Below are positions 1-64,000 of a stretch of DNA of 64,000 nt, in pieces. The position numbers were made by a program, and so were the translations under genes. The notes beneath the pieces are model-generated. The model saw nothing but the letters and a program-made list of their open reading frames with translations. It was not told where the DNA came from and did not search any database. The stretch's first letter is position 1. Every line of letters starts with the position of its first letter. This DNA is from an uncultured Candidatus Melainabacteria bacterium (GTDB lineage Bacteria > Cyanobacteriota > Vampirovibrionia > Gastranaerophilales > Gastranaerophilaceae): NCBI GenBank assembly GCA_945910425.1, contig CAMDYM010000001.1, positions 1,398-65,397 on the forward strand. The letters are read 5' to 3'.

Positions 1-416
1 GCAGTTTCTTGGTATAAATCCGCACTGATTGGTTTTGTACCTTGCATGATTTCGCCTTTATCGTTTAAGATATAACCTTGAACGGTATTACCGTTTTTAG
101 CACGATAAACGCCTTCTCCGTCAAAATCAAACTCTCCTAATCTTGTATAAACACTCTTTCCCTCAGCTGTTTTTGTCAGGAAAAATCCGTTACCTTCAAG
201 AAATACATTGTTTTTAGAGGTTCCCGGTGTTGATTTACCCTGACCCATATTTTTATCGTAATCATCAGTAACCGCACCGCTTAAGAATGTTTTAAAATTA
301 ACCTTCTTTTCTTTAAAACCCGGAGTATAAACATTTGTCATGTTATCTGAAATAACATCAATCCAGTTTACTGTTGCGTATTGAGTATTTATTGCCGTAA
401 TAAATGCATCATTCAT
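1..416 (-). CDS. Flagellar hook/rod family protein (FlgE-like), N-terminal part; the gene runs off the left edge
   Basis: Reverse translation from the ATG at 416-414 gives MNDAFITAINTQYATVNWIDVISDNMTNVYTPGFKE, the N-terminal rod/hook signature (N-x-x-N-V-x-T-x-G-F-K). It continues with GNGFF...YTRLGEFDFD...VQGY as in hook proteins. An AAGGAGAG RBS lies upstream. The gene sits immediately downstream of fliJ-fliK. Confidence 0.6.
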   Translation of the reverse strand, partial: MNDAFITAINTQYATVNWIDVISDNMTNVYTPGFKEKKVNFKTFLSGAVTDDYDKNMGQGKSTPGTSKNNVFLEGNGFFLTKTAEGKSVYTRLGEFDFDGEGVYRAKNGNTVQGYILNDKGEIMQGTKPISADLYQET

Positions 417-431
417 TAAAATATGCTCTCC

Positions 432-1289
432 TTATTTATTATTGTTATTTCTTCGTTCTTTTTGCTGCTTAGAACCTCTGTTTGAATAAGACAAATCCGA
501 ATACGGTAAGTCTTGTTCGTCAAAGGTTGCTTTTAAGTTTGAAATATTGTTTCTTAAATATTGTTCTACAGCTTTATCTCCCGGGATAAAGTTTGCAGAA
601 ACTACGCCTTCTTTATTTATACGCAAAATAACTGATATATTTTGGTCAAAATCAATTCTTAGCGGTTGATTATTTTCTCTAGCCTTACTGATTGCATCAA
701 GTAAAGTTTGAGAAATCTGAACATTTTGTTTAACTTCAGCAAATTCTGCGCCGTTATTAAGCATAGTTTGTGCTTGAGTAGTAATATTTGCAACAGATAC
801 GTCATTATTTTTCGTAAGGTTTAAAAAGAAATTTGCATCAGATTCACTCAAGAATAAAGATTTAGTAAAATCTAAAGTCATAAACCCTTTGCTATTAAAC
901 AAATTATCAGTTTCTTCTACAGCAGCAGTGCCTAATCCCATAACTTGACGAATATCATTTGTTAACATTGAATTAGCATCTAAAACAGCCATAGAAGCAA
1001 ATTTGGAATAATCAGCACTGCCTTCAAGAACTAAATCTGTTTCTGAACCTTGGTCATTTTGAGATTTATCGTTATTTGATTTTACAGACTCTTTTTTCTC
1101 AGAAGTTTCTGAAACATTTTTCTCTGAGGAAGCTTGTTCTTTTGTGGAAACTTTATTCATTTCATCTTTAAATGAAGATTCTGATGATGATTTTTTAGCA
1201 TTATCAGTATTAACCTGCGTTGAGGCTTGAGATGTAGCTGATGATGAACTTACCTGTGTTGAACTTGTTGTTGCTGCATTAATACTCAT
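432..1289 (-). CDS. fliK: Flagellar hook-length control protein FliK-like
   Basis: 285 aa. The Ser/Thr/Gln-rich N-terminal half is low complexity. The C-terminal block LRIDFDQNISVILRINKEGVVSANFIPGDKAVEQYLRNNISNLKATFDEQ resembles the FliK C-terminal (Flg_hook) domain. It lies between fliJ and a hook gene, with a GAAGG RBS. Confidence 0.55.
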   Translation of the reverse strand: MSINAATTSSTQVSSSSATSQASTQVNTDNAKKSSSESSFKDEMNKVSTKEQASSEKNVSETSEKKESVKSNNDKSQNDQGSETDLVLEGSADYSKFASMAVLDANSMLTNDIRQVMGLGTAAVEETDNLFNSKGFMTLDFTKSLFLSESDANFFLNLTKNNDVSVANITTQAQTMLNNGAEFAEVKQNVQISQTLLDAISKARENNQPLRIDFDQNISVILRINKEGVVSANFIPGDKAVEQYLRNNISNLKATFDEQDLPYSDLSYSNRGSKQQKERRNNNNK

Positions 1290-1290
1290 T

Positions 1291-1767
1291 TTAATTACCT
1301 TCTGACTGACTTAATTGCTTTTCTTCCTCGTCTCTGCGTTCTTGGGCTTGCTTGAAAAATCTTGTTACACCCAACTCTGAGAATTGTTTTAACTCTGCGG
1401 CTTTTTCTTCTGCGATATAGGCTTCTTTACTTTTTTCTTTATGCTTCTCAAGAACTTTTACATTCTGTTCGCATTTTACAAGCTTTTGAATTTCTATATC
1501 AAGTAAGCGTTGTAATTCTTGGCGTCTTGCTTCTAATTCTTCCGCTTTCTGCCACAGATGCCGCAAGAAATTATCGTATGATTCGTATAACATAGGATCT
1601 GCCTGCCGCATTCCGTTTTTGGTGTCCAGAATATCTTGTTCATTTTTCTTGATATCCTGCTCTGCCTGGTTGACCGCAGCTTGAGCTTTTTGAACCTTCA
1701 TTCTCTGCTCTTCTTTTTGATTTATTCTAAAATCTAAAGCCTTCTGCAATCTGTACCGAAATGGCAT
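1291..1767 (-). CDS. fliJ: Flagellar export chaperone FliJ
   Basis: 158 aa, all-helical and charged. The N-terminus MPFRYRLQKALDFRINQKEEQ is typical of FliJ, and the size and context fit. GAAGGTG RBS. Confidence 0.6.
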   Translation of the reverse strand: MPFRYRLQKALDFRINQKEEQRMKVQKAQAAVNQAEQDIKKNEQDILDTKNGMRQADPMLYESYDNFLRHLWQKAEELEARRQELQRLLDIEIQKLVKCEQNVKVLEKHKEKSKEAYIAEEKAAELKQFSELGVTRFFKQAQERRDEEEKQLSQSEGN

Positions 1768-1861
1768 GTTTATTACACCTTCTTGTGTTTTTATTATCTA
1801 TTACTTATCTTATGTAATAAACATCTAAACGTATGAGATTATTTTAATAACAGATTAAAAA

Positions 1862-1895
1862 AAGTCAAAAAATACGGACACCATTTGATGCCCGC
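1862..1895 (-). terminator. Rho-independent terminator after rpsA
   Basis: Minus strand reads GCGGGCAUCAAAUGGUGUCCGU followed by AUUUUUUGACUUUUUUU. This is a GC-rich hairpin plus U-tract, 20 nt past the rpsA stop. Confidence 0.65.
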
Positions 1896-1914
1896 ATTCT
1901 ATAATTTTTACCGC

Positions 1915-2997
1915 TTATTCTTCTGAAGGTGCTTCCTGAGCTTCTGATTGTTCATGAATAGACAAAGCAATACGTTTATCTTCAGGATTGAACTTCATAA
2001 TGAATGTATCAATTTTATCTCCGACTTTAACAATTGTTTTTGTTTCATTCTGATAATCAACAAGCTCATTATGAGGAAGTAAGGCTTCTACACCCGGGAA
2101 TACCTCAATAAATGCGCCAAAGTGTTTTAATCTTGTAACCGTACCTTCAACTTTATCGCCTTCTTTAATATTTTTTTCAGCTTCAATCCAAGGATCCGGT
2201 TCAAGGTTTTTCAAGCTTAGTGAAACTCTTTGTTTGTCATAATCAACCGAAATAACTTCAACATCAATTTTATCACCGACTTTTAAAATATCTGTCGGAT
2301 GATCAATCCAGCGCCAAGAAAGTTGAGATAAAGGCAACAATCCGTCTAAACCGCCAAGGTCAATAAAAGCTCCAAAATCAGTAATTCTAACAACTTCACC
2401 TTTTACAACCTGACCCGATTCAATTTGAGAGAAGATATTTTTTCTTGCTTCTTCAACTGTGTCTTCATAAACTTTTTTATTAGACAAAATAAAGTTATTT
2501 TGCTGTACATCAAGTGTTAGAATTTTGAGTTCAAGCTTAGAACCGACCTCAACATCAGATTCTCTTGAACGCAATTGAGATGACGGTATAAAACCTCTTA
2601 CACCTGAAACATCAACCAACACACCGCCTTTTACCACATTAAGGACTGTACCCATAATGGTTTCATCAGCTTCTTTAGCTTTTTCAAGTTCTTTCCAGGC
2701 ATAAGCAAAATCAACTTTTTTCTTAGAAAGAAGAAACTTACCGTCTTCATCTTCTTCCCTAATAATTAAAAATTCACCTTCTTGCCCTTTTTGGAATTTA
2801 TCTTCAGGATTTTCACCTTTTTCAACGGCTTCATAAGTAGGTATCACTGCAATTGTTTTTGCACCGATATCAACCATTACGCCCTGCGAATCAAATCCGC
2901 AAATAATACCTTTTACCAAATCACCTTTTTGAAACTTGTAATCATACTTTTCAAGTAAAGCTTCAAAATCATCTGATGTCACTTTTTTTGTTACCAT
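1915..2997 (-). CDS. rpsA: 30S ribosomal protein S1 (four S1 domains)
   Basis: Repeated S1 OB-fold modules (GDLVKGIICGFDSQGVMVDIG, GTVLNVVKGGVLVDV, GQVVKGEVVRITDFGAFIDLG, GDKVEGTVTRLKHFGAFIEV). I prefer the ATG at 2997 (MVTKK) because GGAG lies 7 nt upstream. The ORF-track start at 3009 has no RBS. Confidence 0.9.
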   Translation of the reverse strand: MVTKKVTSDDFEALLEKYDYKFQKGDLVKGIICGFDSQGVMVDIGAKTIAVIPTYEAVEKGENPEDKFQKGQEGEFLIIREEDEDGKFLLSKKKVDFAYAWKELEKAKEADETIMGTVLNVVKGGVLVDVSGVRGFIPSSQLRSRESDVEVGSKLELKILTLDVQQNNFILSNKKVYEDTVEEARKNIFSQIESGQVVKGEVVRITDFGAFIDLGGLDGLLPLSQLSWRWIDHPTDILKVGDKIDVEVISVDYDKQRVSLSLKNLEPDPWIEAEKNIKEGDKVEGTVTRLKHFGAFIEVFPGVEALLPHNELVDYQNETKTIVKVGDKIDTFIMKFNPEDKRIALSIHEQSEAQEAPSEE

Positions 2998-3181
2998 TTT
3001 TAACTCCATTGTCTAATAATAGACACTACAATATTAACCTTATGTATATACTAGCAGATATTGTCCAATATGTAAAGGTTTGTAAATTTTGCTTAATAAA
3101 ATTTTACCTTAACAAAAATTTTTATTTTCACGATTTATATTTTAAGTAGAGTAGCATAATAATCAGAAAGGATATGTTCAA

Positions 3182-3514
3182 ATGATTCAACCCGTATCGG
3201 TAAATGTAAACACCAAAACCCCTCAGCAATATATGCAGCCTGTAATTCAGCCGCAACCATACCCTCAAATAATGTTTCATCCGCCTGTTATGGCAGGACT
3301 TGTAGCACCAAAGCCTACTATCCCGACACCGCCGCCAATAACACTTCCGCCGTTATCAGGAATAGTTTTACCTAAACCAATCCCGACCAATCCTCCAAAA
3401 CCTCCGGTTACGGCAGGTATAGTAGCTTCACCTGATTATTTTAAGCCTGATGAACAAAACAAAGAAGATAAACAGGTTCAAAAAACTGACAATAATATTA
3501 GTTTTAATGCTTAA
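3182..3514 (+). CDS. Proline-rich repeat peptide (110 aa), candidate rSAM substrate/precursor
   Basis: Three spaced cores: HPPVMAGLVAPKP, LPPLSGIVLPKP, KPPVTAGIVASPD. AAAGGA RBS. Same strand as, and 400 nt upstream of, the radical SAM/SPASM gene. No signal peptide and no Cys. Confidence 0.55.
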   Translation: MIQPVSVNVNTKTPQQYMQPVIQPQPYPQIMFHPPVMAGLVAPKPTIPTPPPITLPPLSGIVLPKPIPTNPPKPPVTAGIVASPDYFKPDEQNKEDKQVQKTDNNISFNA

Positions 3515-3623
3515 ATCTTAATAAATCTTTATATTAAATTATATAAATAGCAAATTTCTCATAAAAAATACCTTTTAATTAATAAGTAGGTAACAATTTG
3601 AAGTGTAGAAAGGAAATATTGAT

Positions 3624-3848
3624 ATGGGAATGAATCCGTTAGCAGGTAATGTACGTCCGAAAGCTCCAACAACTCAGCCAAAGCCACCTGTTATGGCTGG
3701 TAAGGTTGTATCAAAACCACCAAAAACAACACCTAAACCACCTGTTATGGCTGGTAAAGTTGTACCAAAACCACCGATAAAACCAAACGTAAATATTGTC
3801 AGAGCAATCAGAAATTTTATTGCAAACTTATGTAAAGGTATAAAATAA
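3624..3848 (+). CDS. Proline-rich repeat peptide (74 aa), second candidate rSAM substrate/precursor
   Basis: Cores are MNPLAGNVRPKAP, KPPVMAGKVVSKPP and KPPVMAGKVVPKPP. The last two are encoded by a 54-nt tandem repeat starting at 3684 and 3738. Amphipathic C-terminal tail NIVRAIRNFIANLCKGIK. AAAGGA RBS. Ends 72 nt upstream of the rSAM gene. Confidence 0.55.
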   Translation: MGMNPLAGNVRPKAPTTQPKPPVMAGKVVSKPPKTTPKPPVMAGKVVPKPPIKPNVNIVRAIRNFIANLCKGIK

Positions 3849-3919
3849 AACAAATAAATGATAAAAATAAACTTGCACCAATGTATAATATATCTTGTTA
3901 AACAATTTGAGGAAGTGAC

Positions 3920-4921
3920 ATGTACAAATTATACAGTGCAACAATAGAATTAACCAGACAATGCAATGCTAAATGTAAGCATTGCATTGTTGATGCAGGA
4001 AAGTCATTAGACGATGAATTATCAACAGAACGAATAATTCGACTTATTGAAGAGTTTGCGGATCAGGGCTGCCAAAACATAGTATTTACAGGCGGAGAAG
4101 CCTTATTAAGAAGAGAATTTCCTCTGTTTTTAGAAAAGGCAAAAGGATTAAATTTAGAAATTATCCTAATGACAAACGGGCTTTTATTGAATGATTATTC
4201 AATAAATATATTAAAACTTTTTGACCTGACACTTGGAATAAGCCTTGACGGACCCGACGCAAAAACTCACGATTCAATCAGAGGAGTAGACGGGCTTTTT
4301 GACCATCTTGTTAAAATTATCCCAAAACTAAAAAAAGCAGGTATTTACACCGCAATTTCAACAACTGTTATGCAGTCAAATTTTGATAAACTTGATAAAA
4401 TCAGAGATGTTCTGTTAAAACTGAATGTTGATTCATGGCAATTACAAGTACTAAAACCTTGTAAAAGACTTACTGATAACGAATTATTAACAGAAGAGCA
4501 GTATTATAAGCTTGCCGAAAAAATAGTTGATTATCGGAAAAATTTCGGCAAAAAAATGATGATATATGAAGCTGACTGTATTGGATACAATTCAAAACTT
4601 ACCGAAGGTTTATTTTTAAAAGAGTGGCGCGGATGCGAATGCGGAATATTCTCGGTAAGTATAGCAAGTGACGGTTCCGTGAAGGGATGCCCGAATATGA
4701 ACAATTCTGAAGGTAATATTAAAGACAAGCCTTTTGCCCAAATTTGGCAAGATCATAACTTATTTGCTTACAATCGCCGCCCTGATTTATCAAACCTTCC
4801 GACATACTGTAAAGAATGTCAATATAAATATGTTTGTCGCGGCGGCTGCCCGACAAATCAGCGGACATCTAAAAATAACACACTATGTCTGCATAAAATA
4901 GAAACTGTAGGAACTGATTAA
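3920..4921 (+). CDS. Radical SAM enzyme with C-terminal SPASM domain
   Basis: CNAKCKHC (CxxxCxxC, nt 3962-3985) near the N-terminus and a GGE motif (FTGGEALL). SPASM signature CECGIFSVSIASDGSVKGCP ... GNIKDKPFAQIW ... CKECQYKYVCRGGCP (nt 4808-4848). GAGGAAG RBS. No recognisable PqqD/RRE domain. Confidence 0.85.
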   Translation: MYKLYSATIELTRQCNAKCKHCIVDAGKSLDDELSTERIIRLIEEFADQGCQNIVFTGGEALLRREFPLFLEKAKGLNLEIILMTNGLLLNDYSINILKLFDLTLGISLDGPDAKTHDSIRGVDGLFDHLVKIIPKLKKAGIYTAISTTVMQSNFDKLDKIRDVLLKLNVDSWQLQVLKPCKRLTDNELLTEEQYYKLAEKIVDYRKNFGKKMMIYEADCIGYNSKLTEGLFLKEWRGCECGIFSVSIASDGSVKGCPNMNNSEGNIKDKPFAQIWQDHNLFAYNRRPDLSNLPTYCKECQYKYVCRGGCPTNQRTSKNNTLCLHKIETVGTD

Positions 4922-4933
4922 AATTTTTTGCAC

Positions 4934-4966
4934 AAAAGAGGCGGAGCTAACGGCTCAGCCTCTTTT
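4934..4966. terminator. Bidirectional rho-independent terminator between the rSAM gene and valS
   Basis: AAAAGAGGCGGAGC-TAACG-GCTCAGCCTCTTTT: a GC-rich stem flanked by an A-run and a T-run between convergent genes. Confidence 0.7.
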
Positions 4967-4981
4967 AATAATATCACTTTA

Positions 4982-7648
4982 TTAAGCTTTCAACGAATCA
5001 ATCAATTCATTTATCGCATTTTCTTGGACAAGAATTTCTTCAATTCTGTCTTTTGTTTGTTTAATTAACTCAGCAGGAGCATTCGCAGCAAACTTAGGAT
5101 TATTAACCCTGCCTTCTAATGATTTTCTTTCAGTTTGAAGTTTAGTTAGTTTCTTTTCCTGTCTTACAATTTCAGCGTTAAAATCAATAAGATTTTCAAG
5201 CGGAATTACAATTTTTGAAGCAGATACAACAGCCGTTGCTGATTTTTTTGCAACAGATGTTGAAACATCAGAGTAAGAAATATTCTCAACTTTTGCCATA
5301 CGTTTAATATAGCTTTCAATAGCTTCAAATACAGGTTTTTCATCTTCTGCAGCTTGAATTTCAATATTAAACTTCAAGCCCATCGGTATATTGAAACTTT
5401 GTCTTACATTACGCAAAGACTTAATTGTTTCAAATACAAGTTCCATTTCGCGAGCTTCTCTCGGGAACGCAAGTTTTTCTTCAAATACAGGATAATCCGC
5501 AACAATAATAGCTCTAGCTGCTGAGCTGCCTAACTGATGAGCTGCCTTTGGTATTAACTGCCATACGCGTTCTGTGATATGAGGCATTATCGGATGTAAT
5601 AATCTTAAAGACATATCAAGAACATATCTTAAAACTCTTTGTGTATTGAGTTTTAAAGTTTCATCCTGTAACTGAACTTTTGCAATTTCTACATACCAAT
5701 CACAATAGGCATTCCAGAAGAAATCGTATAATACGTGTGCGGTTTCACCAATTCTGTAGTTTTCGATATTAGTATTAACTTCTTTTGCAGTATTATTTAA
5801 TTTATCCAAAATCCACTTATCTGCAATAGTAAGTTTTGAATAATCAATATCATTATTGTCAATTCCTTCAAGGTTCATTAATACAAATCTTGAGGCGTTC
5901 CAAATTTTATTAGCAAAATTTCTGCCATATTCAAATCTTTCATCACTGATTTTAATATCCTGACCGCCATAAGTACAAAGGGATGTCATGGTAAATCTTA
6001 AAGCATCACATCCGTATTTGTCGATAATTACAACAGGGTCAATAGTGTTACCTTTAGATTTAGACATTTTTTGACCTTTTTCGTCACGAATAAGACCGTG
6101 AATATAAACGGTGGAGAATGGTGCTTTACCTGTAAACTCAAGTCCCATAGTAATCATTCTTGCAACCCAGAAGAAAATAATATCAAAACCTGTTACAAGA
6201 GTTGAGGTTGGGTAGAATTTTTTATAATCATCAGTTTCAGCGTTAGGAAATCCCATTGTACTAAACGGCCATAAGCCTGATGAGAACCAGGTATCAAGAC
6301 AATCTGTTTCTTGTACGTAATTTTCAGGATCAGGATTTTCTTTTGCTACAACCATTTCTCCTGTTACTTTATGATAATACGCAGGAATTTGATGTCCCCA
6401 CCAAATTTGACGGGAGATACACCAATCACGAATATTTTCCATCCAGCCCAAGTAATTTTTCTCCCAACGTTCAGGAATAAACTTAATTCTGCCGTCTTTT
6501 ACAGCTGCAATAGCTTCTTTTGCAAGCGGTCCCATTTTTACGAACCACTGTTCTGAAAGTAACGGCTCAATAGTTGTTCCGCAACGCTGACATTTACCAA
6601 CATTGTGTTCATGGTCTTTTACTCTTAACAATGAATGATTATCTTCAAGCATTTTTATAATCTGTTTACGAGCTTCATAACGATCAAGTCCGTGAAGGTT
6701 AGACGGCACTTCGCCGCATGCTTTCATACAGCCTTTTTCGTCAATTACCCAAATCGGATTAAATCCATGACGTTTTCCAACTTCAAAATCGTTAGGGTCA
6801 TGGGCAGGAGTAATTTTTACAGCGCCTGTACCAAAAGTTTTATCAACATATTCATCTGCGATAATCGGAATTTCTCTGCCTGTCAAAGGTATTACAACAG
6901 TTTTTCCAATAAGTTCGGAATACTTATGATCTGTCGGGTGAACAGCAATTGCAACATCACCAAAAATTGTTTCAGGACGAGTCGTTGCAACAATTATCGC
7001 ACCTGATTCACCTTTCAACGGGTATGAAATTTCCCATAAATGGCCTTGTTCCGTTTCATATTCGGTTTCAACATCAGATATTGCTGACTGACATCTTGGA
7101 CACCAGTTTACAATATAAGCGCCTTTATAAATTAAACCTTTATTATAAAGGGTAACAAAAACTTCTTTAACAGCATCAGAACAGCCCTTATCAAAAGTAA
7201 ATCTTTCTCTTGAACGGTCAAAAGAAGCCCCAAGGCGTTTCATCTGATCTAATATTGTACTTTTATGTTCATTTGTCCATTCCCAGGTTTTTTCCAAAAA
7301 TTTTTCTCTACCTAAATCATGACGGGTTAAACCTTCTTTTGCCAATTGTTTTTCAACAACATTTTGAGTAGCCAAACCGGCATGGTCTGTTCCCGGAACC
7401 CAAAGAGTTTCATAACCGCTCATTCTATGATATCTTACTAAAATATCCTGCAAAGTTTCATCCAAAGCATGCCCCATATGTAAAACACCTGTAACATTTG
7501 GGGGTGGAATTACTATAGAATAAGGCTTTTTAGGTGATTTTGCATCAGCCTTGAAAAATTCGTTTTCTTCCCAAAATTTGTAAATGCTTTCTTCTGTTTC
7601 TTTTGCATTATAAACCGTAGGTAAATCTTCAATCTTTGTTACTGACAT
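4982..7648 (-). CDS. valS: Valine--tRNA ligase
   Basis: Class I motifs PPPNVTGVLHMGH and KMSKSKGN, a C-terminal coiled coil, about 888 aa. Start taken at ATG 7648 (MSVTKIEDLP) with a GAGGA RBS. The 16-codon extension in the ORF track is unlikely. Confidence 0.95.
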   Translation of the reverse strand: MSVTKIEDLPTVYNAKETEESIYKFWEENEFFKADAKSPKKPYSIVIPPPNVTGVLHMGHALDETLQDILVRYHRMSGYETLWVPGTDHAGLATQNVVEKQLAKEGLTRHDLGREKFLEKTWEWTNEHKSTILDQMKRLGASFDRSRERFTFDKGCSDAVKEVFVTLYNKGLIYKGAYIVNWCPRCQSAISDVETEYETEQGHLWEISYPLKGESGAIIVATTRPETIFGDVAIAVHPTDHKYSELIGKTVVIPLTGREIPIIADEYVDKTFGTGAVKITPAHDPNDFEVGKRHGFNPIWVIDEKGCMKACGEVPSNLHGLDRYEARKQIIKMLEDNHSLLRVKDHEHNVGKCQRCGTTIEPLLSEQWFVKMGPLAKEAIAAVKDGRIKFIPERWEKNYLGWMENIRDWCISRQIWWGHQIPAYYHKVTGEMVVAKENPDPENYVQETDCLDTWFSSGLWPFSTMGFPNAETDDYKKFYPTSTLVTGFDIIFFWVARMITMGLEFTGKAPFSTVYIHGLIRDEKGQKMSKSKGNTIDPVVIIDKYGCDALRFTMTSLCTYGGQDIKISDERFEYGRNFANKIWNASRFVLMNLEGIDNNDIDYSKLTIADKWILDKLNNTAKEVNTNIENYRIGETAHVLYDFFWNAYCDWYVEIAKVQLQDETLKLNTQRVLRYVLDMSLRLLHPIMPHITERVWQLIPKAAHQLGSSAARAIIVADYPVFEEKLAFPREAREMELVFETIKSLRNVRQSFNIPMGLKFNIEIQAAEDEKPVFEAIESYIKRMAKVENISYSDVSTSVAKKSATAVVSASKIVIPLENLIDFNAEIVRQEKKLTKLQTERKSLEGRVNNPKFAANAPAELIKQTKDRIEEILVQENAINELIDSLKA

Positions 7649-7814
7649 TTTATTATCCTCATAATTTAAACTATTTATATAATAAAAGAATAACACAAAA
7701 TAAAATTATCGGAATAATGCTTAATGTAACAAAAAATATCGTTTATTGAAAAGGTTTCAATAGTGTGATATAATAATAGAATAGAGAAGATTGTATGTCT
7801 ATGGAGTTTTGAAT

Positions 7815-9539
7815 ATGAGGATTTCAAATAAAAAACAGGCTTATTCATTAGCAGAAATAATGACGGTAATGCTTGTTTTAACAGTAATATTTGCGGCATT
7901 TGCACCGTTTATGACAAAAAGAAGAGTTGCAACAAGAAATGTTGATACCCCTTGGGTATTAACAGACCAACAATCTTATGATGCTCAAACTGATCCCGGA
8001 AATAATACTAACCGTAACCAAATGTTTTTTGGTATTACACCTAAATCAGGCGATGAAGTTGAATCTCAGTATCAACCGTTTGCAAAACTTGTAATTCGTT
8101 CAGGAGAAGTTACCGGTGGACTTGTTCAAAGACAATTACAATTCCGTTACGGACTTAATAATTCTAGTTCAAAATATACTGATAAAGGAAAATATGCCGG
8201 AACATGGTTAATGGATGGTAAAAATGTCCTTATGGGCGGCGGGTATAGAAATATAGTAACTAAAAATTCAGGTAGCACACAAGCAAGTAAGAACAATACT
8301 GCCATTGGTTACAACGCTTTAAATAAAATAACTTATGGCTCAGGTAATACTGCCTTGGGATATAATGCATTAGCTAATGTAACTTACGCTAAAGATAATG
8401 TTGCTATTGGAGCAAATACAGCGTCAAACTTATATACTTCACAAAATACATATATTGGAGCAAATGCAGGAAAATCACAAACCGGGTCTAAAAATGTTGC
8501 GGTAGGTTACAATGCGGCAGGAGCTAGTAGCGGTACAGGATCTAATAATACCTATGTCGGGGCTTTTTCTGGACAATCTTCTACACGCGCAAATCGTAAT
8601 GTAGCAGTTGGTGCTCATGCCCTTAAATCTATAACAACAGGGTATGACAATGTGGCTTTAGGTTATGGCGCATTACAAAAATTAACAACAGGCTATTATA
8701 ATGTCGCTATTGGCTATAATGCTTGTTCTAAAGTTACATCAGGCTCTTATAAAACTTGTATCGGTGCTAATTCAGGACCAAAATCCGGCACCAACGGGGT
8801 TGGTAACTTTATAAAAGGTTGGGAAGATAATGTTCAAAGAACATATATCGGCTCTAAACCTCATAACTTTGGCGGTGATGCTGTTCTGGAAATTCATAAC
8901 CCTGAGCCACCAAAAGACTTGAACAAGAATGGTATTGTTCAATATTTAGCCGGAACAGCATCAAATACAACAACCATTATCAATGGAAATTTAATTGTTA
9001 CTGGTAAAACTTATTTTACTTCCGGTCAAAATTTGTATCACCTTCATGAATTAAGTGGCACTAATTCAAAATATGTCTTTGGAGCTTCAGGCACTAATGA
9101 TGTCTGCTCTTATGATCCTAAAAGTTATGCATTTACAGGAAGTAACTGTAAAGTCTTTTCATCAGACAGAAGGCTCAAAAATATAGGAACAAAAAATGGG
9201 GCAGGGCTTGATAAATTATCACAATTAAAAATTTATAACTATACTTTTAAAAACGATAAAAACAAATTACCGCATGTCGGGGTAATGGCTCAAGATTTGC
9301 AAAAAGTATTTCCAAATTCTGTATTTAAAGGTGAAGATGGCTATCTTCGTATCCGTTGGGATGAGATGTTCTTTGCCACAATAAACGCGGTCAAAGAATT
9401 AGACAAAAAACTCATTGCACTTGTAAATAAAACATTCAAGGTTGAATCTCAAATCGCAAAACTTGAAAAAGAAAATGTTATTTTAAAATCTCAAGTAGAT
9501 TTATTAACAACAAGAATAAATAAATTAAAAGCTCAATAA
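7815..9539 (+). CDS. Prepilin-leader / tail-fibre-repeat protein with C-terminal S74 intramolecular chaperone domain (paralog A)
   Basis: MRISNKKQA|YSLAEIMTVMLVLTVIFAAFAPF is a class III signal-like N-terminus (E at +5). About 15 iterations of NTA(I/L)GYNAL..T.G repeats. Conserved neck AVLEIHN...NGNLIVTGKTYF. SSDRRLKNI...YNYTFKND..LPHVGVMAQDLQKVFPNSV...IRWDEMF matches the endosialidase/tail-spike chaperone domain (Ser-x4-Lys dyad, Ser codon 9162-9164), followed by a coiled coil. GGAG RBS 8 nt before ATG 7815. Confidence 0.75.
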   Translation: MRISNKKQAYSLAEIMTVMLVLTVIFAAFAPFMTKRRVATRNVDTPWVLTDQQSYDAQTDPGNNTNRNQMFFGITPKSGDEVESQYQPFAKLVIRSGEVTGGLVQRQLQFRYGLNNSSSKYTDKGKYAGTWLMDGKNVLMGGGYRNIVTKNSGSTQASKNNTAIGYNALNKITYGSGNTALGYNALANVTYAKDNVAIGANTASNLYTSQNTYIGANAGKSQTGSKNVAVGYNAAGASSGTGSNNTYVGAFSGQSSTRANRNVAVGAHALKSITTGYDNVALGYGALQKLTTGYYNVAIGYNACSKVTSGSYKTCIGANSGPKSGTNGVGNFIKGWEDNVQRTYIGSKPHNFGGDAVLEIHNPEPPKDLNKNGIVQYLAGTASNTTTIINGNLIVTGKTYFTSGQNLYHLHELSGTNSKYVFGASGTNDVCSYDPKSYAFTGSNCKVFSSDRRLKNIGTKNGAGLDKLSQLKIYNYTFKNDKNKLPHVGVMAQDLQKVFPNSVFKGEDGYLRIRWDEMFFATINAVKELDKKLIALVNKTFKVESQIAKLEKENVILKSQVDLLTTRINKLKAQ

Positions 9540-9563
9540 CATTTATTTGACAATATTAAAAAA

Positions 9564-9594
9564 GAGAATCTCTAAATTTAGAGGTTCTCTTTTA
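9564..9594 (+). terminator. Rho-independent terminator after paralog A
   Basis: GAGAATCTCT-AAATTT-AGAGGTTCTC followed by TTTT. Confidence 0.7.
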
Positions 9595-9726
9595 TTAACT
9601 TTTATTATTAATAACTTATAAAAAATTTGATTATTATAAGCGTTTGATTTACACTATTTAGCAAATGGAGTGCCGGGTTGGAATTAAAAGACTTACCGGC
9701 AAGGAAAATAAATTAAGGAGAAAGAA

Positions 9727-10998
9727 ATGACACCAAAGAAATTTTTATTTACTTCTGAATCAGTTACGGAAGGACACCCCGACAAAGTTTGCGACCAAAT
9801 TTCAGACGCAATTTTAGATGAATTTCTAACAAAAGACAGACAATCAAGAGTTGCTGCTGAAACCACAGTAACAACAGGTATGGCTTTAGTTTGCGGAGAA
9901 ATAACCGCTGATTGTTATGTAGATATTCCGCAGGTTGTTAGAAATACAATCAAAAATATCGGTTACATTGGTTCTAATGCAGGTGGTTTTGATGCTGATA
10001 CTTGCGCTGTATTAACAAGTATTGATGAACAATCAACAGATATCGGAAACGGGGTTAACAAAGCTTTTGAAACAAGAAGTGAAAACGCAGATACTTCAAG
10101 TGTTGAAACAGAAGAAATTGGAGCAGGCGATCAAGGTATAATGTTTGGTTATGCTTGCAACGAAACACCTGAACTTATGCCGTTACCAATAAGCCTTGCT
10201 CATAAATTGTCATACAGATTAGCTCAAGTAAGAAAACAAGGACTTGTTAATTATTTAAGACCTGACGGTAAATCTCAAGTAACTGTCGAATATGTTGACG
10301 GTAAACCTTCAAGAATCCACACTGTACTGCTTTCAACTCAACATAACCCGTCTATTAATGGTGAAACTGATAATCAAAAAGTTCAAGACATTATTAAAAA
10401 TGATTTAAAAAAACTTGTTATTGATTATGTTTTTGAAAATGAAGAAATCGGATTAGACGAAAATACAATCATTTTAATCAATCCTTCAGGAAGATTTGTA
10501 ATTGGCGGGCCTCAGGGTGATTCAGGATTAACAGGCAGAAAAATTATCGTAGATACCTACGGTGGATATTCAAGACACGGCGGTGGAGCATTCTCTGGAA
10601 AAGATCCGACAAAAGTTGACAGATCAGCAGCTTACGCTTCACGTTATGTAGCTAAAAACATCGTAGCATCAGGTTTAGCTGAAAAATGCGAAATAGAATT
10701 AGCTTATGCTATTGGTGTAGCTGAACCTTTATCAATTATGGTTGATACCTTTGGAACAGGTAAAATTTCAGATGATGAAATTTCAAAACTTGTTTACAAA
10801 AACTTCGACTTAAGACCTGCTGCAATTATTAACAAATTTGATTTAAGAAACTTACCTGCTAAAAACGGTGGTAAATTCTATCAATTATTAGCAGCTTACG
10901 GTCATATGGGACGTACTGATATAAATGTTCCTTGGGAACAAACAGACAAGGCTGAAACATTAAAAACTCAAGCTATGTCAATATCATCTTGCATATAA
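9727..10998 (+). CDS. metK: S-adenosylmethionine synthetase
   Basis: [55 protein letters not shown]. Strong AAGGAGAAAG RBS. Confidence 0.95.
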
Positions 10999-11026
10999 AT
11001 AAATCTATAAAATCAAATAATTAAAG

Positions 11027-11061
11027 AAAAGCCCTTTCAAATATATTTTGAAAGGGCTTTT
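11027..11061. terminator. Bidirectional terminator between metK and paralog B
   Basis: AAAAGCCCTTTCAA-ATATATT-TTGAAAGGGCTTTT, a perfect 10-bp stem flanked by A/T runs between convergent genes. Confidence 0.75.
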
Positions 11062-11086
11062 AATGGTTTTAATTAATTAAGTATTG

Positions 11087-13375
11087 TTACTTATTTTTTG
11101 TTTCAAGAATATTTAATTCTGTTTCTAATTTATCTAACTTTGCATTAAGTTCTTGGTTATCCTTTTTCAAGGCTGCAACACGAGATTTATCCGTTGAAAT
11201 CTTTGAAGCTAGTTTTTCTATTCGAACATTCAACTCTTTAACAGAATTAATAACAGCATAGAACATTTCATCCCAGCGAATTTGGTAATAACCGTTTTCA
11301 TCTTTAGATACAGCGTTAGGGAAAACCATCTTCAAATCTTGAGCCATTACACCTACTTGAGGTAACTTCCTTACATCATTTTTGAATGTAAAATTATAGA
11401 TGTTTAAGCGTTTTAATTCTGCTAATCCTGCCGTGAACTTATCACCTATATTTTTCAAACGAGCATCTGAAGTTAGATACCCTCTGGTATCTTTTTCATC
11501 TGCTGCATTTATTGTCAAATTTGGGCAACAAGAGGATTTTATTTCACCAAAACGACCGTCTGTAGCACCACCAATACCTTTTAAATGAGCAAGAGGTTGG
11601 TCAGTTCCCAAAGACCTATAATCTCCACGCTCAAAGATTCCATATTTTACATTATTACCATAAGCTCTATTTGGATTTTTCCATTCGGAATTTCGTTCCA
11701 AATAAACGGTACCTCCTACAGCTTGATCATTATAATATTGCCCCATCCTATGACGATTACCGCAAATAGTACCATTACCATCACCATCATCGCCATAAGT
11801 AATATCACCTTCTGTTTTTGTAATCCAGTCATAAGAAGTACTACCTTTACGAAGGGATTCTCCAACATTTGCATAATTTGTATTTCCTGTATATGAACCA
11901 ACCGTTGTACAAATACAATTAGTTCTTAAGTCTTTAAAATCATGCAACTGACAACGTCTTCTATTACATCTTGCAAAAGATTTTTCATTACGACGAGCCC
12001 CATCATATCCCATAAAAGAATAAGTACTGCTATTAACTTTTTGTACCTGATAAGCAACAAGTCCTTTTGGTAAATATTCAGGATGCATTTGATATTTACC
12101 GTTATCACTTGTTGCCGGTCTCCAAATAGGAGTTTCTAAATAAGATTGACCTCTTACAACTAAATTACCATTTATGACAACAGATTCATAGCCCAAACCT
12201 GAAATTGGCACCATTTTCTTAGAAGTATCAGAGGCAGATACATTATGGACTTCTAAAACAGCACCAGGCCCCTTACCTGTTGAAGCTCCGGTAGACCTAG
12301 GAATAGAGCCAATAAATACTCTTTCATGAGTACCATTATACAAACCTTCTAATGGTTTTATATTATTTTTAACAGTATCTGAATTTTGTATAGTTCCAGA
12401 AAAAGCTCCAACAAAGGTTTTATTAGAACCTGTTGTTAATAAATCGCCTGTATGAGAACCAATCGCAGTATTATAAGACCCCTTCGTTATATTTCTTAAA
12501 GATTTAGAACCTATTGCAGTATTATAATTACCTTCTGTATTATTTATTAATGCGGAATAACCGACAGCAGTATTTCCATAACCGCTTGTTAACTGATATT
12601 TATACGAATTATCTCCCTCATTATAAGACATTAATGAACCTAAAATAGTATTAGAATACCCGGTAGAGTCAACATGACCTGCATCAGTCATCCCTATTAT
12701 CGTATTATCATTGCCTTTATTTCCAGTTACATAGGCACCGGCAGCACGACCTGCAAAAGTGTTTCTGGAGCCTGTAGTATACCGACCGGCTCTGGAACCA
12801 ATCGCGGTATTATTACTACCTGTTGTTAATTCATTAAAAGTTAAATTACCGGCAGCAGTATTGTTAGAACCAGTTGTTAATGCTGATAAAGAACCTGAAC
12901 CGTAAGCAGTATTATTTACAGCTGAAGATTGAACATTTTTATATTCTCCACCAAGTAAAAAATTTCCGCGACCAGCCAATAACGAACCTAGATAAGTTCC
13001 TTCAGCAGGAGTATTACCGTAGCGAAACTGCATCTGAGTCTGAATACCTGATATTCCTTTCAGCTTTTCAGCCGAACGAATAACAAGCTTAGAGTAAAGA
13101 GGATTGCCGGAAGCATCTTGAATTGCCGCACTTACATCAAGAGCCTTTTTTACAGGAATACCAATAAAAGCTTGTGCTGTAAATGACTTATTAGACGCAT
13201 CATAATAAGCATCATTATGACTATCAGAAGGAACATAAGTCCAAACATCATCATATGAAACATTATGCTGTCTTTTGGTCATAACAGGAGCAAATGCGGC
13301 CATTAATACTGAAAGTGTTAACAGTAATATCATTACTTCTGCCATTGTAAATGCTTTATTTTTAATATATTTCAT
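11087..13375 (-). CDS. Prepilin-leader / tail-fibre-repeat protein with C-terminal S74 chaperone domain (paralog B, 762 aa)
   Basis: MKYIKNKA|FTMAEVMILLLTLSVLMAAFAPV. Repeats of the NNTA.G..A....TTGSNNTA type. Neck AVLEVHN...INGNLVVRGQSYL. About 220-aa Cys/Gly/Asp-rich distal region. TSDARLKNIGDKF...YNFTFKND..LPQVGVMAQDLKMVFPNAV...IRWDEMF plus a coiled coil (Ser codon 11468-11470). GGAG RBS. Starts 14 nt after paralog C. Confidence 0.75.
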   Translation of the reverse strand: MKYIKNKAFTMAEVMILLLTLSVLMAAFAPVMTKRQHNVSYDDVWTYVPSDSHNDAYYDASNKSFTAQAFIGIPVKKALDVSAAIQDASGNPLYSKLVIRSAEKLKGISGIQTQMQFRYGNTPAEGTYLGSLLAGRGNFLLGGEYKNVQSSAVNNTAYGSGSLSALTTGSNNTAAGNLTFNELTTGSNNTAIGSRAGRYTTGSRNTFAGRAAGAYVTGNKGNDNTIIGMTDAGHVDSTGYSNTILGSLMSYNEGDNSYKYQLTSGYGNTAVGYSALINNTEGNYNTAIGSKSLRNITKGSYNTAIGSHTGDLLTTGSNKTFVGAFSGTIQNSDTVKNNIKPLEGLYNGTHERVFIGSIPRSTGASTGKGPGAVLEVHNVSASDTSKKMVPISGLGYESVVINGNLVVRGQSYLETPIWRPATSDNGKYQMHPEYLPKGLVAYQVQKVNSSTYSFMGYDGARRNEKSFARCNRRRCQLHDFKDLRTNCICTTVGSYTGNTNYANVGESLRKGSTSYDWITKTEGDITYGDDGDGNGTICGNRHRMGQYYNDQAVGGTVYLERNSEWKNPNRAYGNNVKYGIFERGDYRSLGTDQPLAHLKGIGGATDGRFGEIKSSCCPNLTINAADEKDTRGYLTSDARLKNIGDKFTAGLAELKRLNIYNFTFKNDVRKLPQVGVMAQDLKMVFPNAVSKDENGYYQIRWDEMFYAVINSVKELNVRIEKLASKISTDKSRVAALKKDNQELNAKLDKLETELNILETKNK

Positions 13376-13389
13376 TTGCGTACTCCATA

Positions 13390-15387
13390 TTAGTTTTCAA
13401 GTTTATTAACTCTTTTATTCAGAGAATCTATTCTTCGTTGAACTGACCTTTGTTCTTTTTCAACTATTTTCGAATCTTTTTCTAATGAATCGACATCTTT
13501 ATTAAAATCAATTAATTTTTGATTTAACTTTTTAACTGAATTAATTGTTACGTAGAACAGTTCATCCCGTCTTATTTGTAAGTAACCTTCATCATCTGTA
13601 GACACAGAATTTGGCAGATATTTTTGCAAATCTTGTGCTATAACTCCGACTTGAGGAGTATTATCTTTATCAGATTTATATGTAAAATTATAAGGCATAA
13701 CCAGCATAATTTTTTCCAAAGCATCAGTATTTTCTGTTATATTTTCTTTTAATCGTATATCAGAAAGCTGCAAATCAGGGCAATTTCCCCCTGATTTAGG
13801 ATAATTATCCGTAACAGAATCCACACATGCAGGAGCAAATTTAGGATTTGTATCATCTCCGCCCATAGTAAAGTTCATCGCTGAAAATGATAATGGATCC
13901 GGAGCCCTATCATAGCCTTTACCACCAAACATTGATCCTACAAATCCCCCAACAGTACCACCCCAAAGGGCAGCATAAGCTATTGCAATAGCAGTTGTTG
14001 CTCCAAGAGTGATAAAACCACCAACAATTGCAGCAGCACCAATAATAACACCGACTATAATATTCCAAATACTACAACTTGATGAGTGCCAATGCCTTCT
14101 ATGAAATGGCTTTGTACAGCATTCATCTCTACCCTTTTCAGAGCCGCTTTTCTTATCTGTAATGATAGAAACCGTATGAGTACTCAATTTTCCACCATGG
14201 GTAATTGCTGCCGGGAAAAATACGTTACCTCTAACAACCAAATTAGAATTCATAACAACGGTAGGTCCTAAATTGGACGAAAAATTATGGACTTCAAGTA
14301 CTGATCGACCGCCGAAACCCTTTGGAGAACCACCCAAATATATATGATCACCATTATCAATATCAAAACCTGCAGTTCCTCCTGAACTAGGAGCTCCAGA
14401 CCTGACACCTTTATTTTTAGCAGATTCATAACCAATACAAGTATTAGTTGTCCCTTTACCATCATATGAAACCGACATACAGGAATCATAACCAACCGCA
14501 GTTAAATTAGACTGAGTTGTTGTTTTTCCTGTATAAACATCATAACCTATAATAGTATTATTTTGAGAATTTTCAGCATAATAATATGAACCAAGTATAA
14601 CATTGTCATTAGAAGCTGTGGTTAAACCTACAGAAGAAACGTTGGCACCTGCAAATACATTATTATTACCTCTTGATGTTGCACTATTTAAGACATTAGC
14701 TCCAAGGGCTACAGTATTATTTATAGCACCCATTGCTTCTGTTCTTCCGGTATTAGCACCTAAAAATGTATTATTAGAGCCTGATAAATATTCTCCTGAT
14801 TGAACACCAGCTGCAACGTTAGAATAGGCTACATGTGTCTTAGATTTATCTTTGGCTAAATCTGAAGCCATAGCTCGAGCACCAATTGCAACATTTAGTT
14901 TAGGAACAGTATAACTGTTAAAAGCACTCATCCCAGCGGCTGTATTTTCTTCACCCACCCCGGAATATGAAACCTTACCTACAGTTTTTAAATTGCCCTT
15001 ATCATCAAAGGTAAAAGAACCGACATAACGACCGTCGCCATCACCATATCTGAAATGAATCATATCCTGAGGGTATTCATTACCGCTATCATTGATTTTA
15101 ACAGCCTTTAAAACTACTTTTGAATAATGTTTTTCCTTATATACTTTTTCTATGCCTGCTTTTGTTAATCCTACAAACGCAGCAGAAGTCAAAGTCGGAA
15201 CTTCTGAATCATAATATGCGTCATGGGTATTACCGTCAGTAAATCGCCATACAGACTCAAGGTTTACCTCAGAACCGTTAAACCTCTTTGTTATTATCGG
15301 TGCTAACGCGGCAAATAAAACCGCCACAATTACTAAAACAATAAGTAATTCTGTCAACGAAAAAGCTTTAAATTTATTAAAATTCAT
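13390..15387 (-). CDS. Prepilin-leader / tail-fibre-repeat protein with internal glycine-zipper hydrophobic segment and C-terminal S74 chaperone domain (paralog C)
   Basis: MNFNKFKA|FSLTELLIVLVIVAVLFAALAPI. Repeat region and neck SVLEVHN...NSNLVVRGNVFF. Hydrophobic Gly-rich stretch WNIIVGVIIGAAAIVGGFITLGATTAIAIAYAALWGGTVGGFVGSMFGG. LSDIRLKENI...YNFTYKSD..TPQVGVIAQDLQKYLPNSV...IRRDELF plus a coiled coil (Ser codon 13762-13764). The start is ambiguous: ATG 15387 is preferred by GGAG spacing, with alternatives at 15393 (ATG) and 15396 (TTG). Confidence 0.7.
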   Translation of the reverse strand: MNFNKFKAFSLTELLIVLVIVAVLFAALAPIITKRFNGSEVNLESVWRFTDGNTHDAYYDSEVPTLTSAAFVGLTKAGIEKVYKEKHYSKVVLKAVKINDSGNEYPQDMIHFRYGDGDGRYVGSFTFDDKGNLKTVGKVSYSGVGEENTAAGMSAFNSYTVPKLNVAIGARAMASDLAKDKSKTHVAYSNVAAGVQSGEYLSGSNNTFLGANTGRTEAMGAINNTVALGANVLNSATSRGNNNVFAGANVSSVGLTTASNDNVILGSYYYAENSQNNTIIGYDVYTGKTTTQSNLTAVGYDSCMSVSYDGKGTTNTCIGYESAKNKGVRSGAPSSGGTAGFDIDNGDHIYLGGSPKGFGGRSVLEVHNFSSNLGPTVVMNSNLVVRGNVFFPAAITHGGKLSTHTVSIITDKKSGSEKGRDECCTKPFHRRHWHSSSCSIWNIIVGVIIGAAAIVGGFITLGATTAIAIAYAALWGGTVGGFVGSMFGGKGYDRAPDPLSFSAMNFTMGGDDTNPKFAPACVDSVTDNYPKSGGNCPDLQLSDIRLKENITENTDALEKIMLVMPYNFTYKSDKDNTPQVGVIAQDLQKYLPNSVSTDDEGYLQIRRDELFYVTINSVKKLNQKLIDFNKDVDSLEKDSKIVEKEQRSVQRRIDSLNKRVNKLEN

Positions 15388-15562
15388 CCTCATCAAACTC
15401 CAAGTACTCTATGTTAATAATATAATTTTAACATAATTTAGCCAATATTTCAATAATATTCACAAAATATACAAATTTAAATTTAAAATCAGACAATAAG
15501 TGTAATTTGAGCATACATAAAAATTTACATACTTAAGAAATTTGATATGATAAAATTTAATC

Positions 15563-16957
15563 ATGACCGGCAAAAATATTAAATGGCTAATTTGTATACT
15601 TATAATCACGGGAAATTTCCTTGGAATGCTTGATTCAAGCACTGTTAATCTTGCATTATATCCTATTGCAAGCGGACTTGGTGTAACCTTAGTTGAAGTA
15701 CAATGGATTGTTATTGCTTATATGCTTGTTTTAACAGTTTTTTTACCGTTTTTTGGCAAACTTGGTGATATATTTCCTAAAAACAAGATTTATACCGTCG
15801 GTTTTTTAATTTTTGCTCTCGGAGCATTATTAAATTCAACCTCACAAAGTTTATATATGCTAGTAACATTCAGATGTATCGAGGCATTAGGTGCTTCAAT
15901 TATGATTGCAAACGGTCCTGCTGCAATTGCGGCTTTATTTAAAGGCGAAGATAGAGGAAAGGCTCTTGGAATTAATGCTTGTCTTGTTGCAATTGGAGGA
16001 ATGAGCGGTCCTGCTATTGGCGGATTTTTAATCAATTCATTCGGTTGGAGAACTATATTTTTACCTTCCGTTCCTATTGCAATATTAGGGGCTATGGCAT
16101 CTTATAAATTTTTACCTAATTACGTAAAGAAAAAAGCTTTTAAATTTGATTATAAAGGGTTTTTATATTTTTCTGTGGGACTTTTTACACTGCTTTTGGC
16201 TATCTCAGAAGGTCATACCTGGGGATGGAAATCATTAAAAATAATTATACTGGGTATTATTACATTAATTTTTGGCGGGTTATTTTATTTTAGAGATAAG
16301 AAAATTAATTATCCGTTGATAAGTTTTAAGATGTTTAAGATTAAAACTTTCACATTCGGAAACATAGCAGTTATGACATCATACATGTGTATGTTCACTA
16401 ACGGCATTTTATTACCGTTTTTCTTACAAGAAATCGTAAAATATAACGCATTTTTAACAGGGCTATTAATACTGCCGTATTCTATAGCTTCATCTGCTGT
16501 TGCACCGTTTGCCGGAAGTTACGCGGGGAAAAACGGAAGCAGAACTTTAACAATTATAGGTCCATGCATTTATATACTGGCACTAATTATCTTTACAACT
16601 TTTAATACAACAACACCTATGTGGGAAATTGTTTTTGCATCAATTGTCATGGGTATAGGCAACGGCTGTTTTCAATCACCTTCAAATAACGCAATCATCA
16701 CCTGCGTAAATAAAGAAGAATTAGGAATCGCAAGCGGTATTTTATCATTATCCAGAAATTTAGGTAACATTTTAGGTGTTGCAATAACTATTACGCTGTT
16801 TGACAGCTTCAAAAACACTTTACTTAACGACGGATTAAAATACAAAGACGCATTTTTAACTTCTTATCATTGGACAATGTGCTTTGGGATTTTATTTGGA
16901 ATTATTTGCTTATTATGTTCTTATATTGCATATAACCCTAATAATAAAAAAGTCTAG
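15563..16957 (+). CDS. MFS transporter, 14-TMS drug:H+ antiporter (EmrB/QacA-like)
   Basis: 464 aa and highly hydrophobic, with about 14 predicted helices. MFS motifs LDSSTVNLALYPIA, GKLGDIFPKNKIY and ALGASIMIANGPAAI. Confidence 0.75.
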   Translation: MTGKNIKWLICILIITGNFLGMLDSSTVNLALYPIASGLGVTLVEVQWIVIAYMLVLTVFLPFFGKLGDIFPKNKIYTVGFLIFALGALLNSTSQSLYMLVTFRCIEALGASIMIANGPAAIAALFKGEDRGKALGINACLVAIGGMSGPAIGGFLINSFGWRTIFLPSVPIAILGAMASYKFLPNYVKKKAFKFDYKGFLYFSVGLFTLLLAISEGHTWGWKSLKIIILGIITLIFGGLFYFRDKKINYPLISFKMFKIKTFTFGNIAVMTSYMCMFTNGILLPFFLQEIVKYNAFLTGLLILPYSIASSAVAPFAGSYAGKNGSRTLTIIGPCIYILALIIFTTFNTTTPMWEIVFASIVMGIGNGCFQSPSNNAIITCVNKEELGIASGILSLSRNLGNILGVAITITLFDSFKNTLLNDGLKYKDAFLTSYHWTMCFGILFGIICLLCSYIAYNPNNKKV

Positions 16958-16992
16958 CAAATTTTATTTTTAGCAGCCTTTATATTGGTACG

Positions 16993-17673
16993 ATGAAAAT
17001 AAACTTATCTGCGACTGATAATCCTAATCAAATATATAAAACCTTCGCTAACGAAGTAAAAAAACAAATTTCACAACACAAAACAATAAAACCAATAAGT
17101 TATTCATGCTCGTTGCACGATATAGGTGCTATATTTGAACAACGAAATCAAATACAGCCACTAAACAGATTATACTCAAACTTAGCAGAGTTTCTCGTAA
17201 GTTGTGGTGAAAGCAGTCTTGCAGGGATAACCTACAGCTTTTTGATAAAACTGAACAAAAATAATGCACAACTTATAGAAAAATTTGCAACAAAAGCTCT
17301 TGCAATAGCTAAAAGACAGCATGACCCAGTTCATATAATGGCAAGAGCCAACGACTTAAATAAAATATACAGAATAACAGAACCCGGCAGTGATAAACAT
17401 ATCAAGATATTATATGAAATTAAGCGAGCCTTAGCAGGGATTTGTAAAAATTACGAATCAACACAAAAAAGATATATGTCTGTATCTACAAAAATGAAAC
17501 CACGAAAGCAATATGAAATAATGCTTGCGAACATCAAAACAGAAATTGGCGAATTACTAAGATTCAAAGACCCGAAACTTGCGGAAGAGGAATTACTATC
17601 GGCAAGGGAAATATTTACAAAACTTGGCTACACGGATAAAATAAAACAAATAAACAAATTATTAGGAATTTAA
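16993..17673 (+). CDS. Hypothetical all-helical protein (TPR-like?)
   Basis: 226-aa ORF with normal composition for the window and no overlapping better ORF. No motif recognised. Confidence 0.4.
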   Translation: MKINLSATDNPNQIYKTFANEVKKQISQHKTIKPISYSCSLHDIGAIFEQRNQIQPLNRLYSNLAEFLVSCGESSLAGITYSFLIKLNKNNAQLIEKFATKALAIAKRQHDPVHIMARANDLNKIYRITEPGSDKHIKILYEIKRALAGICKNYESTQKRYMSVSTKMKPRKQYEIMLANIKTEIGELLRFKDPKLAEEELLSAREIFTKLGYTDKIKQINKLLGI

Positions 17674-17739
17674 ATTTCTTGCAAATAATTTATCAGCGTT
17701 TTAAAATATAAGTGTAAAATTTACACTAAAGGATAAGAT

Positions 17740-19536
17740 ATGGCTAGTAACGAAAATATAAGAAATATTGCGATAATCGCACACGTTGACCACGGTAAGA
17801 CAACTCTTGTAGACTGTTTATTAAAACAAGCAGGCGCATTCAGAGAAAATCAACAAGTAGAAGAACGTGTTTTAGACAGTAACGATTTGGAAAGGGAAAG
17901 AGGAATTACAATTCTTTCCAAGAATATATCAATAAATTATAACGGAACAAAAATTAACGTTGTAGACACCCCGGGTCACGCAGATTTTGGTGGTGAAGTC
18001 GAACGTGTATTAGGTATGGTTGACGGAGCATTGCTTATTGTAGATGCCGCAGAAGGACCTATGCCGCAAACAAGATTTGTATTATCTAAAGCTTTAGAAT
18101 TAGGGTTAAAAATTATTGTTGTTATCAATAAAATTGATAAGCCTGCAGCAGAACCTTTAACAGCACTGGATAAAGTTTTTGATTTGTTTACGGAACTGAC
18201 AGACAGAGAAGATTTAATAGATTTTCCGTTCATTTTTGCAAGCAGTTTAAACGGTTTTGCAATTAATGATTTGGAAGATGAACGTAAGGATATGATTCCG
18301 CTTTTAGAAAGTATTATTAAAAACATCCAACCACCTGAAGGTGATGAAAGTGAACCGTTCCAATTCAGAGCAACTACACTTGATTATAACGAATATGTAG
18401 GAAGAATTGTTATTGGTAGAATTGCACACGGCAAAGTAAATTCTCAAGATCAAGTTTGTGTAATTCATGCCGACGGAAGCCAGGAAAGAGGAAAAATTGT
18501 AAAACTTTTCGGATTTAAAGACTTAGGCAGAGTAGAAATTGAGTCAGCGGTTGCAGGTGATATTGTAGGTATTGCAGGATTTTCAGATATTCAAATAGGA
18601 GAAACTATTTGTGATCCGTCTAATCCTGTCGCTTTACCATTAATTACAGTTGACGAACCTACTTTGCAAATGAATTTTGCTGTAAACGATAGCCCGTTTG
18701 CAGGTCAAGAGGGTAAATTTGTTACCTCTCGACAAATCAGAAAACGTCTATATAATGAACTTGAAAAAAATGTAAGTTTAAGAGTTGAAGATACAGACTC
18801 AACTGATTGCTTCAAAGTTTCAGGTCGTGGTGAATTACATTTAAGTATTTTAATTGAAACAATGCGTCGTGAAGGTTATGAATTTTCTGTTTCAAAACCT
18901 GAAGTAATTTATAAAACAATCAACGGAGAACATTGTGAGCCTTACGAAAATCTTATTATTGATGTTCCCGAAGAATACGCAGGCTCTGCAATCGAAAGAC
19001 TTTCAAGCAGAAAAGCAGAAATGAAAGATATGCAAACCGCTAAAGGCAGAACAACTTTAACTTTCCATATTCCTGCAAGAGGTTTAATCGGATTCAGAAG
19101 TGAATTTATAAGAATGACAAGAGGTGAAGGTATAATGTACCATACATTCCTTCATTACAGACCTTATGCAGGAGATATTCCAAAACAGAGAAGCGGAGCA
19201 ATTATCGCTCACGAACAGGGTGAAGCTATACCTTACGCACTTGCTCAATACGAAGACCGCGGAGTATTCTTTATCACTCCAAAAACAAAAGTTTACCGTG
19301 GAATGATTATCGGAGAAGGTAACAGACCACAGGATATCGTAGTTAATATTTGTAAAACAAAAAGATTAACAAATATGAGAAGTTCAACCGCTGATGTTAT
19401 GGTAACGCTTCAGGCACCAAGGATTCTATCATTGGAAGAAGCGCTTGAGTATCTTGGAGATGACGAATTAGTTGAAATCACACCTAAAAATATCAGATTA
19501 AGAAAATCAGATTTAACAAAAAAAATATATAACTAA
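17740..19536 (+). CDS. typA: Translational GTPase TypA/BipA
   Basis: [38 protein letters not shown], 598 aa, EF-G-like domain order and the typical TypA C-terminus. AAAGGA RBS. Confidence 0.93.
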
Positions 19537-19546
19537 GATTATAAAA

Positions 19547-19573
19547 GGCGCGGATGAAAAATTCATCCGCGCC
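19547..19573. terminator. Bidirectional terminator between typA and dnaX
   Basis: GGCGCGGATGAA-AAA-TTCATCCGCGCC, a perfect 12-bp GC-rich stem between convergent genes. Confidence 0.75.
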
Positions 19574-19580
19574 ATATATT

Positions 19581-21422
19581 TTATTCAATAAATTTGCCTT
19601 CAAACAGTTCCATTACATTATTTACAGTATCAGAGTGAAACATTGCGTCCCCTGTTTTTGGTTTGGCTAAAGTCGTTTGATGTTTTATCTCAACAACTTC
19701 TTTTACTTCCTGCGCAGTCATTTCCGCTTCTTTTGCAGGCTGTTTTACAGGGGGGGCTTTTACAGGAGCAGGGGCAGGAGCCTCATCATCGGAATTTCCG
19801 CTTGAAGACTCTTTTCTAAGGGCATTATCACCCGGCTCAGGAGCTCTTACAATAACTTTATTGGCATTACCATACATTGATTTCACTGCATCAACAATAA
19901 AATTGTGTTTTGAACCGTCAGCCCCAAATTGTTTTAACCAACTTGGATTTTTGATTGATATAATAACCTCATCCGCGGTAATTTTAACAGGAAGTGCCTG
20001 TTGTTTTAATATTGCACGGGAAGGAAAACTTGATACATTTTCAAGCAACTTAACCCAAGATACTTTCAAGTTATTAACTTCGGCAGGTTTTGACATTGGA
20101 ACAGGTTCTAATGAAACTTCTTCGGCAGTTGGGGTTGAAATTTTTGCGTTATTATCTGCTTTTGTTACAGAAGCAGGTTTTATCTCAGGACGCATAACTT
20201 CAGGCTTTTTAACAGGCGCAGGAGGGGTGTTGTATGCTGAAACATTAACCATTTTAACAGCTTCACCTGATTCAAGCGCTGATAATCTTTTTTGTAAATC
20301 TTCAAGCTTAGTATTCTCAACCAAATTTGACATATCTAATATTGCAACATCCAGCCACAGTTTTGGATTTGTTGTGAGTTTTAATTCTTTTATATAATTT
20401 GCACACTTATCAATTAACGACACAATTTGATGAGTTTCAACAGGATTTAACTTTTCAGCAAGTATTTTTGATTGTTCATCATTAAGTTGAACCACAGTAT
20501 TAGAAACATCAGAGCCGATAGTTTTTATAATAAGCGAATTTCTAAGATATTCAAGCAAATTTGACAAAATCTGAATCGGTTCATTACCCTGGTTATAGAT
20601 ATCGTTTAAAACGCTTAAGGCTTCATTTTGGTTAGAAGAAACAATTGATGAAAATAATGAAGTCAGAGAGTCAAAAGAAAGTCTTCCGAGCAAATTATTT
20701 ATATCATCAACAGAAATTGCTTCCCTGGTTGAATTAAGTACACTTAATTGATCCAATAATGCAATACTGTCACGCATTCCGCCTGCTGAGTTTTGGGCAA
20801 TTAACTTAAGCGCATCATCTGTTATATTTATACCTTCGCAATCTGAAATATATCGAAGATGTTTTGATATATCATCAGTTGTAATACGTTTAAAATCGAA
20901 CCTTTGACAGCGGCTTTTTATCGTATCAAGAACCTTATGAACTTCTGTTGTTGCAAGTATAAAAATAACATTTTTCGGAGGTTCTTCAAGAGTTTTCAAT
21001 AAAGCATTAAACGCCTGATTAGTAAGCATGTGAACTTCGTCTATAATATAAATTTTATAACGGCTTCTGACAGGAGCTAAAGCAACTTTTTGAATAATTT
21101 CATCCGCATCGTTAACCGAACGGTTACTTGCCGCGTCTATTTCTATTACGTCAATCGGTATCGAATTAGTAATATTTCGACAGTTTTCACATTCATTACA
21201 AGGAGAAAGAGTCATTCCTTTTTCGCAATTTAATGATTTTGCAAAAATTCTTGCAGTTGAAGTTTTACCTGTACCACGAGGACCCGTAAAAAGATAAGCA
21301 TGAGAAATCCTATCCATTTCTATAGCATTTGCAAGCGCTTTTTTAATATGTTCCTGACCCACAATTTGTTCAATCGCCTGTGGTCTGTATTTGCGATATA
21401 AAGGTATATAATTCTTTTCCAT
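19581..21422 (-). CDS. dnaX: DNA polymerase III subunit gamma/tau
   Basis: YRKYRPQ, GPRGTGKTS Walker A, a zinc module CNECENC, DEVHMLT, and a Pro/Ala/Lys-rich linker. Start taken at ATG 21422 (MEKNYIPLYRKYRP). Confidence 0.92.
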   Translation of the reverse strand: MEKNYIPLYRKYRPQAIEQIVGQEHIKKALANAIEMDRISHAYLFTGPRGTGKTSTARIFAKSLNCEKGMTLSPCNECENCRNITNSIPIDVIEIDAASNRSVNDADEIIQKVALAPVRSRYKIYIIDEVHMLTNQAFNALLKTLEEPPKNVIFILATTEVHKVLDTIKSRCQRFDFKRITTDDISKHLRYISDCEGINITDDALKLIAQNSAGGMRDSIALLDQLSVLNSTREAISVDDINNLLGRLSFDSLTSLFSSIVSSNQNEALSVLNDIYNQGNEPIQILSNLLEYLRNSLIIKTIGSDVSNTVVQLNDEQSKILAEKLNPVETHQIVSLIDKCANYIKELKLTTNPKLWLDVAILDMSNLVENTKLEDLQKRLSALESGEAVKMVNVSAYNTPPAPVKKPEVMRPEIKPASVTKADNNAKISTPTAEEVSLEPVPMSKPAEVNNLKVSWVKLLENVSSFPSRAILKQQALPVKITADEVIISIKNPSWLKQFGADGSKHNFIVDAVKSMYGNANKVIVRAPEPGDNALRKESSSGNSDDEAPAPAPVKAPPVKQPAKEAEMTAQEVKEVVEIKHQTTLAKPKTGDAMFHSDTVNNVMELFEGKFIE

Positions 21423-21464
21423 GATATAGTAATTATAACAAAGAATAAACAAAAAGGGTAATTT

Positions 21465-22343
21465 ATGAACTTAATTAAACCTAAAAAATTAAAAAAAGGC
21501 GATACCATTGCAATTATTGCACCGTCAGGGGAAGTCGATATGAAAAAGATAAAAAAAGCTGTATCATTTTTTGAAAAATACGGTTTTAAGATTCGATTAG
21601 GTAAAAATATTGACAAATGTCAAAATTACCTTGCAGGAAGTGACGAGGAACGGTTAGAAGACTTACATAATGCCTTTGCAGATAAGGAAATTAAAGCAAT
21701 AATTTGTGCCCGAGGAGGATATGGCGCAATCAGACTTATCAATAAGATTGATTACGAACTTATAAAAAATAACCCTAAAATCTTTTGCGGATACTCTGAT
21801 ATAACAGCATTATCAGCTATGATTTTAAAGAAAACAGGATTAATTACATTTTCAGGTCCGATGGCTCAAGGAGATTTCGGGAAAGAAAATTTAGATGATT
21901 TTACAATAAATTCGTTTTTTAAAACACTGACTGAGGGTAAATGTACTCTGAGCGCCAATAATAACGCCACAGTAAATGCTTCGGGGATACTTTTTGGCGG
22001 GAACCTTGCAACACTTGTTTCTCTTTGCGGACAAGATTTTATCCCGGATGAAAAATTCATATTTTTCGTTGAAGATATCGGAGAACCTGTTTACAAAATA
22101 GACAGATATTTTACCCAGCTTTTAAATATTGAACAGTTCCGAAACAATATAGCAGGAGTTGCGCTTGGAGAATTTTTAAATATTGATAATCAAGACTTTT
22201 TAAACGATTTTTTTAATAGTTTAGGACTTCCGCTTGCGGGAACATTTCCTATTTCGCATGGAAAAACAAAAGCAACAGTACCATACGGAGCTGTTGCAAG
22301 AATAGAAAATGAGACAATAAAAATCGAAGACTTTACGGTCTGA
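21465..22343 (+). CDS. LD-carboxypeptidase (peptidase S66, LdcA-like)
   Basis: LKKGDTIAIIAPSG, ARGGYGA, CGYSDITAL (nucleophile Ser), and a C-terminal H in PISHG. 292 aa. Confidence 0.8.
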   Translation: MNLIKPKKLKKGDTIAIIAPSGEVDMKKIKKAVSFFEKYGFKIRLGKNIDKCQNYLAGSDEERLEDLHNAFADKEIKAIICARGGYGAIRLINKIDYELIKNNPKIFCGYSDITALSAMILKKTGLITFSGPMAQGDFGKENLDDFTINSFFKTLTEGKCTLSANNNATVNASGILFGGNLATLVSLCGQDFIPDEKFIFFVEDIGEPVYKIDRYFTQLLNIEQFRNNIAGVALGEFLNIDNQDFLNDFFNSLGLPLAGTFPISHGKTKATVPYGAVARIENETIKIEDFTV

Positions 22344-23190
22344 TAATCAAAACGTCAGAATTGGCACTTTCTAAAATCCTTTTACTTACAGAGCTTAGTA
22401 AAAACCTTGATAAATATTTACGGTTTCGTATTCCGCAGACAACAAGGTCAATAGCGCGCTTTGTTATATAATTATTGATTTCTTCGGCAGGCGTTCCCGA
22501 TAAAACACTTTTACCCGAGATTTCAAGCTCTTTTTCTTTAAACATATTCTCATACTTATTTAAAAGAATCATAGAGGCTGTTTCTTGTTTTTTCTGGATT
22601 TCCAAAATCCAATTTGTGTCAATATTACCTTCTAAAAACAAATACTCAGGCAAATCATAAACCGTTGCAAGATAAATCTCTTTATCCGTAAAATCAAACG
22701 ACTCTAAAGCCTTAGCAACAACCGCAGGACTAATATCTGAAGAATCAACTGCGAATAATACTTTCTTACGATTATTAGACATCTTAGATATATAAGTAGA
22801 ATTATTAACAATAGAAGCGATTTCTTGAGATACAGATCCTAACCACTTTTGAATACCTTTCTTACCGTGTGAACCCAGTACTATAAAATCGTATTGATTC
22901 TTTTCGCTTGTTTCAACTATACAATCAACAGTAGAACCGCACATTTTTATTTTTTGTCCGATTTTAATATTATTTTCTTTTAAATATTTTTCAGAATAAT
23001 CTAAAATAGAATTCGCAGAATTTGCGCACTGCATCGCAAATTCACTATCCTCAATCGACACAGTGTCCGGCAAAAAACTCCAATCAATTGCACACAATAC
23101 ATCTGCCGTAAAATCAGGCATCCAGTATGAAAAATTCTTGATAGATGAATAACTCGTTTTAGACCCGTCAGTGCAAAATAATACTCTCAT
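22333..23190 (-). CDS. Tandem universal stress protein (two Usp domains)
   Basis: MRVLFCTDGS ... FIVLGSHGKKG ... KKVLFAVDSS ... DLVVCGIRNR ... SDVLIIRP. GAGGAGAG RBS. The 3' end overlaps the ldcA-like 3' end by 11 nt (convergent). Confidence 0.65.
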   Translation of the reverse strand: MRVLFCTDGSKTSYSSIKNFSYWMPDFTADVLCAIDWSFLPDTVSIEDSEFAMQCANSANSILDYSEKYLKENNIKIGQKIKMCGSTVDCIVETSEKNQYDFIVLGSHGKKGIQKWLGSVSQEIASIVNNSTYISKMSNNRKKVLFAVDSSDISPAVVAKALESFDFTDKEIYLATVYDLPEYLFLEGNIDTNWILEIQKKQETASMILLNKYENMFKEKELEISGKSVLSGTPAEEINNYITKRAIDLVVCGIRNRKYLSRFLLSSVSKRILESANSDVLIIRP

Positions 23191-23321
23191 ATACTCTCCT
23201 CTTTTTTGAATAAAATAACTTATGTTAAGGAAAATTACATTAGCTGGTCATATATGATTTTTTTTGATATTATAAAGGAGTAAAATATGTATACATTTTA
23301 TTATTAGGATTAGTTATAGTA

Positions 23322-23936
23322 ATGTCGGCTGAAGAAAATATTAAACTAAAAAAGTACAAAGATTTAATAGAAATCATAGCAAAAGTTGAGTACCAAAAAT
23401 TTTCAAATTCACACCTTGTTGAATTGCCTGAGCTTGTTAACATAGGAACTCATGCTTTATATATACTTTTTAAAAATCATAATCCCGAAGACTATAACAG
23501 CACATATCTTTCAACAGCAATAAAATGGGCAATAAGAAACGAAGTAAGAAGAAGATACAAATGGTATACCCTTAAAAATCGTTCAACTGTTGAAGAAGAT
23601 GACGAAAGTGCTAACATAGAACTAAGAGCTGAAGTTTATAAAAACATACTTTCAATTGATGAACTTCAAGAAGGTGAAGTTCCTGTTCAGTTTAAAGCCA
23701 AAGATAAAACTCCGGAAGAAAATATTGAGTTTTCAGAACTTAAAAACGGTATTTTAGAATCTATGAAAAAACTTCCGCCAAGAGAAAGAGAACTTATTGA
23801 ATATAAATTCTTTAAGGATAAAAAATTAAGAGAGATTGCAGAAGAATTTAACATATCGCAATCGAGAATCTCACGAATTATACAAACAGGATTAGACAGA
23901 ATAAAAAAAGACTTGGCAAAACAGGGGATAATTTAA
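23322..23936 (+). CDS. RNA polymerase sigma-70 family factor (group 3, FliA/SigF-like size)
   Basis: Region 2-like LSTAIKWAIRNEVRR and region 4 LPPRERELIEYKFFKDKKLREIAEEFNISQSRISRIIQTGLDRIKK. 204 aa. Confidence 0.7.
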   Translation: MSAEENIKLKKYKDLIEIIAKVEYQKFSNSHLVELPELVNIGTHALYILFKNHNPEDYNSTYLSTAIKWAIRNEVRRRYKWYTLKNRSTVEEDDESANIELRAEVYKNILSIDELQEGEVPVQFKAKDKTPEENIEFSELKNGILESMKKLPPRERELIEYKFFKDKKLREIAEEFNISQSRISRIIQTGLDRIKKDLAKQGII

Positions 23937-23939
23937 AAG

Positions 23940-25364
23940 ATGAAAACAATTTTTGAAAAAAGCAACGGTATAGACGGAATAAATCTTACAGACGAAAACA
24001 CAGATTTTGCAAATTATATACCGAAAAATTATTTACGTACGGAAACTCCTAATCTTCCGCAATTAAGCGAGCTTGATGTTATGCGTCATTATAAAGAATT
24101 ATCCGACCTTAACTTCTGTATTGAAAAAGGATTTTATCCGCTTGGCTCCTGCACAATGAAGTATAATCCGAAAGTAAACGAATTTCTCGCCTCTTTAGAA
24201 GGTTTTAATATCCACCCGTCATCTGATGATGATTTAGCTCAAGGATCGCTAAAATTGATGTACAACCTTCAAAAAGCATTGCTGGAAGTAACAGGAATGG
24301 ATGCAATAACTTTGCAGCCGTCAGCAGGTGCGCACGGCGAAATGACAGGCATGATGATTATCAAAAAATACTTTGATTCAATCGGGGAAAAACGAACAAA
24401 AGTTATCATACCTGATTCTGCGCACGGAACAAACCCTGCAAGTGCTAAAATGGCAGGCTTTGATATTATTGAAATTAAATCAAACGATAAAGGTCAAGTC
24501 GATATCGAAGCTTTAAAAGCAGTGCTTAATGAAGAGATTGCAGCTATTATGATGACTAATCCTAACACTTTGGGTATATTTGAAGAAGGGGTTAAAGAAA
24601 TTTCTGATTTAATGCACGCAAACGGCTCATTGTTATACTATGACGGTGCAAACTTTAACGCGATTATGGGCTGGACAAATCCAAAACTTATGGGATTTGA
24701 CGTAGTTCACCTTAACCTTCACAAAACATTTTCTACTCCTCACGGCGGAGGAGGTCCGGGAGCAGGTCCTGTTGCAGTTGTCGAAAAACTAAAAGATTAT
24801 CTTCCGACACCTGTTATTGAATTTAAAAACGGAAAATATTTTAGAAATTATGATTTAAAACACTCAATCGGAAGTGTGAAAGATTTTTACGGAAACTTCT
24901 CAGTCTTAGTAAAAGCATACGCATATATTCTTATGCTTGGCAAAAACCTTAAAAATGCCTCTGAAAATGCTGTATTAAATGCTAATTACCTGAAAGAAAA
25001 ATTAAAAAGTTACTACGAATTACCATATGATGAACCTTGTATGCATGAATTTGTATTAACAGGAGAAAACCAAAAACACGAAAACGGTGTTTCAACGCTT
25101 AATATTGCAAAAGCTTTAATGGACGGGAACACACACCCGCCAACGGTTTATTTCCCATTAATCGTACATGAAGCTATAATGATAGAACCAACAGAATCTG
25201 AAACCAAAGAAAAATTAGATGAATTTGTTGATACAATGGTTAAAATCGCACAGGAAGCACAAAATAATCCTGAAAAGATTTTAACAGCGCCTCACACAAC
25301 TCCTGTTAAAAAGATTGATGAAGTAACAGCAGCAAGACACCCGGATTTAAAATACATTAGTTAG
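23940..25364 (+). CDS. gcvPB: Glycine dehydrogenase (aminomethyl-transferring) subunit 2
   Basis: 474 aa, with LGSCTMKYNP, QPSAGAHGE, the PLP-lysine context HLNLHKTFSTPHGGGGPG, and THPPTVYFPLIV. Confidence 0.85.
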   Translation: MKTIFEKSNGIDGINLTDENTDFANYIPKNYLRTETPNLPQLSELDVMRHYKELSDLNFCIEKGFYPLGSCTMKYNPKVNEFLASLEGFNIHPSSDDDLAQGSLKLMYNLQKALLEVTGMDAITLQPSAGAHGEMTGMMIIKKYFDSIGEKRTKVIIPDSAHGTNPASAKMAGFDIIEIKSNDKGQVDIEALKAVLNEEIAAIMMTNPNTLGIFEEGVKEISDLMHANGSLLYYDGANFNAIMGWTNPKLMGFDVVHLNLHKTFSTPHGGGGPGAGPVAVVEKLKDYLPTPVIEFKNGKYFRNYDLKHSIGSVKDFYGNFSVLVKAYAYILMLGKNLKNASENAVLNANYLKEKLKSYYELPYDEPCMHEFVLTGENQKHENGVSTLNIAKALMDGNTHPPTVYFPLIVHEAIMIEPTESETKEKLDEFVDTMVKIAQEAQNNPEKILTAPHTTPVKKIDEVTAARHPDLKYIS

Positions 25365-25375
25365 GAAATATAAAT

Positions 25376-26545
25376 ATGACAAATAAAAAAGAACAAAAGA
25401 AAAGAAAAGTATCCTTCCCGCACATGGGAACAATAAGTTACGCATGGTCAGCAGCCTTAAGGATTATCGGCTGTGAGCCATACGTAGAACCTTATACAAG
25501 TAAAAAAGCACTTTCTTTAGGTACTAAACACGCCCCTGAAGCAATTTGTCTGCCTTATAAGCTTATTTTAGGGAACTTTATTGAAGCAATCGAAGGCGGA
25601 ACGGATTACGTTGCAATGATATCTTCTCCGGGCTGTTGCCGTTTGGGTGAATACGGCAAATGTATTGCAAACGCTCTGGCAGATCTGGGATACGAAGCAA
25701 AATATATCGAAATGCAATTATATGACGGAATCCAAGGTATGTATAACTTCTTAAAAGAAGTCAGCGGTAAAAATAACCCTGTATTATTTTCCCGTGCCAT
25801 TATAATTGCTATATTAAAAGTTTTCATATTAGACAGCCTTGAAACAAAGTTATCATACTACAGAGCAAGAGAAATAAAAGCAGGAGATGCCGAAAAACAT
25901 TATCATAAAGCACTAAAAATTATTGATGAAAATGATACTTTATTAGGATTAAGAAAAGCCCAAAAACTTGTTGATGAAGAGATGAAAAAAGTCGAAATCA
26001 ATAAAGACAGAGAAGTTCTTAATGTTGATATTACAGGTGAAATTTACGTTGTAAATGATGAATTTTCTAACCAAAATATTGAAAAAGAACTTGGCAGAAT
26101 GGGAGTTCAAGTAAGAAGAAGTCTTACTGTAAGCAGCTTTTTAAAAGATGCAATTATCCCTAAAATATTCAGGAAAGGTGAAACTCACCTTCAACGTGCA
26201 GATAGACTTGCTAAACCTTACTTGATGAGAGATATCGGCGGTGATGCTTTAGAATGTGTATCTGATGTTGCCTATGCTAACGAACGAGGAATTGACGGTA
26301 TAATCCATATTTCACCGTTTACCTGTATGCCTGAAATTATGTCGCAAAACATTTTCCCTGCAATGAGAGAAAATTGTGAGATACCTATACTACCGCTTAT
26401 TATGGATGAACAAACCGGCAGAGCAGGTTATATTACAAGAATAGAAGCTTTTGTTGACTTGATGAGAAGACGTAAAAGAAGACGTAAACTTCAAGAAAAA
26501 ACAACTAAAGCTGAAGAAAATAAGGAAACTGAATCAGTAAAATAA
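25376..26545 (+). CDS. Acyl-CoA dehydratase activase-related protein (DUF2229-type domain only)
   Basis: FPHMGTISYAWSAALRIIGCEPYVEPYTSKKALSLGTKHAPEAICLPYKL and IIHISPFTCMPE resemble the non-ATPase domain found fused to BcrAD/BadFG activases. No ATPase domain is present. Basic/acidic C-terminal tail. Confidence 0.5.
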   Translation: MTNKKEQKKRKVSFPHMGTISYAWSAALRIIGCEPYVEPYTSKKALSLGTKHAPEAICLPYKLILGNFIEAIEGGTDYVAMISSPGCCRLGEYGKCIANALADLGYEAKYIEMQLYDGIQGMYNFLKEVSGKNNPVLFSRAIIIAILKVFILDSLETKLSYYRAREIKAGDAEKHYHKALKIIDENDTLLGLRKAQKLVDEEMKKVEINKDREVLNVDITGEIYVVNDEFSNQNIEKELGRMGVQVRRSLTVSSFLKDAIIPKIFRKGETHLQRADRLAKPYLMRDIGGDALECVSDVAYANERGIDGIIHISPFTCMPEIMSQNIFPAMRENCEIPILPLIMDEQTGRAGYITRIEAFVDLMRRRKRRRKLQEKTTKAEENKETESVK

Positions 26546-26563
26546 TTAACAAGGATTTTTCTT

Positions 26564-27391
26564 ATGTTTAAATTATTTAAAAACAGCTTCAATACTACTA
26601 ATGATTGTATAATTCTTGCAACCCCTCTTATTATATTCATGTCAATATTAGGGTGGTTTTGTAAATTCACAATGAATGGTGCGGACACCGTACCAAAAAT
26701 CATATTAGGCGGAATAACACTGCTTATTATGGCTAGCGGATTTTTATCGGCTTGGTTATACATGTGCAAAAAAACAATTCAATTATCAAAAAAAATAGTT
26801 ATTTTTGACTCTGACAGAGCTAAATCTTTCGGAACACTTATTCTTTCCCTGTCAAAAGGTATTGGAAGACTATTTTTACCACTGATTGGAGTTATCGGAA
26901 TTTATATTATTCTGTTTGGAATATTATTTTTTATAACAGGTTTTATCATTAGCAATATTTATCCGTCTTTTGATCCTGAAATTTTAGGTTTACACATAGA
27001 TCAACTTGTTACAAGTAATGAAATATTAAAAGGAGTAAACAAACTTACAGTTGATGAATTTCCACCGTTTTTGTACTGGTACATAATTACAATAATAGGA
27101 AGCTTTATTCTGAATTTCATTACAATGCTTTGGATTCCTGAAATTGTATATAATGAAAAAAATGCATTTAAAGCTCTTTTTTACTCAATAAAAAAGAATT
27201 TCCAAAACTTACCGCAGACATTGATTTTATACCTTTACATTACATTTTTAATAACATTTGTTACCGTATCAAGTGCAGTGTTAATGTTTAATCCGTTTTT
27301 ATACTTTATTGTATTGATTCTTTACTACTATTTCTTGGTTTACATTGTTGTGCTATTATTTAGCTATTATGAACAAACTTTCACAAAATAA
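26564..27391 (+). CDS. Polytopic membrane protein, function unknown
   Basis: 275 aa with about 6 hydrophobic helices and no recognised motif. Confidence 0.45.
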   Translation: MFKLFKNSFNTTNDCIILATPLIIFMSILGWFCKFTMNGADTVPKIILGGITLLIMASGFLSAWLYMCKKTIQLSKKIVIFDSDRAKSFGTLILSLSKGIGRLFLPLIGVIGIYIILFGILFFITGFIISNIYPSFDPEILGLHIDQLVTSNEILKGVNKLTVDEFPPFLYWYIITIIGSFILNFITMLWIPEIVYNEKNAFKALFYSIKKNFQNLPQTLILYLYITFLITFVTVSSAVLMFNPFLYFIVLILYYYFLVYIVVLLFSYYEQTFTK

Positions 27392-28253
27392 ACCAAAAGT
27401 AATAGCAATAGTCGGCGCAACAGCAAGCGGCAAAACAGCTTACTCAATTGAACTGGCAAAACAAATTGATGCTGAGATTATTTCCTGCGATTCAAGGCTT
27501 GTATATAAAGGTTTTGATATCGGTACAGCAAAACCATCAAAAGAAGAACAAAGCGGGATTCCGCATTATATGATAGATATTGTTGAACCTGAATTTGAAT
27601 ACTCAGCAGGATTATACAAACAACAAGCTAAAGAAAAAATTAACGAGATTTTAGCAAAAGGTAAAACACCTATAATTACAGGCGGAACAGGCTTATATAT
27701 AGATATTTTACTAAAAAATTATGATTTACCGCAAATTGAAGCCGATAAAAAGTTAAGAGAAGAACTAAAAAATTTTGAAACTTCAGAAATTTACTCAATT
27801 CTGGAAAAGCTTGATAAGCCAGGGGCTGAAACAATCGATAAAAATGACAGAAAAAAACTTATCCGAGCTATAGAAATAGTCAAAAAAACAGGGAAACAGC
27901 TAAATAATGTCCGCTCAATCGGTGAAAGTGAATATGAAATTGAATGGCTGGGAAGAAATTTTGACAGGGAAACGCTTTATTCAAGAATTGATAAAAGAGT
28001 TGACATTATGATTGAATCAGGACTTGTAGAAGAAACAAAAAAACTACTAAATCGTCATGGTAGAATCCCAAACCTTATAAACACAATCGGATATAGAGAA
28101 ATCCTGGGTTATATTGATAATTTGTACTCACTTGATGAAGCCTGTAATTTACTAAAGAAAAACACAAGAAACTATGCAAAACGGCAATTAACATGGTTTC
28201 GTAAAAACGAATCAATAAAATGGAATGTTTACCCTGAAAAATTAAAAAAGTAA
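27369..28253 (+). CDS. miaA: tRNA dimethylallyltransferase
   Basis: VIAIVGATASGKT P-loop, ISCDSRLVYKGFDIGTAKP, GGTGLY, RQLTWFR. Start at ATG 27369 (MNKLSQNKPK), overlapping the upstream gene by 23 nt. Confidence 0.9.
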   Translation: MNKLSQNKPKVIAIVGATASGKTAYSIELAKQIDAEIISCDSRLVYKGFDIGTAKPSKEEQSGIPHYMIDIVEPEFEYSAGLYKQQAKEKINEILAKGKTPIITGGTGLYIDILLKNYDLPQIEADKKLREELKNFETSEIYSILEKLDKPGAETIDKNDRKKLIRAIEIVKKTGKQLNNVRSIGESEYEIEWLGRNFDRETLYSRIDKRVDIMIESGLVEETKKLLNRHGRIPNLINTIGYREILGYIDNLYSLDEACNLLKKNTRNYAKRQLTWFRKNESIKWNVYPEKLKK

Positions 28254-28700
28254 TTATATTTTAACTTTAACAACAACTTTTTTTACCTGTTCAGCGTAAT
28301 CATTAACAGAAACTTGCGGAGCATGAGCTTCATGAGGATAAATCAGAGCAAAATTTGTACCATTTAAAGTCAAGTAATCAGACTTTTTTACAGAATCCTT
28401 AAAAAACACGATATCCCTTGATTTATCATAAGGTGCAGCTTCAATAAGCCCTTCAACATCATTATAATAAATACGTTCATTACCGCTTAACAATAACTGA
28501 ATATCAATATAATCCCTATGAGCTTCAAACTTAGCAACTTCATGAGGTTTTGTCAAATAAGACTCAACATTTGCAAAATTATCTTCGCCAAGTTCATATC
28601 TTCCCTCTTTTATATCAGGAGTTATATTTTTTATAAAGGTATGCGCAAATTCAGGAATTTCTTTATATTTTGAAATATTTTCAATTTTATCAATAATCAT
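28254..28700 (-). CDS. YhcH/YjgK/YiaL family (DUF386, EbgC-like) protein
   Basis: 148 aa. MIIDKIENISKY..., HRDYIDIQLLLSGNERI, and FALIYPHEAHAP are typical of the family. Confidence 0.7.
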   Translation of the reverse strand: MIIDKIENISKYKEIPEFAHTFIKNITPDIKEGRYELGEDNFANVESYLTKPHEVAKFEAHRDYIDIQLLLSGNERIYYNDVEGLIEAAPYDKSRDIVFFKDSVKKSDYLTLNGTNFALIYPHEAHAPQVSVNDYAEQVKKVVVKVKI

Positions 28701-28721
28701 GCTTAACCTTTCTTTAAATAT

Positions 28722-28746
28722 AAAGGCGGATATAAAACCCGCCTTT
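28722..28746 (-). terminator. Terminator after the 870-aa pseudopilin gene
   Basis: AAAGGCGG-N9-CCGCCTTT hairpin 16 nt past the stop codon. AT-rich but interrupted U-tract. Confidence 0.5.
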
Positions 28747-28761
28747 ATTAATCCACACTTA

Positions 28762-31374
28762 TTAGAATGAACGTAATCTGCGTCTTACTGTCATTACACA
28801 CGATTCGTAATCGCATGGATTAATTGATTTATCAGTAGACGCTGTCGTACTGTCATTGCGTAAATAATCAGTACCTTTTAGCTCAACCTCATGTTCTACA
28901 TTACTTGAATCCTTATAAGCAGCTTTTTCATAGAACTTTTCACCTAGGTTTTTACAGTAAGGCGTATTTTTACTTATTTTACGCATTGTACAAATTGCAC
29001 GGGCATAAGAGACATTAGACATTACAACTTTTTTCTTTCTTGCATCACCTGTACTTTCCATATAATAAACATCAACAGGAAGCTGGTTTGGACTGTTACC
29101 ACCCAAGAAAAGATTTGAATGAGCTGTATCTTTATCTTTTACACCATCTAAAGGATAACCCGGATAAACTGTTCCGTTTGAAGCTATATAGAACGGGAAT
29201 ACATCTTCCCATAAAGTACCGTTACCTTTTGATCCATTTATATCAACAAACACTGTAAACCCGCTTATCGCATAGACCCTTACATCATTTTCATAATCAT
29301 CCTTTGAATATCCTCCACTACTTGCAGTCATTGCAGCAGCGATATCAGATAAATCAGGGGAAGCGCAACAATTTCTGGCATCACCCATTCCACCTGTAGT
29401 ACCATCTTTTATACTTGAAGAAGCTAAAGCAAAACAAGCATTTTCAGAAGCGCAGAAATAAGCATCACTTGACGCATTTTTACAATCTGCTTGTGTCTTT
29501 TTGTTTAAATTTTTACAAATATTTCGAGATTCGGTACTATTATCCGTAGAATAGGTCAACCCTGGAATAGAAGCTAATCTGTCACTCATAATCCACAAAT
29601 GTAACCCGTTAGCTAATATAATATTTGGTTTTAACCCTGTACCTGTTCTAGGATTAAATGCAAAAGCTCCGGGTTTTGAATCAATAGACATTAATCGTTT
29701 ACTTGTCTCGGTTGATCTGCCTAAAGCAGCTTCATAAACTTCTTTATAATACTTTGCACCGCTTAATCCGGGAACATCAGTATAAGCTATCTCACTACTA
29801 TAATCATGCTTAATATTCCAGTTTTCAGCAATCAATTCTGAAAAACGGCTTGCTCGAATAATTGGAGGATTAAGAATACAGATATTATGTTCTTCATCTA
29901 AAGAATACCCTGTCGGACAAGCTGTATGAACTGTACACCCGACAGATTGTGCCGCGCCATCAGGTCTTTTAAATCCCGGGATACAAGCACAACCATCACC
30001 GCTTGCCACAGAGTTTTCAGGACAGCAAGCTCCTAATGATTCACTAAAATCATTTGAACAAGCAACACATTTATAACCACTTGAAATTTTTACTGCATAA
30101 TTATATCTATTATTAGAAGAAATAGAACACGCTACCTTTGGATTATTTGCAGAAACTTCATACCCCGTTTTTGGAACACAATTTAAAGTTTCAAAAGTTC
30201 TATCTTCATTTTGCCATCCGGCATCAGTAGAATCCCCGGTATAAAATCCTTTTGCAGCCTTACAAAAAGTGTCGTTAAAAGTAGGTCTTTCAACTTTAAC
30301 CTCAGCAGAACCTGAACCATCACCAATTTTACGCTTTACAATTTGCTGCAGAATACATGTCCCTCTATTTGAAACAGAAGTATAATCTACGAAATTACTT
30401 GAATCAAAACCGGCACCTGAATCTTCCTTACCATCATCTTCACCGTCATCATCACCTGTGTCTTCATCATCGTGTTTAAATTCTATCGAATTTTCATACT
30501 TATCCATGGTAACAGAGTCAGTTGAATTTGCTTTAATATGTGGTTTAATACCATTATTACATAAATTAGCTCCACTATCAGGATTAGAATTTGTATACCC
30601 AATATAACTTACTAAACTTGAAACTGGAACTGTCAAAGAATCTTCCGAAGGTAACATTCCTTTAAAAACTTCATGTACGGCGATTGGTCCTTTAATTTCG
30701 TGAGTAATAATATTTCCATTATTATCTTTAGCCGGAGCGCCATTAACATCCTTTTCGGTAACTGTACCGCAGACTGCATTTTTAGCACAATCCTTAGTAT
30801 AACCGTAACAATTATTGAAATCACTTTTCTGATAGAAAGTTTGATGATATTTAATTATATTACCTGCTTCATCTTTTTCGGGTACACTTGTTTTTACAAC
30901 TGAACCACCATTACATACTTTGTATGGCAACCATAGTTGCTGTATAAAATCATCGGTTGTATAAAGTTGAGTATCTGTTTGAAAATCCACATAACCGTCT
31001 TCAGCAAACGCCTTAGGGAAAAGTTTTCGCATTAATGAGTTTTCAGAAAAAGCGATACGTTTTGTAATATCGTTAAAAAATCCTTTTACTCTTGCTGCCA
31101 AACTGTTTTTAACATGATGTTTTGCAATCCTATTAGGTGCAGGTCGGGCAGAAGTAGATTCACTTTCTTCATATTTTTCACCCATAATAACAATTTGAGA
31201 TGCCATTTTTTCTACAGACTTAAACGCCATATAATAAGCGTATTCATCAGATTTTTCAAGCTGACGATTAATTATAGGTAACGTTACAAACGCTAATATT
31301 GCAACAATAAATAAAGCAATAACGATTTCTGCCAACGTAAACGCAGATTTTTTAATATTATTTTTAAAACTCAT
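28762..31374 (-). CDS. Giant cysteine-rich pseudopilin-like protein (870 aa)
   Basis: MSFKNNIKKSA|FTLAEIVIALFIVAILAFVTLPII is a prepilin-type N-terminus. Acidic run HDDEDTGDDDGEDDGKED. Many Cys, including CVACSNDF..CCPENS..CACIPGF..CTVHTACPTGY..NICI. The C-terminal block FVDINGSKGNGTLWEDVFPFYIASNGTVYPGYP resembles the C-terminal part of the small pilin-like gene at 42622. GGAGG RBS. Confidence 0.7.
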   Translation of the reverse strand: MSFKNNIKKSAFTLAEIVIALFIVAILAFVTLPIINRQLEKSDEYAYYMAFKSVEKMASQIVIMGEKYEESESTSARPAPNRIAKHHVKNSLAARVKGFFNDITKRIAFSENSLMRKLFPKAFAEDGYVDFQTDTQLYTTDDFIQQLWLPYKVCNGGSVVKTSVPEKDEAGNIIKYHQTFYQKSDFNNCYGYTKDCAKNAVCGTVTEKDVNGAPAKDNNGNIITHEIKGPIAVHEVFKGMLPSEDSLTVPVSSLVSYIGYTNSNPDSGANLCNNGIKPHIKANSTDSVTMDKYENSIEFKHDDEDTGDDDGEDDGKEDSGAGFDSSNFVDYTSVSNRGTCILQQIVKRKIGDGSGSAEVKVERPTFNDTFCKAAKGFYTGDSTDAGWQNEDRTFETLNCVPKTGYEVSANNPKVACSISSNNRYNYAVKISSGYKCVACSNDFSESLGACCPENSVASGDGCACIPGFKRPDGAAQSVGCTVHTACPTGYSLDEEHNICILNPPIIRASRFSELIAENWNIKHDYSSEIAYTDVPGLSGAKYYKEVYEAALGRSTETSKRLMSIDSKPGAFAFNPRTGTGLKPNIILANGLHLWIMSDRLASIPGLTYSTDNSTESRNICKNLNKKTQADCKNASSDAYFCASENACFALASSSIKDGTTGGMGDARNCCASPDLSDIAAAMTASSGGYSKDDYENDVRVYAISGFTVFVDINGSKGNGTLWEDVFPFYIASNGTVYPGYPLDGVKDKDTAHSNLFLGGNSPNQLPVDVYYMESTGDARKKKVVMSNVSYARAICTMRKISKNTPYCKNLGEKFYEKAAYKDSSNVEHEVELKGTDYLRNDSTTASTDKSINPCDYESCVMTVRRRLRSF

Positions 31375-31387
31375 CTATCCTCCAGTA

Positions 31388-32212
31388 TTATTTTAATTCC
31401 TGCAAAGCTTTTTCATAATCTTCTTTAGACGGTGCCTTTCCGTGCCAGCCGGCATTATTTTCCATAAAGCTTACACCTTTACCTTTAATCGTATTAGCGA
31501 TTATTGCCGTTGGCCTATCAGATTTTTTAGCCTCTTCAATCGCAGAATAAATCTGCCTGATATTATGTCCGTCTATTTCAATAACATTCCAGTTAAATGC
31601 TGAAATTTTATCTTTCAAATTTCCAAGCGGTTTAACACACTCTGTTGAACCGTCTATTTGCAATCCGTTTCTATCAATTATTGCGATAAGATTATTCAAA
31701 TTACGATGCGGAGCAGCCATTAAAGCTTCCCAAACACTGCCTTCCTGCATTTCTCCATCACCTAAGAGAACAAATACATTTGCAGGATTTTTATCTAGTT
31801 TTAAAGACATTGCAATACCGCAAGCTATTGATAAACCTTGACCTAAAGAGCCTGTTGCAACTTCAACCCCCGGACACCACAGAGAAGGATGCCCTTGAAG
31901 TCTTGTACCAAGCTTTCTAAATGTTTTTAACTCGGATTTTTCAATAAAACCAACCTGAGCTAAAACCGAATAATAAATAGGTGAAACATGACCTTTTGAT
32001 AATACAAATCTGTCACGAGAATCATACTCCTGCGACAATTTACCCCTCAAAGCATGCTTCATACATTTATTAAACAAAACAGTCATTAATTCGCAAGAGG
32101 ATAAAGAACCTCCGATATGACCCGATGCGGCTTCATAAACCATATCAAGAATATTACGTCTGTTTTCTAAACATAACTTTTCAAGTTCTTTTATTTCAAT
32201 ATCTGTCAACAT
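31388..32212 (-). CDS. Transketolase, N-terminal subunit
   Basis: SGHIGGSLSSCELM, GHVSPIYY, GSLGQGLSIACG, and the TPP motif GDGEMQEGSVWEA. 274 aa. Confidence 0.9.
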   Translation of the reverse strand: MLTDIEIKELEKLCLENRRNILDMVYEAASGHIGGSLSSCELMTVLFNKCMKHALRGKLSQEYDSRDRFVLSKGHVSPIYYSVLAQVGFIEKSELKTFRKLGTRLQGHPSLWCPGVEVATGSLGQGLSIACGIAMSLKLDKNPANVFVLLGDGEMQEGSVWEALMAAPHRNLNNLIAIIDRNGLQIDGSTECVKPLGNLKDKISAFNWNVIEIDGHNIRQIYSAIEEAKKSDRPTAIIANTIKGKGVSFMENNAGWHGKAPSKEDYEKALQELK

Positions 32213-32929
32213 TTATTTATTAAACAACCTTTCTTTTAAAACTTTTAAGATAAACAACGGAAGTGTCGGGAAAATACGTTTAAACCTTTTAGGCTCTTTT
32301 ATAGTTCTATAAAGCCACTCTAAGCCCATTTTTTGATAAATTTTCGGTGCACGCTCAACAACACCTGCCCAAACATCAAAACTTCCGCCAAGCCCAATCA
32401 TAAGAGCATTCGGCAATCGTTTTTTTAATTCCGCATTAAAAAATTCTTGTTTTGGAGAACCCAGTGCAACCAAAACCAAATCAGGATTAGCATTAACTAG
32501 GTCATTAAGTATTGATTCATCATCCGTAAAATATCCGTCATGAAAATATACAATATTAACATTTTCGATTTCATTTTTAAGATTTTTTACAGCCAACTCA
32601 ACAACTTCAGATTTTGCTCCCACAAGTGCTATTGTTTTATTTTCTTTAGAAAACTTAACAATTAATGCTTTACCAAGTTCTATCCCCGGGATACGTTTTA
32701 CATTATACCCAAGAAGCTTCAGCCCTATTTCAACACCTATTCCGTCGGGAACAACCAAATCCGACTCTGAGATAATTTGAGCAAATTCAGGATTTTTTGA
32801 AGCTGTTTCTATCATTTCAGGGTTAATCGTAACAATCTGACCTCCATGACTATAAGCATAATCTACGGCTTGGTCAAAAGTAAAACTATCAACTCCATAT
32901 CCCGAAATTTTAACCAAATCTCTATCCAT
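32213..32929 (-). CDS. WecB/TagA/CpsF family glycosyltransferase
   Basis: VTINPEMI, DGIGVEIG, GSPKQEFF, GGSFDVWAG, EWLYR. Its stop abuts the transketolase-N start with no gap. Confidence 0.8.
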   Translation of the reverse strand: MDRDLVKISGYGVDSFTFDQAVDYAYSHGGQIVTINPEMIETASKNPEFAQIISESDLVVPDGIGVEIGLKLLGYNVKRIPGIELGKALIVKFSKENKTIALVGAKSEVVELAVKNLKNEIENVNIVYFHDGYFTDDESILNDLVNANPDLVLVALGSPKQEFFNAELKKRLPNALMIGLGGSFDVWAGVVERAPKIYQKMGLEWLYRTIKEPKRFKRIFPTLPLFILKVLKERLFNK

Positions 32930-32974
32930 ACGTATATTATATCATATTATCCACAATTATGCTATAATCTTATT

Positions 32975-33793
32975 ATGAAAATATTTAAAATTTTTTTTAT
33001 ATTATTAGTTGCAATAATAACAGCAGGAAAAGTTAATGCGGTAGAATTTAATGTTGTTGTTTTACCAACAGACATTTTTAATATTTGTGACAATTATTTT
33101 TGTTTTCCCGAAGCTTCTGAAATTGCCTCAGAATGTATAATACAAGAATTAAATTCCTATAAGAATATTTCAGCTTACTCATTAGCAGACACAAGGGCAA
33201 AATTAAACGCTAACCCTGAATTAAAAGAAGAAACAGCTTTAATGCTTGATAAATTTTCTAAAATAGACAGAATAGATTTTAAACCGTTAAAAGATATATC
33301 AAATGAATTTGACGTAAAATCTGTTATATTAGTTTCAAGTTGGGTAAGCAATGAAGAAACTTTAACAAAACGGAATCTGTGGGAAATACTTGAAATAACA
33401 AGCGCATTTAAGATTTCTCATCCTTTTAAACTAAATACTAATGCAGTTTTAACAGATACTGTTAATAATACTGTCATGTGGAGCGGAAAGTATGCTGTTG
33501 ACATAACAGATTCTAACGGCTTTTTCAACGGTGAGAATCAGGCAAAAGCGGCTTCCCAGTTAGAAAAGATTAAACAATACTACAAAAACAATGTTTCACA
33601 AACAATAAGCCAAAATATCAGGTTAAGATTTTTCCCAAAAGATGTTAGGACATTTTCTCTACAAAAACAAGAAACCCAAGAATCGCAGTTTATGCCAAAC
33701 GCACTTGAACATCTTTCTAAACCTAAACTGCAAACAGAACTTAACGAGCTTTATAAAGAAACAACCGCGGATGATTTAATTTTTGATTTTTAG
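32975..33793 (+). CDS. Secreted hypothetical protein
   Basis: Start at ATG 32975 gives the signal peptide MKIFKIFFILLVAIITAGKVNA|VEF. TATAAT at 32964-32969. The longer ORF-track start would overlap the divergent tagA-like gene. Confidence 0.5.
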   Translation: MKIFKIFFILLVAIITAGKVNAVEFNVVVLPTDIFNICDNYFCFPEASEIASECIIQELNSYKNISAYSLADTRAKLNANPELKEETALMLDKFSKIDRIDFKPLKDISNEFDVKSVILVSSWVSNEETLTKRNLWEILEITSAFKISHPFKLNTNAVLTDTVNNTVMWSGKYAVDITDSNGFFNGENQAKAASQLEKIKQYYKNNVSQTISQNIRLRFFPKDVRTFSLQKQETQESQFMPNALEHLSKPKLQTELNELYKETTADDLIFDF

Positions 33794-33983
33794 ACAACGG
33801 CTGAACTTTTTCAGATTTAAAAACCGAAGCAACCGTAGTATTAATTTTACGGCAACTGTCTGCCAAATCACAATATGCAATTACGGTAATAATTGAAAGC
33901 ATTATAAAGAAATATCGTTTTTTCATAAGGATATCTTAAGGTAAAAATATATAATTTAATCCGACAAAATAGTAATAAAAGAA

Positions 33984-34008
33984 TTAAAAAAGACTCCGTT
34001 TGGAGTCT
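33984..34008 (-). terminator. Terminator after tRNA-Leu
   Basis: Minus strand AGACUCC-AAAC-GGAGUCU followed by UUUUUU, 6 nt after the tRNA CCA end. Confidence 0.7.
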
Positions 34009-34014
34009 TATAAA

Positions 34015-34103
34015 TGGTGCCGATGGCCGGGGTCGAACCGGCACGAGGGTTGAACCTCACAAGATTTTGAGTCTAGCACGTCTACCAATTCCATCACATC
34101 GGC
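34015..34103 (-). tRNA. tRNA-Leu (anticodon CAA), class II with long variable arm, CCA encoded
   Basis: Minus strand GCCGATG-TG-ATG-GAATTGGTAGA-CGT-G-CTAGA-CU CAA AA-TCTTG-[GAGG TTCAAC CCTC]-GT-GCCGG-TTCGACC-CCGGC-CATCGGC-A-CCA. The cloverleaf was folded by hand, with one U-U mismatch in the anticodon stem. Confidence 0.9.
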
Positions 34104-34240
34104 TTAATTTTAAATTGTCATAAACTAATTCTAACCCAAAAATATTTTTTTTCAAGAAGTTTTCAAAATTATAATCCCCTGATTGTTTTATACCCGTAAC
34201 CATTAACAAAAACAATAAAATACAGGATAAAATTTGTATT

Positions 34241-35032
34241 ATGAAACGAACAATTTTTACATTATTATTAGCAATTTTCATGACAAACACGGCTTACGGC
34301 GAAATTTTCACAGGCGGAGTTTCAAAAGTCGGAGAACAGGAAAGTAATCGTGTTATAGACTCGGATACCAAACAAGGTGTTGATTTTGCAAAAGTTACTA
34401 TTCCACAAAAGAAATACTATACCTATACTGACGCTAACGGAAATTTTAATCTTCCTGCAATAAAAATTGATTCACCAACTATTTTAAACGTTGAAAAAGA
34501 AGGTTACAGACCGTTCTCGGTTACAATAAACAGCGGTCAAAGCCTAAGTTCAGAACCAATGAAAATAACAATTGTCAGAAGTAATCCGACAGATATAGCG
34601 CTTGACTCAGAAATTCTTCATCTTGGAGATAACAATTTTTCTAAAAACTCAGCTAATGCATCAGATTTTAAGCTTAAATCAATTGGTCCTTACTATTCAA
34701 AAGATTTTATCATGACAAACAACGCGAAACAAAGTTCAAACTACCTTGTTATAGGCTCAATCGTCGGACTTGATACAAAACTGGCAAAATCAATGGGACA
34801 AAACCGTATCCGCTCAGCCTACTCAAGCCCTGCCGAAATCTATTTTAACGGCAGAATGATAGGTCAACTGCACGTAAACGGTGACGGCCAAAGAATAAAA
34901 ATTCCAAACAACTTAATCAGACCTGATGAAAGAAATCAAATAACAATAAAAACAGGACAAAACCTTATGCCAAGCGACCATATTGACTATGATGATATAG
35001 AAATTATGAATCTTTCTATTTTAAGTGAATAA
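34241..35032 (+). CDS. Secreted protein with carboxypeptidase-regulatory-like (CarboxypepD_reg) domain
   Basis: Signal peptide MKRTIFTLLLAIFMTNTAYG. VIDSDTKQGVDFAKVTIPQKKYYTYTDANGNFNLPAI..ILNVEKEGYRPFSVTI is the typical Ig-like beta-sandwich motif. Confidence 0.55.
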   Translation: MKRTIFTLLLAIFMTNTAYGEIFTGGVSKVGEQESNRVIDSDTKQGVDFAKVTIPQKKYYTYTDANGNFNLPAIKIDSPTILNVEKEGYRPFSVTINSGQSLSSEPMKITIVRSNPTDIALDSEILHLGDNNFSKNSANASDFKLKSIGPYYSKDFIMTNNAKQSSNYLVIGSIVGLDTKLAKSMGQNRIRSAYSSPAEIYFNGRMIGQLHVNGDGQRIKIPNNLIRPDERNQITIKTGQNLMPSDHIDYDDIEIMNLSILSE

Positions 35033-35034
35033 AC

Positions 35035-35062
35035 AAAAAGGAGAACTTAGATTCTCCTTTTT
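35035..35062. terminator. Bidirectional rho-independent terminator
   Basis: AAAAAGGAGAA-CTTAGA-TTCTCCTTTTT. Confidence 0.65.
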
Positions 35063-35089
35063 GCGTAATTATAAAATTTTTCACTTTTT

Positions 35090-35170
35090 ACGGCGAAGCC
35101 GACCCTGCGGAGCACATCTATCTAACAAAAATCAAAGCTGTTAGTAGCACAATACCCCGTCCGGCGAGGA
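35090..35170 (-). repeat. GC-rich structured element, copy A (conserved core 35138-35170), abutting the ftsZ stop codon
   Basis: Minus strand directly after the ftsZ TAG reads TCCTCGCCGGACGGGGTATTGTGCTACTAACAGC. A second copy lies after argS at 47422-47457. GC content is far above the surrounding intergenic DNA. Hairpin CCUCG-CCGGA-CGGGG. Confidence 0.5.
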
Positions 35171-36343
35171 CTATCTTTTTAAGAAATCAGGAATTTCTAT
35201 ATTTGTAAAGTTATTGCTTGATGAAGACAATACTGATTTAGTTTGAGTATTAAATGCACCTGAGAAGAAATCTGCTGCATTTAACTGATTATCAGGTTTA
35301 GCTTCATTGGAAGTTCCAAACATCAAACCTTGAGAATTATTTCTTAGCTCAAAGCCTGTTGCAATAACAGTAATTTGGATTTCACCCTGAATATTTTCAT
35401 TAACAGCTGTACCGATAATAACAGTTGCATCATCAAGAACCGCATCATGAATAATAGAAGCAGCATCGCTGATTTCGTGAATACCCATATCAGGACCGCC
35501 TGTAATGTTAACAATAACACCTGAAGCTCCGTTAATTGAAGATTCAAGAAGTTGAGAGTTAATAGCTTGTTGAGCAGCTTTAACAGCTCTGCCTTCACCT
35601 TGAGCTCTACCGATACCCATTAACGCAGAACCCGAAGATTGCATTACAGTCTTCACATCGGCAAAGTCAACGTTAATAATACCCGGAACAGTGATGATAT
35701 CAGAAATACCTTGAACACCGCGAAGTAACACTTCATCAACGATTACAAAAGATTCTTGTAATGAAACTTGTCTATCAACAACTTGAAGCAATTTATCGTT
35801 TGGAACTACAATAACTGCATCAACTGATTCTTTAAGTTTATCAATACCGCTGTTTGCTTGGTTTTGACGTTTTTTACCTTCCCAAGAGAAAGGTTTTGTA
35901 ACAACCGCAATTGTTAAAATACCCAATTGTTTAGCAATTTTAGCCACAATAGGGGCTGCACCGGTACCTGTACCGCCGCCCATACCTGCTGTGATAAATA
36001 CCATATCAGCACCTTCTAAGGCCTGGGTGATTTCTTGTTGAGCTTCTTCTGCTGCTTTTTCACCTACTGACGGATCGCCGCCTGCACCCAAACCTTGTGT
36101 TGAAGATGAACCTAATTGGATTCTGTGATTTGTCTTTCCGTTAACCAATACTTGTAAGTCTGTATTCATTAACCAAAATTCTACACCTGATAACCCTGAT
36201 TGTATCATTCGGTTAACAGCATTTCCGCCGCCGCCGCCGACACCGATTACTTTAATATTAGTAGGGTTTGCACCTAATCTTGAAGTCTGATTAGCTGATG
36301 ATTCATCTTTTCTTGCAAAGATATCTGAAACGATATTTTCCAC
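35171..36343 (-). CDS. ftsZ: Cell division protein FtsZ
   Basis: [30 protein letters not shown] (tubulin signature), NVDFADV. GTG start with an AAAGAGGT RBS. 390 aa. Confidence 0.95.
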
Positions 36344-36457
36344 GTTATTTACCTCTTTAATTGTTCCTAAAACATATAATACAACAATATAGTATTTTAA
36401 ATAGAAAAAAAGTACAATAATTTTAAATAAATTATGTACAAAAGTTAATATAAACCC

Positions 36458-37258
36458 TTAATCTTGACATTTAGCGGGAGAATAGCCCCAATTAAGCTTA
36501 TTTTTTAATACCGAATAAAAGTCATTATCCTTTAATAATGCCAAATAAGCCTTGTTTGAAGACTTTTTGACTAAAAGTTCAGAATCCGTAGAAAACGCAA
36601 TCTGCCCATCTGCGGACACTCTGTATTCATTATTTTTACAAGGCAGTATTTTAATTTCATCATCAGAAGAAACAACAATCGGACGCGCCGAAAATGTATG
36701 CGGACAAATCGGAATTATAGTAATAGCTTCAACCTCAGGCGCCAAAACCGGACCTCCTGCCGCCATACCATAAGCTGTTGAACCTGTCGGAGTTGAAATA
36801 ATGATACCGTCTGCCAGATACTCACAAACGAATTTCCCGTTTATTTCCAACGCAAAACGTGAAGTCCTTGAAGATGACGAACCTTTTACGACAAAATCAT
36901 TTAAAGCATTATTTTCACCGCATTCAAGCATCATTCGTTTTTCTATTTTAAAATCACAGTTTAAAACAGAATTTATTGCACAATCCAAATTATCAACTGT
37001 TGCTTGAGATAAAAAACCAAGTCTGCCAAGATTTATACCAAATATCGGGGTCTTAAATTCTGCAAAAAACCTTGCAGCTTTTAATATTGTTCCATCTCCG
37101 CCAATAATAAATGCAAAATCATAACCTGATTTTAAGTTATCAATATCCAAAACCTCAAAATCAACAGAATTTGATACTAAAATTCGTTTTAAATTTTCCA
37201 TAACTTCAATAGAATTTTCTATTTTCGGGTTATAACATATTGAATAGCGTTTTTTCAT
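36458..37258 (-). CDS. nadK: NAD kinase
   Basis: FAFIIGGDGTILKAAR, NLGRLGFL, ADGIIISTPTGSTAY. Confidence 0.9.
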   Translation of the reverse strand: MKKRYSICYNPKIENSIEVMENLKRILVSNSVDFEVLDIDNLKSGYDFAFIIGGDGTILKAARFFAEFKTPIFGINLGRLGFLSQATVDNLDCAINSVLNCDFKIEKRMMLECGENNALNDFVVKGSSSSRTSRFALEINGKFVCEYLADGIIISTPTGSTAYGMAAGGPVLAPEVEAITIIPICPHTFSARPIVVSSDDEIKILPCKNNEYRVSADGQIAFSTDSELLVKKSSNKAYLALLKDNDFYSVLKNKLNWGYSPAKCQD

Positions 37259-37304
37259 ACGTTTAGTTTATACCAAACAAATAAAAATATGCAATAATAA
37301 GGTA

Positions 37305-37583
37305 ATGGATGAAAAACATTTTGTATACATACTTTTAACAAAGAATAACACACTGTATTGCGGGTATACAGATGATGTCGAGAAACGTTTTCAGGCACAT
37401 TTAGAAGGGAAAGGCGCTAAATATACAAGAGCAAATAAGCCCGTTAAAATCGTTTATACAAAAGAATTTAATAACAAATCTGATGCTCTAAAAGAGGAAT
37501 ATCGGATTAAACACAAATTATCACGGGAAGAAAAACTTAAGCTTATTCAGACTGAGCCTGAGGTTCTGAAGACTCAGAGGTAG
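37305..37583 (+). CDS. GIY-YIG nuclease family protein (UPF0213-like)
   Basis: FVYILLTKNNTLYCGYTDDVEKRFQAHLEGKGAKYT...EEYRIKHKLSREEK. 92 aa. Confidence 0.8.
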   Translation: MDEKHFVYILLTKNNTLYCGYTDDVEKRFQAHLEGKGAKYTRANKPVKIVYTKEFNNKSDALKEEYRIKHKLSREEKLKLIQTEPEVLKTQR

Positions 37584-38952
37584 AGGTTTCACCTGATTTT
37601 CCATATAATTCATCAATTTTTGCATCTAACTTTTCAATTTCTTTTTTCTTTTTCTCAATCTTTAATTTATTTTTTTCAATATCTTTATTATATTGGTCAA
37701 TCAGATATTGTTTATAAGCTTCCTGCAAGGCTTCATCTTCTGTAGTTCCTGCAAGTGAGCGAAGCTTTTTATAATCTCTGTATTCTTCCTTGTAATTATC
37801 AGATAAATTACGAACCGCAAACTTATAATCATCTTTAATCTCGTCAATTACACGTTGCCGCTCTTCTTTTCTTTGTTTCAGAACATATTTAGATTCTTTT
37901 TTAAGTATTTCTTCCTGTCTTATAACATCCTGATACTGCTCAATACCGTCTTGAACAACTTTATATCCGTTAACACTTACCTGTTTATCAACATTTTTAT
38001 CAAAAGACATTATTCTTGACTGAGTTCCCTGCCAATCAACACTCCAAGTACCTAAAAACACAGGTTTTTCACCGGTAAAGGCAAATCCTTGAACAATAAT
38101 TCGTTCAGAATCCTCTTTGTCAAAACCGATAGGATAAATATCCCAGCGCTTATCTTCAAGACGCAGATTCATATATTCTTCCCAAAAGTAAACAATAGCG
38201 TCACGAACTTCTACCAAATCATAACTTACTTTATTCTGGAAATCATAAACATAAATTCGAGTCTGCCAGATACCGTCTTCACGACTTCCTATTTTTTGTT
38301 TTATAAGAAGCTTTGAACCGTCAGGATTAAAATCTACAGGGGTCAAAGTTCTAAATGCCGCATAATTATCTATCGCCTTGTCTGTTGATAAAATCGGCTC
38401 AGGAATACGTTTTGCAACATTTGCGGTTAATATTTTATTAAGATTTGTCCCTTCTTTACTTAGCGGAATTACAAACATATCCGCGGCGACTGAGGCACTA
38501 TCCGTATAATAATATATTGCAGGGTAAACAAGCATTGAATAATCAGGAGAAATGATACCCTGAGCATTAATCTGACGATTAACGTACAAACGTTTTCCTA
38601 AAGATAATTCAACGCTTCCCGGAGGATCATTATATTTGACAATCCTATATAACGGTTTTGGTACATATTTAAAATCAGAAGGAGTCCCAACTTTAGGAAC
38701 TGCAATTTCTGTTGTAGACTTATCTTTATACTCAGACAGCGCTTCATACTCATCAACTGTCATATATCCTGAAGGATTAAGTTCTAAAAGACGCTTATTC
38801 ATTCTGTCTTTTTCATCATCTTTTAAAACTTCATACTGATATTTTAATTCTCTTGAGCGCGTATCTTTTACAAACGGATTATTAATCTCAAAAGCACAAG
38901 CCTTTGATGCAATAAAAAGAGTAATTATTAATACAGCCGCGCGCAGCTTCAT
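37543..38952 (-). CDS. Secreted protein with beta-rich core and Lys/Glu-rich C-terminal coiled coil, function unknown
   Basis: Signal peptide MKLRAAVLIITLFIASKACA|FE. 469 aa. Its ATG overlaps the stop of the upstream response regulator (ATGA-type coupling). Confidence 0.5.
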   Translation of the reverse strand: MKLRAAVLIITLFIASKACAFEINNPFVKDTRSRELKYQYEVLKDDEKDRMNKRLLELNPSGYMTVDEYEALSEYKDKSTTEIAVPKVGTPSDFKYVPKPLYRIVKYNDPPGSVELSLGKRLYVNRQINAQGIISPDYSMLVYPAIYYYTDSASVAADMFVIPLSKEGTNLNKILTANVAKRIPEPILSTDKAIDNYAAFRTLTPVDFNPDGSKLLIKQKIGSREDGIWQTRIYVYDFQNKVSYDLVEVRDAIVYFWEEYMNLRLEDKRWDIYPIGFDKEDSERIIVQGFAFTGEKPVFLGTWSVDWQGTQSRIMSFDKNVDKQVSVNGYKVVQDGIEQYQDVIRQEEILKKESKYVLKQRKEERQRVIDEIKDDYKFAVRNLSDNYKEEYRDYKKLRSLAGTTEDEALQEAYKQYLIDQYNKDIEKNKLKIEKKKKEIEKLDAKIDELYGKSGETSTSESSEPQAQSE

Positions 38953-39623
38953 ACCAAGCCGTCTTTCATGGCTGTTGCAACGGCTTTTGAACGAGTTTTT
39001 ACGTAAAGTTTTTGCAAAATATTATGAACATGGGTTTTTGTTGTCGCAATTGTAATAACCAATTTCTTAGAAATTTGAGGATTTTTCAAACCTTCAACCA
39101 AAAGCGCCAGAACTTCCATTTCTCGTTCGGTTAATCCATAAAGATTTTTACCTTTTTGATAGTTAATTCCTCCTGATTTAGATTCTGATTGGCTGTTTTT
39201 CCTGATATTTGACAACACAACTCTTGCAATTGCAGGGTCAAGCCAGCCTACACCTTCACTTACTGCTTTAATTGCGGAAATTGTCTGCTCAGAGGTCGCA
39301 CCTTTTGTAATATAACCGTCAGCTCCTGCGGCAAAAGAGTCTAATATGTCATTCTCATTATCGCGTGAAGTATTCATCAAAACTTTTATTTCAGGTTTTG
39401 AATTTTTAATTTTGCGTGTAGCCTCAATACCGTCAATAGTAGGAAGCCCAATATCCATAATAACCAAATCCGGGTTAAGTTCAAGCGCTTGTTCAACACC
39501 TTCCATTCCATCGGCAGATGTACCCAAAACCTCTATTGATTCGTTATTAGACAATGCAAACGATAACCCCATTCTTGTCATATCATGATCTTCAATTATT
39601 GTTACTTTGATATTTTTCGACAT
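38949..39623 (-). CDS. NarL/LuxR-family response regulator
   Basis: Receiver domain IKVTIIEDHDMTRMGL...DLVIMDIGLP...KVLMNTS. C-terminal LuxR HTH LTEREMEVLALLVEGLKNPQISKKLVITIATTKTHVHNILQKL. Start at ATG 39623 with an AAAGGTG RBS. Confidence 0.85.
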   Translation of the reverse strand: MSKNIKVTIIEDHDMTRMGLSFALSNNESIEVLGTSADGMEGVEQALELNPDLVIMDIGLPTIDGIEATRKIKNSKPEIKVLMNTSRDNENDILDSFAAGADGYITKGATSEQTISAIKAVSEGVGWLDPAIARVVLSNIRKNSQSESKSGGINYQKGKNLYGLTEREMEVLALLVEGLKNPQISKKLVITIATTKTHVHNILQKLYVKTRSKAVATAMKDGLV

Positions 39624-39633
39624 ATTTTCACCT

Positions 39634-41214
39634 TTAAACTCTTGATTTTGCAACGACATTAGTTAACAGAAACGAAAACTCGCTGCCTTTATTAACTTTA
39701 CTTTCTACCCAAATTTTACCGCCGTGCGCTTCTATAATCTGACGCGATAAATATAAGCCCAAACCTGTTCCTGTTGAGCGTTTTTTACTTGTCCCTTGCG
39801 AAAATCTCATAAACAGATGCGGAATATCTTCTTTCGGGATACCGTTACCGTTATCGGTTACAGAAAATATTAAATCTCCGCACTGGGCTTTAACGTAAAC
39901 ATCAATTGTTCCGCCTTTATTAGTATAATTCAAAGCATTTCCGCAAAGATTTGTAATAACTCGTTTTATCTCTGCTCTATCAGCATCAATTAACAATTCA
40001 TCATCGACTTCACAGTGAAGATTAAATTCAATATTTTTCTTTTTGGAAATCGGCTCTAACTCGTTATAACACTGAGTTACCAAGTCTTTAATATTAAACA
40101 CGGTCTTGCAAAGCGAAAGTTTTCCGCTTTCAAACCTGTAAACTTCAAGTAACGCATTAACTAAACCCAACAAATCTTCGTTACTTTGAAGCATTGTAGA
40201 TAATAAAACTTTTTGCTGGTCTTTTAATTCACCCAAAGAACCGTCAAGGAAGAATTTTAAAGTCTGAATTGCTGCAAGTAAAGGTGTGCGCAAATCATGC
40301 GTCAATGTGGCAATAAAATCATCTCTCAAACGTTCTGTTTCTTTTTGAACACTGAAATTACGGATAACCCCGACGAATTTTTCTTCATCCGAATATTCAT
40401 TTGTCAAAGATGCAAAATTAATCTCTACAGGTATAGATTCACCATTTATAGCATTTCTAATGTACAAATCTCTGAGTAAAAACTCTGAATTATCACAAGA
40501 TAACCCTAAAATAGTATTCTTAACGGAAGACTTTGAAACATGATTATATTCAGGGTTATCGGTATAAGCTACTTCTTGTATTTTCATCTTGCAAATAGCA
40601 TCTGACGGAAGTCCCATCATGTTTTCACAAGCCGGGTTAACCTGTTCGATATTACCCTTAGCATCAATTATAATAATACCGTCAGCGCAATAATTAATTA
40701 TTCCGAACAGCTTTAAATTAGCAAGCGATAATTCTTTAGTACGTTCTGCAACAAGAGTTTCCAGATTCTCTGAATAAACGGTTAACTGAGCTTTTGCTTC
40801 TTCTAACTCGGTGATTTTTTCTCTTAACGAAGCTAAAAGATGACTTCTTTCAATACCGTTTTTGATATTCATAATCAAATCATTATTATCCCAGGGTTTT
40901 TCTATATACTTATAAACCCCGATTTCATTAATAGTCTTAATCGCGTTTTCTTTATCAGCGTAAGCCGTTAACAAAATCATACTGGTTTCAGGGTAAAGTT
41001 TTTTAGCCTCACGCAAAAACTCCAGACCATTCATTTCAGGCATCAAAAAATCTGAAATAATTAAGTCAGGAGCTTCTGTTTTAAGGTATTCGACAGCTTC
41101 TAAAGGGTTGTTGTAAATAACCACATCTTCAAAGCCTTCAACTTTCATCAAGGTAGAAAAAGTCGAAGTCAATAACTTATCATCATCAACGTATAATATT
41201 TTCCCTAAATTCAT
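39634..41214 (-). CDS. Hybrid sensor histidine kinase (N-terminal receiver - PAS - HisKA - HATPase)
   Basis: KILYVDDD...DLIISDFLMPEMNG is the receiver. A coiled coil and a PAS-like segment follow. H-box FIATLTHDLRTPL, N/G boxes NLCGNALNYT and DNGNGIP, GTGLGLYLS. Start at ATG 41214. Confidence 0.85.
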   Translation of the reverse strand: MNLGKILYVDDDKLLTSTFSTLMKVEGFEDVVIYNNPLEAVEYLKTEAPDLIISDFLMPEMNGLEFLREAKKLYPETSMILLTAYADKENAIKTINEIGVYKYIEKPWDNNDLIMNIKNGIERSHLLASLREKITELEEAKAQLTVYSENLETLVAERTKELSLANLKLFGIINYCADGIIIIDAKGNIEQVNPACENMMGLPSDAICKMKIQEVAYTDNPEYNHVSKSSVKNTILGLSCDNSEFLLRDLYIRNAINGESIPVEINFASLTNEYSDEEKFVGVIRNFSVQKETERLRDDFIATLTHDLRTPLLAAIQTLKFFLDGSLGELKDQQKVLLSTMLQSNEDLLGLVNALLEVYRFESGKLSLCKTVFNIKDLVTQCYNELEPISKKKNIEFNLHCEVDDELLIDADRAEIKRVITNLCGNALNYTNKGGTIDVYVKAQCGDLIFSVTDNGNGIPKEDIPHLFMRFSQGTSKKRSTGTGLGLYLSRQIIEAHGGKIWVESKVNKGSEFSFLLTNVVAKSRV

Positions 41215-41281
41215 ACTTATATGATAAATTATTTTTATAAAAGAAACAAATTGTTTACAAAACCGCAATATTTCTTATATT

Positions 41282-41788
41282 TTAATATTCTAAAGGCGAA
41301 TATTCCCTAGAGGCTAATTCTCTGTCAATTAAATACAATGCGGATTTTTCGGCACCAAAAGCTTTCAATTTGGCAATAATTCTTGATACTGTGGCTTCTT
41401 CTTGAATTTGTTCTTTCAAATACCAATCAATAAAGTTTCTGGTAGATAAATCACATTCGCCTTCCGACATGTTTGCAACGCAGTCTATCGCAGAAGTTAT
41501 TGAGCGTTCATGTTTATAAATCTGTTCAAAAACTTCTAGAGGAGTGTTCATATCAAAGTTTGGCGCAGACAATTGTCCTAAATGAATTTGAGAATTTCTG
41601 CCTAAAACATACTCAAACAAAATCATTCCATGGTCAATTTCTTCTTTAGACTGTACTTTAGCCCAGTTAGAAAAGCCGTATAAACCAATTTCAGAAAAAT
41701 AAGCAGACATTGACAAATATAAATACGCAGAATAAAATTCCTTGTTAATCTGTTCATTAAGTATATCTCTGATTTTATCACTAATCAT
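41282..41788 (-). CDS. Ferritin (bacterial non-haem type)
   Basis: LNEQINKEFYSAYLYLSMSAYF, EEIDHGM, EHERSIT and QIQEE ferroxidase ligand pattern. Start at ATG 41788 with an AAAGGAGGAA RBS. Confidence 0.85.
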   Translation of the reverse strand: MISDKIRDILNEQINKEFYSAYLYLSMSAYFSEIGLYGFSNWAKVQSKEEIDHGMILFEYVLGRNSQIHLGQLSAPNFDMNTPLEVFEQIYKHERSITSAIDCVANMSEGECDLSTRNFIDWYLKEQIQEEATVSRIIAKLKAFGAEKSALYLIDRELASREYSPLEY

Positions 41789-41811
41789 TATTCCTCCTTT
41801 TAAATTTATCA

Positions 41812-42207
41812 CTAGTCCTGTTCAACTTCCCATAAGCCATGGATGTTGCAGAAAGCGCGGGCTTTTTCTAAACCTAACTTATCTTTGATAAGCATTATCG
41901 GCTCATCTGAAGGATAAAAATATTCTAATTCAACGCGTTTTTTACCTTTTGCAATAGTTTCAACAAACTGAATGTAATGTTCATTTGTCATAGGGTGTAA
42001 CTGAGCTCCCACTCGAACTTCTTCACCTTTATCATCAGTTGAAGAAAATACAGGCACATGTTTTTCACCGTACTCGGAATCCTGTGTTCTTGCTTCTAAA
42101 AACTCCATCGGCTCTCCACAGCAAACAAGTTCACCGACACCATCTATAATAACTTCTACAATATTTCCGCAAACATTACATTTATATAAATCTAATCGTT
42201 CGGTCAT
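41812..42207 (-). CDS. dfx: Desulfoferrodoxin (2Fe superoxide reductase)
   Basis: N-terminal desulforedoxin site YKCNVCGNIVEV...LVCCGEPM. SOR centre EKHVPV...HPMTNEHYIQF...CNIHGLW. Start at ATG 42207 with an AAAGGAGAA RBS. Confidence 0.88.
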   Translation of the reverse strand: MTERLDLYKCNVCGNIVEVIIDGVGELVCCGEPMEFLEARTQDSEYGEKHVPVFSSTDDKGEEVRVGAQLHPMTNEHYIQFVETIAKGKKRVELEYFYPSDEPIMLIKDKLGLEKARAFCNIHGLWEVEQD

Positions 42208-42287
42208 TACAAATTCTCCTTTCACGATAAAGAATAAACCTTGAAAGGATTATTTCATTAGGAAATCGGATGATAGACAGGAGCTAT

Positions 42288-42512
42288 TTATTTTCTTTTT
42301 TCAATATGCAAATCATACCCTAAGATATCGCAAATATTTTTTAAATCTTTAAACGTCAAATATTCGCGTTTTAACTTAGCTGAAAAATTTGCAGGTTTAG
42401 TGTTCTTGCCGGAATAGGCATTAAGCTTATCAGACAAGTCCTTTTGCAGCATATATTCTTTATTCAATAAAAATTTGACTAACTGGTAATCAGTCATATC
42501 ATTTATAATCAT
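42288..42512 (-). CDS. Small putative HTH DNA-binding protein
   Basis: 74 aa. MLQKDLSDKLNAYSG...FKDLKNICDILGYDL is XRE-like in pattern. Located upstream of dfx-ferritin. Confidence 0.4.
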   Translation of the reverse strand: MIINDMTDYQLVKFLLNKEYMLQKDLSDKLNAYSGKNTKPANFSAKLKREYLTFKDLKNICDILGYDLHIEKRK

Positions 42513-42621
42513 TTCAAAATTATAAATTATGTTGACTTTGAATGTAAAATAAGTTATGTTAGATTATATATATATAGATTACGTTATTTTTAAATAGATT
42601 ATTATAAAAAAGGAAATCAGT

Positions 42622-43421
42622 ATGAGAAATTTTGCTTTTTCGTTGGCAGAGGTGTTGATTACTCTTGGCATAATAGGAGTTGTCGCAACACTTACAATAC
42701 CGATATTAAGCGCAAAGCTGGAAGAAAAAAGAACTATCAACAAGCTTAATAATACCTATGCAATTCTTTCTCAGGCATACCGCAGAGGAATCTCAGAAGA
42801 AGGAAGCCCTGAAGGTTGGTGTACGATGGGCGTAAAAGGAGATTGGCGTGATTTTGATGATTGTTCTATAAAAATATATGAAATGTTTACCAAATACTTA
42901 AAAGTCGCAAACCATTGTAATAATGGATATGGTGGTAATGGCGAGGATAACTGTTTTGCCAAAACATATAAAAATCGTAAAGGAGTAGATATAGCAAGAG
43001 CGAATGGCATGCACAGAAGCTTTACACTAATGAACGGAGTATCTGTAATGATTAATGCGGCAGCAGGTGACGGATACCAAAAAAATGGTGCTCGACCAGT
43101 ACTAATATACTAAATCAGGGCAAATCTAATATAGCATATTGGGATTATATCGGAATTTGCGGTACCTTATGGGTTGATTTAAACGGGAAATCACTACCAA
43201 ATACTGACGGCAGAGATTTGTTCGCGTTTAAAATGTACAATGACGGTATTGCACCAATGGGAAGACTTGGAGCACACAGTCAACAAAACTTTGAAGGGAA
43301 TTGCCTTGGAACTGCATTCAAAAATCTTGGAAGTTGTACTTATTGGGTACTTGAGAACAAAAATATGGATTATTTGAGATGCAAAGACTTAAGTTGGAAT
43401 GGCAAACATTCATGTAAATAA
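42622..43421 (+). pseudogene. Pilin-like (prepilin-type N-terminus) gene split into two frames at an A7 tract: frameshifted, phase-variable or recoded
   Basis: MRNFA|FSLAEVLITLGIIGVVATLTIPIL. Frame 1 stops at 43111-43113. The -1 frame is open from 43071 and encodes ...NIAYWDYIGICGTLWVDLNGKSLPNTDGRDLFAFKMYNDGIAPMG, the conserved C-terminal pseudopilin block. The frames overlap across A7 at 43079-43085. Confidence 0.65.
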
Positions 43422-43423
43422 AA

Positions 43424-43682
43424 AAGTCGTGCCACTGTCTATCGAAATTTACAAACCCGCTGTCCTTTAATACTTTCTACTTTAACAGAAACGACACCCG
43501 CAAAATCAATCTTAGTGCTGCTGAGTTTCCCCCCTGACACGGTTCGAAAGTTTACGCCACCGCAACTGTTACTATCAACAATCGTATTAAACTTCAACGT
43601 GCTCATAGACCCCTCACAACAGGCTCTGCACCCCGCGTTAGCTTCGGGTCGAGAGTTCGCAACACCCCGTGGAGCACGACTT
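43424..43682 (-). ncRNA. ffs: Signal recognition particle RNA, long form (about 259 nt, with an Alu-like 5' domain)
   Basis: Minus strand contains the helix-8 signature UGUCAGG-GGG-GAAA-CUC-AGCAGCACUAAG (compare B. subtilis scRNA GUCAGGUCCGGAAGGAAGCAGCAUUAAG). The 5' AAGUCGUGCUCCAC pairs with the 3' GUGGCACGACUU. A GC-rich island in AT-rich DNA, with a 3' U-run. Confidence 0.8.
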
Positions 43683-43688
43683 AAGTTT

Positions 43689-43716
43689 AATATAACATAA
43701 ATATTTTTTATTACAA
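43689..43716 (-). promoter_or_regulatory. Putative sigma-70 promoter of the SRP RNA
   Basis: Minus strand TTGTAA-N16-TATATT, with the -10 ending 7 nt before the first base of the terminal helix. Confidence 0.4.
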
Positions 43717-43722
43717 CTTTTT

Positions 43723-44679
43723 CTATTTTAACTCTTTTTCTGCAATATATCTTGGTCTTGCCTTAACCTCGCGATAAACCTGACCGACGTATTCGCCGAT
43801 TACCCCAAGGCAAAATAACTGCAATCCGCCAAAAAATGACAGCATAATTATCGCCGTTGCATACCCGTTTGGAGAATCATTTAAAAATACTTTTTCAAAT
43901 ATTGTTTCTAATCCGACTAAAATTGAGCCGATAAACATTACAAACCCCAGTACCGCAATAATTCTCAACGGAACAACACTAAATGAGGTTATACCGTTTA
44001 ATGCAAGCGTCATTAACGACATAAAGTTAAATTTGGATTCACCTGCCATACGAGGTTTTACATTAAACTTAACAATCTTAGTTTTTAACCCTACTTCGTG
44101 AAAAAATCCTCGTAAAAACAGAGCTTTTTCCGGATACAATTTCATAATATCAAGCGCTCTTTTACTTACAAGCCTGTAATCTGAATGATTCATAGGAATT
44201 TTTGCACCAAGAAGATTCATAACCTTATAAAATAAAACAGCAGTCGTCTTTTTAAAGAAAGAATCGCCTTTTCTGTCATTACGAACACCTAAAACTACAT
44301 CATTCCCGTCCATAAACGCGTCAACAAAATCTTCAATAGAATTTTCATCCTGTTGTAAATCCGCGTCAATTGATATACAGCAGTCACATCCGATATTATT
44401 AACACCTTCTAAGCCCGCAACTAAGGCTTTTTGGTTTCCATAGTTTCTTACAAACTTCATCGCTTTCACATGCTTATGGTTAAAGGAATGCAATCGCTCA
44501 ATTATTTCCCAAGTTGAATCACCTGACCCGTCATCTACCAAATACAGGTAACTGTCAGATGCTATTTTATTTTTATCAAACAGTATTTGAAGGACCTCTA
44601 AAAGTCTTTTTACAGTCGTTTCAATACATAATTCTTCGTTATAACACGGTATAATTACAGCTAATCTCGGTGTTTGCAT
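43723..44679 (-). CDS. GT2 polyprenyl-phosphate glycosyltransferase (ArnC/GtrB/HpnI-like, two C-terminal TM helices)
   Basis: LAVIIPCYNEE, YLVDDGSGDST, ISIDADLQQD (DxD), then two hydrophobic helices and a basic tail. GAGGG RBS. Confidence 0.8.
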   Translation of the reverse strand: MQTPRLAVIIPCYNEELCIETTVKRLLEVLQILFDKNKIASDSYLYLVDDGSGDSTWEIIERLHSFNHKHVKAMKFVRNYGNQKALVAGLEGVNNIGCDCCISIDADLQQDENSIEDFVDAFMDGNDVVLGVRNDRKGDSFFKKTTAVLFYKVMNLLGAKIPMNHSDYRLVSKRALDIMKLYPEKALFLRGFFHEVGLKTKIVKFNVKPRMAGESKFNFMSLMTLALNGITSFSVVPLRIIAVLGFVMFIGSILVGLETIFEKVFLNDSPNGYATAIIMLSFFGGLQLFCLGVIGEYVGQVYREVKARPRYIAEKELK

Positions 44680-44738
44680 TTAATCCCTCTTTCTTCTATA
44701 ATTATATTATTTTAAAGGAATTATGCAAGGATATGTAA

Positions 44739-45581
44739 ATGATAAATAAAAAATTCATCTTAAACGCCGATGATTTCGGACTAAGTAAGTACCACAATCA
44801 AGCGGTTTTGGAAGGTTATGTAAACGGATTTTTAACAAGTGCAAGTTTATGCGCTAACGGAGAAGCTTTTGACAGCGCAGTGCATGATGTTATACCCGAC
44901 TGTCCGAATCTAGGAATTGCTGTTCACCTAAATATCATGGAAGGGAAATCGTTAACTGAGTGCAATCTTTTAACAGATGGTAACGGAAACTTTAATAAAG
45001 GTTACGGCTATTTACTTTTAAACCGTAAAAATAAAGAGCTTCTTTCTCAAATTGAAACAGAATTTAGAGCTCAGATAGAAAAAGTTACAAATGCTGTACA
45101 AGTTGACCATTTGGATTCACATGTTCACACTCATGCAATCCCTGAAATCTTTGAAATCACTTGCAAGCTTGCAAAAGAATACGGGATAAAATATGTAAGA
45201 ACACAATTTGAAGAATTGTACTTTATACCAAAACTTGCAAAACACCTTAACATAAGTTATCCGATTAACTTAATAAAAATCGCATTATTACAATATTTCA
45301 CAAAAATTAACCGAAAAACACTTGATAAATATCAACTAAAAACAAACGATTTTATAATTGGAGTCGGCTATACAGGCATGATGGATTCTGATGCTATTGA
45401 ATACGGATTAAAAAACCTTGAAGAAGAATGTATCGCAGAAGCACTGATTCACCCTTGCAAATATGATAATTCAACAAAAAACTCTCACACAAAAGAATTT
45501 AGCATCACACAAAACAAAACCCTTCAAGATACAATAAACCGTCTTGGTTTTAAAATTACAAACTACAAAAATTTGGGATAA
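44739..45581 (+). CDS. YdjC/ChbG/HpnK-family carbohydrate deacetylase
   Basis: FILNADDFGLSKYHNQAVLEGYVNGFLTSASL, GIAVHLN, VDHLDSHVHTHAIP. 280 aa. Confidence 0.8.
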   Translation: MINKKFILNADDFGLSKYHNQAVLEGYVNGFLTSASLCANGEAFDSAVHDVIPDCPNLGIAVHLNIMEGKSLTECNLLTDGNGNFNKGYGYLLLNRKNKELLSQIETEFRAQIEKVTNAVQVDHLDSHVHTHAIPEIFEITCKLAKEYGIKYVRTQFEELYFIPKLAKHLNISYPINLIKIALLQYFTKINRKTLDKYQLKTNDFIIGVGYTGMMDSDAIEYGLKNLEEECIAEALIHPCKYDNSTKNSHTKEFSITQNKTLQDTINRLGFKITNYKNLG

Positions 45582-47374
45582 TGAAAAAACACATAACGTC
45601 AATTTTTCTAATAATATTATTTATATTTTTCTGTGTATTTATAACAATAAACGGAAAATCAAAAACTGTTTTAGATGTAATTACACCTGATAAAATTAAA
45701 ATAGACACAAAAGACGGTAATGAAATAATATGTATTGAAAATGTCGAAGCGTTTTCCTTAGAACCTACAGAAGAATTTTTTAACAAATACTCCAAAGAAC
45801 TTTCACTAAGCAAAGCCGATATGATTTCGCTTGGATATCTTGCGCAGGAATACGCACAGAAAACTCTTCAGAACCAAAATATTAGTTTAAATTTATCAGG
45901 TAAAGTTACAAGTGAATGTGACTTTGGAACAATAAAATTAAACGGTATTGATTATAAAAATCTTATAAATAACAGCGGATTCGGACTAAAAAACAACAAA
46001 CCCGCTAATCTTGACAAGTTTAATAAGAATCTGGGAAATGCAAGAAAACTTCATCTTGTAATACTTAACCACCACTCAAACAAATATCATACACTTAATT
46101 GCCCGTATGGTAACTCGGCACATGATAGTATTATTATCCCTCAAAAACAGCTTCCGAAAAACGCAAAGCCTTGTAAATTCTGCCATCAACAAAAGCCTAA
46201 GAAATTTAGACACAAAAAAGATATAGATATAGTAAAACTTCCTCAAATTCCGCAGCCGCCATTAGTTTTATCTGACGGAAATATAAAAATACTGTACACA
46301 GATTTTACAAAACAATTAAAACCGAATAACTTATGTCAGGCAAATGTTTGTAAAGAACTTGTCAACACAATAAACTCGGCGCAAAGCACACTTGATATTG
46401 CAATCTACGGATATCAGGAAGTTCCCGCAATAACGATTGCCTTAACTAAGGCAAAAGCCAGAGGAGTAAAGATAAGACTTGTTTATGACAAATCTTTTGA
46501 TACAATAAGGGATTACTATAAAAATAACGATATCATAATAAATCTTGCCACAAATCATATATCCGATAAAACCGAAAACCAAACCTCAAGTAATATGATT
46601 ATGCACAATAAATTCTTAATCGTAGATAATAAAAAGGTTTTCACAGGTTCTATGAATATCTCACCGACAGGTCTGTCAGGATATGACGTTAATGATGTTG
46701 TGATTATTAATTCTAAAGAAATTGCACAACTTTACACAAAAGAATTTGAACAAATGCTTAACGGCAAATTTCATAAACAAAAAGAGAAACTAAACCTTCC
46801 AAATAAATTTATACTCGGCTCAAGCGAGGTTGAAATTTACTTTTCACCAAAAGACAAAACCGCCTCAAGAATTACACAAATTTTACATAACGCCAAAAAT
46901 TATATTTATATCCCTGCGTTTTTAATAACACATAAAGATATCGCAAACGAATTGATATTGGCAAAACAAAGAGGAATTGATGTCAGGGTAATAATTGATG
47001 CAAACAGCACAAATACAAGAAATTCAAAACACGTGATTTTGCGCCAAAACGGAATACTTTTAAAAACTGAAAACTATGCAGGAAAACTTCATTCAAAAAC
47101 AATGATAATTGATGATGAATACTTAATTATCGGTTCAATGAACTTATCAAACAGCGGAGAAAAGAAAAACGATGAAAATACCGTAATTATTAAAAACGCG
47201 AAACTTACTAAAGCTCACAAAGACTTTTTCTTATATTTATGGACATTGATACCGAATAAATACTTAAAACAAAACGCCCATGCTGAAGGTCCCGACTCAA
47301 TCGGTTCATGTTCTGATGGAGTTGATAATAATTTTAACGGGAAAATTGACAAACAAGAACCCGCATGCCATTAA
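45581..47374 (+). CDS. Membrane-anchored phospholipase D-family protein (two HKD motifs) with N-terminal SNase-like/Cys-His module
   Basis: TM anchor ITSIFLIILFIFFCVFITI. YHTLNCPYG...PCKFCH. HKD motifs HNKFLIVDNKKVFTGSMNIS and HSKTMIIDDEYLIIGSMNLSNSGEKKNDEN. The start overlaps the ydjC-like stop (ATAATG). Confidence 0.75.
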   Translation: MKKHITSIFLIILFIFFCVFITINGKSKTVLDVITPDKIKIDTKDGNEIICIENVEAFSLEPTEEFFNKYSKELSLSKADMISLGYLAQEYAQKTLQNQNISLNLSGKVTSECDFGTIKLNGIDYKNLINNSGFGLKNNKPANLDKFNKNLGNARKLHLVILNHHSNKYHTLNCPYGNSAHDSIIIPQKQLPKNAKPCKFCHQQKPKKFRHKKDIDIVKLPQIPQPPLVLSDGNIKILYTDFTKQLKPNNLCQANVCKELVNTINSAQSTLDIAIYGYQEVPAITIALTKAKARGVKIRLVYDKSFDTIRDYYKNNDIIINLATNHISDKTENQTSSNMIMHNKFLIVDNKKVFTGSMNISPTGLSGYDVNDVVIINSKEIAQLYTKEFEQMLNGKFHKQKEKLNLPNKFILGSSEVEIYFSPKDKTASRITQILHNAKNYIYIPAFLITHKDIANELILAKQRGIDVRVIIDANSTNTRNSKHVILRQNGILLKTENYAGKLHSKTMIIDDEYLIIGSMNLSNSGEKKNDENTVIIKNAKLTKAHKDFFLYLWTLIPNKYLKQNAHAEGPDSIGSCSDGVDNNFNGKIDKQEPACH

Positions 47375-47375
47375 A

Positions 47376-47457
47376 TCGGGATAACACCAAGTCGAAGAGT
47401 GTTTACCCGGCAAAGTGCAAGGCAGTTAGTAGCATAATACCTCGTGCGGCCGAGCAC
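47376..47457 (-). repeat. GC-rich structured element, copy B (conserved core 47422-47457), abutting the argS stop codon
   Basis: Minus strand directly after the argS TAA reads GTGCTCGGCCGCACGAGGTATTATGCTACTAACTGC, followed by a second hairpin CGGGTAAACAC-N11-GTGTTATCCCG. Homologous to copy A after ftsZ. Confidence 0.5.
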
Positions 47458-49191
47458 TTACATTTTTTCAGGTGCTGAAACAGCCAATATAGCAAGCGCA
47501 TTAGCCAATACCTGTTTAAACGCATAAACAAGTGCTAATCTTGATTTTGTCAATTCTAAATCGTCTGTAATAACCCTTGTTGAGTTATAGAATGAATGAA
47601 ACTCAGAAGCAAGCTCTTGAACATAACGGCAGATTGTATACACCTGACGGGATTTAGCAGACATTTCAATCATAGATTTAAACTCTTCAAGTTTTAATAT
47701 AAGTTTTCTGGCGTCTTTAACAGATAAGTTGATAAGATTTTTATCAAAATTTGTCGTAAGCTGTACAAACTCATCACCTGTCAAAATAGCAGGAATAGTT
47801 TTGCCTGTTTCAGTGTCAACCTTATCCTGAGTTGCGTTTCTTATAATAGAACAAGCTCTGGCATGAGCATATTGAACGTAAAATACAGGATTTTCATCAG
47901 ATTTTGTTTTGGCTAGTTCAATATCAAAATCAAGTGTTGTGTCAATATTTCTCATAGACATCCAAAATCTGGTAGCGTCAACACCGACTTCTTCAATCAA
48001 GTCTTCTAACGTAACCATATTTTTACGTTTACCCATACGGACTTCGTTACCGTTGATTACAAGGTTAACAAGCTGTCCAAGAAGTATTTCCAATTTTGAA
48101 GAGTCATAACCTAAAGCTTCCAAAGAGGCTTTAACTCTGGCAACATAACCATGGTGGTCTGCTCCCCAGATGTTAATCATTCTGTCAAATCCGCGTTCCA
48201 ATTTATCAACGTGATATGCAATATCCGCGGTTAAGTATGTATTTGACCCGTCAGCTTTTTTAATTACACGGTCTTGATCATCACCATAATCTGAGGATTT
48301 GAACCAGTCCGCGCCTTCTTTTTGATAAATTTTACCGCTATTTTTAAGTTTTTGAACACATTCATCAACCTTGCCTGATTTATGCAAAGTCAATTCAGAA
48401 TAGAATTTATCGAATTTAACTCTAAAATTATCAAGCAAATCGCGTTGAACTTTTTCTTCATAATCTTTTGCAAAATCACAATAAACTTGAAGTTCAATAT
48501 TATCAACATCTTCCACTGTTTTTAATAAGGAATGCTCCGCCAAGAAAGCTTTAGCAACAGGTATTAAATAATCACCCGGATAGTAATTTTTTCTTTCAAG
48601 TTCATCTTCAGGGAAATCAATATTAACACCAAGTTCCTGTTTAACTCTTATTACAAGAGAGCGTCCGAGTTTTTGAATTTGAGAACCCGCATCATTTATA
48701 TAAAATTCTTGGAAAACATCATGTCCATAAAACTTCAAAAGATTAGCCAAAGCACTTCCCATAGCAGCCCAACGACCGTGTCCGATATGGAAAGGACCTG
48801 TAGGGTTTGCGGAAATATATTCTAAAATTATCCTTTCTTTTTCAATATTTTCAGGGCGTCCGAAATTTTCTTTTTTTGAATAAACTTCATCTATTAAATC
48901 AACAAGAAGCGAATCTCCTGCCTTAAAGTTAATAAATCCGCCGATAACAGAATATTCACAATCATCTTTTTCAACAAATTCAACAATAGCATTTGCAATC
49001 ATCGGAGGTGCAATTTTAGCACTGCGAGCCAATGATGATACGTTTATTGCAAAATCTCCAAAATCAGGATTTTTAGGTTTTTCAACAGGTAACGAACCTT
49101 TTGTATATTCGCTCATTTGTCCCAATTTACCTGCATCAACTGCCTTAACTATCGCATCTTCAATTTTATTCAAAAAATAATCTCTTAACAT
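47458..49191 (-). CDS. argS: Arginine--tRNA ligase
   Basis: SANPTGPFHIGHGR (HIGH region), the GADHHGY block, a C-terminal DALR anticodon-binding region (FYVQYAHAR). 577 aa. AGAGGT RBS. Confidence 0.93.
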   Translation of the reverse strand: MLRDYFLNKIEDAIVKAVDAGKLGQMSEYTKGSLPVEKPKNPDFGDFAINVSSLARSAKIAPPMIANAIVEFVEKDDCEYSVIGGFINFKAGDSLLVDLIDEVYSKKENFGRPENIEKERIILEYISANPTGPFHIGHGRWAAMGSALANLLKFYGHDVFQEFYINDAGSQIQKLGRSLVIRVKQELGVNIDFPEDELERKNYYPGDYLIPVAKAFLAEHSLLKTVEDVDNIELQVYCDFAKDYEEKVQRDLLDNFRVKFDKFYSELTLHKSGKVDECVQKLKNSGKIYQKEGADWFKSSDYGDDQDRVIKKADGSNTYLTADIAYHVDKLERGFDRMINIWGADHHGYVARVKASLEALGYDSSKLEILLGQLVNLVINGNEVRMGKRKNMVTLEDLIEEVGVDATRFWMSMRNIDTTLDFDIELAKTKSDENPVFYVQYAHARACSIIRNATQDKVDTETGKTIPAILTGDEFVQLTTNFDKNLINLSVKDARKLILKLEEFKSMIEMSAKSRQVYTICRYVQELASEFHSFYNSTRVITDDLELTKSRLALVYAFKQVLANALAILAVSAPEKM

Positions 49192-49233
49192 ACTGACCTC
49201 TTATTTATATTTCACATAAGATAATTATATAAT

Positions 49234-49262
49234 AAAAAGGGGGAAATTAAATCCCCCTTTTT
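49234..49262 (-). terminator. Rho-independent terminator between the phosphohexomutase-like gene and argS
   Basis: AAAAAGGGGGA-AATTAA-ATCCCCCTTTTT. Confidence 0.7.
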
Positions 49263-49265
49263 AAA

Positions 49266-51545
49266 TTAAAACTCATATTCAGGAATCACAAACGGTTCAT
49301 TATTTGCATCCTTATCAACAAATGCCAGATAATAATCCATAGCATCAGACTTACAATTGTCATAATCCGATTCTGAGATAAGTTCTTTATGCAAAGTCGT
49401 TCTTTCGCCCGAATAATTACCTAAAATTCCGGCGTATTTTTCGATTTCCTCTTTATTTAACCCGCCGCCGTAAGCTTTTGTTTTCGCATCAGTGCCTGAT
49501 GGGCGGATTTCAATATACTTATCATCAAATTCAAGATAAGTTCCGTCGCCGACAAATTTTATCGATTTCAAGTTATCAAAATTAAGTCCGTCAATTGAGA
49601 ATCTGTCATTTAGTATACACTTAATATCGCCTAACGAAATTTTACCCTTGCGTTTTGCAATAGCCATTGACAGATAAAACATATCATTTTTGGTTCTTAA
49701 TACTTCACCTTCAACCTTGGCAAGCTTCAATTTATTAATATCCGGTTCAGATTCATTGTAATAAGCAATATCTACACGGGTATCAAAACGACCGATAATA
49801 TTATTTGAATTAAAAACTTCATCCAAGTATTGAGATAAATAAGTATTATCCTCAGCAAGTTTTGCAATTAAAGCTGAAGCAACAACAATAGCCTCTGTTG
49901 CACTTTTTTCCCTCATCGCAACAGCAAACCTGCCATGCTGAGATTTTATCAATTCTTCGGTACCCATAATCATTCCGCCTGATTCTTCCCCGCCAAATAA
50001 CAAACGAGGGTTCACGCCGAGATTTATAGGGGTTCCAAAAACATCATCAACAACTACTTCTTCATTTGGAGAGTTTTTAAGTTTTAACTCAACTTTTTTC
50101 ATAATATTTGCAATTTCTTTAAATCCGACAGGAACATTAACGACTTTCACATCATTTTTTGACGCCCACTCATCCCAAGATAGAGCAGAAGCCGTTGTTT
50201 TTATCATAAATCTCGGGTGATTTAACCAGAGATTTTCGGATTTTAACTGTTTTGCCCAAAAATCCATAAGCATTAAAAATGCCTGATTTGCTGTAAATAC
50301 AGTAAGAACTCTGTCATTATCAAGCTCGATATAATCAACTCCGAGCTTTCTAAGTTCAGGAATACGTTCAGCAGGTTCTGTTTGAGCAACGGTTAACCTG
50401 TCATGATCAGGATCTGTTATTAAAACAGCCGTTCCGACAGGGAAACTTTTTAGTTTTTCATCATAATGCAATGTATCAATTACAGGGAAAAACTTTGTTC
50501 CATCAGCTTTTTTAGCAAGAACTGTCGCATCAACAGAATAGTCATAAAATGCTTTTTCACCCTTTGGCGTAACATCATATTTACCGATAGAATGGAAAAA
50601 CGGGTCTTCTTCAATGTTAAACCAAACAAATTTATCTGAAATTCCTAACTTATCTAAAACTCTTGATAAAGTTCTGTAAGCAGAACCGCCTACATTTTCA
50701 ATAACAATCTTAGAGTCAAAAGACTTGATTAAATCTAAATTAACATCTTTTGCAACCCCTGATTTTAAGTATTCAACATACAAATCAACCCCGTCATTTA
50801 GATTTTTCATTGCTGTTTGGTTAATTAAAGGATTATCAACAGACGATATCTTAATTTCGTAAGAACCTTTTTCGTTAACTTCATCAAAAATTTGACGAAT
50901 TTTATTAACAAATTCCATAGATTCCTCAGGTAAATACTGGCTTCCTTGAGAGTTTAAGTCTTTTGTCGCGTTTTTAACAGAAATTCCATGACTTGAAGTT
51001 ATGTACTCGCCACCCAATAAATCCAATTTAAACGCCAAAAACGACGCAAGCCAAATCGGAATAGTTTGTTTGTTTTCAGGAACCAAAGTTTCAATCCCGT
51101 TAGCCGCTTGAATACGTGCTATAGCATCCAAAAACAGTTTTGAATTATATCGAACTTCACATCCTGCAACTTTTACAATGCGACTATTTGAATATTTTTC
51201 ATTGGCAACAAGAGCTTTTGCTAAAGTAGCAAGAACAATTCCGACTAAATTTATCGGGAACCTTGTATCTTGCGGATATAAAATATTTTGAGGACCTCTA
51301 ATACCTGCTGTTGATACTTTTGCTTCTTTTGCGTAATTTGCAAACCAATCTTCAAGATTCAAACCTTCAGGATTCGAAAATTCATCATAAGGTTTTAAGT
51401 GTTCTTTTTTTAATATAAAAGAAAACTCACCCTTATTATCAAAATTCATCAACTCAAGATTTTTTACATAATCAGGAGTCTTCTCGTAAACACTTTTAAA
51501 TAATTCATTTTCTAAAGCTGTATCAGATACTTTTAATGCAGTCAT
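49266..51545 (-). CDS. Atypical long alpha-D-phosphohexomutase superfamily protein (759 aa)
   Basis: Metal loop TDPDHDRL, sugar loop GGEESGGMIMG, phosphate loop RPSGTDAKTKAY. The phosphoserine loop reads ITSSHGIS rather than the canonical T(A/S)SHNP. GGAGGG RBS. Confidence 0.65.
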   Translation of the reverse strand: MTALKVSDTALENELFKSVYEKTPDYVKNLELMNFDNKGEFSFILKKEHLKPYDEFSNPEGLNLEDWFANYAKEAKVSTAGIRGPQNILYPQDTRFPINLVGIVLATLAKALVANEKYSNSRIVKVAGCEVRYNSKLFLDAIARIQAANGIETLVPENKQTIPIWLASFLAFKLDLLGGEYITSSHGISVKNATKDLNSQGSQYLPEESMEFVNKIRQIFDEVNEKGSYEIKISSVDNPLINQTAMKNLNDGVDLYVEYLKSGVAKDVNLDLIKSFDSKIVIENVGGSAYRTLSRVLDKLGISDKFVWFNIEEDPFFHSIGKYDVTPKGEKAFYDYSVDATVLAKKADGTKFFPVIDTLHYDEKLKSFPVGTAVLITDPDHDRLTVAQTEPAERIPELRKLGVDYIELDNDRVLTVFTANQAFLMLMDFWAKQLKSENLWLNHPRFMIKTTASALSWDEWASKNDVKVVNVPVGFKEIANIMKKVELKLKNSPNEEVVVDDVFGTPINLGVNPRLLFGGEESGGMIMGTEELIKSQHGRFAVAMREKSATEAIVVASALIAKLAEDNTYLSQYLDEVFNSNNIIGRFDTRVDIAYYNESEPDINKLKLAKVEGEVLRTKNDMFYLSMAIAKRKGKISLGDIKCILNDRFSIDGLNFDNLKSIKFVGDGTYLEFDDKYIEIRPSGTDAKTKAYGGGLNKEEIEKYAGILGNYSGERTTLHKELISESDYDNCKSDAMDYYLAFVDKDANNEPFVIPEYEF

Positions 51546-51652
51546 AAATCCCTCCCTATTTTTATTCTAATAATACAATAAAAAATAATTAATAAATAGC
51601 CCTATTAATATTTTTATGTATAATAATAAATAACAGATATTGGAGAGCACTT

Positions 51653-52333
51653 ATGACAAAACAAAAGAAACAGTATTCGGTAAGAAAAGCCTCTCAATTT
51701 AATAATTGGAGAAGATTGTTCCAATTTTTAGTTTGCAAAATCGGCTATATGGTAAGACTGAAATTGGTTTATAGAATAGAAATAAACGGACTTGAAAATG
51801 TTCCGAAAGATAATAATTACATAGTTTGTCCAAACCACTTGTCAACACTTGACCCTCCGTTAATGGTAGCGGTTATGCCAAGAAGTGTTGCGTTTATGGC
51901 AAAAAAAGAGCTTTTTGATATTCCGTTTTTACGCTGGTGGATTGACTGGCTCGGAGCATTTGCCGTAAACAGAGAAAGTTTAGGACCTTCAACAATAAAA
52001 ACTGTTCAGCAAATCAAAGACAGCAACTGGGTTTTAGGAATGTTTCCTCAAGGAACAAGAGGAGTCCCGGGAGAAATTAAAGGTATTACAAAAGGCTTTG
52101 CAGGATTGGCTAAACTTACTAAATGTAATATTTTACCTGTCGGAATTATTGGAACAAACGAAGTAAAAAGATTACCGTTCACCGGGAAAATTATTGTAAA
52201 TATAGGGAAAATCATCCCGTATGATAAAAACCCTGATGTAGTTAAAGATAAATGGATAGAAGAAATCCAAAAATTAACGGGATTTAAATATATTGAAGAA
52301 GATACTAAAACAACCGACGGAGGCGAAGAATAA
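51653..52333 (+). CDS. plsC: 1-acyl-sn-glycerol-3-phosphate acyltransferase
   Basis: HX4D motif CPNHLSTLDPP, FMAKKELF, MFPQGTR. GGAGAG RBS. Confidence 0.8.
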   Translation: MTKQKKQYSVRKASQFNNWRRLFQFLVCKIGYMVRLKLVYRIEINGLENVPKDNNYIVCPNHLSTLDPPLMVAVMPRSVAFMAKKELFDIPFLRWWIDWLGAFAVNRESLGPSTIKTVQQIKDSNWVLGMFPQGTRGVPGEIKGITKGFAGLAKLTKCNILPVGIIGTNEVKRLPFTGKIIVNIGKIIPYDKNPDVVKDKWIEEIQKLTGFKYIEEDTKTTDGGEE

Positions 52334-52334
52334 T

Positions 52335-53045
52335 ATGAGTGGAGCGAGGAACTTCAATCGGAGGTATGCAAGAGAATACAACATATTCAGAACAATGTTT
52401 TTTATGATATTTCTGTCTATAGTTGTTTATAACTTCTTTAACATTTTTTATGATTACAAAATTGTCGGACGCGAAAACCTTCCGACAAGAAAAAACAAAA
52501 ACGGTAAATATATATATGCCGCAAACCACGTATCAATATTTGATCCGCCTCTTGTTGCTCTGGCAGCATATAGACCAATAGCGTTTATGGCAAAAAAAGA
52601 ACTTTTTGAGCCGACAGAAAAACTAAGTTGGCTTGTTAAAAGATTGGGAGCCTTTGCTGTAGACCGTACAAAACCCGAAATTGCAACATTTAAAACCGTA
52701 AAAGATGTTGTAAGTACAAGTTGGTCACTGGGGATTTTCCCGCAAGGCGGCACAAGACCTTACGGTAAGCTTGAAGGAATAAGAAAAGGATTTGTTGCTA
52801 TTGCAAAATCCGCAAAATCCGATATTGTACCGATTGCTATTGCTGATTGGAACGGATACCCGAAATTAAAACCGTTTACTAGACGAAAAGTCACCGTAAA
52901 AATCGGTACTCCGATTTCTTACAACCTAAGCGAAGAAGAAATTGTTTATGAATGGTCAAGACAAATTTCGGAGCTTGCAGGGTATGAAAACTGTACTCCA
53001 AAACCTGAAACAATAGCAACACAAAAAGAAAAACAATTAGTATAA
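52335..53045 (+). CDS. Second lysophospholipid acyltransferase (PlsC family paralog)
   Basis: ANHVSIFDPP, FMAKKELF, IFPQGGTR. Start at ATG 52335, 1 nt after the upstream stop, with a GGAGG RBS. Confidence 0.75.
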   Translation: MSGARNFNRRYAREYNIFRTMFFMIFLSIVVYNFFNIFYDYKIVGRENLPTRKNKNGKYIYAANHVSIFDPPLVALAAYRPIAFMAKKELFEPTEKLSWLVKRLGAFAVDRTKPEIATFKTVKDVVSTSWSLGIFPQGGTRPYGKLEGIRKGFVAIAKSAKSDIVPIAIADWNGYPKLKPFTRRKVTVKIGTPISYNLSEEEIVYEWSRQISELAGYENCTPKPETIATQKEKQLV

Positions 53046-53050
53046 CAAAT

Positions 53051-53078
53051 AAAAGCCCCTTTTCAGGGGCTTTATTTT
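53051..53078. terminator. Bidirectional rho-independent terminator
   Basis: AAAAGCCCCT-TTTC-AGGGGCTTTATTTT between convergent genes. Confidence 0.75.
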
Positions 53079-53115
53079 ATTTAAAGAAAGGAATTTTATT
53101 CTTTATAAATCAAAC

Positions 53116-54168
53116 TTATTGAATTTGATCTAATTTATCAAGAGCGATTTTAGCTGCTTCTGCTACACCTTGGTCTGAGTCGTTTTGAGCGATTTTGAAG
53201 ACTGTAGTTAAGTCTTTTTTGTACGCAGGGTTTTGGATATAGCTTAAAGCTTCAATAGCTGATGCTCTTACAACCGGGTTAGGGTTGTCTTTTAAGGTAT
53301 CAACAGTTGTCATTGCGCCTGGTAATTCTGTTAGAGGAACTGTTGTATTTGTTAAGCGAGCTACTTCATCGCCGTATACTTTTTGTAATAGGGCAGATGT
53401 GAATAATGCATAGCTTTTATTTCTTTCAGCTTGTTCTTTTGGTGAGAATGTATCTGCTAATGCTTTATCTGCATCTGTTACATCTTTACCTGAAGCTACT
53501 TTTTCTCTTGCAGCAGCTTGTTCAGGAGTTACATCTTCAAGTTTTGAAGAGTCAAAGTTTACAATGTTTGTTAAAGCGTCAAACACTTTTGAATCAACTA
53601 ACTCTGTAGCTTTTTCAGGTGATTCGTTAACTAAATTTGCAATATCTTCCATACCTGCTGCTTGAACATCAAAATCCGGGTTAGCTAATTTAGCAATAAA
53701 AGAGTTCATATCAACTTGAGGAGCTACAGGTTCTGAGGGTACAACTTCAGGCTTTTTAGCTTCAGCAGGTGCTGTTTCCTGAGCAGGTTGTACTTCTTGA
53801 GCCGGTTGATTAGTTGTAGGTTCTGTTACTACAGGAGCCGGAACCGGTTGAGTTTGAGGTTGGGTTTCTACAACAGGAGGTTGTGGAATTGTAACCTGTG
53901 GAACTTGTTGAGGTGCATCTACAGGTGGAAATGATTGCGGCATTTGTACCGGCGGGTAATACACAGGAACTTGCGCTGTCGGATATGTATAAACCGGCAC
54001 TTGCGGATATGTATAGACAGGGAACTGCGGTGCACATGGAGTTCCTACTGTCGGATTGTTAATTTCAATGTTAACTGCATTATTCTTCGGCTGTGGAACC
54101 GGCATTACTTGTGTCTGTTGTTGTACCATATAAGGGTTTGTCATTGGTACTACTGGAATTTGATTCAT
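53116..54168 (-). CDS. Pro/Gln/Val-rich protein with C-terminal HEAT-like repeats
   Basis: N-terminal 150 aa are low complexity, with QFPVYTYPQVPVYTYPTAQVPVYYPP repeats. The C-terminal half is helical, with HEAT-like NPVVRASAIEALSYIQNP and DSDQGVAEAAKIALDKL. AAAGGAAA RBS. Confidence 0.5.
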   Translation of the reverse strand: MNQIPVVPMTNPYMVQQQTQVMPVPQPKNNAVNIEINNPTVGTPCAPQFPVYTYPQVPVYTYPTAQVPVYYPPVQMPQSFPPVDAPQQVPQVTIPQPPVVETQPQTQPVPAPVVTEPTTNQPAQEVQPAQETAPAEAKKPEVVPSEPVAPQVDMNSFIAKLANPDFDVQAAGMEDIANLVNESPEKATELVDSKVFDALTNIVNFDSSKLEDVTPEQAAAREKVASGKDVTDADKALADTFSPKEQAERNKSYALFTSALLQKVYGDEVARLTNTTVPLTELPGAMTTVDTLKDNPNPVVRASAIEALSYIQNPAYKKDLTTVFKIAQNDSDQGVAEAAKIALDKLDQIQ

Positions 54169-54415
54169 AAACTATTTCCTTTCCTACATAAAATTGAGTC
54201 TATTACTATTCTACCGTTTAAATGAGCGTAAAGGGAAAATATTGCTAATTTTCGTTCATATTTTAATAAAACTTTACATTAAAAGCCGAAAAGTAAGCAG
54301 CATAAGGGTTTCTATTTTTAGCTTTACACGTTGGATAGAATTTGTTTTTTGTGATAAAATTAGTATCAAGGATATGGTTTAATTGGTCAAAAGCCAGATA
54401 TATTTGAGGATATCG

Positions 54416-55384
54416 ATGAAAATAGACAAAACAAAAAAAACTTCAATCAGAAAAACCTTCGGCGAAACTTTAGCGCAAGTCGGAGAACTTAATGAAAAAA
54501 TTATTGTCATGGACGCAGACTTGGCATGTTCAACACAAACAAAAATCTTTGGAGATAAATTCCCTGACAGGTTCTTTGACTGCGGGATTGCAGAACAAGA
54601 TATGATTGCAACCGCGGCAGGATTAGCCTCAGAAGGAAAAATCCCTTTTGTCGCAAGTTTTGCAATGTTTGTTACGGGAAGGACTTACGATCAAATAAGG
54701 AACGGTGTTTGTTACCCTGATTTTAACGTAAAAATTATAGGAACCCACGGCGGAGTAACTGTCGGAGAAGACGGAGCAACCCACCAGGCATTAGAAGATA
54801 TTTCGTTAATGCGCGGAATCCCGCATATGACAGTAATTGTTCCGGCAGACAGCAGAGAATGCGAAGAAGTTATAAAATACGCGGCTCTCCATGACGGACC
54901 GATGTATATTAGGATTTCAAGATGTAATGTTCCAGATATATTTGATGAGCATTATCACTTTAACATTCATAAAGCCGTTGTTTTAGAAGAAGGTACGGAT
55001 GTTTCTGTTTTCACAAACGGAGAAACACTTGCAGAAGTTTTACTTGCTGCAGAAGAATTAAAAGAAGACGGTATTTCTGTTGAAGTTATAAATGTTCCTG
55101 TTGTAAAACCTTTAGACTTCCAAACAGTAATTGACAGTGTTAAGAAAACAAAATTTGCCGTTACTGTTGAAAACCACTCAATTATCGGGGGGTTAGGCTC
55201 TGCAATTTGTGAAACACTTGCAGGCAAATATCCGTCTAAAGTATATAGAGTAGGTATTCATGATGAATTTGGTCAAAGCGGCAAGTCTGATGAACTTGTA
55301 GAATACTACGGACTGGATGCTAAAACTTTGGCTAAACGAATCAGAACAATGTTTAAACAAGAAAAAGAACAAGGAAATATATAA
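54416..55384 (+). CDS. Transketolase, C-terminal (pyrimidine-binding) subunit
   Basis: RKTFGETLAQVG, DADLACST, FDCGIAEQDM, GATHQALEDISLMRGIP. Start at ATG 54416 with a GAGGA RBS. Confidence 0.9.
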   Translation: MKIDKTKKTSIRKTFGETLAQVGELNEKIIVMDADLACSTQTKIFGDKFPDRFFDCGIAEQDMIATAAGLASEGKIPFVASFAMFVTGRTYDQIRNGVCYPDFNVKIIGTHGGVTVGEDGATHQALEDISLMRGIPHMTVIVPADSRECEEVIKYAALHDGPMYIRISRCNVPDIFDEHYHFNIHKAVVLEEGTDVSVFTNGETLAEVLLAAEELKEDGISVEVINVPVVKPLDFQTVIDSVKKTKFAVTVENHSIIGGLGSAICETLAGKYPSKVYRVGIHDEFGQSGKSDELVEYYGLDAKTLAKRIRTMFKQEKEQGNI

Positions 55385-56061
55385 TGATAACTTTTCAAAA
55401 TGTCACCAAAAGATATAAAAACGACCATTACGCTTTAAAAAACGTAAGCCTTGAGATACATTCGGGTGAATTTGTATTCATAGTAGGAGCTTCGGGTGCG
55501 GGTAAGTCTACACTGATGAAACTTTTATACAGTGAAGAAAAACCGACCAGCGGAATTATATCTATCGGCGGACTTAATATTGCAAACATTGCAAACAAAA
55601 ACATTCCAAATTTAAGAAGATGTATGGGAATTGTTTTTCAGGATTATAAATTACTAAACAATCAAACCGTATACGATAACGTTGCATATGTTATCAGAAC
55701 ACTCGGCATCAGCAGTAAAGAAATTGATGCCAGAGTAAACGGAGCATTAAAAATTGTAGGTTTACACGAGAAAAAGAATGCAAAACCTACCGAATTATCA
55801 GGCGGAGAACAGCAAAGAGTAGGTATTGCAAGAGCAATCGTAAACGGACCACCGCTTTTGATTGCGGATGAACCTACAGGAAACTTAGACCCTAAAAATT
55901 CTTTGGAAATTATGCAAATTCTTGCTCAAATCAACCAAAGAGGAATTACTGTCATTGTATCAACACATGATCATACGATGGTTGATTATTTCAGAAAAAG
56001 GGTTATAACTCTGGATCAGGGAGAAATAGTAAGAGATATACAAGCAGGTACTTATGAATAA
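55384..56061 (+). CDS. ftsE: Cell division ATP-binding protein FtsE
   Basis: GASGAGKST, LSGGEQQRVGIARA, LLIADEPTGNLD. 225 aa, followed by ftsX. Confidence 0.88.
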   Translation: MITFQNVTKRYKNDHYALKNVSLEIHSGEFVFIVGASGAGKSTLMKLLYSEEKPTSGIISIGGLNIANIANKNIPNLRRCMGIVFQDYKLLNNQTVYDNVAYVIRTLGISSKEIDARVNGALKIVGLHEKKNAKPTELSGGEQQRVGIARAIVNGPPLLIADEPTGNLDPKNSLEIMQILAQINQRGITVIVSTHDHTMVDYFRKRVITLDQGEIVRDIQAGTYE

Positions 56062-56953
56062 AAATTTAAAATCTAACGTAAAAAGACATATACCAAAAGA
56101 TTGGCTGTGTGAGTTAAGAATATTATACAGGCTGGGAAAAGAAACATTAAACGATATTATAAGAACAGGTTGGGTTAATGTTGTTATAATTACCACAATG
56201 GCTGCAATCCTTATGATATTCGGGGCATGCTTTCGTTCTGCATTATCAATTTCAGCATTCTCAAAAGAACTTGGAAGTGCTTTAGAAATTTCTGTATATT
56301 TAAAAGACAGCGCAGATATAGGAACAGTTAAGCATGAAATTCAACAATTTGAACATGTCGAACTTATTACAGTAATCCCGAAAGCTGAATCATGGAATAA
56401 ACTTAAAAACGAAATGAGCCTGCCAAATATTGATAATCCACTGCCTGATACCCTTCATGTCAGAGTAGACAAACCTGAAAGTTTACAACCAGTTTTTGAC
56501 AATATAAAACAGATAACATCAGTTGAAGATATGAGTTATGCTAAGGATTTGGCTTCAAAAATCGAGCTTGTTAACCATGTTTTAAAAACAATTACACTTG
56601 TTGTAATCGCGATTATGGGACTTTTAACAGTAACAATTATTAATAATACCATTCAACTTGTAATCCAATCAAGAAAAGATGAAATAGAAATTATGCGACT
56701 CATGGGTGTAAGCAACTGGTATATAAGGTTTCCGTTTATTATGCAGGGTGCGTTTTACGGATTTGCAGGCTCTCTTCTTGCCTTGATTCCGCTAAATTAC
56801 ATTCAAAACGGACTTGCTAATGTTCATAAATTCTTTATGATACCGTCACCGCCGCATGCTCAAAGCTTAGTAATACTTGTTATGTTTTCAATGAGTATAC
56901 TTTTTGGATCTGTCGGAAGCTTTGCTTGTATAAAAAAACATCTTCAGGTATAA
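56054..56953 (+). CDS. ftsX: Cell division permease FtsX
   Basis: 299 aa. One TM, then a periplasmic domain, then three C-terminal TMs. MRLMGVSNWYIRFPF is typical. Overlaps ftsE by 8 nt. Confidence 0.82.
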   Translation: MNKNLKSNVKRHIPKDWLCELRILYRLGKETLNDIIRTGWVNVVIITTMAAILMIFGACFRSALSISAFSKELGSALEISVYLKDSADIGTVKHEIQQFEHVELITVIPKAESWNKLKNEMSLPNIDNPLPDTLHVRVDKPESLQPVFDNIKQITSVEDMSYAKDLASKIELVNHVLKTITLVVIAIMGLLTVTIINNTIQLVIQSRKDEIEIMRLMGVSNWYIRFPFIMQGAFYGFAGSLLALIPLNYIQNGLANVHKFFMIPSPPHAQSLVILVMFSMSILFGSVGSFACIKKHLQV

Positions 56954-56959
56954 ATATTT

Positions 56960-58210
56960 ATGACAAATAATAATATATTATTAATTACGGATGAAAATGA
57001 AATTTCAGACTTGTTATTATCAAAGCTCGTTTTATTAAGAGCAAATGACAGGCTTGAGGTCTGCGCTCTTAAAGATTATAAAAAGTATCTTAAGAAAGCT
57101 GATTTTCCGGTTATTATTCTACACGAATTTGAAGAGCCTGATTATACAATAAAAATTATACGAAACTTAAAAGAAAATCACCCTGACTCAGAGCTGCTGC
57201 TGCTTTTAAATAAAAAAAACAAAGATTTGATTCTAAAAGCTTACGATGAAGGGATTTTTGATTACTTTTTCATTGACTCTGAAGACTACGAAATGCTTAT
57301 TAAAACAGTTAACTGCATTAAATTTCGTATTAATAAAGAAAAAGAACTTCGAAACGAAAAGTTTTTATACCAGCTTGGAGTAATAGACAGCAAAACAAAT
57401 TTATATGATTATAAGCATTTAAAAGAAATATTTATTGATTTATCAGAAAATTTACGCATAAAAAACGGAATATTTTGTGTTCTGACATTAGATAAAAAGA
57501 TAAGAACAAAAGTTTCCACAAACAGATTGGCAGGACTACTTAAAAACAGCCTGCGAAAAGACGATATCGCAGCAGCCGCAAAAGGCGGGAAATTTTATAC
57601 AATATTTCCAAATATTGACCTATGCGGAGTAAAAGCCGTTATAGATAAACTGCAAAACAAAATGGGAGAAGATTTACCAATAAGAGCCGGACTTGCAAAA
57701 ATCGGAATACGATCATTTGAAACCCTTGACAAAATTGCTAACGACAGCTTAATTTCAGCATCACAAAACGATGTAACAACAGTTTGTCTTGAAGATAACA
57801 GTATTAATGGATTAAGCTCCTGGCTTGATGATGATACCAATATTGAACCACAAAAAACATTTAAATTGTTTAAAAATGCTTTTTCAAATAAATTGGATAA
57901 TATTATTACACCTCTGTTTTTCAGGTTTCAAAAAGACTTTGAAACAAAACTTACAAACACTCAGGTAAGCCAATATGCAAATGACATAGAAAGCGTTTTC
58001 AGCCTGAAAAACGAAAAAATACACAGCGAACTTATAATAAGATATGACGGATATGCAAAATTTAATATAAAGCTTACTCACAGCGGACTGGAAAGTGCTG
58101 ATGATACAAAAATAGAAATTCCGTTAAACAAACTGACTAACAAATTATTAACTTCGCTGCTAAATCAACTAAAAGATGAATATAAGCAAACAACATACTC
58201 AGAAAGGTAA
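56960..58210 (+). CDS. Pseudo-receiver plus degenerate GGDEF-like domain protein
   Basis: Receiver-like fold, but His sits where the phospho-Asp is expected (PVIILHEF). IDSKTNLYDYKHLKE... resembles the start of a GGDEF domain, with the active-site position reading AAKGGKFYTIF (GGKF instead of GGDEF). Confidence 0.45.
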   Translation: MTNNNILLITDENEISDLLLSKLVLLRANDRLEVCALKDYKKYLKKADFPVIILHEFEEPDYTIKIIRNLKENHPDSELLLLLNKKNKDLILKAYDEGIFDYFFIDSEDYEMLIKTVNCIKFRINKEKELRNEKFLYQLGVIDSKTNLYDYKHLKEIFIDLSENLRIKNGIFCVLTLDKKIRTKVSTNRLAGLLKNSLRKDDIAAAAKGGKFYTIFPNIDLCGVKAVIDKLQNKMGEDLPIRAGLAKIGIRSFETLDKIANDSLISASQNDVTTVCLEDNSINGLSSWLDDDTNIEPQKTFKLFKNAFSNKLDNIITPLFFRFQKDFETKLTNTQVSQYANDIESVFSLKNEKIHSELIIRYDGYAKFNIKLTHSGLESADDTKIEIPLNKLTNKLLTSLLNQLKDEYKQTTYSER

Positions 58211-58216
58211 ATAAAT

Positions 58217-58768
58217 ATGTTAAATATAGAAGATTCAATACTTATAATAATTGATATTCAGGAAAGACTGGTACCGGCTTCAAAATACGGAGCAGAATCA
58301 GCTCAAAATATGACAAAATTATCTAAAGCCGCAAATATATTGTCAATTCCGACAATACTAACAGAACAATATCCGCAAGGACTTGGCTCTACAGTACCGC
58401 AGCTTAAAGAAACATTGGCAGCAGATACATTTGTAACAGAAAAAACATCATTTTCAGCAATGTTAACACCTGAATTTAATAAAAAAATTCAAGAATTAAA
58501 AGCTGCGGGTAAAAAACAAATAATTATAGGCGGAATAGAAACTCATATTTGCGTCCTTCAAACCGCCGCAGACTTAATAAAAGAAGGATTTGAAGTCTAT
58601 GTGGTAAAAGATGCCTGCGCCAGTCGAAATAAAAGCGAGTACAAAACAGGACTGTCACTTCTTCAACAATACGGGGCAAAAGTGACATGTGTTGAAATAG
58701 CATTATTTGAGTTGTTAAAAACCGCAAAACATCCTAATTTCAAAGAAATTCAAACACTTATCAAGTAA
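58217..58768 (+). CDS. Isochorismatase-family cysteine hydrolase
   Basis: LIIIDIQERL, IIGGIETHICVLQTA, VKDACASR. 183 aa. Confidence 0.8.
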   Translation: MLNIEDSILIIIDIQERLVPASKYGAESAQNMTKLSKAANILSIPTILTEQYPQGLGSTVPQLKETLAADTFVTEKTSFSAMLTPEFNKKIQELKAAGKKQIIIGGIETHICVLQTAADLIKEGFEVYVVKDACASRNKSEYKTGLSLLQQYGAKVTCVEIALFELLKTAKHPNFKEIQTLIK

Positions 58769-58769
58769 G

Positions 58770-60545
58770 TTAAGGATTTAAGACAGCCATTTCACAATTT
58801 TTACAATCAAAGCGAAGAGGGTACTTTTTACCCTTTTCGTCTTGTAAAAAGAGTTTTTTGCAAGGTTGACCACAAAGTCCTGATGCAAATTTCAAACAAT
58901 GTTTAGTGCGCATAAGTTCTATTCCTGACGGAATTTTAGTACATTCTTCCAACGCACCTTCACAAACCTCACATCCGCACTTTTCATAAAAAGATTTTGC
59001 CTCATTATTATAAACATTTCCTCTATAGTCAATTTGCTTTGTTGGAAATTCACTATAACCAATAGGCTTTTGAGGTAATCGTTTAAAATTAGCCAATCTT
59101 TCATTCATTAACAAACTTAACAATTCACGCCTAAATTCATTGATTTTTGATAGGGGTAAATATGATAAATTATCATCTTCAAGTTTGATTGAAGTTACGT
59201 AAAACTCGCTATTACCGGTCTTTTGAAGCTGTGATATTAAGTTTTCTTTCATTTTTTCCAAATCTTTTGGAACTTCACCCTGTGGTAAATTAGCGCAAAC
59301 CCTATTAGAATCTTCATCTACAATAGTTACAACACCGTCTTTAATAGAGAAAGAAACCCCGATTTTACGTACAGTTTTAGAGTTTTCCAATAGTTTTTCA
59401 AATTTAGCATCAAAATTACGATAAAGCACGGTATTAGAAGTAATTCCGTCCATTTTACTTGGATAAACCTTCTTCCCTTCAACTTTATTCACTAAAAATC
59501 CGGTCATTTTACCGTCTTTTATAAAGCAAATACCGTCTTGCGGATGAATATCAGCATCAATTTCAAAATAATTATGGAATATGCGTTTAACCTTGCCGAG
59601 CTTTTCACCGCGAGATTTTGGCGATAAAAAGTTAAAACACTGACCGCGTTCATTCAAAAAATAATCAGTATAACCGCGATTAAAGGTTTTATCAACATTA
59701 GGTTCAAAATCTGCAAAAACCTTCCCTGAAGACGCTCTTTTTGCGTATTTATTTAACAAATTATTATAAAATAAAGTAACATTTTTTACATAATTAACAT
59801 CTTTTAAGCGTCCTTCAATTTTAAAAGATTTTACCCCGAAATTAATAAGTTTTTCAATACTTTCAGAGGCATTAAAATCTTTTAAAGACAATAAATATTT
59901 GTCTTTTAATATAACTTTTCCGTTAGAATCGACTAAAGAATACTTTTTACGACAAGGTTGAGCGCACTCGCCGCGATTAGCCGAACGTCCCCCGTTAGCG
60001 TATGATAAATAACACTGACCGCTGTATGAAACACATAAAGCCCCGTGAACAAATGTTTCTACCTCGCAAGATGTATTTTTACAAATTTCTTCAATTTTTT
60101 CTAAAGAAAGTTCTCTTGCCAAAATTACACGAGATACCCCTAAACTATCGAAAAATTTAGCCTTTTCAAGTGTTCTGTTATCGCACTGGGTACTTGCATG
60201 AATTTGAATATTGGGTATTTTTTCCTCAATTGCTGCTTTTAGCAATCCCATATCCTGAACAATTATAGCGTCAACACCAATATTATATAGTTTTTTCACT
60301 AATTCAATAGCATCATTAAACTCAGAATTATTAAGAATTGTATTAATAACTACGTGTATTCTTACATAAAACTTATGAGCATAATTTACCAGTTTTTCTA
60401 TATCATCTAAAGAGTTTGGAGCATTCTTACGTGCGCCAAAATTTGTCGCTGCGATATAAATTGCATCCGCACCACTATTTATTGCAGCAATTGCTGTTTC
60501 ATAATTTTTTGCCGGAGCCAGTAATTCTACTTGTTTCATAGTCAT
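58770..60545 (-). CDS. Peptidase U32 family protein (long form with Cys-rich C-terminal extension)
   Basis: ELLAPAKNYETAIAAINSGADAIYI..NFGARK, VINTILNN, EVETFVHGALCVSYSGQCYLS, CAQPCR. 591 aa. Confidence 0.8.
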   Translation of the reverse strand: MTMKQVELLAPAKNYETAIAAINSGADAIYIAATNFGARKNAPNSLDDIEKLVNYAHKFYVRIHVVINTILNNSEFNDAIELVKKLYNIGVDAIIVQDMGLLKAAIEEKIPNIQIHASTQCDNRTLEKAKFFDSLGVSRVILARELSLEKIEEICKNTSCEVETFVHGALCVSYSGQCYLSYANGGRSANRGECAQPCRKKYSLVDSNGKVILKDKYLLSLKDFNASESIEKLINFGVKSFKIEGRLKDVNYVKNVTLFYNNLLNKYAKRASSGKVFADFEPNVDKTFNRGYTDYFLNERGQCFNFLSPKSRGEKLGKVKRIFHNYFEIDADIHPQDGICFIKDGKMTGFLVNKVEGKKVYPSKMDGITSNTVLYRNFDAKFEKLLENSKTVRKIGVSFSIKDGVVTIVDEDSNRVCANLPQGEVPKDLEKMKENLISQLQKTGNSEFYVTSIKLEDDNLSYLPLSKINEFRRELLSLLMNERLANFKRLPQKPIGYSEFPTKQIDYRGNVYNNEAKSFYEKCGCEVCEGALEECTKIPSGIELMRTKHCLKFASGLCGQPCKKLFLQDEKGKKYPLRFDCKNCEMAVLNP

Positions 60546-60627
60546 ATTTTATAACAAAATTATCAATAAATCGTAATATTTAGAATAAATTTTACAATTA
60601 ATGATAGAATTTTAATAAGAGGAAGAC

Positions 60628-61932
60628 ATGAAAATATCACTGATAAATCACGGATGTGCAAAAAACCTGGTAGACTCGGAACTTTTACTTGGGATACTGG
60701 ATGGAAACGGATACGAAATAACGTTAGACGATAATGAAGCAGATATTGTCATTGTAAATACCTGCTCATTTATTCATGATGCGGAAAAAGAATCTGTTCA
60801 AAGCATTTTACGCCTGATTAATGAAGGTAAAAAAGTTATAGTAACAGGCTGCCTTTCTCAAAAACATAATCAGGATTTAAAAGACGCAATCCCGGAGATT
60901 TCGGGAATGATTGGGACATCAAATCTTAACGATATTGTTGATATAATTAAAAATATCGAAAAAGAAGGTAAATATAAAAGTTTAATTGAAGAAAAACCTA
61001 AATATATTTACCCTGAAGAAGTTAAGCGCCAACAAATTACAGTGGGAGCCAGTTCATATCTTAAAATCGGCGAGGGCTGTAATTACCAGTGTGGATATTG
61101 TATAATCCCCAAACTTCGTGGTAAATACATTTCAAGACCGATTGAAAACATTGTAAAAGAAGCAAACGAGCTTGCCGATAAAGGTGTAACCGAAATTATA
61201 CTAATCGCTCAGGATACTTCATCATACGGCATTGATTTATACGGGAAACAGGCTTTACCTCAATTGTTAGAAGAACTTAACAAAATAGAAAAAATTTCCT
61301 GGATAAGAATTATGTACGCTTATCCGACTCAAATGACTGATGAATTAATTGACGCGATTGCAAGACTTGATAAAGTAGTTAAATATGTTGATATTCCGCT
61401 TCAGCACTCACACCCGAGAGTTCTTGAATCTATGAAACGCCCTGTCATGGATTACACAGAACTTGTTAACAAAATAAGAGAAAAAATTCCGGGAGTATCT
61501 GTCAGAACCTCGCTAATTGTAGGTTATCCGGGAGAAACTGAAGAAGAATTTGAACATTTGTATAGTTTTGTTAAAAATATTCGCTTTGACAGAATGGGTG
61601 CATTTGAATATTCAAGAGAGAAAAACACCTATTCATACGGGTTAAAGCCACAAATTCCTGCTAAAATCAAAAAAAGCAGAAGAGATAAATTAATGAAATT
61701 ACAGCAAAAAATTTCATTAGAAAATAACGAAAAATATATAGGTTCAACTCTAAAATGTATCGTTGAGGGATACTCAGATGACGGAGTTATTATTTTACGT
61801 TCAGAACACGACGCACCTGAAATTGATGGCGTCGTATATGCAACATCAGAAAATCCCGTTGTTCCGGGAGATATAGAAGAAGTTAAAATTACAAAAGCAG
61901 ATGAATACGATTTATTCGGAGAAATAGGTTAA
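60628..61932 (+). CDS. rimO: Ribosomal protein S12 methylthiotransferase RimO
   Basis: MTTase N-domain LINHGCAKNLVDSE..NTCSF, radical SAM CNYQCGYC, C-terminal TRAM domain. 434 aa. AGAGGAAG RBS. Confidence 0.88.
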   Translation: MKISLINHGCAKNLVDSELLLGILDGNGYEITLDDNEADIVIVNTCSFIHDAEKESVQSILRLINEGKKVIVTGCLSQKHNQDLKDAIPEISGMIGTSNLNDIVDIIKNIEKEGKYKSLIEEKPKYIYPEEVKRQQITVGASSYLKIGEGCNYQCGYCIIPKLRGKYISRPIENIVKEANELADKGVTEIILIAQDTSSYGIDLYGKQALPQLLEELNKIEKISWIRIMYAYPTQMTDELIDAIARLDKVVKYVDIPLQHSHPRVLESMKRPVMDYTELVNKIREKIPGVSVRTSLIVGYPGETEEEFEHLYSFVKNIRFDRMGAFEYSREKNTYSYGLKPQIPAKIKKSRRDKLMKLQQKISLENNEKYIGSTLKCIVEGYSDDGVIILRSEHDAPEIDGVVYATSENPVVPGDIEEVKITKADEYDLFGEIG

Positions 61933-61936
61933 AAAT

Positions 61937-63394
61937 ATGGAATATATAGAAAATAAAGAGTTGGAAGAAAAAGAAGTTAAGGGCATATTTACGGATATGA
62001 TTAAATATGCACCGTCTAAACTGTGCGGAATGCTTGGTAATGTTATAACAGTCCCGATTTATACAAGCTTATTTTCGCAAGAACAGTACGGCTTATATAC
62101 AATTTCAATTGCAATGCTGTCTTTTCTTTGCATAATCTTTTCCGATTGGGTAGGACTTTCAGGTTTAAGATTTTTCAGACATCACCAAATCAGCGAAGAT
62201 TTGCCAAAATATTTAACAACATTGGTAACAATTTTAACCATCAACATGCTGTTAATGTTTACAATCTCATTTATATTCAAAGACAGCCTGTACAGTTTTT
62301 TCCATGTGCCATTTAAGTACTTCTTATCAGTACTTTTACTGATAATTCCTGTTGCGGTAAGAGCATTGCTGTCACAGATTATAAGGGCTCAGCTAAAATC
62401 TATATCATACTCTTTAACCACAATTCTTAATCAATTTGCAACAATTTTCTTAGCTGTATTTTTTGCAAAATTCTTTAACTTAGGAGCAGCCTCAATTTTA
62501 CTTGCAATGGGTGTTTCTATCTCACTTATAGACATTTTACTGTTATACCAAAGTGAAATTTTAAAAGTATTCAAATTCCAAAAAATAGAGTGGAAATTTA
62601 TATTACCAATTATAAAATACGGTATCCCGATAGCTGCAACGTCGCTTAGCGCTTGGATTATCACCCAAAGTAACAAATTCATCATGAACAGTATAAGCGG
62701 GTTTTCAAAAGCCGCATTAGTAGGTGTAGGTTACGGATTAACTTTACCGATATTAATGACATTGTTTGCAATGATTACGGTTGCTGCAATCCCAAGAATT
62801 ATCAATCTTTACGAGGGCAAAATTGACGTAAGACCGATTATATCAAGATTTTTAGGATATTACATTCTTGTAGCTTTGCCTGTAATAACCGTCATGTCTT
62901 TATATAGCGTAGAATACACCCACATGTTTGTCGCAAACCCTAAAATGTATGAAGCTTATAAACTTGTACCATTTTTCTCATTTGGGGTATTTTTCCTTGC
63001 GATGACTGATTACACAACTCTTCAATACCACCTTGCAAATAAAACCCATATTGAATTTATTATCAAGGTAATCTCAGGAATAATCGGGGTTATACTAAAC
63101 TTTGTTATGATTCCGAAATTTGGTTTAATCGGTGTTGGTATTGCAACCTTTAGTGCAAATTTCTTATACTTTTTGTTAAGTATTATAATTGTGTTACCAA
63201 ATCTTAACATAAAATTTCCAACAAATACCGTAGCAAAAATGCTTATTTCAGCTATACCAACAGGATGTATTTTGTATACATTCAAGATATACAACATACA
63301 TATTCCTGCTAAGGTGCAGATGTTGTTAATATTAGCCATTTTCTATGTCCTGTATTATGTTGCAGCGAAAAATTTAATTATTAAGAAATCGTAA
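61937..63394 (+). CDS. MOP-superfamily polysaccharide/oligosaccharide flippase (Wzx-like)
   Basis: 485 aa with about 14 TM helices and an N-terminal pattern typical of polysaccharide biosynthesis (Polysacc_synt) proteins. Confidence 0.65.
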   Translation: MEYIENKELEEKEVKGIFTDMIKYAPSKLCGMLGNVITVPIYTSLFSQEQYGLYTISIAMLSFLCIIFSDWVGLSGLRFFRHHQISEDLPKYLTTLVTILTINMLLMFTISFIFKDSLYSFFHVPFKYFLSVLLLIIPVAVRALLSQIIRAQLKSISYSLTTILNQFATIFLAVFFAKFFNLGAASILLAMGVSISLIDILLLYQSEILKVFKFQKIEWKFILPIIKYGIPIAATSLSAWIITQSNKFIMNSISGFSKAALVGVGYGLTLPILMTLFAMITVAAIPRIINLYEGKIDVRPIISRFLGYYILVALPVITVMSLYSVEYTHMFVANPKMYEAYKLVPFFSFGVFFLAMTDYTTLQYHLANKTHIEFIIKVISGIIGVILNFVMIPKFGLIGVGIATFSANFLYFLLSIIIVLPNLNIKFPTNTVAKMLISAIPTGCILYTFKIYNIHIPAKVQMLLILAIFYVLYYVAAKNLIIKKS

Positions 63395-63581
63395 TATTTC
63401 AAGTACTATTAGCAATTTTATTTTTTTTCAAACGTTATATTTTTTATAAGGTCATGATGTGACATGGCTTAAAAAAAAGTAACAAATCCACATTTTACAG
63501 TGTGCTTGGGCTAGAATAAGTTTATCTAGCCGGATTATCGATAATAAATAGAATTAATATAACGTTATGAAAGGATTTAAA

Positions 63582-64000
63582 ATGAGAAATCGCAGCAGAC
63601 GCTTAAGAAGAATAACAGCAGCAGCTCTTACTACGTTATTCTTATCTCACCAAACAATGCTATTATCTGTTGTCGCTACAGAAATTTCAGGAGTAACGGG
63701 CAATAACGGAGTATACAATATTGACCCGACAGCAATGATTAACGGTACAAATATAGGTTACAGGAAATACACAAACTTTAACCTTTCTGAAGGTGATATT
63801 GCAAACCTTATTTACAAATACGGAAAAAACAACGTTGAAACATTTGTAAACCTTGTAGATAACCAAATTAATATCAACGGTTTAGTAAACACTATGAGAG
63901 ATGGTAAATTCTACAACGGTAAAGCAATCTTTGTTTCACCAAACGGAATGATTGTCGGAGCTTCAGGGGTATTAAACGTTGGGTCTTTGGGCGTTTATAC
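63582..64000 (+). CDS. Two-partner-secretion exoprotein (filamentous haemagglutinin-type TPS domain), N-terminal part; the gene runs off the right edge
   Basis: Arg-rich extended signal MRNRSRRLRRITAAALTTLFLSHQ. TPS-domain motifs NIDPTAMINGTNIGYRKYTNFNLSEGDIANL...FVNLV...ININGLV...IFVSPNGMIVGASGVLNVGSL (NPNG-type motif). AAAGGA RBS. Confidence 0.75.
   Translation, partial: MRNRSRRLRRITAAALTTLFLSHQTMLLSVVATEISGVTGNNGVYNIDPTAMINGTNIGYRKYTNFNLSEGDIANLIYKYGKNNVETFVNLVDNQININGLVNTMRDGKFYNGKAIFVSPNGMIVGASGVLNVGSLGVY

Follow-up and report, generated by a model that had tools for sequence, protein, structure and literature searches.

Radical SAM/SPASM maturases are among the main sources of new peptide chemistry; of those characterised, most need a cysteine or an aromatic residue in the core. 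In the TvgA/TvgB (TVGG repeats) and TigB/TigE (TIGSVS repeats) systems, a SPASM enzyme works iteratively on a short-repeat precursor whose sole notable conserved side chain is a beta-branched Val or Ile beside Gly or small residues, with no Cys or aromatic residue, and cyclopropylglycines are formed on the Val/Ile of these short Gly-containing repeats (PMC9062424, PMC10878394). TvgB and TigE are about 470 aa long, with an N-terminal RRE and a strict GYW motif whose Tyr ligates auxiliary cluster Aux I (PMC10878394). EpeE (YydG) is a small, RRE-less enzyme that epimerises Val and Ile in the single-core, 49-aa precursor EpeX (YydF); it has one auxiliary cluster, and a non-ligand loop Cys near its active site is catalytically important as the H-atom donor (PMC13012085). 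The EpeX/EpeE operon includes a linked protease/ABC transporter. Spliceotide systems (PlpX/RhaX, XYG motifs) can be binary (enzyme plus precursor) and leader-independent, recognising short internal motifs, of which some precursors carry several (PMC11414181). The enzyme anSME is an RRE-less SPASM protein with two fully Cys-ligated auxiliary clusters that performs a 2-electron oxidation at a short internal Pro-containing motif of a protein substrate, and the haem enzymes AhbD and NirJ, about 330 aa long, also lack an RRE.

The locus described here probably represents a peptide-modification system not described before, its chemistry being undetermined: no Pfam or NCBIfam model covers this enzyme-peptide family, and no description of it was found in the literature searched. 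Its core is made of Pro, Gly, small and aliphatic residues only, its enzyme has no RRE, and the peptides are often leaderless.

The locus, its peptides and its enzyme

The window (the whole stretch of DNA that was analysed, 64,000 nucleotides) comes from Gastranaerophilales, uncultured, non-photosynthetic gut relatives of the cyanobacteria. Three ORFs lie together on its plus strand, at 3182-3514 (110 aa), 3624-3848 (74 aa) and 3920-4921 (333 aa), with intergenic gaps of 109 and 71 nt, and each has a Shine-Dalgarno sequence (GAAAGGA or GAGGAAG) 4-9 nt 5' of its ATG. The terminator at 4934-4966 separates the enzyme gene from the convergent valS and is common to both. An Rfam scan of the locus returned no riboswitch and no RNA. 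The features are these:

3166..3172, plus strand: Shine-Dalgarno GAAAGGA of gene 1, 9 nt from the ATG at 3182 (sequence reading)
3182..3514, plus strand: gene 1, putative precursor, 110 aa, 23% Pro, three cores (ORF)
3281..3316, plus strand: gene 1 core 1, PPVMAGLVAPKP, residues 34-45, reference copy of DNA repeat D1 (ORF, core listing)
3347..3379, plus strand: gene 1 core 2, PPLSGIVLPKP, residues 56-66 (ORF, core listing)
3401..3433, plus strand: gene 1 core 3, PPVTAGIVASP, residues 74-84, D1 copy (ORF, core listing)
3608..3614, plus strand: Shine-Dalgarno GAAAGGA of gene 2 (sequence reading)
3624..3848, plus strand: gene 2, putative precursor, 74 aa, Lys/Pro-rich, three cores, C-terminal segment of amphipathic pattern (ORF)
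3636..3659, plus strand: gene 2 core 1, PLAGNVRP, residues 5-12 (ORF, core listing)
3684..3722, plus strand: gene 2 core 2, PPVMAGKVVSKPP, residues 21-33 (ORF, core listing, DNA repeat)
3738..3776, plus strand: gene 2 core 3, PPVMAGKVVPKPP, residues 39-51, recent 54-nt tandem duplicate of core 2
3786..3845, plus strand: gene 2 C-terminal tail, NVNIVRAIRNFIANLCKGIK, amphipathic residue pattern (sequence reading)
3909..3915, plus strand: Shine-Dalgarno GAGGAAG of the enzyme gene (sequence reading)
3920..4921, plus strand: gene 3, radical SAM/SPASM enzyme and putative maturase, 333 aa, no RRE domain (Pfam, AF2 model, Foldseek)
3962..3985, plus strand: C15-x3-C19-x2-C22, radical SAM [4Fe-4S] motif, universal in all clades
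4577..4888, plus strand: bridging region and SPASM domain (conservation table, clades A, A' and B)
4934..4966, no strand assigned: hairpin terminator with an A-run on one side and a T-run on the other (sequence; the scan caught the inner stem)
4982-7696, minus strand: valS, convergent (gene identification)

The three cores of gene 1 are HPPVMAGLVAPKP, LPPLSGIVLPKP and KPPVTAGIVASP; those of gene 2 are NPLAGNVRP and two units of KPPVMAGKVV(S/P)KPP, and they start at residue 5, so that gene 2 has no leader. The DNA repeat is found four times (3281, 3401, 3684 and 3738), and the copies at 3684 and 3738 are nearly identical and 54 nt apart; the 54-nt duplication is absent from the output of TRF at its thresholds. 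No Pfam or NCBIfam model matches either peptide. Public assemblies annotate an identical protein for gene 1 (P0133), and gene 2 is annotated on 13 contigs (P0148). Among six strain variants of gene 1 every substitution falls outside residues 34-86, while the changes in gene 2 variants are restricted to conservative or variable core positions. The tail of gene 2 might serve as a recognition or membrane-association element, a role that is inferred only; C-terminal hydrophobic (TM-like) or amphipathic-pattern analogues are present at loci L001-L010, L022 and L025. The single peptide of L001 is homologous to gene 2 (dN/dS 0.33).

Gene 3, a minimal enzyme of its kind, matches Pfam Radical_SAM (PF04055, 8.5e-24) and SPASM (PF13186, 5.6e-6; 27 bits against a cut-off of 21.5), and its enzyme class is shown. 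The expected SPASM cysteine pattern (CX9-15GX4C ... CX2CX5CX3C ... C) is met by C241..G252-x4-C257, C297-x2-C300-x5-C306-x3-C310 and C323. An invariant E217-x-D219-C220-I-G222-Y223 lies within the bridging/SPASM region, and the residue after the invariant G222-Y223 is N, Y or F, never W. Eight C-terminal Cys are universal across clades in the conservation table, and therefore two fully Cys-ligated auxiliary clusters are probable. Ligands can be inferred only by comparison with the structures of anSME and other SPASM enzymes; the probable ones are C220, C239, C257 and C310 for Aux I, and C297, C300, C306 and C323 for Aux II. C241 is an extra, clade-specific Cys beside an Aux I ligand, invariant in aliphatic-core clades and replaced by Ala in the RYAGP clade. 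There is no RRE because the protein starts only 14 residues ahead of CxxxCxxC, which leaves no room for one, and the AF2 model (pLDDT 92.9) has no additional domain. Foldseek places SkfB, SuiB, anSME, ChlB, PqqE and CteB at TM 0.67-0.77, and the predicted fold is the one seen in SPASM enzymes that modify peptides and proteins. Searches of the PDB by sequence and fold give generic SPASM relatives only, none of them close, and structures therefore provide no functional assignment. In NCBIfam the protein scores below every family cut-off; its best scores, 167 bits for NirJ2 and 158 for AhbD, compare with a cut-off of 500 in each case.

The original prediction had given the positions of the three genes, their ribosome binding sites, the terminator and the repeated cores, and these held. 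So did its report of CxxxCxxC with a full SPASM signature in gene 3 (Pfam, conservation table) and of a 54-nt tandem duplication at 3684 and 3738, whose copies are nearly identical.

Linkage of core-bearing peptides to the enzyme

Clade A comprises 27 related loci, with enzymes 55-88% identical, all from Gastranaerophilales gut MAGs. At every one (27/27) the ORF directly upstream of the enzyme gene encodes a Pro-rich repeat protein of 70-160 aa on the same strand, and the distance between the two, over these loci and the window, is about 3-70 nt. The pair occurs in at least 10 genomic contexts, with flanks that include S1/valS, lepA-DedA and rplM-rpsI. The upstream proteins hold two to five cores in relatives and three in each window peptide, spaced 18-25 aa apart (median 21); in gene 2, L002-L004 and L006 the cores begin at residues 3-7. 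Searching for the pattern P.{0,1}[LIVMT][AGS]G.[IVL] in stop-to-stop frames of at least 40 aa, in six frames, over 1.21 Mb (the window plus 161 loci), finds two or more cores in 29 of 12,078 frames, and each of the 29 immediately precedes the gene for a clade-A enzyme, a result far outside what chance would give. Purifying selection acts on the peptide ORFs, with dN/dS at 0.03-0.33 in 13 of 14 pairs. The small ORFs are genuine, conserved genes.

The family-wide core is P-[LMIVT]-[AGS]-G-x-[IV]-x-P-P. Its logo was built from 81 instances collected with a pattern that fixed positions 0, +1, +2 and +4 and required one Pro within three upstream residues, so counts at pattern-fixed positions show only which permitted residue dominates. 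Position 0 is L, M, I, V or T; position +1 is A (52), G (16) or S (13); Gly at +2 is found in 81/81 because the collecting pattern demanded it; and position +4 is I (53), V (27) or L (1), that is, Ile/Val in 80/81 where only I, V and L were permitted. Pro at -1 is present in 66/81. Positions +6 and +7, both free in the pattern, are Pro in 63/81 and 57/81. No aromatic residue occupies a conserved core position, and Trp is entirely absent from the peptides. Window cores have neither Tyr nor Cys; the peptides hold 0-2 Cys, all within signal-like or tail segments and none in cores. Nor do the cores have a conserved hydroxyl acceptor.

Core conservation and its co-variation with the enzyme are shown. 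Core type follows enzyme clade, with xxGxV in the window subclade and LAGLI in the main subclade; more distant enzymes accompany VSGSAV (44% identity) and RYAGP or YGVP (36-38%), and sister clade repeats include MYGVP/LYGVP and RYAGP. The pair is kept through at least 10 rearranged contexts while core type tracks enzyme clade, which argues for direct recognition and is hard to explain otherwise. The sole feature common to all core variants (clade A, L074, RYAGP, YGVP) is a hydrophobic or aromatic residue, then (small)-Gly, and not the Ile/Val; therefore the modified residue could be position 0, position +1 or the Gly.

Examination of the relatives' neighbourhoods found no consistently linked protease, exporter, immunity or partner gene. 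A TM+HExxH protein with a weak DUF6782 match (E 0.008) is encoded downstream at the 10 loci of a single synteny group and is no general feature. The neighbourhoods of about 30 loci contain no haem or cofactor genes. Repeat peptides do not accompany the distant homologues at 33-37% identity, which sit in archaeal, Thermoanaerobaculia, H4MPT-like-cluster and Band_7/ATP-grasp contexts and are uninformative as to function. A JGI metagenome scan was dominated by the generic GGEPFLR pattern, with a best match 35% identical, and serves as a negative control only.

From the sequence alone it had been predicted that the locus is a RiPP-like cassette with an unfamiliar core, PP(V/L)x(A/S)GxV. The cassette reading is supported, the modification itself and its chemistry remaining unproven, and the core held as a local variant of the broader family-wide form. 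Three outcomes set in advance as refuting it were examined: that homologues of the enzyme never adjoin such peptides, which they do at 27/27 loci in at least 10 contexts; that the enzyme falls inside a characterised non-RiPP clade, which it does not, the NirJ2, AhbD and anSME scores all lying under cut-offs; and that the small ORFs lack conservation in relatives, whereas they are conserved (dN/dS, strain variants, public gene annotation). The predicted absence of an RRE, protease or exporter and of Cys or Trp from the cores also held, those of the window being without Tyr as well.

Comparison with described systems

For the broad radical SAM/SPASM RiPP-type class, the CxxxCxxC core, the SPASM Cys pattern and a linked, co-varying precursor are all met; an RRE/PqqD-like domain and a leader, common in the class and not universal, are not. 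The TvgA/TvgB and TigB/TigE systems are among the closest described, with a similar precursor design, and a net -2 Da oxidation would suit two auxiliary clusters. Unlike those enzymes, that of the window is 333 aa long, has no RRE, has G-Y-N/Y/F and offers four Cys for Aux I; and its family's repeats are 18-25 aa apart in a Pro-rich scaffold, whereas those of TvgA/TigB are back-to-back. TigE (8VPO) is absent from profile matches at E<=0.001 and from SPASM-half matches at E<=10, ranks only 44th in Foldseek (TM 0.62), and has no TigE-like proxy among the retrieved loci. The cyclopropylglycine-synthase criterion of a repeat precursor with conserved Val/Ile is met. Membership of that group (RadicalSAM.org cluster 1-1-201:AS65) is rejected for want of GYW, RRE or TigE homology.

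EpeE resembles the window enzyme in its small size, its lack of an RRE and its Val and Ile targets, which for the window enzyme are putative, and C241 is a candidate counterpart of its catalytic Cys. The window system differs in having two clusters, two to five cores and no linked protease/transporter. The EpeE alignment covers residues 5-190 only, the N-terminal radical SAM half (E 2.7e-10), and equivalence of C241 to EpeE C223 is not established. Spliceotide systems share the binary arrangement and the leader-independent internal motifs, and the MYGVP/LYGVP and RYAGP repeats of the sister clade add to the likeness. A splicease is rejected for the window clade: Tyr-Gly is needed, window cores have no Tyr, and TIGR04103 scores 128 bits against 725.

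The likeness to anSME extends to size and fold (Foldseek TM 0.71-0.74), but the putative substrate here is a dedicated adjacent repeat peptide; anSME is rejected (TIGR03942 76.6 bits against 349, no sulfatase nearby, no C/S-x-P-x-R motif). AhbD/NirJ give the highest HMM scores, with full-length alignment and similar length, and are rejected at 158-167 bits against 500, with no haem genes and a strict repeat-peptide linkage. Sactipeptide and ranthipeptide maturases are rejected since the cores have no Cys donor, and three-residue cyclophane, streptide and darobactin-type cross-linkers since no aromatic residue occupies a conserved core position.

Proposed reaction and alternative readings

We consider it likely (probability about 0.72) that positions 3182-4921 form a self-contained operon of two substrate peptides and a dedicated radical SAM/SPASM maturase, which modifies each core iteratively and independently of a leader. 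That the peptides are substrates, which residue is modified and by what chemistry are all inferred. With no RRE and several leaderless substrates, the enzyme most likely binds each repeated core directly. It would act once per core, at three sites in each window peptide and two to five in relatives. Reductive cleavage of SAM would give a 5'-deoxyadenosyl radical that takes one H atom from a core residue, and the two fully Cys-ligated auxiliary clusters would accept an electron, for a net 2-electron oxidation (-2 Da per core). The likeliest site would be the beta-branched Ile/Val at +4, two residues past the Gly, with the flanking prolines and the small-Gly pair probably holding it in an extended, accessible turn. 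To our knowledge, no outcomes at such an Ile/Val are described beyond gamma-gamma C-C closure to (methyl)cyclopropylglycine or C-alpha epimerisation. Candidate chemistries would be cyclopropanation or another 2-electron oxidation at Ile/Val, or epimerisation; the original guesses of epimerisation or C-C/C-H functionalisation at Val/Ile remain leading candidates, without experimental support.

In many relatives the peptides have a signal sequence of Sec or lipoprotein-like type, or else a hydrophobic, TM-like segment at the C-terminus. The modified products are therefore probably proteins that are secreted or associated with the envelope, a localisation that is inferred; they would probably not be small leader-cleaved antibiotics. 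The trait, which probably concerns the cell envelope or secreted proteins of Gastranaerophilales, is among the very few lineage-wide, lineage-specific ones so far seen in these uncultured gut bacteria. If the reading is true, it would offer a compact, leader-independent tag-and-enzyme pair for protein engineering, and any outcome would extend enzymology, whether by cyclopropylglycine formation in an enzyme that lacks the GYW/Tyr ligand supposed to be diagnostic, by an epimerase with two clusters, or by something new. With its two genes, the system is small and lends itself to direct co-expression testing.

Several points stand against this reading. No modification has been observed, and all functional claims depend on gene linkage, which is itself shown; protease, exporter and immunity genes are not consistently linked; and NirJ2 and AhbD, both haem enzymes, give the top HMM scores, which are nevertheless far under the cut-offs. 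Against cyclopropanation in particular, the enzyme family lacks GYW and its Tyr ligand to Aux I and has four Cys that could ligate this cluster.

One alternative that may hold keeps the same pair and makes the reaction a redox-neutral C-alpha epimerisation, with one D-amino acid per core (the +4 Ile/Val, the hydrophobic residue at 0, or the +1 Ala/Ser); the result would be a protease-resistant Pro-rich protein suited to gut life. In its favour are the precedent of the likewise small, RRE-less EpeE/YydG, with its loop Cys as H-atom donor (PMC13012085), the invariance of C241 in aliphatic-core clades and its replacement by Ala in the RYAGP clade, and a +1 position (A, G or S) compatible with a site needing a D-like backbone conformation. 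However, EpeE has one auxiliary cluster, while the window enzyme family keeps eight Cys for two, like oxidative SPASM enzymes; the similarity to EpeE is confined to one half of the protein; and the role of C241 is pure inference.

It is also conceivable that the same pair performs a chemistry new to radical SAM enzymes on aliphatic/Gly cores. For example, the Gly C-alpha H might be abstracted and oxidation then break the backbone, so that Pro-flanked units are released with no need of a protease; or position 0 might be joined to +4 by an sp3-sp3 or backbone cross-link. In favour of this, all core variants across enzyme clades have just one residue in common, the Gly; no protease is linked; aromatic residues, Cys and a conserved hydroxyl acceptor are all missing from the cores; and the even 18-25 aa spacing resembles multi-core precursors. 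Against this, the literature searched holds no enzymatic precedent, and conservation of the Gly may reflect steric access only. A bolder version, no more than tentative, would see an unrecognised, Gastranaerophilales-restricted class of radical SAM-modified proteins, with chemistry new on an all-aliphatic/Gly core; on that view the RYAGP, YGVP and VSGSAV sister clades would represent a small diversification into related new chemistries, with envelope or secreted proteins as their targets.

A far weaker case can be made that the Pro-rich protein is not a substrate, the enzyme being of a cofactor or small-molecule type (AhbD/NirJ-like) and the adjacent protein an unrelated envelope protein, anchor or partner merely travelling with it. 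The best NCBIfam scores (NirJ2 167 bits, AhbD 158), similar length, the lack of an RRE and the absence of a linked protease or exporter suit this, and a 37%-identical homologue clusters with pterin-binding, Mpt_N and GHMP-kinase domains in a setting resembling tetrahydromethanopterin biosynthesis. It is very unlikely, however: the scores come to roughly a third of what the curated cut-offs demand, about 30 loci have no haem or cofactor genes nearby, the pair persists through at least 10 rearranged contexts with core type following enzyme clade, and the distant homologues in cofactor-like contexts are without repeat peptides. Low-complexity composition and the lack of a database family might suggest that the small ORFs arose by chance in AT-rich intergenic DNA or do not code for protein, but this is all but excluded by dN/dS of 0.03-0.33 in 13/14 pairs, by their own ribosome binding sites, by conservation at 27/27 loci, by their annotation as genes in public assemblies, and by a core unique to these ORFs among 12,078 frames.

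Strict linkage of the enzyme to a proline-rich repeat protein

A repeat protein is strictly linked to the radical SAM/SPASM enzyme of the window and co-evolves with it. What the original prediction described (three genes with their signals, repeated cores, and a radical SAM/SPASM enzyme) held in every detail. The elements of the operon are:

3182-3514 (+), gene 1, ORF of 110 aa, with Shine-Dalgarno GAAAGGA at 3166
3624-3848 (+), gene 2, ORF of 74 aa, with Shine-Dalgarno GAAAGGA at 3608
3920-4921 (+), gene 3, the enzyme, ORF of 333 aa, with Shine-Dalgarno GAGGAAG at 3909
4934-4966, A-run/hairpin/T-run terminator common to gene 3 and the convergent valS

Gaps of 109 and 71 nt separate gene 1 from gene 2 and gene 2 from gene 3. 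The unit is self-contained, because its terminator is shared with convergent valS downstream and its upstream neighbour, a ribosomal-protein-S1-like gene, is divergent from gene 1. Three cores lie in gene 1 (PPVMAGLVAPKP, PPLSGIVLPKP, PPVTAGIVASP) and another three in gene 2 (PLAGNVRP and two units of PPVMAGKVV(S/P)KPP). The underlying DNA repeat occurs four times (3281, 3401, 3684, 3738), and a recent 54-nt tandem duplication accounts for the pair at 3684 and 3738. The core pattern may be written P-[LMIVT]-[AGS]-G-x-[IV]-x-P-P, counting [LMIVT] as position 0.

Protein searches place the enzyme in a tight family, some 75 clusters sharing 55-100% identity, with the next homologues at 46% or below. 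The neighbourhood set comes from a scan of species-representative genomes, which yields 27 loci whose enzyme is 55-88% identical to that of the window, and four further Gastranaerophilales loci at 35-38%. The original prediction of a RiPP-like cassette had asked whether homologues adjoin such peptides; in 27/27 loci a same-strand ORF lies directly upstream of the enzyme, 3-70 nt away, encoding a protein of 70-160 aa with 11-28% proline and two to five cores (e.g. QPLAGLIAPP, PPLGGLIAPP, PPIMAGKV, PLSGNVIP). Clustering of flanking genes leaves this repeat ORF as the sole constant companion of the enzyme, the pair being found in at least 10 contexts, including S1/valS, lepA-DedA and rplM-rpsI. 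As a control, the core pattern was counted in all stop-to-stop frames of at least 40 aa from the window and all fetched loci (12,078 frames, 1.21 Mb); exactly 29 frames contain two or more cores, namely the 27 upstream ORFs and the window's own genes 1 and 2.

The small ORFs are genuine genes. Asked also by the original prediction was their conservation in relatives, and dN/dS is 0.03-0.33 in 13 of 14 peptide comparisons between related loci, the exception being a poorly alignable pair. All three window proteins appear as called genes in public assemblies, where strain variants of gene 1 differ only outside residues 34-86 and those of gene 2 only at conservative or variable core positions (e.g. 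V to I, or K to T at +3). A peptide profile finds just 22 matches among 5.8 billion proteins, all 100-174 aa in length and either without a name or "hypothetical"; the sole named one comes from Gastranaerophilaceae.

Most of the 27 loci bear the name Gastranaerophilales, Melainabacteria, Vampirovibrio or "Cyanobacteria bacterium" and come from gut MAGs (human, mouse, rabbit and ruminant hosts); several are titled simply "uncultured bacterium", and Muribaculaceae or Clostridium is given for a few. The contigs with these last two labels that carry the Gastranaerophilales-specific cassette and its synteny (loci L001, on JAMPCZ010000034.1, L006, L017 and L037) were probably misbinned or assigned the wrong taxonomy.

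In loci with lepA-DedA synteny, the gene after the enzyme encodes a roughly 309-aa protein bearing a TM segment and a HELKH motif (L012:7082-8005, with equivalents in L011, L013, L014, L016, L018-L021 and L027, absent from the window). It matches DUF6782, a putative metallopeptidase, weakly (E 0.008), and its N-terminus (M..VG..N...NF) is similar to that of the adjoining repeat peptides. It might be a lineage-specific processing protease, or might carry the same targeting signal as the peptides.

Repeated cores and their variation with enzyme clade

Residues at core positions (81 instances, 21 peptides; the collecting pattern fixed 0, +1, +2 and +4 and demanded an upstream Pro, leaving +6 and +7 unconstrained)
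-1: P 66 (of 81)
0: L 48, M 12, I 8, T 8, V 5
+1: A 52, G 16, S 13
+2: G 81 (demanded by the pattern)
+3: variable (L, K, N)
+4: I 53, V 27, L 1
+6: P 63 (free position)
+7: P 57 (free position)

Consecutive cores are spaced 18-25 residues apart (median 21). Trp is absent throughout the peptides, and the conserved core positions include neither Cys nor aromatic residues. The peptides of the window subclade have no leader, since the first core starts at residues 3-7. Many relatives have a hydrophobic, TM-like C-terminal segment (L002, L003, L005, L006) or an amphipathic-pattern tail, and the N-terminus is lipoprotein-like in L008 and in protein P0141. Repeat number and integrity change fast between loci: L004:5508-5780 encodes four near-identical 24-aa units, the last core of L014:5542-5937 has decayed (PPLNENVI vs PPLSGNIL in L013), and PAWAGVI replaces PPLAGVI in L019:5656-5997.

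Core type tracks enzyme phylogeny.

Core type by enzyme clade, with enzyme identity to that of the window
Window subclade: at least 64%; xxG(K/N/L)V; no leader
Main subclade: 55-67%; (L/I)(A/G)GLI; 2-5 cores
L074: 44%; VSGSAV, LSGSAV, ISGSII; divergent 80-aa ORF
Sister clade: 36-38%; xRYAGP (L028, L029, L031) or (M/L)YGVP (L030); proteins of about 140 aa, mostly with Sec-type signal-like N-termini

The more distant repeat proteins are encoded at:

L074:3608-3850 (-), 80-aa ORF divergent from the adjoining enzyme at L074:4001-5008
L028:3803-4222 and 4309-4728 (+), sister-clade repeat proteins
L029:3224-3592 (-), sister-clade repeat protein
L031:5545-5988 (+), sister-clade repeat protein
L030:338-862 (+), sister-clade repeat protein

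The L074 protein, Thr/Lys-rich rather than Pro-rich, has three cores (PKVSGSAV, PRLSGSAV, LNISGSII) of an intermediate type that recalls the TIGSVS of TigB. The sister-clade proteins, also from Gastranaerophilales, are of about 120-175 aa with 3-5 repeats of x-R-Y-A-G-P or, in L030, (M/L)-Y-G-V-P, which includes the Tyr-Gly of splicease XYG sites; with their enzymes they may constitute a second undescribed enzyme-substrate family. Homologues 33-37% identical from outside Gastranaerophilales have no repeat peptide in their neighbourhoods, which are archaeal, from Thermoanaerobaculia, a tetrahydromethanopterin-biosynthesis-like cluster, or a Band_7/ATP-grasp operon. Co-variation of core with clade, and absence of the peptide at distant homologues, are what direct enzyme-substrate recognition predicts. 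The RiPP-like reading of the original prediction is supported; the chemistry itself is not determined by sequence evidence.

One such distant homologue, P0104 (radical SAM/SPASM, 37% identical), lies in L078:1-7080 within a cluster resembling tetrahydromethanopterin/C1-transfer cofactor biosynthesis, with DUF6513/pterin-binding, DUF447, GHMP kinase, Mpt_N and ATP-grasp domains among its neighbours and a 70-aa ORF overlapping its start. The gene cluster hints at a cofactor-related role for that branch.

The enzyme and its candidate chemistries

In Pfam, gene 3 hits Radical_SAM (8.5e-24) and SPASM (5.6e-6). It meets no NCBIfam cut-off, scoring 167 bits for NirJ2 and 158 for AhbD (cut-off 500 for each), 137.5 for the GDL-motif maturase (592), 128 for nif11 maturase 3 (725), 110 for MftC (265) and 77 for anSME (349). 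No solved structure comes close in a family-profile search: SkfB scores 6e-31 with alignment confined to the radical SAM half, SuiB, CteB, PqqE and anSME score 1e-13 to 1e-16, and EpeE scores 2.7e-10 with just the N-terminal half aligned. AF2 predicts the structure with high confidence (pLDDT 92.9), and Foldseek places the predicted fold among peptide- or protein-modifying SPASM enzymes (TM 0.77 for SuiB, 0.74 for anSME and ChlB, 0.72 for SkfB, only 0.62 for TigE). An RRE cannot fit, because only 14 residues precede C15-x3-C19-x2-C22. Eight C-terminal Cys (C220, C239, C257, C310, C297, C300, C306, C323) are universal in all related clades, across which E217-x-D219-C220-I-G222-Y223 is also invariant; in clades with aliphatic-core substrates C241 never varies, and the sister clade has Ala at this site.

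No curated model (Pfam, NCBIfam), solved structure, or paper in the literature searched covers this enzyme/peptide family. The window system is likely a ribosomal peptide or protein modified by a radical SAM enzyme, with both the modification and its chemistry undemonstrated. It is unusual in its all-aliphatic, Pro-flanked core, in lacking both RRE and leader, in its Pro-rich scaffold with evenly spaced multiple cores and envelope-targeting features, and in its confinement to Gastranaerophilales.

We infer that each core would be bound directly by the enzyme, because the enzyme has no RRE and its substrates often have no leader, and that one residue would be modified per core. Spliceases offer precedent for leader-independent and binary systems (PMC11414181); the Tyr-Gly they require is missing from the window cores. 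The eight conserved Cys could supply every ligand of two auxiliary clusters, the arrangement seen in anSME, with the ligands here assigned by inference; such a pair would favour a role in electron transfer and an overall oxidation by two electrons. Among oxidative reactions on aliphatic cores only one has precedent, the conversion of Val/Ile to (methyl)cyclopropylglycine by gamma-gamma C-C closure, as by TvgB (on TVGG) and TigE (on TIGSVS) (PMC9062424, PMC10878394), and the chemistry here remains undetermined. Membership in the TvgB/TigE family is rejected, since the RRE and the GYW motif (its Tyr ligating Aux I) that define that family are both absent; the window family could still act similarly.

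The main alternative to such closure is epimerisation of Val/Ile, as performed by EpeE (PMC13012085), for which the clade-specific C241 could conceivably serve as H-atom donor, a role so far untested. Alternatively, the target may be position 0, position +1 or the Gly itself, because all core variants share nothing beyond hydrophobic/aromatic-(small)-Gly; this would leave scope for new chemistry.

Other genes of the window

Beyond the S1 gene, flagellar genes at 432-1767 (-) comprise a weak match to FliK (hook-length control) and a 158-aa coiled-coil protein, which we take from its sequence to be FliJ-like, without a Pfam match; they would fit a flagellated Gastranaerophilales genome. The S-adenosylmethionine synthetase gene metK (9727-10998, +) sits 4.8 kb downstream from the enzyme gene, a proximity that is probably coincidental because it is not kept in other loci. 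Three large paralogues share an unusual architecture, in which the N-terminus is hydrophobic and pilin-like and the C-terminal domain is a Peptidase_S74:

7791-9539 (+), first paralogue
11087-13375 (-), second paralogue
13390-15396 (-), third paralogue, additionally matching the Pfam N_methyl motif

Peptidase_S74 is the intramolecular chaperone of phage tail-spike/endosialidase proteins.

Follow-up and report, generated by a model that had tools for sequence, protein, structure and literature searches.

The proteins FibA, FibB and FibC appear, on balance, to belong to a large and vertically inherited Gastranaerophilales (Melainabacteria) family of self-chaperoned trimeric surface fibres, which probably act as adhesins displayed through type IV filament machinery. 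The DNA is that of an uncultured gut bacterium of the Gastranaerophilales, non-photosynthetic relatives of cyanobacteria. The three paralogous genes lie in a 64-kb window, i.e., the whole stretch of DNA analysed, and their products presented a common plan: a basic leader with a hydrophobic helix, an N-domain, repeats and a neck, then a tip that is variable and rich in Cys, and lastly Peptidase_S74 with a coiled coil (Table 1). The initial annotation had recognised in this architecture an N-terminus of prepilin type, repeats of tail-fibre type and, at the C-terminus, an S74 intramolecular chaperone; the reading stood up to testing, and the three ORFs that it had delimited were all present. The prepilin-type N-terminus plus S74 fibre design is conserved across the order Gastranaerophilales, and more than 6,600 homologs of fibA were found, the best being 99% identical.

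Table 1 Features of the fib locus (positions are those of the window)
Feature	Position	Strand	Description
Promoter-like site, fibA	7746..7774	+	TTGAAA-17-TG-TATAAT, 11/12 matches; consensus match only
fibA	7815..9539	+	ORF, 574 aa; shortest of the fibre paralogs; monocistronic
fibA class III (prepilin-type) signal	7815..7922	+	MRISNKKQA/YSLAE; leader MRISNKKQA (1-9), Y10 (+1), E14 (+5), P31 (+22), TKR36
fibA family-specific N-domain	7923..8285	+	Residues 37-157, predicted beta-rich
fibA shaft	8286..8801	+	Residues 158-329; ten 17-residue repeats, G-x-x-N-T-A-I-G-x-x-A-x-x-x-x-T-T
fibA conserved neck	8883..9005	+	Residues 357-397, VLEIHN to NGNLIVTG
fibA variable tip	9006..9161	+	Residues 398-449; Cys431/Cys445 pair
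fibA S74 fragment with coiled coil	9162..9536	+	Ser450 to end, 125 aa; predicted autocleavage before Ser450
Terminator-like hairpin 3' of fibA	9560..9593	+	15-bp stem, then T-run
metK	9727-10998		Between fibA and fibB
Bidirectional terminator-like hairpin	11027..11061		Convergent metK/fibB; 15-bp stem, both strands
fibB	11087..13375	-	ORF, 762 aa; second gene of fibC-fibB unit
fibB S74 fragment with coiled coil	11090..11470	-	Ser636 to end, 127 aa
fibB large variable tip	11471..12148	-	Residues 410-635; 7 Cys
fibB repeat shaft	12371..12922	-	Residues 152-335; ten repeats; autocorrelation peak at offset 17
fibB class III signal	13271..13375	-	MKYIKNKA/FTMAE...P...TKR, residues 1-35
fibC	13390..15387	-	ORF, 665 aa; first gene of fibC-fibB unit
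fibC S74 fragment with coiled coil	13393..13764	-	Ser542 to end, 124 aa
fibC variable tip	13765..14226	-	Residues 388-541; 5 Cys
Hydrophobic Gly/Ala-rich hairpin in fibC tip	13930..14082	-	Residues 436-486; ends in GxxxGxxxGxxxG glycine zipper
fibC repeat shaft	14395..14955	-	Residues 145-331; about 10-11 repeats, more degenerate
fibC class III signal	15283..15387	-	MNFNKFKA/FSLTE...P...TKR, residues 1-35
Promoter-like site, fibC-fibB	15425..15453	-	TTGAAA-17-TG-TAAAAT; consensus match only

An HMM search confirmed Peptidase_S74 (PF13884, cut-off 22 bits) at the C-terminus of the three proteins, with scores of 55.5 bits for FibA (E-value 7e-15; residues 450-503), 43.4 bits for FibB (4.3e-11) and 55.8 bits for FibC (5.8e-15). 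Each presented the SDxRLK catalytic dyad: Ser450/Lys455 in FibA, Ser636/Lys641 in FibB and Ser542/Lys547 in FibC. The SDxxxK motif was found in 120/120 homologs and SDRRLK in 116 of them, and a PDB profile search with the FibA C-terminus retrieved S74 modules of phage fibres and of MyRF. The S74 block had been described as followed by a heptad coiled coil; both elements are present, the coiled coil forming part of the ~125-residue fragment that begins at the Ser. AF2 placed a helix at FibA residues 515-573, in a full-length monomer model of mediocre quality (pLDDT 67).

At the other end, the short basic leader, the (A)/(F/Y)(S/T)(L/M)(A/T)E motif and the hydrophobic helix noticed earlier were found in the three paralogs. 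Profiles for prepilin motifs supported this for FibC only, which scored above the cut-offs of N_methyl (PF07963; 22.3 vs 21.2 bits) and TIGR02532 (18.7 vs 16.3 bits); FibA (12.8 bits) and FibB (10.6 bits) fell below the N_methyl threshold, which counts against the adhesin reading, and the FibB N-terminus matched a ComGC-type pilin at E 6e-5, below the cut-off. The motif (A/G)(F/Y)(T/S)(L/I)(A/S)E occurred in all 120 FibA homologs, with only A (88) or G (32) at position -1, F or Y at +1 and an invariant Glu+5. Glu+5 (E14), Pro+22 (P31) and T34 were invariant in 100 diverse family members, and N_methyl was recorded for 81/120 sister-subfamily members among those listed. Judged from these alignments, the putative signal keeps the pilin hallmarks family-wide, namely G/A at -1, Glu+5 and Pro+22. 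Proteins encoded at 28762-31374 and 42622-43113 of the window presented the same signal. In the FibA N-terminus, AF2 predicted a helix for residues 12-39 only and then a domain rich in beta-structure (pLDDT 72). AF2 and Foldseek detected no pilin head fold after the helix, which also counts against the adhesin reading.

The conserved N-domain proposed by the initial annotation was confirmed, except that its DAYYD motif reads DAQTD in FibA. The FibA N-domain had no Pfam match even at E<=10, and its fold no PDB or viral match. Among 1.84e9 proteins, just 145 representative clusters matched it, nearly all of them S74 fibres; of the N-module representatives of >=450 aa (n=104), the signal motif was present in 103 and the S74 motif in at least 95, so that the N-module almost never occurs without S74. 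The repeats, described before as 14-15 residues long in 10-15 copies, proved to have a period of 17 residues in ~10 copies (offsets 17 and 34 gave the autocorrelation peaks), and the FibA shaft matched PHROG tail-spike and virion-structural families (E 1e-24). The neck motifs VLE(V/I)HN and N(G/S)NL(I/V)V(T/R)G were found as claimed, with E359, H361, N362, N390, N392, L393 and G397 invariant in the FibA neck. The tip was the least conserved region of FibA (pairwise identity 0.32 vs 0.73-0.77 for S74 and alpha1N), its Cys431/Cys445 pair being present in 69% of the orthologs. The confinement of all Cys residues to the last repeats and the tip fits an extracytoplasmic location. Searches of PDB and Pfam gave no domain for the FibC tip and no match for the FibB tip. 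The hydrophobic hairpin of the FibC tip, a module with basic and Cys-containing flanks, was also found in 9/34 C-type orthologs and matched PF05433 (Glycine zipper 2TM) at a sub-threshold E of 0.007; a simple adhesin model does not explain it, and this counts against such a model.

The gene arrangement was as originally described, with 14 nt separating fibC from fibB and metK placed between fibA and fibB. GGAG ribosome-binding sites were located 7-11 nt 5' of the ATGs at 7815, 13375 and 15387, the distance being 8 nt for fibA and 7 nt for fibB; an alternative fibC start is the ATG at 15393. Promoter-like sites, the fibA site being one, were not more numerous in the region than the shuffled expectation. 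The order valS-fibA-metK-fibB-fibC-MFS-typA was kept in 34 or more Gastranaerophilales genomes at species level, across which the housekeeping genes of the locus were 81-98% identical. The locus lies within a 951-kb scaffold, and the GC content was a uniform ~34%. On its flanks the locus has valS, metK, an MFS transporter gene, typA, dnaX and genes of the flagellum, and none for phage structural proteins, integrase or lysis was found there. The three paralogs were always together in the orthologous loci compared.

The homology of the shaft and S74 to phage tail fibres and spikes is clear, and the NCBI name of relatives is 'tail fiber domain-containing protein', both of which favour a prophage or tailocin remnant whose domesticated fibres still serve phage-like particles. 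This explanation is effectively refuted by the flanks, synteny and GC content described above and by the phage homologs themselves: these share the repeats, neck and S74 with the Fib proteins, but their alignment starts at the shaft and all lack the N-terminal 90-160 residues. The N-module with its class III signal was present in 0/65 phage versions vs 140/149, and no GenBank phage covered >=80% of FibA. Because the locus is core and syntenic across the order and no phage homolog has the N-terminal module, fibA, fibB and fibC are core chromosomal genes and not prophage genes, as the initial annotation had proposed. They are best read as fibres in which the phage virion-attachment end was replaced by a class III signal and a family-specific N-domain. 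A heterotrimer of the three paralogs had also been suggested; in an obligate form, like the GspI-J-K pseudopilus tip, it agrees with their constant grouping and with the conservation of S74, neck and N-domains among them. We consider it very unlikely, since shafts (361, 374 and 352 residues in FibA, FibB and FibC) and tips (52, 226 and 154 residues) differ in length and would find no register in a three-fold beta-structure, and fibA is transcribed separately from the opposite strand. Further paralogs stand singly elsewhere in related genomes, and the characterised S74 fibres are homotrimers (PMC10769870).

The prepilin-S74 combination, at first taken as unrecognised, had already been catalogued by Raynaud et al. 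(2021): N_methyl-S74 (IPR012902-IPR030392) was the 6th commonest modular-pilin architecture, with 29 proteins, and variants had a YadA-like head repeat (IPR008640) in between, none of them characterised; the S74 was interpreted as a "peptidase" (PMC8179133). Relatives also carry the public name 'prepilin-type N-terminal cleavage/methylation domain-containing protein'. No experimental study of the N_methyl-S74 design is known. Among characterised cellular proteins the nearest analogue, absent from the initial annotation, is the Bdellovibrio MAT fibres, which resemble the fib family in their many chromosomal paralogs and in having a conserved N-domain behind the signal, together with S74 and a variable tip; in one of them, Bd3182, S74 autocleavage is abolished by S782A (PMC10769870). 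Precedents are modular pilins and, among minor pilins, the trimeric tip proteins CofB and TcpB (PMC8179133), and a Gastranaerophilus genome is reported to have pilA, pilB, pilC, pilT and pilD (PMC5877343). One fibA ortholog has a PilT-type ATPase 4.4 kb away, a single such neighbour that may be coincidence. Two findings count against type IV display: no pilus or secretion machinery was found in the window or beside the paralogs examined, and no secretin was documented in the literature searched.

A membrane-anchored envelope fibre without a pilus, with the signal acting as a signal-anchor or general export tag and the trimer fixed in the cytoplasmic membrane through its three N-terminal helices or shed, is possible though not probable. 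It would accommodate the lack of a pilin head fold and of linkage to pilus genes, as well as the occurrence of the signal on unrelated proteins of 163-870 aa, as expected of a generic targeting signal, and the FibC-type hairpin may act as an additional anchor in the membrane. However, the strict G/A(-1), Glu+5 and Pro+22 matter for cleavage and filament assembly and not for mere anchoring, some ten 17-residue repeats would be too short to cross a diderm envelope from the inner membrane and present the variable, disulfide-stabilised tip outside, and the hypervariability of the tip suggests an external ligand. As to that ligand, the fibres might serve MAT-like cell-cell recognition or antagonism, targeting microbes (prey, epibiont hosts or competitors) instead of animal-host surfaces, with glycine-zipper tip variants inserting into the target membrane; the proposal is compatible with either display mode, and we regard it as doubtful. 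Receptor-binding modules of the phage type are usually directed at glycans on microbial surfaces, which speaks for it. So do the parallel with the MAT architecture (PMC10769870), the predator Vampirovibrio in the same class (PMC4451040) and the hairpins of the C-type tips. Nevertheless, these hairpins are lineage-restricted, with their Pfam glycine-zipper match only sub-threshold, and toxin/immunity genes are not adjacent to the locus. In addition, the Gastranaerophilales are predicted fermenters and are not known to live as predators.

For type IV-displayed adhesins, the reading that we favour, processing, trimerisation and location are predicted as follows. The basic leader and alpha1N helix would place the protein in the cytoplasmic membrane with an N-in/C-out topology, and prepilin peptidase (PilD) would cut after Ala/Gly(-1) and methylate Phe/Tyr(+1). 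By analogy with phage fibres and Bd3182, the periplasmic S74 domain and coiled coil would nucleate a homotrimer, zipping the neck and shaft, and the Ser-Lys dyad would free the chaperone, exposing the Cys-stabilised tip. The mature trimer would be held by three alpha1N helices bearing Glu5 and Pro22, residues that serve in pilus assembly. In the weakest step, type IV filament machinery would pick up and display the trimer, for which a priming complex or a tip complex like those of the trimeric minor pilins CofB and TcpB is the most plausible form. The pilus-tip or pseudopilus-tip location put forward by the initial annotation is tentative: no pilin head fold was detected, and the loci examined showed no link to pilus machinery. 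The divergent tips may then give each paralog a different ligand, e.g., host glycans, mucus or other microbes.

The proteins encoded by the three fibre genes fibA, fibB and fibC were 37-42% identical to each other and could be aligned end to end. All of them presented the same succession of seven modules: a basic leader of 8-9 residues; the motif (A)|(F/Y)(S/T)(L/M)(A/T)E, continued by a hydrophobic helix that ends in A-P-x-x-T-K-R; a family-specific N-domain of ~110-120 residues; about ten 17-residue repeats, G-x-x-N-T-A-I-G-x-x-A-x-x-x-x-T-T; a conserved neck, VLE(V/I)HN ... N(G/S)NL(I/V)V(T/R)G; a variable tip of 52 (fibA), 226 (fibB) or 154 (fibC) residues, which holds most of the cysteines; and a Peptidase_S74 domain that starts at the SDxRLK dyad and is followed by a long helix. 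Autocorrelation of the repeat region gave maxima at offsets 17 and 34, so the repeat length of 14-15 residues in the initial annotation was wrong and the period is 17. The overall reading of that annotation, a prepilin-type N-terminus joined to tail-fibre repeats and a C-terminal S74 domain, was right, and the genes belong to a conserved chromosomal family.

The positions of the genes and their putative transcription signals are listed in the table. A GGAG sequence was found upstream of each of the three ATG codons, and fibC and fibB are separated by 14 nt. This layout suggests two putative transcription units, fibA alone and fibC together with fibB, in a low-GC window (~34%) of a Gastranaerophilales (Melainabacteria) chromosome. 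Two other regions were noted. Between the MFS transporter gene and typA, a 226-aa ORF without a Pfam match (16993-17673, + strand) keeps its position in many related genomes with an identity of only 42-86%. At 432-1767 (- strand) there are FliK-like and FliJ-like ORFs with weak Pfam matches; together with a flagellar rod gene found nearby in the related locus L155, they fit a flagellated organism.

Genes and putative transcription signals of the fibre locus (positions in the window)
Feature	Position	Strand	Description
fibA promoter-like site	7746-7774	+	own upstream signal
fibA	7815-9539	+	ORF, 574 aa
fibA terminator hairpin	9560-9593	+	downstream of fibA
Bidirectional terminator	11027-11061	both	serves the end of fibB and the convergent metK
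fibB	11087-13375	-	ORF, 762 aa
fibC	13390-15387	-	ORF, 665 aa
fibC-fibB promoter-like site	15453-15425	-	upstream of fibC

The C-terminal Peptidase_S74 domain, proposed from the sequence at first, was borne out by the profile scan: PF13884 scored 55.5 (fibA), 43.4 (fibB) and 55.8 (fibC) bits against a cut-off of 22. The Ser-Lys dyad was located at SDRRLK (Ser450) in fibA, SDARLK (Ser636) in fibB and SDIRLK (Ser542) in fibC, with 124-127 aa from the catalytic Ser to the C-terminus, and the S-D-x-x-x-K motif was present in 120/120 homologs. In the AF2 model of fibA a helix at 515-573 is located C-terminal to S74. A family profile matched the S74 modules of the PDB entries 8jov (a phage tail fibre), 7dc3 (MyRF), 6f45 (a T4-type long tail fibre) and 3gud (a phi29-type appendage). 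PHROG tail-fibre and tail-spike families also matched the fibre proteins, the tail-fibre families covering the S74 region. The domain is evidently a trimerisation chaperone of the phage-fibre type, predicted to cleave itself off. When the full-length fibA monomer model (pLDDT 67) was compared with PDB by Foldseek, no match fell below E=5, a result that is expected for a single chain of an extended trimer and is therefore uninformative.

The N-terminus was inspected for the hallmarks of class III signals. A short basic leader, Gly or Ala at -1, an F/Y/M residue at +1, Glu at +5, ~20 hydrophobic residues and a Pro at about +22 were found in all three proteins. The motif (A/G)(F/Y)(T/S)(L/I)(A/S)E was present at residues 7-10 in 120/120 fibA homologs, in which position -1 was always Ala (88/120) or Gly (32/120). 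When 100 diverse members were aligned, only four residues of the N-module (signal, alpha1N helix and N-domain) proved invariant: Glu+5, Pro+22, Thr+25 and one Trp. The Glu and the Pro occupy positions that are characteristic of type IV pilins. Profile scores were less uniform. fibC passed the cut-offs of both N_methyl (PF07963, 22.3 vs 21.2 bits) and TIGR02532 (18.7 vs 16.3 bits), whereas fibA (12.8 bits) and fibB (10.6 bits) stayed below that of N_methyl, so the prepilin-type assignment made earlier holds by motif across the family, where the evidence is much stronger, but by profile, among the three proteins, for fibC only. One or the other of these domains is on record for 16/120 listed fibA homologs; PF07963 together with PF13884 is on record for 81/120 listed members of the sister subfamily ('GFTLAEMMVV' relatives), whose record name is 'prepilin-type N-terminal cleavage/methylation domain-containing protein'. 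The AF2 model of residues 1-160 (pLDDT 72) showed a single helix, at 12-39, followed by a beta-rich domain. Foldseek searches with this model gave no match at E<=1e-3 in PDB and viral libraries and no pilin fold in PDB (best E-value 1.6), which at the moderate confidence of the model is no firm exclusion. Since the signal hallmarks occur family-wide and the pilin head is absent from the model, the N-terminus is predicted to be a class III signal with an alpha1N assembly helix and not a canonical pilin domain.

Similar starts were observed elsewhere. The window contains two ORFs unrelated to the fibre genes, an 870-aa ORF with the class III signal KKSA|FTLAE and no other Pfam domain (28762-31374, - strand) and a pilin-sized, 163-aa ORF with the signal MRNFA|FSLAE (42622-43113, + strand), and in the related locus L059 Cys-rich pilin-like genes of 229-265 aa are located upstream of a fibre paralog. 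From these, the prepilin-type signal seems to be in wide use across the clade. In a distant 'MMVVML' subfamily (L058, ~10001-10030; L060, ~10010-10042; L062, L068 and L074) (G/A)FTLAE is encoded in frame just 5' of the first canonical start codon of the fibre ORFs. No in-frame ATG, GTG or TTG precedes it in these ORFs, an ATT or ATA is in frame in L062 and L074, and the database leader of the relative P0255 is implausibly long (~35 residues). These features point to non-canonical initiation within the subfamily or to wrongly called starts.

More than 6,600 homologs of the full-length query were found, and more than 4,700 for the sister subfamily. Used alone to query 1.84 billion representative proteins exhaustively, the N-module matched only 145 clusters. 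Of these, 104 are 450 aa or longer; the signal motif was present in 103 and the S74 motif in no fewer than 95 of them, so the N-module and S74 occur almost always together. A homolog search with the 150-aa fibB N-module returned 4 matches, its word prefilter being ill-suited to short queries. Mean pairwise identity among fibA orthologs was highest in alpha1N (0.77) and S74 (0.73), followed by the coiled coil (0.65), neck (0.59), repeats (0.53) and N-domain (0.50), and lowest in the tip (0.32). Cys304 and Cys315 were universal in these orthologs and Cys431/Cys445 were found in 69%. Conserved ends, a variable tip and distal cysteines are what the sequence of an exported receptor-binding fibre would be expected to show. 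All named top matches corresponded to Gastranaerophilales/Melainabacteria or to evidently mislabelled MAGs, one of them (P0331) labelled 'Heliobacteriaceae bacterium'. Note that the Gastranaerophilales valS-fibA-metK-...-typA synteny also appeared under unrelated labels, in L002 (JAMPCZ010000013, Muribaculaceae) and L019 (CAVAPR010000001, Methanomethylophilaceae archaeon), with housekeeping genes 89-97% identical to those of the window; both contigs, like P0331, almost certainly come from MAGs that were binned or labelled wrongly.

The tips of fibB and fibC gave no domain in searches against PDB and Pfam. Residues 436-486 of fibC (13930-14082, - strand) form a hydrophobic Gly/Ala-rich stretch of ~50 residues that looks like a pair of membrane-type helices joined by a turn, the second helix being a GxxxGxxxGxxxG zipper, flanked by a Cys-rich basic segment upstream and GKGYDRxxDP downstream. 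This hairpin was present in fibC and in 9/34 C-type orthologs (those of L001, L002, L003, L004, L006, L007, L009, L043 and L049) and absent from the others; where present, its hydrophobicity is kept while its sequence diverges, and the basic/Cys and GKDY-R-DP flanks are conserved. It matched the PF05433-type 'Glycine zipper 2TM' below threshold (E 0.007), and the other sub-threshold matches were membrane proteins. The hairpin could serve as another membrane anchor or as a tip that inserts into membranes.

Among characterised cellular systems the closest is the MAT (mosaic adhesive trimer) fibre family of Bdellovibrio bacteriovorus (Caulton et al. 2024, PMC10769870), in which 13/21 members carry S74, and within it the S74 subgroup, e.g., Bd3182. 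Both families are sets of many chromosomal paralogs with a signal, a conserved beta-rich N-domain of ~110-130 aa without known structural homologue, a trimeric repeat shaft, a swappable tip and a self-cleaving C-terminal S74 with SDxxxK, trimerisation and cleavage being predicted for the fibres studied here. The MAT fibres, however, have an ordinary signal peptide and are much longer (~55 nm for Bd3182), whereas the fibres studied here have a prepilin-type signal and belong to another phylum; the likeness is architectural. With phage fibres and tailspikes (K1F endosialidase, T5 pb1, phi29/GA-1 appendage) they have in common S74, the Ser-Lys dyad, the C-terminal helical bundle and NTAIG-type repeats, but they lack a virion-attachment N-terminus and a phage gene context. 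MyRF (7dc3, profile match E 2e-4) is tethered to the membrane and owes both its trimerisation and its self-cleavage to an S74/ICA domain; unlike the fibres, it is a eukaryotic transcription factor whose anchor is C-terminal to S74 and whose N-terminal part is released.

The combination of a prepilin signal with S74 had been described initially as one not recognised from characterised systems. This was overstated, as the same domain string was catalogued in 2021 among the modular pilins, defined as proteins in which an N-terminal IPR012902 is joined to a domain that is not particular to pili (Raynaud et al. 2021, PMC8179133). In Dataset S1 of that work IPR012902-IPR030392 (N_methyl + Peptidase S74) is the 6th commonest modular-pilin architecture, with 29 proteins, and variants in which a YadA-like head domain (IPR008640) stands once or twice between these two account for 4 and 3 proteins. 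S74 was read there as 'peptidase activity' and none of the proteins was characterised; beyond this catalogue, no literature on characterised prepilin + S74 proteins or on Gastranaerophilales surface structures was found. The catalogued proteins share with the fibres the class III signal, the optional YadA-head repeats and S74. By Pfam cut-offs fibC passes the definition, fibA and fibB only by homology and motif, and most family members were missed by the catalogue count because their N_methyl score falls below the cut-off. The modular pilins PilB and PilC of S. sanguinis, which have been characterised, combine a genuine pilin fold with an adhesin module that is monomeric, unlike the fibres, in which no pilin head was detected and the passenger is a predicted trimer. 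CofB (ETEC CFA/III) and TcpB (V. cholerae TCP) are class III proteins that trimerise by their C-terminal domains and are thought to cap and prime the pilus (PMC8179133); these have a canonical pilin domain and pilus-operon genes, both lacking in the fibres, and are without S74 or phage-type repeats. We rate the fibres as a cross between modular pilins and trimeric fibres that end in S74, akin to the MAT family.

Given the likeness to tail fibres, a virion component or a prophage origin was considered and rejected. The order valS-fibA-metK-fibB-fibC-MFS-(hypothetical)-typA was found in at least 34 species-level genomes, with B- and C-type genes both present in 34/34 scorable loci. Across the syntenic loci the housekeeping genes were 81-98% identical and the fibA orthologs only 42-78%. 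Of the loci in public data the closest was L001, from a MAG of mouse gut labelled 'uncultured Vampirovibrio sp.', with valS, metK and typA 96-98% identical; a 951-kb scaffold holds the same arrangement amid rpiB, rsfS, flagellar, S1 and dnaX genes, and other fibre paralogs occur singly, also amid housekeeping genes. No GenBank phage covered 80% or more of fibA, and alignments with IMG/VR homologs started only at residue 92-160, with an identity of at most 31%. A class III-like N-terminus was present in 0/65 phage S74 ORFs vs 140/149 in Gastranaerophilales loci, and neither sequence nor viral structure searches found a phage counterpart of the N-terminal 90-160 residues. The housekeeping flanks and the missing phage N-module thus uphold the chromosomal, non-prophage assignment of the initial annotation. 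A trimeric autotransporter of the YadA type was also discarded: neither YadA_anchor nor a YadA_head match (PF05658) was found in the three proteins, even with the repeat region tested to E<=10, and an anchor domain turned up nowhere. As PF05658 is on record for 14/120 listed sister-subfamily members and for none of the three proteins, the repeats are YadA-head-like at best. Nor is a heterotrimer of the three paralogs, one of the arrangements suggested at first, likely, because the shafts and tips are of unequal length and fibA is transcribed separately as its own unit.

We favour instead a mechanism in which the class III signal would direct N-in/C-out insertion, followed by prepilin peptidase cleavage, and S74 would seed the formation of a homotrimer in the periplasm before removing itself. 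S74 self-cleavage has been shown in phage fibres and in Bdellovibrio Bd3182, where S782A blocks it (PMC10769870). The mature trimer, standing on three Glu5/Pro22 helices, would be a plausible priming or tip complex of a type IV filament; CofB and TcpB, minor pilins that form trimers, provide a precedent (PMC8179133). Indirect evidence for processing by the peptidase, with N-methylation, and for incorporation into a filament is that pilA, pilB, pilC, pilT and pilD are reported for a Gastranaerophilus genome (PMC5877343) and that a PilT-type ORF is present in the related locus L040. Tip display on such a filament, and the tip-adhesin mechanism with it, is plausible, but several points count against it: the pilin head is absent, the examined loci are without a link to pilus machinery (no such genes in the window or beside three sister paralogs) and no secretin evidence was found. 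In the rumen genome L040, uvrB, a membrane protein gene and a PilT-type retraction ATPase gene replace fibB-fibC after metK (6960-10806), the ATPase gene (9736-10806, - strand) being 4.4 kb from the fibA ortholog. The fibre locus is thus open to rearrangement, and at least one genome with fibre genes also has type IV pilus machinery; the PilT-type ORF and the pilin-like genes of L059 are not enough to claim a linkage to pili. The boldest version of the proposal, a type IV filament capped by a self-chaperoned phage-fibre-like trimer, possibly on a retractable pilus, with swappable phage-style specificity, at least three alternative caps at a core locus and, in some lineages, three glycine-zipper hairpins able to insert in a target membrane, is tentative and in our judgement rather unlikely. 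If true, pili would be armed here in a new manner, and the capped filament would clearly exemplify an exchange between the tail fibres of phages and the pilins.

Gastranaerophilales, which are uncultured, occur widely in the gut communities of humans, mice and ruminants. Few sets of their surface proteins are as conserved and as expanded as the fibre family, with its core three-gene locus across the order, its dispersed paralogs and thousands of sequences in public data. The fibres link two well-studied systems that are as a rule treated apart: type IV pilin targeting and the receptor-binding fibres of phages, with their self-cleaving chaperone. If they are indeed carried on type IV filaments, the 'modular pilin' concept would extend to obligate trimers and the published peptidase reading of the N_methyl-S74 architecture would be corrected. 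The variable tips are candidate determinants of the attachment targets of these bacteria.
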